NCBI GenBank assembly: GCA_965202585.1
Contig: OZ241832.1
Location: 46,996,001-47,060,000 of the forward strand
DNA length: 64,000 bases
Source of the DNA: Thalia democratica
Taxonomy: Eukaryota
Reading direction: 5' to 3'
The notes beneath the pieces were generated by a model. The model was not told the origin of the DNA. It searched no databases and saw only the letters and a list, made by a program, of their open reading frames with translations. Shown here one piece after another: positions 1 through 64,000 of this stretch (position 1 is the first letter of the stretch; every line of letters starts with the position of its first letter). Both the position numbers and the translations under genes were made by a program.

Positions 1-3000
1 CAATGAGCTTTAACTTTTTAAATGTGTTCTTCTTAACATTTTGAATGCGATTGAAACCGTGGAACACGTTTTTGAAAGTACAAAAATGGAAGTAAAAGTT
101 CAAAACAAAAATAACAAGTGTGATTTTTTAGTACAGTTAATTATTCCTTCTTACAAAGCTAACATAAACTTAGCTTGTTTAGATATATTGTCAAGTTAAA
201 ACGCCACCATATGAAACAAGTCAATTCATTAGCTGAAACATGGTACAAAAGAAAAAAAGTAACAGCTTGTACCACTTGTTTCATATATTTTAAGGTAAAA
301 ACTAGATATGATACAACTTGATGACCTAAAACAACTATAATGCTTTAGTTTAGTTTATATTTGCCTTAAATCTAAAGTAATCAGGACAACCAATTGATTT
401 AACCAGCTACTAGAGTCTCTAAACTGTGTCAACCAAGCCTTAATAAAACGACAAAATGTACAAACTTTAATCTACATTGTGTTGGTGGGTTAAAAGTTAG
501 TATATTTGGATAATACAGTTTACTTATGAGTGATAATATCCCTGTTTTACCAGTTAGTTACACTTACTATAGTTTTTTTTTTACTTTTACTTGATGAAAC
601 TCTTTTTGAGAAAGAGCTAGTTATGTTTTGAAATCATTGCTTAAACTGTGGAATAATATTTAGTATCTAAGTGTTAGGTAAAAATTTCCATAGGCATTTT
701 CTTGTTTAAACAAAACTTGTTTTGATTCATTCTACTTTGTGGACTTGTTTTTCAAACATTTAAAAAAATTTAATTTTGTTTATTAAAAGAAATAGTGCTA
801 TGTCACTTAAAAGTAAAAATAAAAGTTTGAATGAAAATAATACATTCAATTACAATGAGAGGTATGTAATAATATATACTTACTTGACTCAATTACAGCA
901 ACTAAACTTGGATTTTATTTTCAAAATGTATTAATCTTGTTAATAAGAATGCAACTGAAACCGTTAAAAAATTATTAAAAGTTGTACAATTCATTTATGT
1001 AAAAAACAGCGTTTTTTCAAAACAAACATTCAATTTAAGTATAACAACAATTTAACATACTGTTGAAATATTTGTATTAACCTTAGGATTGTTGTGTTCA
1101 ACTCAAATTGTTAGTGGCTTTATCAAATAAAAACAACTACACATAAAAACATGATACAAAGAAAAAAACTTGTTACCATTTTTTGTATCTCGTTTTTAAA
1201 CTGTACATGAGACAAATAAAAACTACTGTAATCATTCTTTCCATAAGTCTAAAGCTTACGTGCACCACCAATCAGTTATACAAGCTGCTAATGTCTACTA
1301 AACTCACACAATTTCATTCTTAATCCACTTTATGCTTATAAACGATCCAAGAACACCACATCTCACTTTAAATCTATATTTTATCGCTTTCCATTGTTAA
1401 TTAAATAGTTAAGCTTGCTATGATTTCTCCACTTTTACTTTGTTTTTGATGTAACTTCTACGAAGGAAACTAGTGTGAACACTGCTCTAATCCTTAACTC
1501 ATTGCTTAAGGTACTTGAATGCTTAGTGAAAATCTTTAACTAACTTGAACGTGTTTTTCGTGTTCTTTTTCTTGTTATCTCATTTAATCAAGGAACTCAT
1601 TCTTACTCATGCTTACTTTGTGGACTTTTATTCGTTTATCATTCAATAAATATTTGTTTTTTAGTTTATTAAAATAAAGTTATGCTACGTCACTGTAAAA
1701 ACTAGTTATATTTTTTAATGAAAATAATAAAAATAAAACTTCACTGAATTATTAATAGAAAATGTTTTCAACTTTTAACAACAAAAAAAAATGTTAACGT
1801 TCCATAAAAAGTATTGTTCAATTACAATCAAAAACATGCATAGCTATTCAAAATTCATACATGACAATACATAAATGTAAACAACATCGATTGTTCAAAA
1901 GAAACATAATACTATCAACAAGCACACAATTGACCAAAACAAAAACAGCTTAGATAAATGATGAAAGTGTATACCTAAAACTATAATTTTCCAAAGACGA
2001 CATCTATTTATTAGGTTGCTTTACTAGTCAAACATATGAAACAAACCAATTCATTAGCTGAAACATGGTACACAGGAAAAGAAGTAACAGCTTCTTACCA
2101 TTCATTTGTGTTACTTGTTACAACTGTATGTGAGACAACTTGATGATTTAAAACGACTTAAACAGTTTGTCATTAGTTATTTTTGTTATAAATGTAAAGT
2201 CATCAGGACCACCACTTAATTTAACCACTTACTAATGCCCACAAAGCAGTGTAAAACAAGCTCTAACTAAAAGACAAAAATGTACCAAACTTAATGTTCC
2301 TTTTGCTGGTGAAAGCCCAAAAGCAAGGTAAAAGGTCAGTTAGAATATTTGTATAACACACTTTACTTAAAGTTTTACTTTTATGTTTTATTTTTTAGTC
2401 ACTTTGTTGTACTTACAATTGTTTTGGTTCTCTTACATGACATCTTAAACTACTTGTGAGGATGGAGCTAGTTGCAATTAAAAAGCATCGCTTAAGTCTC
2501 TTACGCTACATGTAATTAAACTTTTGCAGAAAGCTTTAACTAACTTGATTTTTGTGTCCATAGGATTTTCTCGTTAAGTTCTTTTTTTAAACAATACTTA
2601 TTCCCACTATGCTTACTTTGTTTACTTCTTTTTGCAATATCTAACAAATACTTAGTTTATCTAAAAAAAAAAATTCTACGTCATCGTAAAAAATATGTTA
2701 TATTTTTAAATGAAAATAATACATTAAATTGTAACAAAATAAGCTTAACTTTTTTTATTATAAAAAAATATATCATCAATAGCTTCTAGAATTTTTTATC
2801 AGTATTTATTGCATGTATTTCAAACTATATAAAACAGTTTAGAGTTGTAAAATATACATGTGTAAACAACAGTAGATGTTCAAGTCAAAATGAAAATTAT
2901 TAAAAAACTTGCGATTACAGTACAACAATCATGAAGTAACACGACCAAAATCTTTTTACAAAACTTAAAACTGTTTTATTGAACTCAAATTGTTCACAGC

Positions 3001-4420
3001 TTTATTTTATCTTGTTTCAGAAAGTTATAACCAAACTTCAACTAAAACACAATTGAAAACATGCATTGCAATTTAAAACTCATAAAAAACATAAGCAAAA
3101 AATAGCATCAACAAGTATACAACTTATTACAACATGAACAAAAAAGAACAATTCGAATCCTTAACTTTAAAAAGCTTGCATTGTTTAGTTGATTTGACAT
3201 TGCTTATAGCTTTATCTAGTTAAAGCATCAACATTTAAATCAAACTAAATCAATTGGTACAAAAGAAGTAACAGGATGTTACCATTTAATTCTATCACTT
3301 TTTTACGGTACATATCACTAATTATCTAAACCACATATAACACAATTTGATAGCTTAAAACGGCATTAACAGTTTTTTTAACTATGCTTTTTTACAAACC
3401 TATGGCAATCTACCTATTTCTTTAACTAGCTTTTAATTTCTACTAAGCAGTTTTAAACTACCATTAACTAAACAAAATATGTGTACAATTTCAACAACTT
3501 TGTGCTGGTAAAAGATCAAAAGTAAGAGTTAGAGCTAGTTGAATGAAACATTTTACTTCTACATAACGTTTTTTAAGCTCCTTATATTGGCTTTTGCAAT
3601 TTTATCTAACCATTTTCAACTACTTTGAGAAAGGAGCTAGTTATGTTTTAAAAGTATTATTTAAATCGTTGAACAAGTTTTATAAATCAGTTATAATTGA
3701 ATGTTTCATAAAAAGCTTCAACTAACTTCAGTGTGTTGTCCGTAGGCTTTTTCTTAAAAACTTCTTTATTTACACTAAACTTATTCTCATATACGCTTAC
3801 TTTATATACTTGTTTTTTTTTTCATTAAATAACTGCTTAGTTTGTTTTTAAAAATTTGTTCTACGTCACTATAAGTAAAAATTATATTTTGAAATGAAAA
3901 TAAAACAGTTAGTTTTTATTTTATACTTTAAATAAACATGGTATTATTATTAAAAATTCTTGATCATTTAATTTAATTAAAAAAGTTTTATTAATCATAT
4001 TTGTTGAAATTAAACTAAAACTTAACATAAAAAACAGTTTCAAAGTTATACAACAAATAAATGTAAACAACTGTGATTGTTCAAAACAAAAAAAAATCAA
4101 AAGCATACAGTTTCAGTACAACTATCATTAAATCTTTCATTTTACAAACCCTAGACTTTTTTTTGAACTTAGTAGCTTATGGATTTTTCAAATAAAAACA
4201 TCGATGCATAAAAATACTAACAGCTGAAACGTTATGCAAAGGAAAAGAAGTATACAGCTTTGTAACTCAATTGAACACTATGTATGACACAACTTGATGA
4301 CTCAAAACTGCTGTAACTGTTTGTTTTAAGTTATGTTTTTTAAAAGTAAGATAAGTTTAAGATAAACGAAAAATGTATATGATCGGTATGAATCATTGGT
4401 CCAACATACAACAGCTCAAA
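1..4420 (+). repeat. Spacer made of ~5 diverged 0.9-1.2-kb subrepeats (present in every unit)
   Basis: Recurring ordered motifs: AGCTGAAACATGGTACA-like at ~231, ~1146, ~2056, ~3256, ~4222; ACAACTTGATGA-like; GAGCTAGTT; CTTACTTTG; TAYGTCAY at 799, 1686, 2677, 3862 followed by AATGAAAATAA. Confidence 0.8.
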
Positions 4421-4427
4421 AAGAAAA

Positions 4428-4537
4428 GCCTACGGCACGCGGTATTCCCAAGCGGTCACCCATCTAAGTACTAAGACACTGCTTAACTTCCCAGATCGGA
4501 CGAGATGGGGTGCGTTCAGTGTGGTATGGTCGTAGGC
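4428..4537 (-). rRNA. 5S: 5S rRNA gene with 8-nt internal deletion (110 nt; probable pseudogene or variant), unit 1
   Basis: Reverse complement GCCTACGACCATACCACACTGAACGCACCCCATCTCGTCCGATCTGGGAAGTTAAGCAGTGTC-TTAGTACTTAGATGGGTGACCGCTTGGGAATACCGCGTGCCGTAGGC aligns to canonical metazoan 5S, followed by Pol III terminator TTTTCTTTTT; TATAA-like element ~25 bp upstream. Confidence 0.93.
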
Positions 4538-5625
4538 GTCTAGCAGCGAAAAAAAGCGATTATAAACAAATAAGCTGTCTGAAACTTGTAGATTGTTTGC
4601 TTAAGTGTTTCATATGTTTAGAGCCCACTTTGTTCTAACTAATAAAGATAAACTAAGCCTTTCTAGTCTTTACTTTTCACATTTTTTTCTTAGCTTCAAG
4701 CTTCATAAAACTATTCAGCTATTGATTTTTAGTTGTTAGAGTACACAATATCATTACAGTGCAACGACATAGCAACATTATAAGACAGAAATTAACTAGT
4801 ACAACAGTTTAGAAAAGTTATTTCAAATACTTTTAACTGTGAAACTACATTTTTTTTACATAAACTTGTTGGCACTTTTTAAAATAAACCTACTTGCTTT
4901 TAACTTTTGAACGAGTTTTTATATGTACAGCGCGTTTTTGAGAAGGTAAGTGACTAGTATGTGCAAGAACAAACTAAAAACTTAAGTAGTTAAATTGAAT
5001 TAGATGGTTTAATTTAATTTTTAGTACTACCCTTTTTATTATGAGTAAATTTAAGGTATAACTAGTAAAATCACACAAAACGAATACTTGTGCATTTTTC
5101 GGATTTTTTTACAAATCAGCACAGTTTAAAATGTAATCAAGTTAAACATACTTCATGGGTTTTACGGTTAACAAAGCTGGCTGGAAATAAAATAATAAAA
5201 CTTTGCTTAAGCTTGAGATGAAAAAAACACTTAGCCTTGTCTAAAACTTTACTACTTTAAGCTTGCAGCTTAAGAAAACTAAGCCGGGTGTGTAGTAGTA
5301 TAATTTGTTTCATTTGAGGTTTATCTCACTAAATGGAGAGATGTGCTGTAGCATTTAGACTGTTTTTCTGGACCTTTAAAGCTAACCTTTAAAAAAAAAT
5401 TCACTTCTGGATCGGCCTAAGTCTTGTTTCTTTATCACTGGAACATTTTTAACATTAGTAGTAAAGCAACTTTGCTTTTATTAGTATACAGGCTTTAAAC
5501 TCACACGCTAATGCTCGTAACAATCAGTAAAAGGTACCTGAGAAAGCAAAACTGCTTAACAGTCAATTCGTCACAGTCAGTAACTGCTGAAAGTATTGTT
5601 TTGCTTTCTTTAATCAACATACAAA

Positions 5626-6210
5626 ATGTCTACAACAGCAGTAGCAGCACCATCAGCAGCGGCACCGGCCGCAGTTAAGGCCAGGTCTTCCAAAAGACCA
5701 AGCGCCAAGAAGGCAGAACACCCGAGTTACAGGGAAATGATCAGCTCTGCCCTGGGAGCAATGAAAGAACGAAAAGGTACATCCCGCCAGAAGATACAAA
5801 AGTTTATCGCGGAAACCTACAAGCTTGAGCTCTCAGCTTCTAATTCTCACTTGAAGAGAGCACTTACCAGCGGCGTGACCAAGGGTGCTTTTCTCCAGAC
5901 TACTGGAAAAGGCGCTTCTGGCTCGTTCAAGCTTGCTCCAATGCCAGCTGCTGGTCCCAAGAAGAGGACAAAAAAAGTAGCTAAAAAGCCAGCAGTAAAG
6001 AAGACCGCAGCTAAAAAACGAGTGAAGAAGTGTGCTCCCAAGAAGGCAGCAAAAAAACCAGCAGCCAAAAAGCGACCTGCTAAAAAGTGTGCTCCTAAGA
6101 AGGCAGCGTCTAAAAAAGCTGCAAGCAAGAAGAAGAAAGTAACAAAGAAGAAGCCGGCAGCCAAAAAAGCATCTAAGAAGGCAAGTACCAAGAAGAGCTG
6201 CAAGAAATAA
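5626..6210 (+). CDS. H1: Linker histone H1, 194 aa (unit 1)
   Basis: Winged-helix globular domain (HPSYREMI...GKGASGSFKL), Lys/Ala-rich tail, intronless, 3' stem-loop. Confidence 0.97.
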   Translation: MSTTAVAAPSAAAPAAVKARSSKRPSAKKAEHPSYREMISSALGAMKERKGTSRQKIQKFIAETYKLELSASNSHLKRALTSGVTKGAFLQTTGKGASGSFKLAPMPAAGPKKRTKKVAKKPAVKKTAAKKRVKKCAPKKAAKKPAAKKRPAKKCAPKKAASKKAASKKKKVTKKKPAAKKASKKASTKKSCKK

Positions 6211-6227
6211 GTTGTTCTTTTACCCAA

Positions 6228-6243
6228 GGTCCTTTTCAGGACC
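6228..6243 (+). terminator. Histone 3' stem-loop of H1 (repeated in each unit)
   Basis: GGTCCT-TTTC-AGGACC followed by ACTC. Confidence 0.95.
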
Positions 6244-6271
6244 ACTCTATTAAAGTATAAATAAAATTTAA

Positions 6272-6808
<537 letters not shown>

Positions 6809-6823
6809 CAATTGGCTTAAACC

Positions 6824-6839
6824 GGTCCTTTTCAGGACC
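6824..6839 (+). terminator. Histone 3' stem-loop of H3
   Basis: GGTCCT-TTTC-AGGACC followed by ACC; purine-rich GAAAATGAGA downstream (candidate U7 HDE). Confidence 0.95.
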
Positions 6840-6908
6840 ACCTTTAAACTTTGAAAATGAGACAACAACCAAACGAAAGAATGTAAATAAAAGATGTTTC
6901 TTTTTGGT

Positions 6909-7305
<397 letters not shown>

Positions 7306-7320
7306 ACAATTAGCGAACCC

Positions 7321-7336
7321 GGTCCTTTTTAGGACC
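7321..7336 (+). terminator. Histone 3' stem-loop of H4
   Basis: GGTCCT-TTTT-AGGACC followed by ACC. Confidence 0.95.
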
Positions 7337-7393
7337 ACCTATATCAATAAAATGTATTTTGGCAAACATTGACAAATTAAAGTAGCAGCTACG

Positions 7394-7444
7394 ATTTATG
7401 CAAATTAGCTTTTCGTTCGTCGCGGTTAGGTTTGAGTTGTATAT
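7394..7444 (+). promoter_or_regulatory. H2A promoter: extended octamer ATTTATGCAAATTAGC (7394-7409), weak TATAT (7440-7444)
   Basis: Exact motif match. Confidence 0.7.
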
Positions 7445-7486
7445 GCAGCTGTGCAAGTAACATTGCACAATCATTCGAACAACAAA

Positions 7487-7867
7487 ATGTCGGGACGTGG
7501 TAAAGGATCGAAACTCAAATCTAAGCCGAAGAGCAGGTCTTCTCGTGCAGGACTGCAGTTTCCAGTCGGTCGCGTGCACCGTCTGTTGCGCACTGGCAAC
7601 TACAGCCAAAGAGTCGGAGCCGGTGCTCCAGTTTATCTGGCTGCCGTTCTCGAGTACTTGAGCGCAGAAGTGCTCGAGCTTGCCGGTAACGCTGCTCGTG
7701 ACAACAAGAAAAGCAGGATCATTCCTCGCCATTTGCAACTAGCTATCCGCAACGACGAAGAGTTGAACAAACTTCTCGGAGGCGTCACTATTGCTCAAGG
7801 TGGTGTTCTTCCAAACATCCAGGCAGTATTATTGCCTAAGAAGACCGCTTCAAAAAAGTCCGCCTAA
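7487..7867 (+). CDS. H2A: Histone H2A, 126 aa (unit 1)
   Basis: MSGRGK...[11 protein letters not shown]...[20 protein letters not shown]; ATG at 7487 (ORF-track start 7451 is GTG). Confidence 0.98.
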
Positions 7868-7881
7868 GTTTAAACAAACCA

Positions 7882-7897
7882 GGTCCTTTTCAGGGCC
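7882..7897 (+). terminator. Histone 3' stem-loop of H2A
   Basis: GGTCCT-TTTC-AGGGCC (one G-U pair) followed by ACC. Confidence 0.93.
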
Positions 7898-7948
7898 ACC
7901 TAAAACATTTACTACAAACGAGAGAAGCGATCGTTCGCGTACGGAACT

Positions 7949-7978
7949 GCTAATTTGCATAAATTTTCAGTATATATA
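7949..7978 (+). promoter_or_regulatory. H2B promoter: reverse extended octamer GCTAATTTGCATAAAT (7949-7964), TATATATA (7971-7978)
   Basis: ATTTGCAT immediately upstream of TATA, the classic H2B promoter arrangement. Confidence 0.85.
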
Positions 7979-8009
7979 CCAGCGCTGAGACTCAAGTTCA
8001 CACATCATT

Positions 8010-8369
8010 ATGACAGCTACCAAAGGCGCGAAGAAATCAGTAGCCAAGACCACCCCGGTCGACGGCAAGAGGAAGCGAAGGAGGAGGCACAAACAAAGTT
8101 TTGGCATTTACGTGTACAAAGTTTTGAAGCAAGTGCACCCCGACACCGGAATCTCCAGCAAGGCGATGGGAATCATGAACTCATTTGTCAACGACATCTT
8201 CGAGCGCATTGCAGCAGAGGCTTCACGTTTGGCTCATTACAACAAGAGGTCAACTGTGAGCAGCCGCGAAATTCAAACTGCTGTCAGGCTCTTGCTCCCC
8301 GGCGAGTTGTCAAAGCACGCAGTTTCAGAAGGAACTAAAGCTGTTACCAAATACACCAGCTCAAAATAA
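8010..8369 (+). CDS. H2B: Histone H2B, 119 aa (unit 1)
   Basis: [18 protein letters not shown]...AVTKYTSSK. Confidence 0.98.
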
Positions 8370-8382
8370 ATGCTCAACAACC

Positions 8383-8398
8383 GGTCCTTTTTAGGACC
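8383..8398 (+). terminator. Histone 3' stem-loop of H2B
   Basis: GGTCCT-TTTT-AGGACC followed by ACCA. Confidence 0.95.
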
Positions 8399-11300
8399 AC
8401 CATTTGAATAAAACCAGCTATTAGATAACTTAAGTAAAAATTGCCTTTACAGTAATACCAACATATTGATATTTATACAAATTAAAAGCCCATATAAAAA
8501 GACAAACTATTTTGTCCTACTCAACTCTTACGTTATGGAATAAATCTAACATGAAAAAAGTAGTAGTAGTAGTACTGGCAATAAAAATATTTGCAAAAAA
8601 GGTTTAACTAACTTGAATATGTTGTCCGTAAGTTATTTTCTTCTTAACGTTTTTTATACAGAAAACTACATCTTATTCATTTGTTGAACTTCTGTTAAAA
8701 CATTCAGTAAGTAAGTATATTCGTTTTTAAAAAAACTTTATGTTCAACTTATAACAAAAAAAACTTAGTTTTAGTTATCATTTTAAGTTTTTGTTGTTTG
8801 TAAGTAACACAATGAGCTTTAACTTTTTAAATGTGTTCTTCTTAACATTTTGAATGCGATTGAAACCGTGGAACACGTTTTTGAAAGTACAAAAATGGAA
8901 GTAAAAGTTCAAAACAAAAATAACAAGTGTGATTTTTTAGTACAGTTAATTATTCCTTCTTACAAAGCTAACATAAACTTAGCTTGTTTAGATATATTGT
9001 CAAGTTAAAACGCCACCATATGAAACAAGTCAATTCATTAGCTGAAACATGGTACAAAAGAAAAAAAGTAACAGCTTGTACCACTTGTTTCATATATTTT
9101 AAGGTAAAAACTAGATATGATACAACTTGATGACCTAAAACAACTATAATGCTTTAGTTTAGTTTATATTTGCCTTAAATCTAAAGTAATCAGGACAACC
9201 AATTGATTTAACCAGCTACTAGAGTCTCTAAACTGTGTCAACCAAGCCTTAATAAAACGACAAAATGTACAAACTTTAATCTACATTGTGTTGGTGGGTT
9301 AAAAGTTAGTATATTTGGATAATACAGTTTACTTATGAGTGATAATATCCCTGTTTTACCAGTTAGTTACACTTACTATAGTTTTTTTTTTACTTTTACT
9401 TGATGAAACTCTTTTTGAGAAAGAGCTAGTTATGTTTTGAAATCATTGCTTAAACTGTGGAATAATATTTAGTATCTAAGTGTTAGGTAAAAATTTCCAT
9501 AGGCATTTTCTTGTTTAAACAAAACTTGTTTTGATTCATTCTACTTTGTGGACTTGTTTTTCAAACATTTAAAAAAATTTAATTTTGTTTATTAAAAGAA
9601 ATAGTGCTATGTCACTTAAAAGTAAAAATAAAAGTTTGAATGAAAATAATACATTCAATTACAATGAGAGGTATGTAATAATATATACTTACTTGACTCA
9701 ATTACAGCAACTAAACTTGGATTTTATTTTCAAAATGTATTAATCTTGTTAATAAGAATGCAACTGAAACCGTTAAAAAATTATTAAAAGTTGTACAATT
9801 CATTTATGTAAAAAACAGCGTTTTTTCAAAACAAACATTCAATTTAAGTATAACAACAATTTAACATACTGTTGAAATATTTGTATTAACCTTAGGATTG
9901 TTGTGTTCAACTCAAATTGTTAGTGGCTTTATCAAATAAAAACAACTACACATAAAAACATGATACAAAGAAAAAAACTTGTTACCATTTTTTGTATCTC
10001 GTTTTTAAACTGTACATGAGACAAATAAAAACTACTGTAATCATTCTTTCCATAAGTCTAAAGCTTACGTGCACCACCAATCAGTTATACAAGCTGCTAA
10101 TGTCTACTAAACTCACACAATTTCATTCTTAATCCACTTTATGCTTATAAACGATCCAAGAACACCACATCTCACTTTAAATCTATATTTTATCGCTTTC
10201 CATTGTTAATTAAATAGTTAAGCTTGCTATGATTTCTCCACTTTTACTTTGTTTTTGATGTAACTTCTACGAAGGAAACTAGTGTGAACACTGCTCTAAT
10301 CCTTAACTCATTGCTTAAGGTACTTGAATGCTTAGTGAAAATCTTTAACTAACTTGAACGTGTTTTTCGTGTTCTTTTTCTTGTTATCTCATTTAATCAA
10401 GGAACTCATTCTTACTCATGCTTACTTTGTGGACTTTTATTCGTTTATCATTCAATAAATATTTGTTTTTTAGTTTATTAAAATAAAGTTATGCTACGTC
10501 ACTGTAAAAACTAGTTATATTTTTTAATGAAAATAATAAAAATAAAACTTCACTGAATTATTAATAGAAAATGTTTTCAACTTTTAACAACAAAAAAAAA
10601 TGTTAACGTTCCATAAAAAGTATTGTTCAATTACAATCAAAAACATGCATAGCTATTCAAAATTCATACATGACAATACATAAATGTAAACAACATCGAT
10701 TGTTCAAAAGAAACATAATACTATCAACAAGCACACAATTGACCAAAACAAAAACAGCTTAGATAAATGATGAAAGTGTATACCTAAAACTATAATTTTC
10801 CAAAGACGACATCTATTTATTAGGTTGCTTTACTAGTCAAACATATGAAACAAACCAATTCATTAGCTGAAACATGGTACACAGGAAAAGAAGTAACAGC
10901 TTCTTACCATTCATTTGTGTTACTTGTTACAACTGTATGTGAGACAACTTGATGATTTAAAACGACTTAAACAGTTTGTCATTAGTTATTTTTGTTATAA
11001 ATGTAAAGTCATCAGGACCACCACTTAATTTAACCACTTACTAATGCCCACAAAGCAGTGTAAAACAAGCTCTAACTAAAAGACAAAAATGTACCAAACT
11101 TAATGTTCCTTTTGCTGGTGAAAGCCCAAAAGCAAGGTAAAAGGTCAGTTAGAATATTTGTATAACACACTTTACTTAAAGTTTTACTTTTATGTTTTAT
11201 TTTTTAGTCACTTTGTTGTACTTACAATTGTTTTGGTTCTCTTACATGACATCTTAAACTACTTGTGAGGATGGAGCTAGTTGCAATTAAAAAGCATCGC

Positions 11301-13236
11301 TTAAGTCTCTTACGCTACATGTAATTAAACTTTTGCAGAAAGCTTTAACTAACTTGATTTTTGTGTCCATAGGATTTTCTCGTTAAGTTCTTTTTTTAAA
11401 CAATACTTATTCCCACTATGCTTACTTTGTTTACTTCTTTTTGCAATATCTAACAAATACTTAGTTTATCTAAAAAAAAAAATTCTACGTCATCGTAAAA
11501 AATATGTTATATTTTTAAATGAAAATAATACATTAAATTGTAACAAAATAAGCTTAACTTTTTTTATTATAAAAAAATATATCATCAATAGCTTCTAGAA
11601 TTTTTTATCAGTATTTATTGCATGTATTTCAAACTATATAAAACAGTTTAGAGTTGTAAAATATACATGTGTAAACAACAGTAGATGTTCAAGTCAAAAT
11701 GAAAATTATTAAAAAACTTGCGATTACAGTACAACAATCATGAAGTAACACGACCAAAATCTTTTTACAAAACTTAAAACTGTTTTATTGAACTCAAATT
11801 GTTCACAGCTTTATTTTATCTTGTTTCAGAAAGTTATAACCAAACTTCAACTAAAACACAATTGAAAACATGCATTGCAATTTAAAACTCATAAAAAACA
11901 TAAGCAAAAAATAGCATCAACAAGTATACAACTTATTACAACATGAACAAAAAAGAACAATTCGAATCCTTAACTTTAAAAAGCTTGCATTGTTTAGTTG
12001 ATTTGACATTGCTTATAGCTTTATCTAGTTAAAGCATCAACATTTAAATCAAACTAAATCAATTGGTACAAAAGAAGTAACAGGATGTTACCATTTAATT
12101 CTATCACTTTTTTACGGTACATATCACTAATTATCTAAACCACATATAACACAATTTGATAGCTTAAAACGGCATTAACAGTTTTTTTAACTATGCTTTT
12201 TTACAAACCTATGGCAATCTACCTATTTCTTTAACTAGCTTTTAATTTCTACTAAGCAGTTTTAAACTACCATTAACTAAACAAAATATGTGTACAATTT
12301 CAACAACTTTGTGCTGGTAAAAGATCAAAAGTAAGAGTTAGAGCTAGTTGAATGAAACATTTTACTTCTACATAACGTTTTTTAAGCTCCTTATATTGGC
12401 TTTTGCAATTTTATCTAACCATTTTCAACTACTTTGAGAAAGGAGCTAGTTATGTTTTAAAAGTATTATTTAAATCGTTGAACAAGTTTTATAAATCAGT
12501 TATAATTGAATGTTTCATAAAAAGCTTCAACTAACTTCAGTGTGTTGTCCGTAGGCTTTTTCTTAAAAACTTCTTTATTTACACTAAACTTATTCTCATA
12601 TACGCTTACTTTATATACTTGTTTTTTTTTTCATTAAATAACTGCTTAGTTTGTTTTTAAAAATTTGTTCTACGTCACTATAAGTAAAAATTATATTTTG
12701 AAATGAAAATAAAACAGTTAGTTTTTATTTTATACTTTAAATAAACATGGTATTATTATTAAAAATTCTTGATCATTTAATTTAATTAAAAAAGTTTTAT
12801 TAATCATATTTGTTGAAATTAAACTAAAACTTAACATAAAAAACAGTTTCAAAGTTATACAACAAATAAATGTAAACAACTGTGATTGTTCAAAACAAAA
12901 AAAAATCAAAAGCATACAGTTTCAGTACAACTATCATTAAATCTTTCATTTTACAAACCCTAGACTTTTTTTTGAACTTAGTAGCTTATGGATTTTTCAA
13001 ATAAAAACATCGATGCATAAAAATACTAACAGCTGAAACGTTATGCAAAGGAAAAGAAGTATACAGCTTTGTAACTCAATTGAACACTATGTATGACACA
13101 ACTTGATGACTCAAAACTGCTGTAACTGTTTGTTTTAAGTTATGTTTTTTAAAAGTAAGATAAGTTTAAGATAAACGAAAAATGTATATGATCGGTATGA
13201 ATCATTGGTCCAACATACAACAGCTCAAAAAGAAAA

Positions 13237-13346
13237 GCCTACGGCACGCGGTATTCCCAAGCGGTCACCCATCTAAGTACTAAGACACTGCTTAACTTCC
13301 CAGATCGGACGAGATGGGGTGCGTTCAGTGTGGTATGGTCGTAGGC
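13237..13346 (-). rRNA. 5S: 5S rRNA gene with 8-nt deletion, unit 2
   Basis: Identical to unit 1 copy. Confidence 0.93.
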
Positions 13347-14434
13347 GTCTAGCAGCGAAAAAAAGCGATTATAAACAAATAAGCTGTCTGAAACTTGTAG
13401 ATTGTTTGCTTAAGTGTTTCATATGTTTAGAGCCCACTTTGTTCTAACTAATAAAGATAAACTAAGCCTTTCTAGTCTTTACTTTTCACATTTTTTTCTT
13501 AGCTTCAAGCTTCATAAAACTATTCAGCTATTGATTTTTAGTTGTTAGAGTACACAATATCATTACAGTGCAACGACATAGCAACATTATAAGACAGAAA
13601 TTAACTAGTACAACAGTTTAGAAAAGTTATTTCAAATACTTTTAACTGTGAAACTACATTTTTTTTACATAAACTTGTTGGCACTTTTTAAAATAAACCT
13701 ACTTGCTTTTAACTTTTGAACGAGTTTTTATATGTACAGCGCGTTTTTGAGAAGGTAAGTGACTAGTATGTGCAAGAACAAACTAAAAACTTAAGTAGTT
13801 AAATTGAATTAGATGGTTTAATTTAATTTTTAGTACTACCCTTTTTATTATGAGTAAATTTAAGGTATAACTAGTAAAATCACACAAAACGAATACTTGT
13901 GCATTTTTCGGATTTTTTTACAAATCAGCACAGTTTAAAATGTAATCAAGTTAAACATACTTCATGGGTTTTACGGTTAACAAAGCTGGCTGGAAATAAA
14001 ATAATAAAACTTTGCTTAAGCTTGAGATGAAAAAAACACTTAGCCTTGTCTAAAACTTTACTACTTTAAGCTTGCAGCTTAAGAAAACTAAGCCGGGTGT
14101 GTAGTAGTATAATTTGTTTCATTTGAGGTTTATCTCACTAAATGGAGAGATGTGCTGTAGCATTTAGACTGTTTTTCTGGACCTTTAAAGCTAACCTTTA
14201 AAAAAAAATTCACTTCTGGATCGGCCTAAGTCTTGTTTCTTTATCACTGGAACATTTTTAACATTAGTAGTAAAGCAACTTTGCTTTTATTAGTATACAG
14301 GCTTTAAACTCACACGCTAATGCTCGTAACAATCAGTAAAAGGTACCTGAGAAAGCAAAACTGCTTAACAGTCAATTCGTCACAGTCAGTAACTGCTGAA
14401 AGTATTGTTTTGCTTTCTTTAATCAACATACAAA

Positions 14435-15019
14435 ATGTCTACAACAGCAGTAGCAGCACCATCAGCAGCGGCACCGGCCGCAGTTAAGGCCAGGTCTTCC
14501 AAAAGACCAAGCGCCAAGAAGGCAGAACACCCGAGTTACAGGGAAATGATCAGCTCTGCCCTGGGAGCAATGAAAGAACGAAAAGGTACATCCCGCCAGA
14601 AGATACAAAAGTTTATCGCGGAAACCTACAAGCTTGAGCTCTCAGCTTCTAATTCTCACTTGAAGAGAGCACTTACCAGCGGCGTGACCAAGGGTGCTTT
14701 TCTCCAGACTACTGGAAAAGGCGCTTCTGGCTCGTTCAAGCTTGCTCCAATGCCAGCTGCTGGTCCCAAGAAGAGGACAAAAAAAGTAGCTAAAAAGCCA
14801 GCAGTAAAGAAGACCGCAGCTAAAAAACGAGTGAAGAAGTGTGCTCCCAAGAAGGCAGCAAAAAAACCAGCAGCCAAAAAGCGACCTGCTAAAAAGTGTG
14901 CTCCTAAGAAGGCAGCGTCTAAAAAAGCTGCAAGCAAGAAGAAGAAAGTAACAAAGAAGAAGCCGGCAGCCAAAAAAGCATCTAAGAAGGCAAGTACCAA
15001 GAAGAGCTGCAAGAAATAA
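14435..15019 (+). CDS. H1: Histone H1 (unit 2)
   Basis: Same protein as unit 1. Confidence 0.97.
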   Translation: MSTTAVAAPSAAAPAAVKARSSKRPSAKKAEHPSYREMISSALGAMKERKGTSRQKIQKFIAETYKLELSASNSHLKRALTSGVTKGAFLQTTGKGASGSFKLAPMPAAGPKKRTKKVAKKPAVKKTAAKKRVKKCAPKKAAKKPAAKKRPAKKCAPKKAASKKAASKKKKVTKKKPAAKKASKKASTKKSCKK

Positions 15020-15080
15020 GTTGTTCTTTTACCCAAGGTCCTTTTCAGGACCACTCTATTAAAGTATAAATAAAATTTAA

Positions 15081-15617
<537 letters not shown>

Positions 15618-15739
15618 CAATTGGCTTAAACCGGTCCTTTTCAGGACCACCTTTAAACTTTGAAAATGAGACAACAACCAAACGAAAGAATGTAAATAAA
15701 AGATGTTTCTTTTTGGTATGCAAATGAGTTTTGTCGTAA

Positions 15740-16114
<375 letters not shown>

Positions 16115-16295
16115 ACAATTAGCGAACCCGGTCCTTTTTAGGACCACCTATATCAATAAAATGTATTTTGGCAAACATTGACAAATTAAAGTAGCAGCTA
16201 CGATTTATGCAAATTAGCTTTTCGTTCGTCGCGGTTAGGTTTGAGTTGTATATGCAGCTGTGCAAGTAACATTGCACAATCATTCGAACAACAAA

Positions 16296-16676
16296 ATGTC
16301 GGGACGTGGTAAAGGATCGAAACTCAAATCTAAGCCGAAGAGCAGGTCTTCTCGTGCAGGACTGCAGTTTCCAGTCGGTCGCGTGCACCGTCTGTTGCGC
16401 ACTGGCAACTACAGCCAAAGAGTCGGAGCCGGTGCTCCAGTTTATCTGGCTGCCGTTCTCGAGTACTTGAGCGCAGAAGTGCTCGAGCTTGCCGGTAACG
16501 CTGCTCGTGACAACAAGAAAAGCAGGATCATTCCTCGCCATTTGCAACTAGCTATCCGCAACGACGAAGAGTTGAACAAACTTCTCGGAGGCGTCACTAT
16601 TGCTCAAGGTGGTGTTCTTCCAAACATCCAGGCAGTATTATTGCCTAAGAAGACCGCTTCAAAAAAGTCCGCCTAA
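16296..16676 (+). CDS. H2A: Histone H2A (unit 2)
   Basis: Same protein as unit 1. Confidence 0.98.
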
Positions 16677-16818
16677 GTTTAAACAAACCAGGTCCTTTTC
16701 AGGGCCACCTAAAACATTTACTACAAACGAGAGAAGCGATCGTTCGCGTACGGAACTGCTAATTTGCATAAATTTTCAGTATATATACCAGCGCTGAGAC
16801 TCAAGTTCACACATCATT

Positions 16819-17178
16819 ATGACAGCTACCAAAGGCGCGAAGAAATCAGTAGCCAAGACCACCCCGGTCGACGGCAAGAGGAAGCGAAGGAGGAGGCACA
16901 AACAAAGTTTTGGCATTTACGTGTACAAAGTTTTGAAGCAAGTGCACCCCGACACCGGAATCTCCAGCAAGGCGATGGGAATCATGAACTCATTTGTCAA
17001 CGACATCTTCGAGCGCATTGCAGCAGAGGCTTCACGTTTGGCTCATTACAACAAGAGGTCAACTGTGAGCAGCCGCGAAATTCAAACTGCTGTCAGGCTC
17101 TTGCTCCCCGGCGAGTTGTCAAAGCACGCAGTTTCAGAAGGAACTAAAGCTGTTACCAAATACACCAGCTCAAAATAA
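16819..17178 (+). CDS. H2B: Histone H2B (unit 2)
   Basis: Same protein as unit 1. Confidence 0.98.
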
Positions 17179-20100
17179 ATGCTCAACAACCGGTCCTTTT
17201 TAGGACCACCATTTGAATAAAACCAGCTATTAGATAACTTAAGTAAAAATTGCCTTTACAGTAATACCAACATATTGATATTTATACAAATTAAAAGCCC
17301 ATATAAAAAGACAAACTATTTTGTCCTACTCAACTCTTACGTTATGGAATAAATCTAACATGAAAAAAGTAGTAGTAGTAGTACTGGCAATAAAAATATT
17401 TGCAAAAAAGGTTTAACTAACTTGAATATGTTGTCCGTAAGTTATTTTCTTCTTAACGTTTTTTATACAGAAAACTACATCTTATTCATTTGTTGAACTT
17501 CTGTTAAAACATTCAGTAAGTAAGTATATTCGTTTTTAAAAAAACTTTATGTTCAACTTATAACAAAAAAAACTTAGTTTTAGTTATCATTTTAAGTTTT
17601 TGTTGTTTGTAAGTAACACAATGAGCTTTAACTTTTTAAATGTGTTCTTCTTAACATTTTGAATGCGATTGAAACCGTGGAACACGTTTTTGAAAGTACA
17701 AAAATGGAAGTAAAAGTTCAAAACAAAAATAACAAGTGTGATTTTTTAGTACAGTTAATTATTCCTTCTTACAAAGCTAACATAAACTTAGCTTGTTTAG
17801 ATATATTGTCAAGTTAAAACGCCACCATATGAAACAAGTCAATTCATTAGCTGAAACATGGTACAAAAGAAAAAAAGTAACAGCTTGTACCACTTGTTTC
17901 ATATATTTTAAGGTAAAAACTAGATATGATACAACTTGATGACCTAAAACAACTATAATGCTTTAGTTTAGTTTATATTTGCCTTAAATCTAAAGTAATC
18001 AGGACAACCAATTGATTTAACCAGCTACTAGAGTCTCTAAACTGTGTCAACCAAGCCTTAATAAAACGACAAAATGTACAAACTTTAATCTACATTGTGT
18101 TGGTGGGTTAAAAGTTAGTATATTTGGATAATACAGTTTACTTATGAGTGATAATATCCCTGTTTTACCAGTTAGTTACACTTACTATAGTTTTTTTTTT
18201 ACTTTTACTTGATGAAACTCTTTTTGAGAAAGAGCTAGTTATGTTTTGAAATCATTGCTTAAACTGTGGAATAATATTTAGTATCTAAGTGTTAGGTAAA
18301 AATTTCCATAGGCATTTTCTTGTTTAAACAAAACTTGTTTTGATTCATTCTACTTTGTGGACTTGTTTTTCAAACATTTAAAAAAATTTAATTTTGTTTA
18401 TTAAAAGAAATAGTGCTATGTCACTTAAAAGTAAAAATAAAAGTTTGAATGAAAATAATACATTCAATTACAATGAGAGGTATGTAATAATATATACTTA
18501 CTTGACTCAATTACAGCAACTAAACTTGGATTTTATTTTCAAAATGTATTAATCTTGTTAATAAGAATGCAACTGAAACCGTTAAAAAATTATTAAAAGT
18601 TGTACAATTCATTTATGTAAAAAACAGCGTTTTTTCAAAACAAACATTCAATTTAAGTATAACAACAATTTAACATACTGTTGAAATATTTGTATTAACC
18701 TTAGGATTGTTGTGTTCAACTCAAATTGTTAGTGGCTTTATCAAATAAAAACAACTACACATAAAAACATGATACAAAGAAAAAAACTTGTTACCATTTT
18801 TTGTATCTCGTTTTTAAACTGTACATGAGACAAATAAAAACTACTGTAATCATTCTTTCCATAAGTCTAAAGCTTACGTGCACCACCAATCAGTTATACA
18901 AGCTGCTAATGTCTACTAAACTCACACAATTTCATTCTTAATCCACTTTATGCTTATAAACGATCCAAGAACACCACATCTCACTTTAAATCTATATTTT
19001 ATCGCTTTCCATTGTTAATTAAATAGTTAAGCTTGCTATGATTTCTCCACTTTTACTTTGTTTTTGATGTAACTTCTACGAAGGAAACTAGTGTGAACAC
19101 TGCTCTAATCCTTAACTCATTGCTTAAGGTACTTGAATGCTTAGTGAAAATCTTTAACTAACTTGAACGTGTTTTTCGTGTTCTTTTTCTTGTTATCTCA
19201 TTTAATCAAGGAACTCATTCTTACTCATGCTTACTTTGTGGACTTTTATTCGTTTATCATTCAATAAATATTTGTTTTTTAGTTTATTAAAATAAAGTTA
19301 TGCTACGTCACTGTAAAAACTAGTTATATTTTTTAATGAAAATAATAAAAATAAAACTTCACTGAATTATTAATAGAAAATGTTTTCAACTTTTAACAAC
19401 AAAAAAAAATGTTAACGTTCCATAAAAAGTATTGTTCAATTACAATCAAAAACATGCATAGCTATTCAAAATTCATACATGACAATACATAAATGTAAAC
19501 AACATCGATTGTTCAAAAGAAACATAATACTATCAACAAGCACACAATTGACCAAAACAAAAACAGCTTAGATAAATGATGAAAGTGTATACCTAAAACT
19601 ATAATTTTCCAAAGACGACATCTATTTATTAGGTTGCTTTACTAGTCAAACATATGAAACAAACCAATTCATTAGCTGAAACATGGTACACAGGAAAAGA
19701 AGTAACAGCTTCTTACCATTCATTTGTGTTACTTGTTACAACTGTATGTGAGACAACTTGATGATTTAAAACGACTTAAACAGTTTGTCATTAGTTATTT
19801 TTGTTATAAATGTAAAGTCATCAGGACCACCACTTAATTTAACCACTTACTAATGCCCACAAAGCAGTGTAAAACAAGCTCTAACTAAAAGACAAAAATG
19901 TACCAAACTTAATGTTCCTTTTGCTGGTGAAAGCCCAAAAGCAAGGTAAAAGGTCAGTTAGAATATTTGTATAACACACTTTACTTAAAGTTTTACTTTT
20001 ATGTTTTATTTTTTAGTCACTTTGTTGTACTTACAATTGTTTTGGTTCTCTTACATGACATCTTAAACTACTTGTGAGGATGGAGCTAGTTGCAATTAAA

Positions 20101-22045
20101 AAGCATCGCTTAAGTCTCTTACGCTACATGTAATTAAACTTTTGCAGAAAGCTTTAACTAACTTGATTTTTGTGTCCATAGGATTTTCTCGTTAAGTTCT
20201 TTTTTTAAACAATACTTATTCCCACTATGCTTACTTTGTTTACTTCTTTTTGCAATATCTAACAAATACTTAGTTTATCTAAAAAAAAAAATTCTACGTC
20301 ATCGTAAAAAATATGTTATATTTTTAAATGAAAATAATACATTAAATTGTAACAAAATAAGCTTAACTTTTTTTATTATAAAAAAATATATCATCAATAG
20401 CTTCTAGAATTTTTTATCAGTATTTATTGCATGTATTTCAAACTATATAAAACAGTTTAGAGTTGTAAAATATACATGTGTAAACAACAGTAGATGTTCA
20501 AGTCAAAATGAAAATTATTAAAAAACTTGCGATTACAGTACAACAATCATGAAGTAACACGACCAAAATCTTTTTACAAAACTTAAAACTGTTTTATTGA
20601 ACTCAAATTGTTCACAGCTTTATTTTATCTTGTTTCAGAAAGTTATAACCAAACTTCAACTAAAACACAATTGAAAACATGCATTGCAATTTAAAACTCA
20701 TAAAAAACATAAGCAAAAAATAGCATCAACAAGTATACAACTTATTACAACATGAACAAAAAAGAACAATTCGAATCCTTAACTTTAAAAAGCTTGCATT
20801 GTTTAGTTGATTTGACATTGCTTATAGCTTTATCTAGTTAAAGCATCAACATTTAAATCAAACTAAATCAATTGGTACAAAAGAAGTAACAGGATGTTAC
20901 CATTTAATTCTATCACTTTTTTACGGTACATATCACTAATTATCTAAACCACATATAACACAATTTGATAGCTTAAAACGGCATTAACAGTTTTTTTAAC
21001 TATGCTTTTTTACAAACCTATGGCAATCTACCTATTTCTTTAACTAGCTTTTAATTTCTACTAAGCAGTTTTAAACTACCATTAACTAAACAAAATATGT
21101 GTACAATTTCAACAACTTTGTGCTGGTAAAAGATCAAAAGTAAGAGTTAGAGCTAGTTGAATGAAACATTTTACTTCTACATAACGTTTTTTAAGCTCCT
21201 TATATTGGCTTTTGCAATTTTATCTAACCATTTTCAACTACTTTGAGAAAGGAGCTAGTTATGTTTTAAAAGTATTATTTAAATCGTTGAACAAGTTTTA
21301 TAAATCAGTTATAATTGAATGTTTCATAAAAAGCTTCAACTAACTTCAGTGTGTTGTCCGTAGGCTTTTTCTTAAAAACTTCTTTATTTACACTAAACTT
21401 ATTCTCATATACGCTTACTTTATATACTTGTTTTTTTTTTCATTAAATAACTGCTTAGTTTGTTTTTAAAAATTTGTTCTACGTCACTATAAGTAAAAAT
21501 TATATTTTGAAATGAAAATAAAACAGTTAGTTTTTATTTTATACTTTAAATAAACATGGTATTATTATTAAAAATTCTTGATCATTTAATTTAATTAAAA
21601 AAGTTTTATTAATCATATTTGTTGAAATTAAACTAAAACTTAACATAAAAAACAGTTTCAAAGTTATACAACAAATAAATGTAAACAACTGTGATTGTTC
21701 AAAACAAAAAAAAATCAAAAGCATACAGTTTCAGTACAACTATCATTAAATCTTTCATTTTACAAACCCTAGACTTTTTTTTGAACTTAGTAGCTTATGG
21801 ATTTTTCAAATAAAAACATCGATGCATAAAAATACTAACAGCTGAAACGTTATGCAAAGGAAAAGAAGTATACAGCTTTGTAACTCAATTGAACACTATG
21901 TATGACACAACTTGATGACTCAAAACTGCTGTAACTGTTTGTTTTAAGTTATGTTTTTTAAAAGTAAGATAAGTTTAAGATAAACGAAAAATGTATATGA
22001 TCGGTATGAATCATTGGTCCAACATACAACAGCTCAAAAAGAAAA

Positions 22046-22155
22046 GCCTACGGCACGCGGTATTCCCAAGCGGTCACCCATCTAAGTACTAAGACACTGC
22101 TTAACTTCCCAGATCGGACGAGATGGGGTGCGTTCAGTGTGGTATGGTCGTAGGC
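22046..22155 (-). rRNA. 5S: 5S rRNA gene with 8-nt deletion, unit 3
   Basis: Identical to unit 1 copy. Confidence 0.93.
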
Positions 22156-23243
22156 GTCTAGCAGCGAAAAAAAGCGATTATAAACAAATAAGCTGTCTGA
22201 AACTTGTAGATTGTTTGCTTAAGTGTTTCATATGTTTAGAGCCCACTTTGTTCTAACTAATAAAGATAAACTAAGCCTTTCTAGTCTTTACTTTTCACAT
22301 TTTTTTCTTAGCTTCAAGCTTCATAAAACTATTCAGCTATTGATTTTTAGTTGTTAGAGTACACAATATCATTACAGTGCAACGACATAGCAACATTATA
22401 AGACAGAAATTAACTAGTACAACAGTTTAGAAAAGTTATTTCAAATACTTTTAACTGTGAAACTACATTTTTTTTACATAAACTTGTTGGCACTTTTTAA
22501 AATAAACCTACTTGCTTTTAACTTTTGAACGAGTTTTTATATGTACAGCGCGTTTTTGAGAAGGTAAGTGACTAGTATGTGCAAGAACAAACTAAAAACT
22601 TAAGTAGTTAAATTGAATTAGATGGTTTAATTTAATTTTTAGTACTACCCTTTTTATTATGAGTAAATTTAAGGTATAACTAGTAAAATCACACAAAACG
22701 AATACTTGTGCATTTTTCGGATTTTTTTACAAATCAGCACAGTTTAAAATGTAATCAAGTTAAACATACTTCATGGGTTTTACGGTTAACAAAGCTGGCT
22801 GGAAATAAAATAATAAAACTTTGCTTAAGCTTGAGATGAAAAAAACACTTAGCCTTGTCTAAAACTTTACTACTTTAAGCTTGCAGCTTAAGAAAACTAA
22901 GCCGGGTGTGTAGTAGTATAATTTGTTTCATTTGAGGTTTATCTCACTAAATGGAGAAATGTGCTGTAGCATTTAGACTGTTTTTCTGGACCTTTAAAGC
23001 TAACCTTTAAAAAAAAATTCACTTCTGGATCGGCCTAAGTCTTTTTTCTTTATCACTGGAACATTTTTAACATTAGTAGTAAAGCAACTTTGCTTTTATT
23101 AGTATACAGGCTTTAAACTCACACGCTAATGCTCGTAACAATCAGTAAAAGGTACCTGAGAAAGCAAAACTGCTTAACAGTCAATTCGTCACAGTCAGTA
23201 ACTGCTGAAAGTATTGTTTTGCTTTCTTTAATCAACATACAAA

Positions 23244-23828
23244 ATGTCTACAACAGCAGTAGCAGCACCATCAGCAGCGGCACCGGCCGCAGTTAAGGCC
23301 AGGTCTTCCAAAAGACCAAGCGCCAAGAAGGCAGAACACCCGAGTTACAGGGAAATGATCAGCTCTGCCCTGGGAGCAATGAAAGAACGAAAAGGTACAT
23401 CCCGCCAGAAGATACAAAAGTTTATCGCGGAAACCTACAAGCTTGAGCTCTCAGCTTCTAATTCTCACTTGAAGAGAGCACTTACCAGCGGCGTGACCAA
23501 GGGTGCTTTTCTCCAGACTACTGGAAAAGGCGCTTCTGGCTCGTTCAAGCTTGCTCCAATGCCAGCTGCTGGTCCCAAGAAGAGGACAAAAAAAGTAGCT
23601 AAAAAGCCAGCAGTAAAGAAGACCGCAGCTAAAAAACGAGTGAAGAAGTGTGCTCCCAAGAAGGCAGCAAAAAAACCAGCAGCCAAAAAGCGACCTGCTA
23701 AAAAGTGTGCTCCTAAGAAGGCAGCGTCTAAAAAAGCTGCAAGCAAGAAGAAGAAAGTAACAAAGAAGAAGCCGGCAGCCAAAAAAGCATCTAAGAAGGC
23801 AAGTACCAAGAAGAGCTGCAAGAAATAA
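23244..23828 (+). CDS. H1: Histone H1 (unit 3)
   Basis: Same protein as unit 1. Confidence 0.97.
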   Translation: MSTTAVAAPSAAAPAAVKARSSKRPSAKKAEHPSYREMISSALGAMKERKGTSRQKIQKFIAETYKLELSASNSHLKRALTSGVTKGAFLQTTGKGASGSFKLAPMPAAGPKKRTKKVAKKPAVKKTAAKKRVKKCAPKKAAKKPAAKKRPAKKCAPKKAASKKAASKKKKVTKKKPAAKKASKKASTKKSCKK

Positions 23829-23889
23829 GTTGTTCTTTTACCCAAGGTCCTTTTCAGGACCACTCTATTAAAGTATAAATAAAATTTAA

Positions 23890-24426
<537 letters not shown>

Positions 24427-24548
24427 CAATTGGCTTAAACCGGTCCTTTTCAGGACCACCTTTAAACTTTGAAAATGAGACAACAACCAAACGAAAGAAT
24501 GTAAATAAAAGATGTTTCTTTTTGGTATGCAAATGAGTTTTGTCGTAA

Positions 24549-24923
<375 letters not shown>

Positions 24924-25104
24924 ACAATTAGCGAACCCGGTCCTTTTTAGGACCACCTATATCAATAAAATGTATTTTGGCAAACATTGACAAATTAAAG
25001 TAGCAGCTACGATTTATGCAAATTAGCTTTTCGTTCGTCGCGGTTAGGTTTGAGTTGTATATGCAGCTGTGCAAGTAACATTGCACAATCATTCGAACAA
25101 CAAA

Positions 25105-25485
25105 ATGTCGGGACGTGGTAAAGGATCGAAACTCAAATCTAAGCCGAAGAGCAGGTCTTCTCGTGCAGGACTGCAGTTTCCAGTCGGTCGCGTGCACCGT
25201 CTGTTGCGCACTGGCAACTACAGCCAAAGAGTCGGAGCCGGTGCTCCAGTTTATCTGGCTGCCGTTCTCGAGTACTTGAGCGCAGAAGTGCTCGAGCTTG
25301 CCGGTAACGCTGCTCGTGACAACAAGAAAAGCAGGATCATTCCTCGCCATTTGCAACTAGCTATCCGCAACGACGAAGAGTTGAACAAACTTCTCGGAGG
25401 CGTCACTATTGCTCAAGGTGGTGTTCTTCCAAACATCCAGGCAGTATTATTGCCTAAGAAGACCGCTTCAAAAAAGTCCGCCTAA
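25105..25485 (+). CDS. H2A: Histone H2A (unit 3)
   Basis: Same protein as unit 1. Confidence 0.98.
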
Positions 25486-25627
25486 GTTTAAACAAACCAG
25501 GTCCTTTTCAGGGCCACCTAAAACATTTACTACAAACGAGAGAAGCGATCGTTCGCGTACGGAACTGCTAATTTGCATAAATTTTCAGTATATATACCAG
25601 CGCTGAGACTCAAGTTCACACATCATT

Positions 25628-25987
25628 ATGACAGCTACCAAAGGCGCGAAGAAATCAGTAGCCAAGACCACCCCGGTCGACGGCAAGAGGAAGCGAAGGA
25701 GGAGGCACAAACAAAGTTTTGGCATTTACGTGTACAAAGTTTTGAAGCAAGTGCACCCCGACACCGGAATCTCCAGCAAGGCGATGGGAATCATGAACTC
25801 ATTTGTCAACGACATCTTCGAGCGCATTGCAGCAGAGGCTTCACGTTTGGCTCATTACAACAAGAGGTCAACTGTGAGCAGCCGCGAAATTCAAACTGCT
25901 GTCAGGCTCTTGCTCCCCGGCGAGTTGTCAAAGCACGCAGTTTCAGAAGGAACTAAAGCTGTTACCAAATACACCAGCTCAAAATAA
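25628..25987 (+). CDS. H2B: Histone H2B (unit 3)
   Basis: Same protein as unit 1. Confidence 0.98.
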
Positions 25988-28900
25988 ATGCTCAACAACC
26001 GGTCCTTTTTAGGACCACCATTTGAATAAAACCAGCTATTAGATAACTTAAGTAAAAATTGCCTTTACAGTAATACCAACATATTGATATTTATACAAAT
26101 TGAAAGCCCATATAAAAAGACAAACTATTTTGTCCTACTCAACTCTTACGTTATGGAATAAATCTAACATGAAAAAAGTAGTAGTAGTAGTACTGGCAAT
26201 AAAAATATTTGCAAAAAAGGTTTAACTAACTTGAATATGTTGTCCGTAAGTTATTTTCTTCTTAACGTTTTTTATACAGAAAACTACATCTTATTCATTT
26301 GTTGAACTTCTGTTAAAACATTCAGTAAGTAAGTATATTCGTTTTTAAAAAAACTTTATGTTCAACTTATAACAAAAAAAACTTAGTTTTAGTTATCATT
26401 TTAAGTTTTTGTTGTTTGTAAGTAACACAATGAGCTTTAACTTTTTAAATGTGTTCTTCTTAACATTTTGAATGCGATTGAAACCGTGGAACACGTTTTT
26501 GAAAGTACAAAAATGGAAGTAAAAGTTCAAAACAAAAATAACAAGTGTGATTTTTTAGTACAGTTAATTATTCCTTCTTACAAAGCTAACATAAACTTAG
26601 CTTGTTTAGATATATTGTCAAGTTAAAACGCCACCATATGAAACAAGTCAATTCATTAGCTGAAACATGGTACAAAAGAAAAAAAGTAACAGCTTGTACC
26701 ACTTGTTTCATATATTTTAAGGTAAAAACTAGATATGATACAACTTGATGACCTAAAACAACTATAATGCTTTAGTTTAGTTTATATTTGCCTTAAATCT
26801 AAAGTAATCAGGACAACCAATTGATTTAACCAGCTACTAGAGTCTCTAAACTGTGTCAACCAAGCCTTAATAAAACGACAAAATGTACAAACTTTAATCT
26901 ACATTGTGTTGGTGGGTTAAAAGTTAGTATATTTGGATAATACAGTTTACTTATGAGTGATAATATCCCTGTTTTACCAGTTAGTTACACTTACTATAGT
27001 TTTTTTTTTACTTTTACTTGATGAAACTCTTTTTGAGAAAGAGCTAGTTATGTTTTGAAATCATTGCTTAAACTGTGGAATAATATTTAGTATCTAAGTG
27101 TTAGGTAAAAATTTCCATAGGCATTTTCTTGTTTAAACAAAACTTGTTTTGATTCATTCTACTTTGTGGACTTGTTTTTCAAACATTTAAAAAAATTTAA
27201 TTTTGTTTATTAAAAGAAATAGTGCTATGTCACTTAAAAGTAAAAATAAAAGTTTGAATGAAAATAATACATTCAATTACAATGAGAGGTATGTAATAAT
27301 ATATACTTACTTGACTCAATTACAGCAACTAAACTTGGATTTTATTTTCAAAATGTATTAATCTTGTTAATAAGAATGCAACTGAAACCGTTAAAAAATT
27401 ATTAAAAGTTGTACAATTCATTTATGTAAAAAACAGCGTTTTTTCAAAACAAACATTCAATTTAAGTATAACAACAATTTAACATACTGTTGAAATATTT
27501 GTATTAACCTTAGGATTGTTGTGTTCAACTCAAATTGTTAGTGGCTTTATCAAATAAAAACAACTACACATAAAAACATGATACAAAGAAAAAAACTTGT
27601 TACCATTTTTTGTATCTCGTTTTTAAACTGTACATGAGACAAATAAAAACTACTGTAATCATTCTTTCCATAAGTCTAAAGCTTACGTGCACCACCAATC
27701 AGTTATACAAGCTGCTAATGTCTACTAAACTCACACAATTTCATTCTTAATCCACTTTATGCTTATAAACGATCCAAGAACACCACATCTCACTTTAAAT
27801 CTATATTTTATCGCTTTCCATTGTTAATTAAATAGTTAAGCTTGCTATGATTTCTCCACTTTTACTTTGTTTTTGATGTAACTTCTACGAAGGAAACTAG
27901 TGTGAACACTGCTCTAATCCTTAACTCATTGCTTAAGGTACTTGAATGCTTAGTGAAAATCTTTAACTAACTTGAACGTGTTTTTCGTGTTCTTTTTCTT
28001 GTTATCTCATTTAATCAAGGAACTCATTCTTACTCATGCTTACTTTGTGGACTTTTATTCGTTTATCATTCAATAAATATTTGTTTTTTAGTTTATTAAA
28101 ATAAAGTTATGCTACGTCACTGTAAAAACTAGTTATATTTTTTAATGAAAATAATAAAAATAAAACTTCACTGAATTATTAATAGAAAATGTTTTCAACT
28201 TTTAACAACAAAAAAAAATGTTAACGTTCCATAAAAAGTATTGTTCAATTACAATCAAAAACATGCATAGCTATTCAAAATTCATACATGACAATACATA
28301 AATGTAAACAACATCGATTGTTCAAAAGAAACATAATACTATCAACAAGCACACAATTGACCAAAACAAAAACAGCTTAGATAAATGATGAAAGTGTATA
28401 CCTAAAACTATAATTTTCCAAAGACGACATCTATTTATTAGGTTGCTTTACTAGTCAAACATATGAAACAAACCAATTCATTAGCTGAAACATGGTACAC
28501 AGGAAAAGAAGTAACAGCTTCTTACCATTCATTTGTGTTACTTGTTACAACTGTATGTGAGACAACTTGATGATTTAAAACGACTTAAACAGTTTGTCAT
28601 TAGTTATTTTTGTTATAAATGTAAAGTCATCAGGACCACCACTTAATTTAACCACTTACTAATGCCCACAAAGCAGTGTAAAACAAGCTCTAACTAAAAG
28701 ACAAAAATGTACCAAACTTAATGTTCCTTTTGCTGGTGAAAGCCCAAAAGCAAGGTAAAAGGTCAGTTAGAATATTTGTATAACACACTTTACTTAAAGT
28801 TTTACTTTTATGTTTTATTTTTTAGTCACTTTGTTGTACTTACAATTGTTTTGGTTCTCTTACATGACATCTTAAACTACTTGTGAGGATGGAGCTAGTT

Positions 28901-30853
28901 GCAATTAAAAAGCATCGCTTAAGTCTCTTACGCTACATGTAATTAAACTTTTGCAGAAAGCTTTAACTAACTTGATTTTTGTGTCCATAGGATTTTCTCG
29001 TTAAGTTCTTTTTTTAAACAATACTTATTCCCACTATGCTTACTTTGTTTACTTCTTTTTGCAATATCTAACAAATACTTAGTTTATCTAAAAAAAAAAA
29101 TTCTACGTCATCGTAAAAAATATGTTATATTTTTAAATGAAAATAATACATTAAATTGTAACAAAATAAGCTTAACTTTTTTTATTATAAAAAAATATAT
29201 CATCAATAGCTTCTAGAATTTTTTATTAGTATTTATTGCATGTATTTCAAACTATATAAAACAGTTTAGAGTTGTAAAATATACATGTGTAAACAACAGT
29301 AGATGTTCAAGTCAAAATGAAAATTATTAAAAAACTTGCGATTACAGTACAACAATCATGAAGTAACACGACCAAAATCTTTTTACAAAACTTAAAACTC
29401 TTTTATTGAACTCAAATTGTTCACAGCTTTATTTTATCTTGTTTCAGAAAGTTATAACCAAACTTCAACTAAAACACAATTGAAAACATGCATTGCAATT
29501 TAAAACTCATAAAAAACATAAGCAAAAAATAGCATCAACAAGTATACAACTTATTACAACATGAACAAAAAAGAACAATTCGAATCCTTAACTTTAAAAA
29601 GCTTGCATTGTTTAGTTGATTTGACATTGCTTATAGCTTTATCTAGTTAAAGCATCAACATTTAAATCAAACTAAATCAATTGGTACAAAAGAAGTAACA
29701 GGATGTTACCATTTAATTCTATCACTTTTTTACGGTACATATCACTAATTATCTAAACCACATATAACACAATTTGATAGCTTAAAACGGCATTAACAGT
29801 TTTTTTAACTATGCTTTTTTACAAACCTATGGCAATCTACCTATTTGTTTAACTAGCTTTTAATTTCTACTAAGCAGTTTTAAACTACCATTAACTAAAC
29901 AAAATATGTGTACAATTTCAACAACTTTGTGCTGGTAAAAGATCAAAAGTAAGAGTTAGAGCTAGTTGAATGAAACATTTTACTTCTACATAACGTTTTT
30001 TAAGCTCCTTATATTGGCTTTTGCAATTTTATCTAACCATTTTCAACTACTTTGAGAAAGGAGCTAGTTATGTTTTAAAAGTATTATTTAAATCGTTGAA
30101 CAAGTTTTATAAATCAGTTATAATTGAATGTTTCATAAAAAGCTTCAACTAACTTCAGTGTGTTGTCCGTAGGCTTTTTCTTAAAAACTTCTTTATTTAC
30201 ACTAAACTTATTCTCATATACGCTTACTTTATATACTTGTTTTTTTTTTCATTAAATAACTGCTTAGTTTGTTTTTAAAAATTTGTTCTACGTCACTATA
30301 AGTAAAAATTATATTTTGAAATGAAAATAAAACAGTTAGTTTTTATTTTATACTTTAAATAAACATGGTATTATTATTAAAAATTCTTGATCATTTAATT
30401 TAATTAAAAAAGTTTTATTAATCATATTTGTTGAAATTAAACTAAAACTTAACATAAAAAACAGTTTCAAAGTTATACAACAAATAAATGTAAACAACTG
30501 TGATTGTTCAAAACAAAAAAAATCAAAAGCATACAGTTTCAGTACAACTATCATTAAATCTTTCATTTTACAAACCCTAGACTTTTTTTTGAACTTAGTA
30601 GCTTATGGATTTTTCAAATAAAAACATCGATGCATAAAAATACTAACAGCTGAAACGTTATGCAAAGGAAAAGAAGTATACAGCTTTGTAACTCAATTGA
30701 ACACTATGTATGACACAACTTGATGACTCAAAACTGCTGTAACTGTTTGTTTTAAGTTATGTTTTTTAAAAGTAAGATAAGTTTAAGATAAACGAAAAAT
30801 GTATATGATCGGTATGAATCATTGGTCCAACATACAACAGCTCAAAAAGAAAA

Positions 30854-30963
30854 GCCTACGGCACGCGGTATTCCCAAGCGGTCACCCATCTAAGTACTAA
30901 GACACTGCTTAACTTCCCAGATCGGACGAGATGGGGTGCGTTCAGTGTGGTATGGTCGTAGGC
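30854..30963 (-). rRNA. 5S: 5S rRNA gene with 8-nt deletion, unit 4
   Basis: Identical to unit 1 copy. Confidence 0.93.
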
Positions 30964-32051
30964 GTCTAGCAGCGAAAAAAAGCGATTATAAACAAATAAG
31001 CTGTCTGAAACTTGTAGATTGTTTGCTTAAGTGTTTCATATGTTTAGAGCCCACTTTGTTCTAACTAATAAAGATAAACTAAGCCTTTCTAGTCTTTACT
31101 TTTCACATTTTTTTCTTAGCTTCAAGCTTCATAAAACTATTCAGCTATTGATTTTTAGTTGTTAGAGTACACAATATCATTACAGTGCAACGACATAGCA
31201 ACATTATAAGACAGAAATTAACTAGTACAACAGTTTAGAAAAGTTATTTCAAATACTTTTAACTGTGAAACTACATTTTTTTTACATAAACTTATTGGCA
31301 CTTTTTAAAATAAACCTACTTGCTTTTAACTTTTGAACGAGTTTTTATATGTACAGCGCGTTTTTGAGAAGGTAAGTGACTAGTATGTGCAAGAACAAAC
31401 TAAAAACTTAAGTAGTTAAATTGAATTAGATGGTTTAATTTAATTTTTAGTACTACCCTTTTTATTATGAGTAAATTTAAGGTATAACTAGTAAAATCAC
31501 ACAAAACGAATACTTGTGCATTTTTCGGATTTTTTTACAAATCAGCACAGTTTAAAATGTAATCAAGTTAAACATACTTCATGGGTTTTACGGTTAACAA
31601 AGCTGGCTGGAAATAAAATAATAAAACTTTGCTTAAGCTTGAGATGAAAAAAACACTTAGCCTTGTCTAAAACTTTACTACTTTAAGCTTGCAGCTTAAG
31701 AAAACTAAGCCGGGTGTGTAGTAGTATAATTTGTTTCATTTGAGGTTTATCTCACTAAATGGAGAGATGTGCTGTAGCATTTAGACTGTTTTTCTGGACC
31801 TTTAAAGCTAACCTTTAAAAAAAAATTCACTTCTGGATCGGCCTAAGTCTTGTTTCTTTATCACTGGAACATTTTTAACATTAGTAGTAAAGCAACTTTG
31901 CTTTTATTAGTATACAGGCTTTAAACTCACACGCTAATGCTCGTAACAATCAGTAAAAGGTACCTGAGAAAGCAAAACTGCTTAACAGTCAATTCGTCAC
32001 AGTCAGTAACTGCTGAAAGTATTGTTTTGCTTTCTTTAATCAACATACAAA

Positions 32052-32636
32052 ATGTCTACAACAGCAGTAGCAGCACCATCAGCAGCGGCACCGGCCGCAG
32101 TTAAGGCCAGGTCTTCCAAAAGACCAAGCGCCAAGAAGGCAGAACACCCGAGTTACAGGGAAATGATCAGCTCTGCCCTGGGAGCAATGAAAGAACGAAA
32201 AGGTACATCCCGCCAGAAGATACAAAAGTTTATCGCGGAAACCTACAAGCTTGAGCTCTCAGCTTCTAATTCTCACTTGAAGAGAGCACTTACCAGCGGC
32301 GTGACCAAGGGTGCTTTTCTCCAGACTACTGGAAAAGGCGCTTCTGGCTCGTTCAAGCTTGCTCCAATGCCAGCTGCTGGTCCCAAGAAGAGGACAAAAA
32401 AAGTAGCTAAAAAGCCAGCAGTAAAGAAGACCGCAGCTAAAAAACGAGTGAAGAAGTGTGCTCCCAAGAAGGCAGCAAAAAAACCAGCAGCCAAAAAGCG
32501 ACCTGCTAAAAAGTGTGCTCCTAAGAAGGCAGCGTCTAAAAAAGCTGCAAGCAAGAAGAAGAAAGTAACAAAGAAGAAGCCGGCAGCCAAAAAAGCATCT
32601 AAGAAGGCAAGTACCAAGAAGAGCTGCAAGAAATAA
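32052..32636 (+). CDS. H1: Histone H1 (unit 4)
   Basis: Same protein as unit 1. Confidence 0.97.
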   Translation: MSTTAVAAPSAAAPAAVKARSSKRPSAKKAEHPSYREMISSALGAMKERKGTSRQKIQKFIAETYKLELSASNSHLKRALTSGVTKGAFLQTTGKGASGSFKLAPMPAAGPKKRTKKVAKKPAVKKTAAKKRVKKCAPKKAAKKPAAKKRPAKKCAPKKAASKKAASKKKKVTKKKPAAKKASKKASTKKSCKK

Positions 32637-32697
32637 GTTGTTCTTTTACCCAAGGTCCTTTTCAGGACCACTCTATTAAAGTATAAATAAAATTTAA

Positions 32698-33234
<537 letters not shown>

Positions 33235-33356
33235 CAATTGGCTAAAACCGGTCCTTTTCAGGACCACCTTTAAACTTTGAAAATGAGACAACAACCAAAC
33301 GAAAGAATGTAAATAAAAGATGTTTCTTTTTGGTATGCAAATGAGTTTTGTCGTAA

Positions 33357-33882
<526 letters not shown>

Positions 33883-34024
33883 GTTTAAACAAACCAGGTC
33901 CTTTTCAGGGCCACCTAAAACATTTACTACAAACGAGAGAAGCGATCGTTCGCGTACGGAACTGCTAATTTGCATAAATTTTCAGTATATATACCAGCGC
34001 TGAGACTCAAGTTCACACATCATT

Positions 34025-34384
34025 ATGACAGCTACCAAAGGCGCGAAGAAATCAGTAGCCAAGACCACCCCGGTCGACGGCAAGAGGAAGCGAAGGAGGA
34101 GGCACAAACAAAGTTTTGGCATTTACGTGTACAAAGTTTTGAAGCAAGTGCACCCCGACACCGGAATCTCCAGCAAGGCGATGGGAATCATGAACTCATT
34201 TGTCAACGACATCTTCGAGCGCATTGCAGCAGAGGCTTCACGTTTGGCTCATTACAACAAGAGGTCAACTGTGAGCAGCCGCGAAATTCAAACTGCTGTC
34301 AGGCTCTTGCTCCCCGGCGAGTTGTCAAAGCACGCAGTTTCAGAAGGAACTAAAGCTGTTACCAAATACACCAGCTCAAAATAA
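34025..34384 (+). CDS. H2B: Histone H2B (unit 4)
   Basis: Same protein as unit 1. Confidence 0.98.
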
Positions 34385-37300
34385 ATGCTCAACAAACGGT
34401 CCTTTTTAGGACCACCATTTGAATAAAACCAGCTATTAGATAACTTAAGTAAAAATTGCCTTTACAGTAATACCAACATATTGATATTTATACAAATTAA
34501 AAGCCCATATAAAAAGACAAACTATTTTGTCCTACTCAACTCTTACGTTATGGAATAAATCTAACATGAAAAAAGTAGTAGTAGTAGTACTGGCAATAAA
34601 AATATTTGCAAAAAAGGTTTAACTAACTTGAATATGTTGTCCGTAAGTTATTTTCTTCTTAACGTTTTTTATACAGAAAACTACATCTTATTCATTTGTT
34701 GAACTTCTGTTAAAACATTCAGTAAGTAAGTATATTCGTTTTTAAAAAAACTTTATGTTCAACTTATAACAAAAAAAACTTAGTTTTAGTTATCATTTTA
34801 AGTTTTTGTTGTTTGTAAGTAACACAATGAGCTTTAACTTTTTAAATGTGTTCTTCTTAACATTTTGAATGCGATTGAAACCGTGGAACACGTTTTTGAA
34901 AGTACAAAAATGGAAGTAAAAGTTCAAAACAAAAATAACAAGTGTGATTTTTTAGTACAGTTAATTATTCCTTCTTACAAAGCTAACATAAACTTAGCTT
35001 GTTTAGATATATTGTCAAGTTAAAACGCCACCATATGAAACAAGTCAATTCATTAGCTGAAACATGGTACAAAAGATAAAAAGTAACAGCTTGTACCACT
35101 TGTTTCATATATTTTAAGGTAAAAACTAGATATGATACAACTTGATGACCTAAAACAACTATAATGCTTTAGTTTAGTTTATATTTGCCTTAAATCTAAA
35201 GTAATCAGGACAACCAATTGATTTAACCAGCTACTAGAGTCTCTAAACTGTGTCAACCAAGCCTTAATAAAACGACAAAATGTACAAACTTTAATCTACA
35301 TTGTGTTGGTGGGTTAAAAGTTAGTATATTTGGATAATACAGTTTACTTATGAGTGATAATATCCCTGTTTTACCAGTTAGTTACACTTACTATAGTTTT
35401 TTTTTTACTTTTACTTGATGAAACTCTTTTTGAGAAAGAGCTAGTTATGTTTTGAAATCATTGCTTAAACTGTGGAATAATATTTAGTATCTAAGTGTTA
35501 GGTAAAAATTTCCATAGGCATTTTCTTGTTTAAACAAAACTTGTTTTGATTCATTCTACTTTGTGGACTTGTTTTTCAAACATTTAAAAAAATTTAATTT
35601 TGTTTATTAAAAGAAATAGTGCTATGTCACTTAAAAGTAAAAATAAAAGTTTGAATGAAAATAATACATTCAATTACAATGAGAGGTATGTAATAATATA
35701 TACTTACTTGACTCAATTACAGCAACTAAACTTGGATTTTATTTTCAAAATGTATTAATCTTGTTAATAAGAATGCAACTGAAACCGTTAAAAAATTATT
35801 AAAAGTTGTACAATTCATTTATGTAAAAAACAGCGTTTTTTCAAAACAAACATTCAATTTAAGTATAACAACAATTTAACATACTGTTGAAATATTTGTA
35901 TTAACCTTAGGATTGTTGTGTTCAACTCAAATTGTTAGTGGCTTTATCAAATAAAAACAACTACACATAAAAACATGATACAAAGAAAAAAACTTGTTAC
36001 CATTTTTTGTATCTCGTTTTTAAACTGTACATGAGACAAATAAAAACTACTGTAATCATTCTTTCCATAAGTCTAAAGCTTACGTGCACCACCAATCAGT
36101 TATACAAGCTGCTAATGTCTACTAAACTCACACAATTTCATTCTTAATCCACTTTATGCTTATAAACGATCCAAGAACACCACATCTCACTTTAAATCTA
36201 TATTTTATCGCTTTCCATTGTTAATTAAATAGTTAAGCTTGCTATGATTTCTCCACTTTTACTTTGTTTTTGATGTAACTTCTACGAAGGAAACTAGTGT
36301 GAACACTGCTCTAATCCTTAACTCATTGCTTAAGGTACTTGAATGCTTAGTGAAAATCTTTAACTAACTTGAACGTGTTTTTCGTGTTCTTTTTCTTGTT
36401 ATCTCATTTAATCAAGGAACTCATTCTTACTCATGCTTACTTTGTGGACTTTTATTCGTTTATCATTCAATAAATATTTGTTTTTTAGTTTATTAAAATA
36501 AAGTTATGCTACGTCACTGTAAAAACTAGTTATATTTTTTAATGAAAATAATAAAAATAAAACTTCACTGAATTATTAATAGAAAATGTTTTCAACTTTT
36601 AACAACAAAAAAAAATGTTAACGTTCCATAAAAAGTATTGTTCAATTACAATCAAAAACATGCATAGCTATTCAAAATTCATACATGACAATACATAAAT
36701 GTAAACAACATCGATTGTTCAAAAGAAACATAATACTATCAACAAGCACACAATTGACCAAAACAAAAACAGCTTAGATAAATGATGAAAGTGTATACCT
36801 AAAACTATAATTTTCCAAAGACGACATCTATTTATTAGGTTGCTTTACTAGTCAAACATATGAAACAAACCAATTCATTAGCTGAAACATGGTACACAGG
36901 AAAAGAAGTAACAGCTTCTTACCATTCATTTGTGTTACTTGTTACAACTGTATGTGAGACAACTTGATGATTTAAAACGACTTAAACAGTTTGTCATTAG
37001 TTATTTTTGTTATAAATGTAAAGTCATCAGGACCACCACTTAATTTAACCACTTACTAATGCCCACAAAGCAGTGTAAAACAAGCTCTAACTAAAAGACA
37101 AAAATGTACCAAACTTAATGTTCCTTTTGCTGGTGAAAGCCCAAAAGCAAGGTAAAAGGTCAGTTAGAATATTTGTATAACACACTTTACTTAAAGTTTT
37201 ACTTTTATGTTTTATTTTTTAGTCACTTTGTTGTACTTACAATTGTTTTGGTTCTCTTACATGACATCTTAAACTACTTGTGAGGATGGAGCTAGTTGCA

Positions 37301-39250
37301 ATTAAAAAGCATCGCTTAAGTCTCTTACGCTACATGTAATTAAACTTTTGCAGAAAGCTTTAACTAACTTGATTTTTGTGTCCATAGGATTTTCTCGTTA
37401 AGTTCTTTTTTTAAACAATACTTATTCCCACTATGCTTACTTTGTTTACTTCTTTTTGCAATATCTAACAAATACTTAGTTTATCTAAAAAAAAAAATTC
37501 TACGTCATCGTAAAAAATATGTTATATTTTTAAATGAAAATAATACATTAAATTGTAACAAAATAAGCTTAACTTTTTTTATTATAAAAAAATATATCAT
37601 CAATAGCTTCTAGAATTTTTTATTAGTATTTATTGCATGTATTTCAAACTATATAAAACAGTTTAGAGTTGTAAAATATACATGTGTAAACAACAGTAGA
37701 TGTTCAAGTCAAAATGAAAATTATTAAAAAACTTGCGATTACAGTACAACAATCATGAAGTAACACGACCAAAATCTTTTTACAAAACTTAAAACTCTTT
37801 TATTGAACTCAAATTGTTCACAGCTTTATTTTATCTTGTTTCAGAAAGTTATAACCAAACTTCAACTAAAACACAATTGAAAACATGCATTGCAATTTAA
37901 AACTCATAAAAAACATAAGCAAAAAATAGCATCAACAAGTATACAACTTATTACAACATGAACAAAAAAGAACAATTCGAATCCTTAACTTTAAAAAGCT
38001 TGCATTGTTTAGTTGATTTGACATTGCTTATAGCTTTATCTAGTTAAAGCATCAACATTTAAATCAAACTAAATCAATTGGTACAAAAGAAGTAACAGGA
38101 TGTTACCATTTAATTCTATCACTTTTTTACGGTACATATCACTAATTATCTAAACCACATATAACACAATTTGATAGCTTAAAACGGCATTAACAGTTTT
38201 TTAACTATGCTTTTTTACAAACCTATGGCAATCTACCTATTTGTTTAACTAGCTTTTAATTTCTACTAAGCAGTTTTAAACTACCATTAACTAAACAAAA
38301 TATGTGTACAATTTCAACAACTTTGTGCTGGTAAAAGATCAAAAGTAAGAGTTAGAGCTAGTTGAATGAAACATTTTACTTCTACATAACGTTTTTTAAG
38401 CTCCTTATATTGGCTTTTGCAATTTTATCTAACCATTTTCAACTACTTTGAGAAAGGAGCTAGTTATGTTTTAAAAGTATTATTTAAATCGTTGAACAAG
38501 TTTTATAAATCAGTTATAATTGAATGTTTCATAAAAAGCTTCAACTAACTTCAGTGTGTTGTCCGTAGGCTTTTTCTTAAAAACTTCTTTATTTACACTA
38601 AACTTATTCTCATATACGCTTACTTTATATACTTGTTTTTTTTTTCATTAAATAACTGCTTAGTTTGTTTTTAAAAATTTGTTCTACGTCACTATAAGTA
38701 AAAATTATATTTTGAAATGAAAATAAAACAGTTAGTTTTTATTTTATACTTTAAATAAACATGGTATTATTATTAAAAATTCTTGATCATTTAATTTAAT
38801 TAAAAAAGTTTTATTAATCATATTTGTTGAAATTAAACTAAAACTTAACATAAAAAACAGTTTCAAAGTTATACAACAAATAAATGTAAACAACTGTGAT
38901 TGTTCAAAACAAAAAAAAATCAAAAGCATACAGTTTCAGTACAACTATCATTAAATCTTTCATTTTACAAACCCTAGACTTTTTTTTGAACTTAGTAGCT
39001 TATGGATTTTTCAAATAAAAACATCGATGCATAAAAATACTAACAGCTGAAACGTTATGCAAAGGAAAAGAAGTATACAGCTTTGTAACTCAATTGAACA
39101 CTATGTATGACACAACTTGATGACTCAAAACTGCTGTAACTGTTTGTTTTAAGTTATGTTTTTTAAAAGTAAGATAAGTTTAAGATAAACGAAAAATGTA
39201 TATGATCGGTATGAATCATTGGTCCAACATACAACAGCTCAAAAAGAAAA

Positions 39251-39360
39251 GCCTACGGCACGCGGTATTCCCAAGCGGTCACCCATCTAAGTACTAAGAC
39301 ACTGCTTAACTTCCCAGATCGGACGAGATGGGGTGCGTTCAGTGTGGTATGGTCGTAGGC
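39251..39360 (-). rRNA. 5S: 5S rRNA gene with 8-nt deletion, unit 5
   Basis: Identical to unit 1 copy. Confidence 0.93.
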
Positions 39361-40448
39361 GTCTAGCAGCGAAAAAAAGCGATTATAAACAAATAAGCTG
39401 TCTGAAACTTGTAGATTGTTTGCTTAAGTGTTTCATATGTTTAGAGCCCACTTTGTTCTAACTAATAAAGATAAACTAAGCCTTTCTAGTCTTTACTTTT
39501 CACATTTTTTTCTTAGCTTCAAGCTTCATAAAACTATTCAGCTATTGATTTTTAGTTGTTAGAGTACACAATATCATTACAGTGCAACGACATAGCAACA
39601 TTATAAGACAGAAATTAACTAGTACAACAGTTTAGAAAAGTTATTTCAAATACTTTTAACTGTGAAACTACATTTTTTTTACATAAACTTGTTGGCACTT
39701 TTTAAAATAAACCTACTTGCTTTTAACTTTTGAACGAGTTTTTATATGTACAGCGCGTTTTTGAGAAGGTAAGTGACTAGTATGTGCAAGAACAAACTAA
39801 AAACTTAAGTAGTTAAATTGAATTAGATGGTTTAATTTAATTTTTAGTACTACCCTTTTTATTATGAGTAAATTTAAGGTATAACTAGTAAAATCACACA
39901 AAACGAATACTTGTGCATTTTTCGGATTTTTTTACAAATCAGCACAGTTTAAAATGTAATCAAGTTAAACATACTTCATGGGTTTTACGGTTAACAAAGC
40001 TGGCTGGAAATAAAATAATAAAACTTTGCTTAAGCTTGAGATGAAAAAAACACTTAGCCTTGTCTAAAACTTTACTACTTTAAGCTTGCAGCTTAAGAAA
40101 ACTAAGCCGGGTGTGTAGTAGTATAATTTGTTTCATTTGAGGTTTATCTCACTAAATGGAGAGATGTGCTGTAGCATTTAGACTGTTTTTCTGGACCTTT
40201 AAAGCTAACCTTTAAAAAAAAATTCACTTCTGGATCGGCCTAAGTCTTTTTTCTTTATCACTGGAACATTTTTAACATTAGTAGTAAAGCAACTTTGCTT
40301 TTATTAGTATACAGGCTTTAAACTCACACGCTAATGCTCGTAACAATCAGTAAAAGGTACCTGAGAAAGCAAAACTGCTTAACAGTCAATTCGTCACAGT
40401 CAGTAACTGCTGAAAGTATTGTTTTGCTTTCTTTAATCAACATACAAA

Positions 40449-41033
40449 ATGTCTACAACAGCAGTAGCAGCACCATCAGCAGCGGCACCGGCCGCAGTTA
40501 AGGCCAGGTCTTCCAAAAGACCAAGCGCCAAGAAGGCAGAACACCCGAGTTACAGGGAAATGATCAGCTCTGCCCTGGGAGCAATGAAAGAACGAAAAGG
40601 TACATCCCGCCAGAAGATACAAAAGTTTATCGCGGAAACCTACAAGCTTGAGCTCTCAGCTTCTAATTCTCACTTGAAGAGAGCACTTACCAGCGGCGTG
40701 ACCAAGGGTGCTTTTCTCCAGACTACTGGAAAAGGCGCTTCTGGCTCGTTCAAGCTTGCTCCAATGCCAGCTGCTGGTCCCAAGAAGAGGACAAAAAAAG
40801 TAGCTAAAAAGCCAGCAGTAAAGAAGACCGCAGCTAAAAAACGAGTGAAGAAGTGTGCTCCCAAGAAGGCAGCAAAAAAACCAGCAGCCAAAAAGCGACC
40901 TGCTAAAAAGTGTGCTCCTAAGAAGGCAGCGTCTAAAAAAGCTGCAAGCAAGAAGAAGAAAGTAACAAAGAAGAAGCCGGCAGCCAAAAAAGCATCTAAG
41001 AAGGCAAGTACCAAGAAGAGCTGCAAGAAATAA
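40449..41033 (+). CDS. H1: Histone H1 (unit 5)
   Basis: Same protein as unit 1. Confidence 0.97.
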   Translation: MSTTAVAAPSAAAPAAVKARSSKRPSAKKAEHPSYREMISSALGAMKERKGTSRQKIQKFIAETYKLELSASNSHLKRALTSGVTKGAFLQTTGKGASGSFKLAPMPAAGPKKRTKKVAKKPAVKKTAAKKRVKKCAPKKAAKKPAAKKRPAKKCAPKKAASKKAASKKKKVTKKKPAAKKASKKASTKKSCKK

Positions 41034-41094
41034 GTTGTTCTTTTACCCAAGGTCCTTTTCAGGACCACTCTATTAAAGTATAAATAAAATTTAA

Positions 41095-41631
<537 letters not shown>

Positions 41632-41816
41632 CAATTGGCTTAAACCGGTCCTTTTCAGGACCACCTTTAAACTTTGAAAATGAGACAACAACCAAACGAA
41701 AGAATGTAAATAAAAGATGTTTCTTTTTGGTATGCAAATGAGTTTTGTCGTAACCGTACGCGTCCGTAACAGCTTATATACATAGTCGAGGGACTGACAA
41801 AATCAGTATATTCAAC

Positions 41817-42121
<305 letters not shown>

Positions 42122-42302
42122 ACAATTAGCGAACCCGGTCCTTTTTAGGACCACCTATATCAATAAAATGTATTTTGGCAAACATTGACAAATTAAAGTA
42201 GCAGCTACGATTTATGCAAATTAGCTTTTCGTTCGTCGCGGTTAGGTTTGAGTTGTATATGCAGCTGTGCAAGTAACATTGCACAATCATTCGAACAACA
42301 AA

Positions 42303-42683
42303 ATGTCGGGACGTGGTAAAGGATCGAAACTCAAATCTAAGCCGAAGAGCAGGTCTTCTCGTGCAGGACTGCAGTTTCCAGTCGGTCGCGTGCACCGTCT
42401 GTTGCGCACTGGCAACTACAGCCAAAGAGTCGGAGCCGGTGCTCCAGTTTATCTGGCTGCCGTTCTCGAGTACTTGAGCGCAGAAGTGCTCGAGCTTGCC
42501 GGTAACGCTGCTCGTGACAACAAGAAAAGCAGGATCATTCCTCGCCATTTGCAACTAGCTATCCGCAACGACGAAGAGTTGAACAAACTTCTCGGAGGCG
42601 TCACTATTGCTCAAGGTGGTGTTCTTCCAAACATCCAGGCAGTATTATTGCCTAAGAAGACCGCTTCAAAAAAGTCCGCCTAA
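42303..42683 (+). CDS. H2A: Histone H2A (unit 5)
   Basis: Same protein as unit 1. Confidence 0.97.
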
Positions 42684-42825
42684 GTTTAAACAAACCAGGT
42701 CCTTTTCAGGGCCACCTAAAACATTTACTACAAACGAGAGAAGCGATCGTTCGCGTACGGAACTGCTAATTTGCATAAATTTTCAGTATATATACCAGCG
42801 CTGAGACTCAAGTTCACACATCATT

Positions 42826-43162
<337 letters not shown>

Positions 43163-46100
43163 ATGCTCAACAACCGGTCCTTTTTAGGACCACCATTTGA
43201 ATAAAACCAGCTATTAGATAACTTAAGTAAAAATTGCCTTTACAGTAATACCAACATATTGATATTTATACAAATTAAAAGCCCATATAAAAAGACAAAC
43301 TATTTTGTCCTACTCAACTCTTACGTTATGGAATAAATCTAACATGAAAAAAGTAGTAGTAGTAGTACTGGCAATAAAAATATTTGCAAAAAAGGTTTAA
43401 CTAACTTGAATATGTTGTCCGTAAGTTATTTTCTTCTTAACGTTTTTTATACAGAAAACTACATCTTATTCATTTGTTGAACTTCTGTTAAAACATTCAG
43501 TAAGTAAGTATATTCGTTTTTAAAAAAACTTTATGTTCAACTTATAACAAAAAAAACTTAGTTTTAGTTATCATTTTAAGTTTTTGTTGTTTGTAAGTAA
43601 CACAATGAGCTTTAACTTTTTAAATGTGTTCTTCTTAACATTTTGAATGCGATTGAAACCGTGGAACACGTTTTTGAAAGTACAAAAATGGAAGTAAAAG
43701 TTCAAAACAAAAATAACAAGTGTGATTTTTTAGTACAGTTAATTATTCCTTCTTACAAAGCTAACATAAACTTAGCTTGTTTAGATATATTGTCAAGTTA
43801 AAACGCCACCATATGAAACAAGTCAATTCATTAGCTGAAACATGGTACAAAAGATAAAAAGTAACAGCTTGTACCACTTGTTTCATATATTTTAAGGTAA
43901 AAACTAGATATGATACAACTTGATGACCTAAAACAACTATAATGCTTTAGTTTAGTTTATATTTGCCTTAAATCTAAAGTAATCAGGACAACCAATTGAT
44001 TTAACCAGCTACTAGAGTCTCTAAACTGTGTCAACCAAGCCTTAATAAAACGACAAAATGTACAAACTTTAATCTACATTGTGTTGGTGGGTTAAAAGTT
44101 AGTATATTTGGATAATACAGTTTACTTATGAGTGATAATATCCCTGTTTTACCAGTTAGTTACACTTACTATAGTTTTTTTTTTACTTTTACTTGATGAA
44201 ACTCTTTTTGAGAAAGAGCTAGTTATGTTTTGAAATCATTGCTTAAACTGTGGAATAATATTTAGTATCTAAGTGTTAGGTAAAAATTTCCATAGGCATT
44301 TTCTTGTTTAAACAAAACTTGTTTTGATTCATTCTACTTTGTGGACTTGTTTTTCAAACATTTAAAAAAAATTAATTTTGTTTATTAAAAGAAATAGTGC
44401 TATGTCACTTAAAAGTAAAAATAAAAGTTTGAATGAAAATAATACATTCAATTACAATGAGAGGTATGTAATAATATATACTTACTTGACTCAATTACAG
44501 CAACTAAACTTGGATTTTATTTTCAAAATGTATTAATCTTGTTAATAAGAATGCAACTGAAACCGTTAAAAAATTATTAAAAGTTGTACAATTCATTTAT
44601 GTAAAAAACAGCGTTTTTTCAAAACAAACATTCAATTTAAGTATAACAACAATTTAACATACTGTTGAAATATTTGTATTAACCTTAGGATTGTTGTGTT
44701 CAACTCAAATTGTTAGTGGCTTTATCAAATAAAAACAACTACACATAAAAACATGATACAAAGAAAAAAACTTGTTACCATTTTTTGTATCTCGTTTTTA
44801 AACTGTACATGAGACAAATAAAAACTACTGTAATCATTCTTTCCATAAGTCTAAAGCTTACGTGCACCACCAATCAGTTATACAAGCTGCTAATGTCTAC
44901 TAAACTCACACAATTTCATTCTTAATCCACTTTATGCTTATAAACGATCCAAGAACACCACATCTCACTTTAAATCTATATTTTATCGCTTTCCATTGTT
45001 AATTAAATAGTTAAGCTTGCTATGATTTCTCCACTTTTACTTTGTTTTTGATGTAACTTCTACGAAGGAAACTAGTGTGAACACTGCTCTAATCCTTAAC
45101 TCATTGCTTAAGGTACTTGAATGCTTAGTGAAAATCTTTAACTAACTTGAACGTGTTTTTCGTGTTCTTTTTCTTGTTATCTCATTTAATCAAGGAACTC
45201 ATTCTTACTCATGCTTACTTTGTGGACTTTTATTCGTTTATCATTCAATAAATATTTGTTTTTTAGTTTATTAAAATAAAGTTATGCTACGTCACTGTAA
45301 AAACTAGTTATATTTTTTAATGAAAATAATAAAAATAAAACTTCACTGAATTATTAATAGAAAATGTTTTCAACTTTTAACAACAAAAAAAAATGTTAAC
45401 GTTCCATAAAAAGTATTGTTCAATTACAATCAAAAACATGCATAGCTATTCAAAATTCATACATGACAATACATAAATGTAAACAACATCGATTGTTCAA
45501 AAGAAACATAATACTATCAACAAGCACACAATTGACCAAAACAAAAACAGCTTAGATAAATGATGAAAGTGTATACCTAAAACTATAATTTTCCAAAGAC
45601 GACATCTATTTATTAGGTTGCTTTACTAGTCAAACATATGAAACAAACCAATTCATTAGCTGAAACATGGTACACAGGAAAAGAAGTAACAGCTTCTTAC
45701 CATTCATTTGTGTTACTTGTTACAACTGTATGTGAGACAACTTGATGATTTAAAACGACTTAAACAGTTTGTCATTAGTTATTTTTGTTATAAATGTAAA
45801 GTCATCAGGACCACCACTTAATTTAACCACTTACTAATGCCCACAAAGCAGTGTAAAACAAGCTCTAACTAAAAGACAAAAATGTACCAAACTTAATGTT
45901 CCTTTTGCTGGTGAAAGCCCAAAAGCAAGGTAAAAGGTCAGTTAGAATATTTGTATAACACACTTTACTTAAAGTTTTACTTTTATGTTTTATTTTTTAG
46001 TCACTTTGTTGTACTTACAATTGTTTTGGTTCTCTTACATGACATCTTAAACTACTTGTGAGGATGGAGCTAGTTGCAATTAAAAAGCATCGCTTAAGTC

Positions 46101-48029
46101 TCTTACGCTACATGTAATTAAACTTTTGCAGAAAGCTTTAACTAACTTGATTTTTGTGTCCATAGGATTTTCTCGTTAAGTTCTTTTTTTAAACAATACT
46201 TATTCCCACTATGCTTACTTTGTTTACTTCTTTTTGCAATATCTAACAAATACTTAGTTTATCTAAAAAAAAAAATTCTACGTCATCGTAAAAAATATGT
46301 TATATTTTTAAATGAAAATAATACATTAAATTGTAACAAAATAAGCTTAACTTTTTTTATTATAAAAAAATATATCATCAATAGCTTCTAGAATTTTTTA
46401 TTAGTATTTATTGCATGTATTTCAAACTATATAAAACAGTTTAGAGTTGTAAAATATACATGTGTAAACAACAGTAGATGTTCAAGTCAAAATGAAAATT
46501 ATTAAAAAACTTGCGATTACAGTACAACAATCATGAAGTAACACGACCAAAATCTTTTTACAAAACTTAAAACTCTTTTATTGAACTCAAATTGTTCACA
46601 GCTTTATTTTATCTTGTTTCAGAAAGTTATAACCAAACTTCAACTAAAACACAATTGAAAACATGCATTGCAATTTAAAACTCATAAAAAACATAAGCAA
46701 AAAATAGCATCAACAAGTATACAACTTATTACAACATGAACAAAAAAGAACAATTCGAATCCTTAACTTTAAAAAGCTTGCATTGTTTAGTTGATTTGAC
46801 ATTGCTTATAGCTTTATCTAGTTAAAGCATCAACATTTAAATCAAACTAAATCAATTGGTACAAAAGAAGTAACAGGATGTTACCATTTAATTCTATCAC
46901 TTTTTTACGGTACATATCACTAATTATCTAAACCACATATAACACAATTTGATAGCTTAAAACGGCATTAACAGTTTTTTTAACTATGCTTTTTTACAAA
47001 CCTATGGCAATCTACCTATTTGTTTAACTAGCTTTTAATTTCTACTAAGCAGTTTTAAACTACCATTAACTAAACAAAATATGTGTACAATTTCAACAAC
47101 TTTGTGCTGGTAAAAGATCAAAAGTAAGAGTTAGAGCTAGTTGAATGAAACATTTTACTTCTACATAACGTTTTTTAAGCTCCTTATATTGGCTTTTGCA
47201 ATTTTATCTAACCATTTTCAACTACTTTGAGAAAGGGGCTAGTTATGTTTTAAAAGTATTATTTAAATCGTTGAACAAGTTTTATAAATCAGTTATAATT
47301 GAATGTTTCATAAAAAGCTTCAACTAACTTCAGTGTGTTGTCCGTAGGCTTTTTCTTAAAAACTTCTTTATTTACACTAAACTTATTCTCATATACGCTT
47401 ACTTTATATACTTGTTTTTTTTTTCATTAAATAACTGCTTAGTTTGTTTTTAAAAATTTGTTCTACGTCACTATAAGTAAAAATTATATTTTGAAATGAA
47501 AATAAAACAGTTAGTTTTTATTTTATACTTTAAATAAACATGGTATTATTATTAAAAATTCTTGATCATTTAATTTAATTAAAAAAGTTTTATTAATCAT
47601 ATTTGTTGAAATTAAACTAAAACTTAACATAAAAAACAGTTTCAAAGTTATACAACAAATAAATGTAAACAACTGTGATTGTTCAAAACAAAAAAAAATC
47701 AAAAGCATACAGTTTCAGTACAACTATCATTAAATCTTTCATTTTACAAACCCTAGACTTTTTTTTGAACTTAGTAGCTTATGGATTTTTCAAATAAAAA
47801 CATCGATGCATAAAAATACTAACAGCTGAAACGTTATGCAAAGGAAAAGAAGTATACAGCTTTGTAACTCAATTGAACACTATGTATGACACAACTTGAT
47901 GACTCAAAACTGCTGTAACTGTTTGTTTTAAGTTATGTTTTTTAAAAGTAAGATAAGTTTAAGATAAACGAAAAATGTATATGATCGGTATGAATCATTG
48001 GTCCAACATACAACAGCTCAAAAAGAAAA

Positions 48030-48139
48030 GCCTACGGCACGCGGTATTCCCAAGCGGTCACCCATCTAAGTACTAAGACACTGCTTAACTTCCCAGATCG
48101 GACGAGATGGGGTGCGTTCAGTGTGGTATGGTCGTAGGC
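48030..48139 (-). rRNA. 5S: 5S rRNA gene with 8-nt deletion, unit 6
   Basis: Identical to unit 1 copy. Confidence 0.93.
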
Positions 48140-49234
48140 GTCTAGCAGCGAAAAAAAGCGATTATAAACAAATAAGCTGTCTGAAACTTGTAGATTGTTT
48201 GCTTAAGTGTTTCATATGTTTAGAGCCCACTTTGTTCTAACTAATAAAGATAAACTAAGCCTTTCTAGTCTTTACTTTTCACATTTTTTTCTTAGCTTCA
48301 AGCTTCATAAAACTATTCAGCTATTGATTTTTAGTTGTTAGAGTACACAATATCATTACAGTGCAACGACATAGCAACATTATAAGACAGAAATTAACTA
48401 GTACAACAGTTTAGAAAAGTTATTTCAAATACTTTTAACTGTGAAACTACATTTTTTTTACATAAACTTATTGGCACTTTTTAAAATAAACCTACTTGCT
48501 TTTAACTTTTGAACGAGTTTTTATATGTACAGCGCGTTTTTGAGAAGGTAAGTGACTAGTATGTGCAAGAACAAACTAAAAACTTAAGTAGTTAAATTGA
48601 ATTAGATGGTGTAATTAATTTTTTAGTACTACCCTTTTTATTATGAGTAAATTTAAGGTAAATGATAACTAATAAAATCACACAAAACGAATACTTGTGT
48701 ATTTTTCGGATTTTTTTTTACAAATCAGCACAGTTTAAAATGTAATTAATTTAAACATACTTCATGGGTTTTACGATTAACAAAGCTGGCTGGAAATAAA
48801 ATAATAAAACTTTGCTTAAGCTTGAGATGAAAAAAACACTTGTCCTTGTCTAAAACTTCACTACTTTAAGCTTCCAGCTTAAGAAAACTAAGCCGGGTGT
48901 GTAGTAGTATAATTTGTTTTATATGTGGTTTACCTCACTAAATGGAGAGATGTGCTGTAGCATTTAGACTGTTTTTCTGGACCTTTAAAGCTAACCTTTA
49001 AAAAAAAATTCACTTCTGAATCGGATTAATTCTTGTTTCTTTATCACTGGAACATTTTTAACATTAGTAGTAAAGCAACTTTGCTTTTATTAGCATACAG
49101 GCTTTAAACTCACACGCTAATGCTCGTAACAATCAGTAAAAGGTACCTGAGAAAGCAAAACTGCTCAACAGTCAATTCGTCACAGTCAGTAACTGCTGAA
49201 AGTATTGTTTTGCTTTCTTTAATCAACATACAAA

Positions 49235-49819
49235 ATGTCTACAACAGCAGTAGCAGCACCATCAGCAGCGGCACCGGCCGCAGTTAAGGCCAGGTCTTCC
49301 AAAAGACCAAGCGCCAAGAAGGCAGAACACCCGAGTTACAGGGAAATGATCAGCTCTGCCCTGGGAGCAATGAAAGAACGAAAAGGTACATCCCGCCAGA
49401 AGATACAAAAGTTTATCGCGGAAACCTACAAGCTTGAGCTCTCAGCTTCTAATTCTCACTTGAAGAGAGCACTTACCAGCGGCGTGACCAAGGGTGCTTT
49501 TCTCCAGACTACTGGAAAAGGCGCTTCTGGCTCGTTCAAGCTTGCTCTAATGCCAGCTGCTGGTCCCAAGAAGAGGACAAAAAAAGTAGCTAAAAAGCCA
49601 GCAGTAAAGAAGACCGCAGCTAAAAAACGAGTGAAGAAGTGTGCTCCCAGGAAGGCAGCAAAAAAACCAGCAGCCAAAAAGCGACCTGCTAAAAAGTGTG
49701 CTCCTAAGAAGGCAGCGTCTAAAAAAGCTGCAAGCAAGAAGAAGAAAGTAACAAAGAAGAAGCCGGCAGCCAAAAAAGCATCTAAGAAGGCAAGTACCAA
49801 GAAGAGCTGCAATAAATAA
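49235..49819 (+). CDS. H1: Terminal divergent histone H1 (three missense changes; damaged stem-loop, possibly pseudogenising)
   Basis: Intact 194-codon ORF; P>L, K>R, K>N versus other copies; stem-loop GGTCCTTTTCAGAACC. Confidence 0.85.
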   Translation: MSTTAVAAPSAAAPAAVKARSSKRPSAKKAEHPSYREMISSALGAMKERKGTSRQKIQKFIAETYKLELSASNSHLKRALTSGVTKGAFLQTTGKGASGSFKLALMPAAGPKKRTKKVAKKPAVKKTAAKKRVKKCAPRKAAKKPAAKKRPAKKCAPKKAASKKAASKKKKVTKKKPAAKKASKKASTKKSCNK

Positions 49820-49879
49820 GTTGTTCTTTGACCCAAGGTCCTTTTCAGAACCACTCAATTAAAGTACAAAAAATTTTTT

Positions 49880-50282
49880 AAAAAGTAACAGCTTGTACCA
49901 CTTGTTTCAAATTTCTTAAAGTAAAAACAAGATATGAGACAACTTGATGACCTAGAGCAACTATAATGCTTTAGTTTAGTTTATATTTGTCCTAAATCTA
50001 AAGTATTTAGGACAACTAATTGATTTAACAGCTACTAGAGTCTCTAAACAGTCTCAAACAAGCCTTATAAAACGAAAAAAATGTACAAACCTTAATCTAC
50101 ATTGTGTTGGTGGATTAACAGTTAGTATATTTGAATAATACATTTTACTCATGAGTGATAATATCCCTGTTTTCCTGTCTTACCAGTTAGTTACACTTAC
50201 TATAGTTTTTTTTTTACTTTTACTTGATAAAACTCTTTTTGAGAAAGAACTAGTTATGTTTTGAAATCATTGCTTAAACTGT
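49880..50282 (+). repeat. Diverged fragment of the array spacer (unit positions ~254-649) marking the array end
   Basis: AAAAAGTAACAGCTTGTACCAC...GCTTAAACTGT; roughly 10% mismatches by eye plus a small insertion. Confidence 0.9.
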
Positions 50283-52630
50283 AGTAAAGTATATAGCTAA
50301 AAGTATGCGGGTATCTACTTTAATATTAACTGTTTATAAATTGTTTAGGATGAACTTTTTCTTTTTTGTATAATAACGACCTTTAAATAACAAGTTTCAA
50401 ATAAAATCAGGCTTTTTAAAAGTAAGATTTTTTATTTCAACAAACATCCTCTCCAAAGAAGACACAATACCATGATAAAATAAAATAAAACTAAAATATA
50501 AATATACAATACCCTCTAATCCTGGTCACACGTCATTCATAATTAAATAAATAGTCAATAACATTTAAATGGATGCTGAAAGTCCTATCAACCAAACAAA
50601 ACATACTTTAAATAATTAAATGGTTTTTGTAAACTAGACATCCTTACTAAAAAACACCATAAATTTAACCATAAAATGTATGTCGTAAATTAACAAGATA
50701 ACCTTAAAAGACATGGTTAGAAAAAAATTAAATTAATGTTTAGGCCTGAGCTATCCAGAAAAGATTTTACTGAACTGAGGTGACCTGAGAAAAACCTTAC
50801 TAAAATAAATGAAATGAGTTACCTATAAGGAAATTTACTTTTTATATTCTTGCAAGAAATAGCCAAAAAAGTTATTTGAACCGAAGTAGGTTCACGAGCA
50901 AAGATAAACTACTGTAGTGATAAACTAAATATATGATGATAAATTAAGAGCAGTTATGCAAACCGTTGAGATTAAACGCCTTAACTAATCACTTAATTTT
51001 ATTTGAGAGTGTAACAAATATAATCTATCCTACTTTTATACTGTGTTCAAAACTCTATCTTTAAAAGGGCTTTTATAAGTCGCGGACGTGAAATATTTTC
51101 CATAGAATAAATTGAACTAGGTCCGCAGTTATAAAAAAAAAGTTATTGCCCTTAATTAATAGTAACAATGATCTAATACTAAATAATAAGGTGACTTTTG
51201 TTAAACTGCAGTAAACTTTTTTTTATTCAGTGTTCCTGAACTTTCTTTAAGTTTGATTTCTAATAAAATATCTGTTCAAAAACTATAAAAAAGCTGTAAT
51301 TTATAAACTTTGAAACTTTATAAAATATATACTGTTTAATTTTATACATTTTTTCTTTCTTATTTATATGAAGCTGAGAAGTTTGTTTTCGTATCGCATG
51401 TGCATTATTCTATAAAATCATTATTATTTTTTTTATAATTTTTAAACTGTAAGATAGAACAACCAAAAAGATTTTCTTTAACTAAAAATAAAAACTGGTA
51501 AAGACTTTTACACTTTAGAGTTTTATAAGCTATAAAATAATAACTTAGGTATAAAAAGTCATAAACTCATTTAAAAAAATAATATGTTAAATGGATTAAA
51601 GAATTTTCTTGAAACCCATAAAATCGATAATTTATATTTCAAATAATAACAAAAAACTAATACTGGTGAAAACTTTGAAATCCATCAATGTTCGTATTTT
51701 ACAACAATCTAGTTAGAAAATTACTTGTCAGACTCTTAAAACGAATAATGATTGTTTTTGAAAAATACAAAGTAAAAAAAACCAACATTATTACTAAAAA
51801 TGTGTTTGAATACTAGTATTCAGAAATGTTAAACTCAAGTGTCATAAACAAGTATACCTGCTCTGTAGGCAAGAGCATCTCCTACATAGAAAAAAAAATA
51901 TCGGACAAATATTTTGAAGAGTTGCTGTTTTTTAGTGCTATACCGTGTTAAAATTCAAACATAGAGAATAACTTGAAATTTCTAGAGGTGTGTTCGAAGT
52001 GAGTTTAGAATTTAGAATTAATGTCAGTCGTAAAAGAAAAACCGAAGTTAAACTTACAAGTAACCGCAAATTGAAAGATAAGTTAATTGACATTAAAATA
52101 ACTTACACTCGTTTTAAACTTTAGACTGCTTGCTTTTTTATAACCTTGTACGTGTTACGCCCTATTCTATTTTTATTTAAATTTTCTTCTAAACAGTTTA
52201 ACATTTCATTTAACTTTTGAAAAATAAATGAGTATTATTCAAAAAGCTTAAAGTGATCTATAGAATCCAAAAAGGCCCGAACCGGCTGGGTCTAACCGAA
52301 GTCTTAAGATTTAGTAGATCACTACTAACTAGTTTTGGTTCAGTTATATATTAAATAAGTTAAATAAACTTTCTTAATTTGAAATTTGTTTATTTACTTT
52401 TAAGCAAGCTTTTATTTAAAAATATTTTTTCCCTGTAACATCGATTTTCTTGCACAAATACGCTGATATTTACAAAGTAATTGAATTTTAAAACTTACAG
52501 TTCCGTATTAATCTTGACAATGGTTATAAAGTATAAAACATTCTTTTGGATATTTGTTAACATAAATTTTGCTAGATTATTCTGCCAAATTGCGAAAATT
52601 TCTACTTTTATTTATGCAAAGGTTTCAAAA

Positions 52631-54401
52631 TATTTTTCCTTTAATCATCTTTAACTGAATTACAAGTTTACTTTTGGAGGTAATTTATTTATTCTTCATA
52701 AACTGATGTACCAAAGGAAGGTTAGAAATACTCTACTTAAATAAAATGTTAACACAACACAAATGCTTTTCAATGTTTCAAAGTAAGTTTTAATTTGATC
52801 AATAAATTTAAATGCTAGATAACGTTTAAAATTTGTAGAACCGCTCAGTTCCAACCCGCGATCAACTCCCACCTGCGCATAATTCCCACCCGCACAATTC
52901 AAAATTGATCAAATCTGAGAACCGACCAAGGGTAAGGGTTAAGGGTAACAGTGATAAAAAAAAAAGATCAATAAGTAAAGACAAAAAAAAGGTGGGAGTT
53001 GTACGTGGGTGGAAAGTGTGCGGGTGGAAATTGATCATGGGTAGGAATTGTAAGTTTACCAAAATGTTGATATTTATTTTGAAACATAACGTTTCCAACA
53101 CAAATAGATTTGTAAAATATTTCATACAAATAAAAACTAGATATTTAGCCATTAACCTTTGTTTATTTCTTTATTTGGAAAACAACAAGTTAACAGTAAA
53201 GAAAACGGTATAGGCAAACTACTCAATTTTAAAAATACCATTTAGTTTATTATTTGTATGATATAGCGCTTAAATTTTATTAAGTTACAGTTTTTATTTA
53301 ATAGTGCTCTCTCTCTCTCTGATATGACGTCACAACAAAGCTCTATCGTTTGTGATGTCACAACAGTAAACATCTAAGTTGTAGCTTACACACTTAAAAA
53401 CATATTTAAAATCTGCGATGAAATCTCAAGATCATACTTTTAGGGATCATTTCTAAAGTATGTGTCTCACGAATGTTATTTAACAATGACGGTCAACCAC
53501 TCACGATGATGAATTGTGGAGAGGTTTTCTGAGCAGGAAAATGACTTCAGCTTGCTGAGTGTCGTAATGACTGTTCCACTGTTGTTAAGGCAGCAGTGGA
53601 GGGAAATCGCTCTTTCTGAGTGACCAACAACCAGCCTAGTGGGGCTATATATTATCGTTTAAAATCACAAGAAAACTTTTATATGTTGTTATAAGCTTAT
53701 TTTCAAACATGATATAATTAGGTATAAATTAAAATTTTATTAAATAATACGAATATTTAGATTATTTTATATTAGCTACAAATGCCTTTTTTTGTATTAT
53801 GTTTGATAAACTTTTTATAAAGTAATTTATGCTTTAATTTGAAGTAAGGAAATCTTTGCTTCTCCAGAGAAAACTTAATAATGCAAAAAATCAATTGCTT
53901 TAAACTATAATATTTTTTAATGCAAAAGAAACTATTTTCATTTACTATGAGTAACATTTTTTAATTTATTGCAAAAAAGTTTCCCATAGAAACGTACATG
54001 GATCAGAATAGACTTTTAAACAAAGCTCGCCGCTAAATTTTGTAGTTAATTTTATGAATAAGATCTGATTCAAACATCAGGTGAGATCCTTCTTTTAGGG
54101 GACGAATCAGATTGTGCTTCGTGCCTTTCTGCGTAACAAGAATTTCGGCAAGACACGTTTCACACATCAAGTTATGTGTTCAAACCGTCTTCATTTCCGT
54201 TCACCTTGTAGAAGGATCTAACTAACATGAGTTGCATGTATTAATGTTTGATATTCTGAATGCTAACGTTCGTGTGAAGCTTTATGACGTCATAAAGAAA
54301 GAGAGTACATGATAACAGAAGAGATTAGCATACTTTATGCACTGCACAGTGCGGGAGCCGATCATTTCTACCCCGATCATTTCTAACATGATCACTTCTA
54401 A
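52631..54401 (+). repeat. Left arm of ~1.8-kb inverted duplication
   Basis: Reverse complement of 60974-62731; mirrored ORFs (e.g. 53772..53957- and 61418..61603+). Confidence 0.92.
52853..53051. mobile_element. ~200-bp MITE/HINE-like element with inverted ~15-bp subrepeats and a telomere-like core
   Basis: GATCAACTCCCACC/AATTCCCACCCGCAC on the left, GGTGGGAGTTG/GTGCGGGTGGAAATT on the right, central AGGGTAAGGGTTAAGGGTAA. Confidence 0.5.
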
Positions 54402-54792
54402 TCAGGGGCGTCGCGTGGGGTGGAACCCTGGAGCTGTAGCTTTACCTAAAAGAATGAAAAATTATGCTTTTTTTTTTATTGATTTTAGAGTTTAAGACTT
54501 TAAATACGCTGATTTCAGCCCCTGCTTCAGCTGTACAACACTAAACTACGTCAAAATAACTTTATTTTAAAGTTGAGGAACTGAGCTTTTAAATGGCATA
54601 AGTTTTTTATATTACCTAAAAAAACAAGAAAGTTATGTAATCATGAAGTTGTACAAAAAATACAGCCAAATGTGTATATGAACGTCTTTAATTTCCTTGC
54701 TAAATTAGTTTTCTTCAAACTTTTATATTTGATGTTAAAAATGTTCGTAAAATTAGAGCTGCAAGCTCAATCTGTGTCAGCTGCGGTTTACT

Positions 54793-55131
54793 ATCATTTC
54801 TAACTCGCTATCATTTTTAACCCGATCATTACTAACCCGATCATTTCTAACCCGGTCACTTATAACCAGATCATTTCTAACTCGATTACTTCTAATCTGG
54901 TCACTTCTAACCCGATAATGTATAAGTCGATCACTTATAACTCGATAATTTCTTACCCGATCACTTCCAACCCGATCATTTCTAATAAGATATTTTCGAA
55001 TAAGATCATTTCTAACCCACTTTAACCCAATCATTTCTAACCCGGTCATTTATAACCCGATCATATTTAACCCGATCATCACTAATCCGATCGTTTTTAA
55101 CCTGATCTAACCCGACAATTGTTAACCTGAT
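54793..55131 (+). repeat. 15-bp tandem array (ATCATTTCTAACCCG)n
   Basis: About 20 degenerate units. Confidence 0.92.
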
Positions 55132-56134
55132 CTGTATTAATGTGTTTATTTGTTGTTTTTTTAATAAGGATTTGTTTAAAAAAGCTAACCTCAACAAAAT
55201 TGTTTTTTTAATAAAATTTAGTTTAATTTGTTTAAAATAAAACTTAATGTTCAGATACTTTCTGTTAAAATTTAATTTTAGATATTTATTGTTATTGGAA
55301 GTTTGTTGTCGTACGCTAGACCCAGGCATCAAAATCTGGGCGACTTACTCTGAATGACACATAACAAAGAGACACAAATTTATATACCTTAAAATCAAAA
55401 AATACAGTTTTACCTAGTTTTTATAGATTAATAGCAAAAGAAATCAACACTTTAGTATAATACTAATTGACTTATTTATGATTTGAAGGAGAAGGTTTTT
55501 AACGAATTTGGTTTTAACTTCATAATAAGCAACTTTAATATCAACTCTTTCAACGGTCAATGAGTTCCAATAAAACCAAATACAGCTGCACAATTTATCC
55601 TTTTAGATTTAACCTACAATTTATTTTAAACAAAAAATCTTCTCTGCAATATTCAGCAACACATATTTAGACGATTTAGTAAATTATTACAATGATTTTA
55701 GTGCAACAATCAGCAAAACAGTCTGAATCACGCTTTTCTACATCTAAATAAGGTTCAGGGTTACTTTTATAAATTTCAATTAGAACATAATAGAATGTCA
55801 AAATTCAAACAAACTAAAAAATTCATGAATAAATTTTCTTCTTGTTAAACATCAACCGGACATATCACATCCTGATCTTTAGAGTTAGGTTTTGTGCATT
55901 TGTGCAACTGTTTAGTATATCATTGTTATTTATCAATTATTTTTGTCGCTTCGCCAAAGCATAATCGATAAATTAAAATAAACATTATTGGAATTAAGGT
56001 AGAAAGAATTGTAAAAAAAATCAAAAATTTAAGTGCATTGACTAACCACTAAATTTCAAATCTAAAGTCCAAAGCACATTAAGAATACAGGTCAAATAAA
56101 TATCTATCGAAAATTTTGAAAACTGGTTTATTAT

Positions 56135-57888
56135 TAGTGATGTACCGGACCCGGATCCGAACTTTTTTTTCAAATTAGAATCCGGCCGGAACCGGATCCG
56201 GACATTTTTTTCAAACTAGAGTCCGGCCGGAACCGGATCCGGACTTTATTTTCAAATTAGAATCCGGCCGGAACCGGATCCGGACTTTTTTTTCAAATAA
56301 GAATCCGGCCGGATCCGGATATCAGACAAAAATGGCAATATCCGGCCGGACCCGGATAGTGAGTCCGGTACATCACTAGTATAAACTAGCCTGAGTTAGA
56401 ATGAGGTTTTTAAAAACTGAAAAAAAAGAACTTTAATCTAATAATTAGTAGAACAGCTAGCCACAAGGTTTACAAATTTAGGTGTTATTTACAATTAAAA
56501 ATCTGAAATCAAGTTCTTGAAAAAAATACACTAGAAAATTACAAAATATTGAAAACTGGTTCAGCTCAAACTCATTCAAAATCTTAAAGAAAACTAGCCT
56601 GAGTTTTATAAAAAACTAAACTAGCCTGAGGCAGTCCAAGATTTTCTAAAATTCCCAAAAATTTTTAAACTAGCAGGTTTGCCACTGTTTAAGTCAATAA
56701 AACTAGCTAGACTGAGTATAAACAAGCCTGAGTCAGAATGAGGTTTTTAAAAACTGAAAAATTACTTTAATCTAATAATCAGTAGAACAGCTAGCAAAGA
56801 TTGACAATTTGGTAGTAAAGTTGTGGACTGATTGTGGTACACTTAACTTATTAGTACTACCCATCATAAATAAATCCTACCTTATTTAATTAATATCTAA
56901 CAAATACCAAATTCTAACTGAGACTACTTTCTATAATCAGACACGACAGTTTTGAGTGATGAATCTTCTATATAAAACACAACAAGAAATACTAGCATAT
57001 ACAAAATTATTAATTATTTTGGTAACACTTTAAAAACTGGAAGCTATTTAAATCGATATAAAAAGACTTAAAACAATAAACTAAAAATTAAATAAAACTT
57101 TTAGTAAACAAGAAACTGTAAAATTTTCAATAAACTATTAAACTATAAACCTGGCTTAAATATTTAAACAATTAAACACCAGTTGAAATATTTACTTTTA
57201 AAACAAAACACTACTTACAATAAGCATTCACAAAAAAGTTCAAGATTTTTTGTTGCTTCAAGCTGCACACCAAACTAACTAACTGCTTACATATAAACTG
57301 CCTGTGTTGTTCTAATGTTTTGTTGCATCAGTATTTAGTTTGAAACATTTCGTCATATGATTCTCATTGGCTCGTACATTACCGTATTAACTCTAAATAT
57401 TCTCTGAGCTCAACTTTAAACAGTAAATAATGCAAGTATTCATTCCAAAGTTTTCTATTTTACAACATATGTAAAGAGTTGCATTTCTGAAATGTTTATT
57501 TCATAGTTTAAATGTAAACAAATGTAAATTAGTCACGTGTACAAAATGAGCCAATCACGGTAGGTGTTTAATTTTAACTGACGAAAATGACTCTTAACAA
57601 TTTACACAGGGTTTGTTTTTGAAAAAAAAAAAATCAGTATGCTCTTTTTTACTAACTAGATCCGGGTCCGGCCGGATCTCTGTTAGAATCCGGCCGGAAC
57701 CGGATCCGTACTTTTTTTTTCAAATTAGAATCCGGCCGGAACCGGATCCGGACTTTTTTTTAAAAATAAGAATCCGGCCGGAACCGGATCCGGACTTTTT
57801 TTAAAAATTAGAATCCGGCCGGATCCGGATATCAGACAAAAATGGCAATATCCGGCCGGACCCGGATAGTGAGTCCGGTACATCACTA
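56135..57888. mobile_element. Composite hAT-type non-autonomous element (1,754 bp) with perfect 8-bp TSD
   Basis: Left TIR TAGTGATGTACCGGAC at 56135; right TIR GTCCGGTACATCACTA ending at 57888; TTTATTAT on both sides (56127-56134, 57889-57896); a second internal right TIR ends at 56378. Confidence 0.85.
56161..56325 (+). repeat. 41-bp subterminal tandem repeats rich in CCGG palindromes
   Basis: TCCGGCCGG at 56181, 56222, 56263, 56304; similar run at ~57660-57830. Confidence 0.9.
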
Positions 57889-58928
57889 TTTATTATTTAC
57901 TGAGGAAAGGCGCTGCTAATAAAACCAAACTATTGAATGAACAAAATCCTACATATTAAACAATGGTTTATAAGTTTAAAACTTTTTAAATTACTGATAG
58001 CTTATAATATAAAGTATCTTATCTTAATCAAGTGAATTTAAATCAAAGTTGTTATTTTTTTTTTTGCAAAGATTAGTTTTGTTTGAAAGCTAATTCGACA
58101 TTTAAACTGAAAGATAATTATGACTGCATGCATTTTTCGATTTATTTTCGTTGTAATTAATCATTTTAATAAGGTATAAAAATGGATTATAAATTAATTG
58201 TAGTTAGTTAGTTTCAAAAAGCATTAGGAAAAGTCTTTTGATTTCTAAAGATTAAATATTAAGTTTTGATAATAGTCAATGTTAGAAATATGATGCGTAT
58301 TGCAGCCCTTAAAGACTACTCCTCCGTACTTTTTCTTTGAAGAGATTCTATATGATTAATATACATTTTTTAAGTATGGAGACCAGATTGGCAAGTTGCA
58401 TACAAACTTAGGGCGAATTTATATGATATACAACTTTTTAAGAATATTAATAATAGCAGTATATATTAAACTTGAAATAATACAGTTAATAAAGTTTAGT
58501 AATCGAAATTAATTTGGTGAACTCATCTAAAATTATCATCATTAAATTCAAAGTTCTTAAAACGATAGTGTATATTGTTTAATACATAGTTTAAAGTAGA
58601 GGTAGACATTTTTTAATTTAGAACGTAGTTGAAACATTTCGTGTATTTTATAAATTTAGGTGAATGTTTTAAAGAAGATTACATGGGCGAGATTTGGCTA
58701 ACATCGGACTTGTTATACAAATAAACATGTCTGTTTAATTATTAGTGACTTTTTTTTTTCGCTCTAGGACTAAATAGGAATTTATTAATGATGTGAAATC
58801 AAGACGGTCAATCGACGTAACATACTTTTGCGGTTTGTTATATGATATAACTGTTTTTATAGCTAGGTAATATCTAAAAATCATGATTTTCCACTTAGTA
58901 TAACAAAAGTATTTGATTTCTCCCAATG

Positions 58929-59693
58929 TTTGTTTGAATTCCATTACCTTAATAGGCCTATGAAAGTTGTAGAACAATTTGTATAAGTAATTGAGATAAA
59001 ACTTAAAACTAACCTACTAAAAAACGTTAATACATTGGTCAGCAGTAATACAACATTTAAGTCAGATTTACAATGTAGTTTTTAGACCGTAATATAAAGG
59101 TTTTTGTATCTGAATATTACAATTGTAAAGGTTTACTTTTTAAATTTTGCTTATGCTAAAATTATTATAGTCATGTGAATTACAATAAAATCCATATCAA
59201 ATATAGTTCTAACTGCTTACTTTAAATTCCTACAAAGAAGAGTTCAAAATATTGTAAAGTAAATGATTTAGTAAATTGTATATGATTAACGAAAAACGTC
59301 GGTTAAAGTAGATTGAAAAAATTATAAATATGAAATACTGAAAAAAAATTGAAATTATGTGTAGGATAAAAATTCAAAAAATGATGTAATAAAAATAAAT
59401 TAAAATCATGGTAAATTAAATTAAAATTACAATTTGTGCTTAAAATATTTTTACGTAAAACATTAAAATCATTATGTTTTAAAGTAACTAAAAATAGTAC
59501 TTTTTTCTATTATTTCAATAACTTTATTAAGACTAGCTTGTTTTTGCATGAAATCCAGATTAAAAAACAAAAATAAAATTAACAAGTAAAATGGGTTAGA
59601 AACGATCAGGTTAGAAGTGATCGGGTTAGAAACGATCGAGTTAGAAGTGATCGGGTTAGAAATGATCGGGTTAGAAATGATCAGCTTCCGTCA
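58929..59693 (-). repeat. Interspersed repeat copy, inverted relative to the copy at 62975-64000
   Basis: TTTGTTTGAATTCCATTA at 58929 matches the reverse complement of the window end; ACTTTATTAAGACTAG at 59521 matches the reverse complement near 63425-63440. Confidence 0.85.
59593..59682 (-). repeat. 15-bp array, reverse orientation
   Basis: (CGGGTTAGAAATGAT)n, 6 units. Confidence 0.9.
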
Positions 59694-59837
59694 TCTGCAT
59701 CTTTAATGTTAACAAGTTTTCAAGACAAAATGTTGAAAAGTTGAATTTTGGAGCTGCATGAACTTTCAGTAACATGTTAATTAAATCATGATCGTTATTT
59801 AAAGTTTACTGCAACACGAGAAAAATAAGACAAGTTG

Positions 59838-59912
59838 AACTCGAGCAGAAGAAACTTGAGGAGGGAATACTCAAGCAGAAGCAACTCGAGCAGGAACAAC
59901 TCAAGCTGGGGC
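59838..59912 (+). repeat. Purine-rich 15-bp minisatellite, 5 units (AACTCRAGCAGRARC)
   Basis: Units at 59838, 59853, 59868, 59883, 59898. Confidence 0.7.
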
Positions 59913-60280
59913 AACCTCGTTTTTTTTAAGTTAATTGCATGTTTTTTTATTTTTATTACTAGTTAGACAAGTCATAAAACCAAATTAGTAAATTTATAAC
60001 TGTGCAAACACAGAAACTTACGTGGACATAAATAAAAATAAAAGTAGCTGTAGTTGTTAGGAAAGGGTGATTATATACAAAAGTATGAGATATGTGTTTT
60101 TTATTATATTTTATTTACTATAAATTAAACAAATATGTTAAACTTTTTTTTATGAAAAATTTGCTATTTCTTCATATTACCTTCATGATTTTAATCTAAG
60201 TATCTCAAACTAGGGGATTTTTTAATTTGACTATGTCAATCTGCAGCACCCCCTAACAAAAAGACCACGCAACACCACTG

Positions 60281-60370
60281 CTTCTAACTCGATTATTTAT
60301 AACCCGCGTTCTTTTCTAACCCGATCATTTCTACCCAAACACTTCTAACCTAATCATTTCTAACTCAATC
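60281..60370 (+). repeat. 15-bp array, continuation of the array at 54361-54401 after the hAT insertion
   Basis: Degenerate TTTCTAACCCGATC units. Confidence 0.8.
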
Positions 60371-60973
60371 AGTAAATTTTTTGTCTATTTTTGTATTTCT
60401 TTATTCAGAACTTATTTTAAAACAAACTAAATTTAACAAAAGTGGTCTTTTTTTGAAATAAGTCAACAACTATACAACGCTTGTGCTAGACTTTCAACAA
60501 AGCTTATAAACTGTAATATGAAAATATTTGTATCTGATTATTACATTTGTAACAATTTACTTTTTAAAACTTACTTGTTTTATCATTTAGCTTACTTGAT
60601 AATCTAGTTACCTAAAAGACAAGAATATATAACTTAAATGTAGTTAATACAGCTCACTTTAAGAATTTTACAAGGCAGAATTTCAAAAAAAATCTAGTAA
60701 TTCATATTAAATAAGAAAATAATGTTCGATTTACGAAGGTTTAAATGAAAAAAATAATCAAAATAAAGAAAACAATTTGAAATTACAATAAGTCGAATTA
60801 CAATTTATTTAAATCAAAACTATTTAAACTTCAAGTTTTGGTTAAGGTAAAGTAAACTATGTTTCGATACTAAAACAATTTAGTTAACATTAGTTTAGTT
60901 TTGAAAAAAACACTGATTAAAATAAATCTAAAAAAACAACAAATTTTTACTGATCGGGTTAGAAGAAATTAGG

Positions 60974-62731
60974 TTAGAAGTGATCATGTTAGAAATGATC
61001 GGGGTAGAAATGATCGGCTCCCGCACTGTGCAGTGCATAAAGTATGCTAATCTCTTCTGTTATCATGTACTCTCTTTCTTTATGACGTCATAAAGCTTCA
61101 CACGAACGTTAGCATTCAGAATATCAAACATTAATACATGCAACTCATGTTAGTTAGATCCTTCTACAAGGTGAACGGAAATGAAGACGGTTTGAACACA
61201 TAACTTGATGTGTGAAACGTGTCTTGCCGAAATTCTTGTTACGCAGAAAGGCACGAAGCACAATCTGATTCGTCCCCTAAAAGAAGGATCTCACCTGATG
61301 TTTGAATCAGATCTTATTCATAAAATTAACTACAAAATTTAGCGGCGAGCTTTGTTTAAAAGTCTATTCTGATCCATGTACGTTTCTATGGGAAACTTTT
61401 TTGCAATAAATTAAAGAATGTTACTCATAGTAAATGAAAATAGTTTGATTTGCATTAAAAAATATTATAGTTTAAAGCAATTGATTTTTTGCATTATTAA
61501 GTTTTCTCTGGAGAAGCAAAGATTTCCTTACTTCAAATTAAAGCATAAATTACTTTATAAAAAGTTTATCAAACATAATACAAAAAAAGGCATTTGTAGC
61601 TAATATAAAATAATCTAAATATTCGTATTATTTAATAAAATTTTAATTTATACCTAATTATATCATGTTTGAAAATAAGCTTATAACAACATATAAAAGT
61701 TTTCTTGTGATTTTAAACGATAATATATAGCCCCACTAGGCTGGTTGTTGGTCACTCAGAAAGAGCGATTTCCCTCCACTGCTGCCTTAACAACAGTGGA
61801 ACAGTCATTACGACACTCAGCAAGCTGAAGTCATTTTCCTGCTCAGAAAACCTCTCCACAATTCATCATCGTGAGTGGTTGACCGTCATTGTTAAATAAC
61901 GTTCGTGAGACACATACTTTAGAAATGATCCCTAAAAGTATGATCTTGAGATTGCATCGCAGATTAAAAATATGTTTTTAAGTGTGTAAGCTACAACTTA
62001 GATGTTTACTGTTGTGACATCACAAACGATAGAGCTTTGTTGTGACGTCATATCAGAGAGAGAGAGAGCACTATTAAATAAAAACTGTAACTTAATAAAA
62101 TTTAAGCGCTATATCATACAAATAATAAACTAAATGGTATTTTTAAAATTGAGTAGTTTGCCTATACCGTTTTCTTTACTGTTAACTTGTTGTTTTCCAA
62201 ATAAAGAAATAAACAAAGGTTAATGGCTAAATATCTAGTTTTTATTTGTATGAAATATTTTACAAATCTATTTGTGTTGGAAACGTTATGTTTCAAAATA
62301 AATATCAACATTTTGGTAAACTTACAATTCCTACCCACGATCAATTTCCACCCACGTACAACTCCCACCTTTCTTTTGTCTTTACTTATTGATCTTTTTT
62401 TTATTATCACTGTTACCCTTAACCCTTACCCTTGGTCGGTTCTCAGATTTGATCAATTTTGAATTGTGCGGGTGGGAATTATGCGCAGGTGGGAGTTGAT
62501 CGCGGGTTGGAACTGAGCGGTTCTACAAATTTTAAACGTTATCTCGCATTTAAATTTATTGATCAAATTAAAACTTACTTTGAAGCATTGAAAAGCATTT
62601 GTGTTGTGTTAACATTTTATTTAAGTAAAGTATTTCAAACCTTCCTTTGGTACATCTGTTTATGGAGAATAAATAAATTAATTTCAAAAGTAAACTTGTA
62701 ATTCAGTTAAAGATGGTTAAATTGAAAAATA
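60974..62731 (-). repeat. Right arm of ~1.8-kb inverted duplication
   Basis: Reverse complement of 52631-54401. Confidence 0.92.
62324..62508. mobile_element. Mirror copy of the MITE/HINE-like element (one 15-bp subrepeat shorter)
   Basis: Reverse complement of 52853-53051 within the right arm. Confidence 0.5.
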
Positions 62732-62984
62732 CAAGTTAGAAATGATCGGGTTAGAAATAATCGCAGGGTAAACCGCACAGTGTACAATGACATATATTTT
62801 ATATTCAAATTAGCTTCCGAATCCTATGTAAATTTTAAAATTTTCTCGCAATATTTAGTGTAAGCTTCAAAACCCTCCTCAAATACGGTTGGGACTTTTT
62901 TTAAGCACCCCGTTAAGACCGCTGCTCTAAAATTTTCTATGCCATATAATAATAACGAGAAAGAGCTAAAACAAGCGGGAGCTG

Positions 62985-63368
62985 ATCATTTCTAACCCGA
63001 TCATTTCTAACTCGCTGTCATTTCTAACCCGATCACTTCTAACCCGATCGTTTTTAACCCGATTTAACCCAATCATTTCTAACCCGATCACTTCTAACCC
63101 GATTTAACCCAATCATTTCTAACCCGATTACTTCTAACCCGATCACTTCTAACCCGATCACGTCCAACCCGATAATTTCTAACAAGATCATTTCTAACCC
63201 GATTATTTCTTACCCGATTTAACCCAATCATTTCTAACCCGATCATTTCAAACCCGATCACTTCTAACCCGATCACGTCCAACCCGGTCATTTCTAACAA
63301 GATTATTTCTATCCGATTATTTTAACCTGATTTAACCCAATCATTTCTAACCCGATCGTTTCTAACCC
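62985..63368 (+). repeat. 15-bp tandem array with occasional 11-bp variant units
   Basis: About 25 units; headed by GCGGGAGCTG. Confidence 0.92.
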
Positions 63369-64000
63369 ATTCTACTTGTTTATTTTATTTTTATTTTTTA
63401 GTCTGTATTTTATGCAAAAACAAACTAGTCTTAATAAAGTTATTAATTTTTTTTTTCAAATATAATGATTTTAATGTGTTACGTAAAAAATATTGTTAGT
63501 ATAAATTTAATTTTCAGTATTAATTTAACATAAGTTTATTTTATTTATTTTACCTCATTTTATCCTACACATAATTTCAATTTTTTTTTTCATTGTTTAA
63601 TATTTTTTGTTCTTTTAATCTACTTTAACAAACGTTTTTTGTTAATCATATACAAATCACTAAATCGTTTACTTAACAATATTTTGAACTACTCTTTGTA
63701 GGATTTTAAAGTAAGCAGTTATAAGTATATTTAAGTTGGATCTTATATTAATTCACATTACTTTAATAACTTAAACATAAGCAAATTGTAATAGTAAACC
63801 TTTACAATTGTTATATTTAGATACAAAAACCTTTATATTACGGTCTAAAAATACATTGTAAGTCTATTGTAAATGTTGTATTATTGCTGACTAATGTATT
63901 AACGTTTTTTAGTAGGTTAGTTTTAAGTTTTATCTCAATTACTTATACAAATTGTTTTACAATTTTTATAGACTTATTAAGATAATGGAATTCAAACAAA

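Follow-up and report, generated by a model that had tools for sequence, protein, structure and literature searches.

A probable 5S rRNA pseudogene carried in every unit of a tandem histone array

Introduction

What is a 5S rRNA-like gene that lacks part of its internal promoter doing in every unit of a histone array? The 64-kb window studied here (we use the term for the whole stretch of DNA that was analysed) contains six units of a tandem histone repeat, and each unit carries one 5S-like gene from which the same eight nucleotides are absent. A preliminary description had offered two explanations, a dead 5S gene fixed by the concerted evolution of the array or a 5S-derived element co-opted as a Pol III/TFIIIC barrier or a short non-coding RNA. 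5S genes within tandem histone repeats have been recorded in Artemia, Mytilus, Hydractinia and Potamopyrgus (PMC13525598, PMC5011920), and there, as here, one 5S gene occurs per histone quintet unit, in tandem; unlike the linked 5S genes of those animals, that of the window array is internally deleted. We found no paper on histone-5S linkage in tunicates.

Results

The Rfam family RF00001 matches the window six times, always on the minus strand, in each case over 111 nt (rather than the 110 nt first described) and with 72.4 bits across model positions 1-120. This is above the gathering score of 38, compared with 111.9 bits for an intact relative described below. All six copies, together with 80 nt of flank on either side, are 100% identical to each other, and they occur at a density of one per histone unit, in six of six units (Table 1). 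The 5S gene had been placed next to the H1 promoter; in fact 1,089 nt separate its start from the H1 ATG, and the two genes are divergently oriented. No tRNA or other Pol III gene was found within the histone unit.

Table 1. Coordinates in the window of the 5S-like genes, their flanking signals and associated features of the histone array
Feature	Position	Strand	Basis
5S-like gene copy 1, without positions 64-71	4427..4537	-	Rfam RF00001, 72.4 bits; aligned with intact relative
5S-like gene copy 2, identical to copy 1	13236..13346	-	Rfam; copy comparison
5S-like gene copy 3, identical to copy 1	22045..22155	-	Rfam; copy comparison
5S-like gene copy 4, identical to copy 1	30853..30963	-	Rfam; copy comparison
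5S-like gene copy 5, identical to copy 1	39250..39360	-	Rfam; copy comparison
5S-like gene copy 6, identical to copy 1, within the truncated last unit	48029..48139	-	Rfam; copy comparison
Deletion junction GUGUC/UUAGU; GGGCGCGG present here in intact relatives	4474..4475	-	Alignments with relatives; contigs of runs X7 and X13 cross without the 8 nt
T4-C-T5 run at the 3' end, Pol III terminator-like signal	4418..4427	-	Sequence, alignment
Upstream GTTTATAAT (TATAAT at -27 to -22, 4559-4564), common to all three array types	4559..4567	-	Alignment
Conserved 22-nt block AGAACAAAGTGRGCTCTRAACA, ~80-100 nt upstream of the 5S start	4616..4637	-	Alignment of three array types
Site of ~1 kb of 5S-H1 spacer missing in every window unit, present in all related contigs	4793..4794		Contig alignments
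Unit 1 histone genes: H1 5626-6210, H3 6398-6808, H4 6994-7305, H2A 7487-7867, H2B 8010-8369	5626..8369	+	ORFs, Pfam, 3' stem-loops

The Rfam alignment has no nucleotides for the 5' strand of helix V, which would lie between GCAGUGUC and UUAGUAC. What has been lost is GGGCGCGG, corresponding to positions 64-71 of the Xenopus/human numbering, and the junction can be placed unambiguously. Rfam and the alignment with an intact 119-nt relative agree on this loss in all six window copies, and both the deletion itself and its position over the 5' strand of helix V and the intermediate element were correctly identified in the preliminary description. Compared with the intact relative, no change is seen in the orphaned 3' partner strand ACCGCGUGCC or in boxes A and C, and the upstream TATAA-like element and the T-run terminator noted earlier are retained. 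By analogy with the 5S genes of other animals, the upstream GTTTATAAT may serve as a promoter element. Farther upstream, the block AGAACAAAGTGRGCTCTRAACA is kept in three of three array types despite 23-28% divergence of the surrounding flanks, and it is a possible upstream control element.

Could the gap be an error of assembly or polishing? The identity of the six copies could in principle reflect a collapsed consensus. However, the units carry distinct private variants and are hence uncollapsed, and the site is not a homopolymer. The 5S-H1 spacer occurs in twenty public runs, drawn from nine studies; two come from labelled organisms (organism A, run X7, and organism B, run X13) and the majority are marine metagenomes. 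The contigs of these runs, all of them Logan contigs, which show presence only, were aligned on positions 4300-4700 of the window. In organism B the junction is spanned by a 377-nt contig (X13 record 3, 4424-4700) that lacks the 8 nt. The same holds for an 80-nt contig of organism A (X7 record 11, 4424-4504); it has no mismatches but extends just 30 letters past the junction on one side, one letter fewer than a bridging record requires. The depth of the latter (3402) is that of the flanking contigs (about 3300 and 3144). With the junction crossed in two runs from two studies, an error is highly improbable.

Positions 67-72 are described as the intermediate element of the TFIIIA-bound internal control region, with box A on one side of it and box C on the other (Pieler 1987, as cited in PMC8789306; PMC3123226). 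Five of the six bases of this element are gone from the window copies, and boxes A and C stand 8 bp closer together, so that the gene no longer has a complete type 1 internal promoter. Mutational work in Xenopus indicates that such a lesion should cut transcription strongly, perhaps not to zero. Folding, which the preliminary description had proposed as a check, indicates that the deleted RNA would keep helices I-III and lose its third arm, with a fold no better than that of shuffled sequences (z -0.37, compared with -2.54 for the intact form). Neither helix V nor the loop E region can form, which should rule out a ribosomal role. From its sequence, the deleted gene has presumably lost both transcription and ribosomal function.

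The H1 protein of the window falls in a 90% cluster whose members all come from marine metagenome assemblies. Contigs with the window's exact H1 (L011-L016) stop short of the 5S gene, as they either keep a ~1 kb spacer or start too late. Four contigs with a sister H1 (L001-L004), which share ~88% identity with the window over H1-H3 and ~77% over the 5S flanks, encode a 119-nt 5S at the homologous place and in the same orientation. It scores 111.9 bits with almost every model pair intact, and folds into the canonical three-arm structure (-44.9 kcal/mol, z -2.5). Compared with the 5S of L001, the window copy lacks GGGCGCGG and has one substitution, at position 25 (G in the window, A in L001). 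The lesion is thus one clean 8-nt deletion, and the window copy derives by a disabling lesion from a gene whose counterpart in a sister array type is still intact. The earlier claim that every histone-linked 5S copy is deleted therefore stands for the six window copies and fails beyond them.

A third array type, with an H1 of 190 aa, carries a 123-nt 5S of 84.1 bits (L017:1551-1673 and L018:1551-1673) in which the same helix V segment is damaged in another way. Here GGGCUUAAAGG stands in place of GGGCGCGG, and AAGCAG has become AAAAAAG (an inserted A, G to A and C to A), with the changes falling at positions 54-57. By manual comparison, a contig of depth 1686 in organism A carries most of the upstream variants of this type, and the resemblance indicates that array types coexist in one organism. 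Two array types are damaged within the same short segment, positions 54-71, which is somewhat unexpected for random decay. Further members of the H1 cluster (L019-L027) yielded no additional 5S copies. JGI metagenome contigs scanned with a gapped pattern for the deleted, intact and L017-type forms gave no match, nor did they when scanned with the junction alone. Eight spurious ORFs around the 5S gene were looked up as a route to further contigs and none of the eight is in the collection; no ORF spans the deletion junction.

The histone units are 8,397-8,809 bp each, with a 3' stem-loop behind each histone gene. H1 and the 5S-like gene are found in all six units, and H3, H4, H2A and H2B in units 1-5, where some are broken. 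Whole units differ by 0-8 mismatches per 8.8 kb (99.9% identity). Because this identity runs from end to end, the deletion in the six copies represents one event rather than independent ones, and the sharing of the lesion reflects homogenisation of whole units rather than constraint specific to the site. By the same token, the uniformity of the 5S copies needs no selection, and is uninformative about whether selection acts on 5S.

The decaying end of the array falls within the window. In unit 4 (33420-33882), a 411-bp deletion equivalent to 7095-7505 of unit 1 fuses H4 and H2A. Unit 5 has lost 7 nt of H4 (~41862, equivalent to 7039-7045 of unit 1) and 23 nt of H2B (~42909, equivalent to 8093-8115 of unit 1), and since both losses shift the frame, it contains two dead core histone genes. 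Unit 6 (48029-50296) is 97.8% like unit 1 up to a point shortly after H1 (about 49882), where a 90%-alike segment of spacer (equivalent to 9063-9472) takes over before the array ends. The broken state of units 4, 5 and 6 indicates that dead members are tolerated in this array. Another loss is shared by all window units, that of the 5S-H1 spacer segment, which in the relatives occupies L011:220-1286, L001:1870-2871 and L017:1862-2813, stretches that are mutually homologous (65-76%); on these alignments it is a second derived deletion of the window array.

Just past the end of the array are two near-identical U3 snoRNA genes (117 bits), inverted and 8 kb apart (53428-53624 on the plus strand and 61751-61947 on the minus strand). 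Between and beside them occur 15-nt tandem repeats containing TAACCC (54793-55107 and 62984-63368) and repeats of 41-42 nt.

How old is the lesion? The flanks of the array types are 23-28% divergent (23% between the window and the intact type). Their 5S bodies differ by 1-4 substitutions, compared with 25-33 expected at the flank rate (P at most 3.5e-8), and identity extends as a block from +1 to +119. Conservation of this kind relative to the flanks implies that the bodies were selected, or homogenised with working copies, for nearly all of the time since the types split, and the lesions are thus late. The single substitution between the window and intact-type bodies, where about 25 would be expected at the flank rate, accords with the earlier suggestion of a recent lesion; as sequence comparison goes, near-identity outside the lesion fits a recent lesion, and also fits continuing constraint or gene conversion.

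Changes that followed the deletion are seen in the labelled organisms. Deleted-type contigs of organisms A and B have lost one more base at 4465 (ACUU(A)GAUGG, box C/loop E), and in organism B the deleted-type 5S also has an A>G change at 4526 in loop A; at both positions the window keeps the ancestral state (A at 4465). The 127 nt of 3' flank are identical to the window in both the A and B runs, as is the 5' flank 4538-4611 in organism A. The pattern suggests relaxed constraint after the deletion, on small numbers and with a part of the 5' flank (4580-4700) that is repeated elsewhere, as its raised depth and several variants indicate, which spoils a comparison of body and flank rates.

Might the 111-nt RNA nevertheless be a working variant of the ribosomal 5S in this species? 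The flanking signals are intact, and nothing beyond this speaks for it. Against it are the loss of helix V and the collapse of the third arm, the canonical form of the gene in a close relative, and the abundance of other 5S sequence in the same runs. The summed word depth of the two halves of the 5S body is 190-245 thousand in X7 and 50-150 thousand in X13, compared with 3.3 thousand and 2.4-3.2 thousand for the flanks; 5S-like word depth overall, a contig depth and not a copy number, is roughly 15-70 times the flank depth of the window array. Depth dips in the bin of the junction, where contigs of other 5S forms stop aligning. Of the loose contig ends, two at 4475 in X13 have the intact-type sequence GGGCGTGG (RNA sense), and others in the runs differ in their 5' and 3' flanks. 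Clearly, the deleted type makes up a minority of the 5S-like sequence, and the runs suggest that intact 5S copies occur within the same genome. We regard a ribosomal role for the deleted form as extremely improbable.

Contigs of the metatranscriptome run X20 contained nothing on the 5S stretch 4300-4700, which is no proof of absence. One contig of run X21 is 85% alike and comes from another 5S.

Discussion

So, is the 111-nt element dead or retained for another purpose? We consider it probably a recently inactivated 5S rRNA pseudogene that was fixed in the array by concerted evolution, one of the two explanations originally offered. This fits the intact copy of the sister array, the 99.9% identity of the units, the dead genes at the array edge, the lesions that followed, and the excess of other 5S sequence. 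The ancestor would have been an ordinary 5S gene of 119 nt, placed in the histone-repeat spacer and divergent from H1. A single 8-bp deletion of positions 64-71 would have removed the 5' strand of helix V and, in the same event, the intermediate element, drawing box A 8 bp nearer to box C. Unequal crossing-over and gene conversion may then have spread the lesion through this array type, and would keep the 8.8-kb unit uniform. The spread would have been unopposed because the cell draws its 5S supply from other, far more numerous copies.

Alternatively, the deleted gene may have been retained in a non-ribosomal role, either as a TFIIIA/TFIIIC/Pol III-bound barrier near H1 or as the source of a short 5S-derived RNA with helices I-III. 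In its favour, the window copies retain box A, box C, the upstream TATAAT and the T-run terminator, the 5S body outside the lesions has changed much less than the flanks (1-3 substitutions where about 25 are expected), and the lesions of the two array types are confined to positions 54-71. However, the intermediate element is gone, and both the extra base lost from box C in organisms A and B and the loop A change in B argue against constraint after the deletion. Nor is the distance between 5S and H1 kept, the spacer being 1.1 or 2.1 kb, and homogenisation alone explains the uniformity of the array. No RNA from the element appeared in the metatranscriptome contigs examined, to be read with the caution given above. 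Co-option as first proposed thus gained no positive evidence and was weakened by the box C loss and the variable spacer, and we consider it unlikely. A broader version seems quite improbable: that the linked 5S genes across the histone-array families of this genome are kept as 5S-derived Pol III elements, with the helix V/intermediate-element segment repeatedly disabled and the rest preserved. If this were true, the elements could act as TFIIIC/TFIIIA-bound boundaries of histone units or give rise to a truncated 5S-like RNA.

A pseudogene in each repeat of the Xenopus oocyte 5S genes is a classic case of its kind. More generally, the homogenisation of 5S pseudogenes within clusters is a standard element of the mixed concerted/birth-and-death model (PMC3123226), and the probable pseudogene of the window resembles these cases in that a non-functional copy is homogenised within its own cluster and paralogous clusters differ. 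It is unlike them in two respects: the damage amounts to one clean 8-bp deletion, the gene being otherwise unchanged, and the repeat that carries it belongs to a histone array, not a 5S array. A 5S copy inside the repeat of another tandem gene family also has a parallel in the NOR-5S of turtles and crocodiles, which is 119 bp long, has a recognisable intermediate element and box C, and is expressed and found in ribosomes (PMC8789306). Unlike the NOR-5S, the window copy lacks the intermediate element and helix V, and is known here from DNA alone.

Because linkage of 5S to histone genes and homogenised 5S pseudogenes are both of known kinds, the deleted histone-linked copy is a modest addition to them, and its importance would rise only if RNA or ChIP showed the disabled copies to be still in use. 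The finding does record 5S-histone linkage in what is probably a pelagic tunicate. Should the pseudogene reading hold, it would also provide a clean and datable case of birth-and-death inside a concertedly evolving array, in which an 8-bp deletion hitch-hikes across a histone repeat and sister arrays retain a 5S copy that is either working or damaged in a different way.
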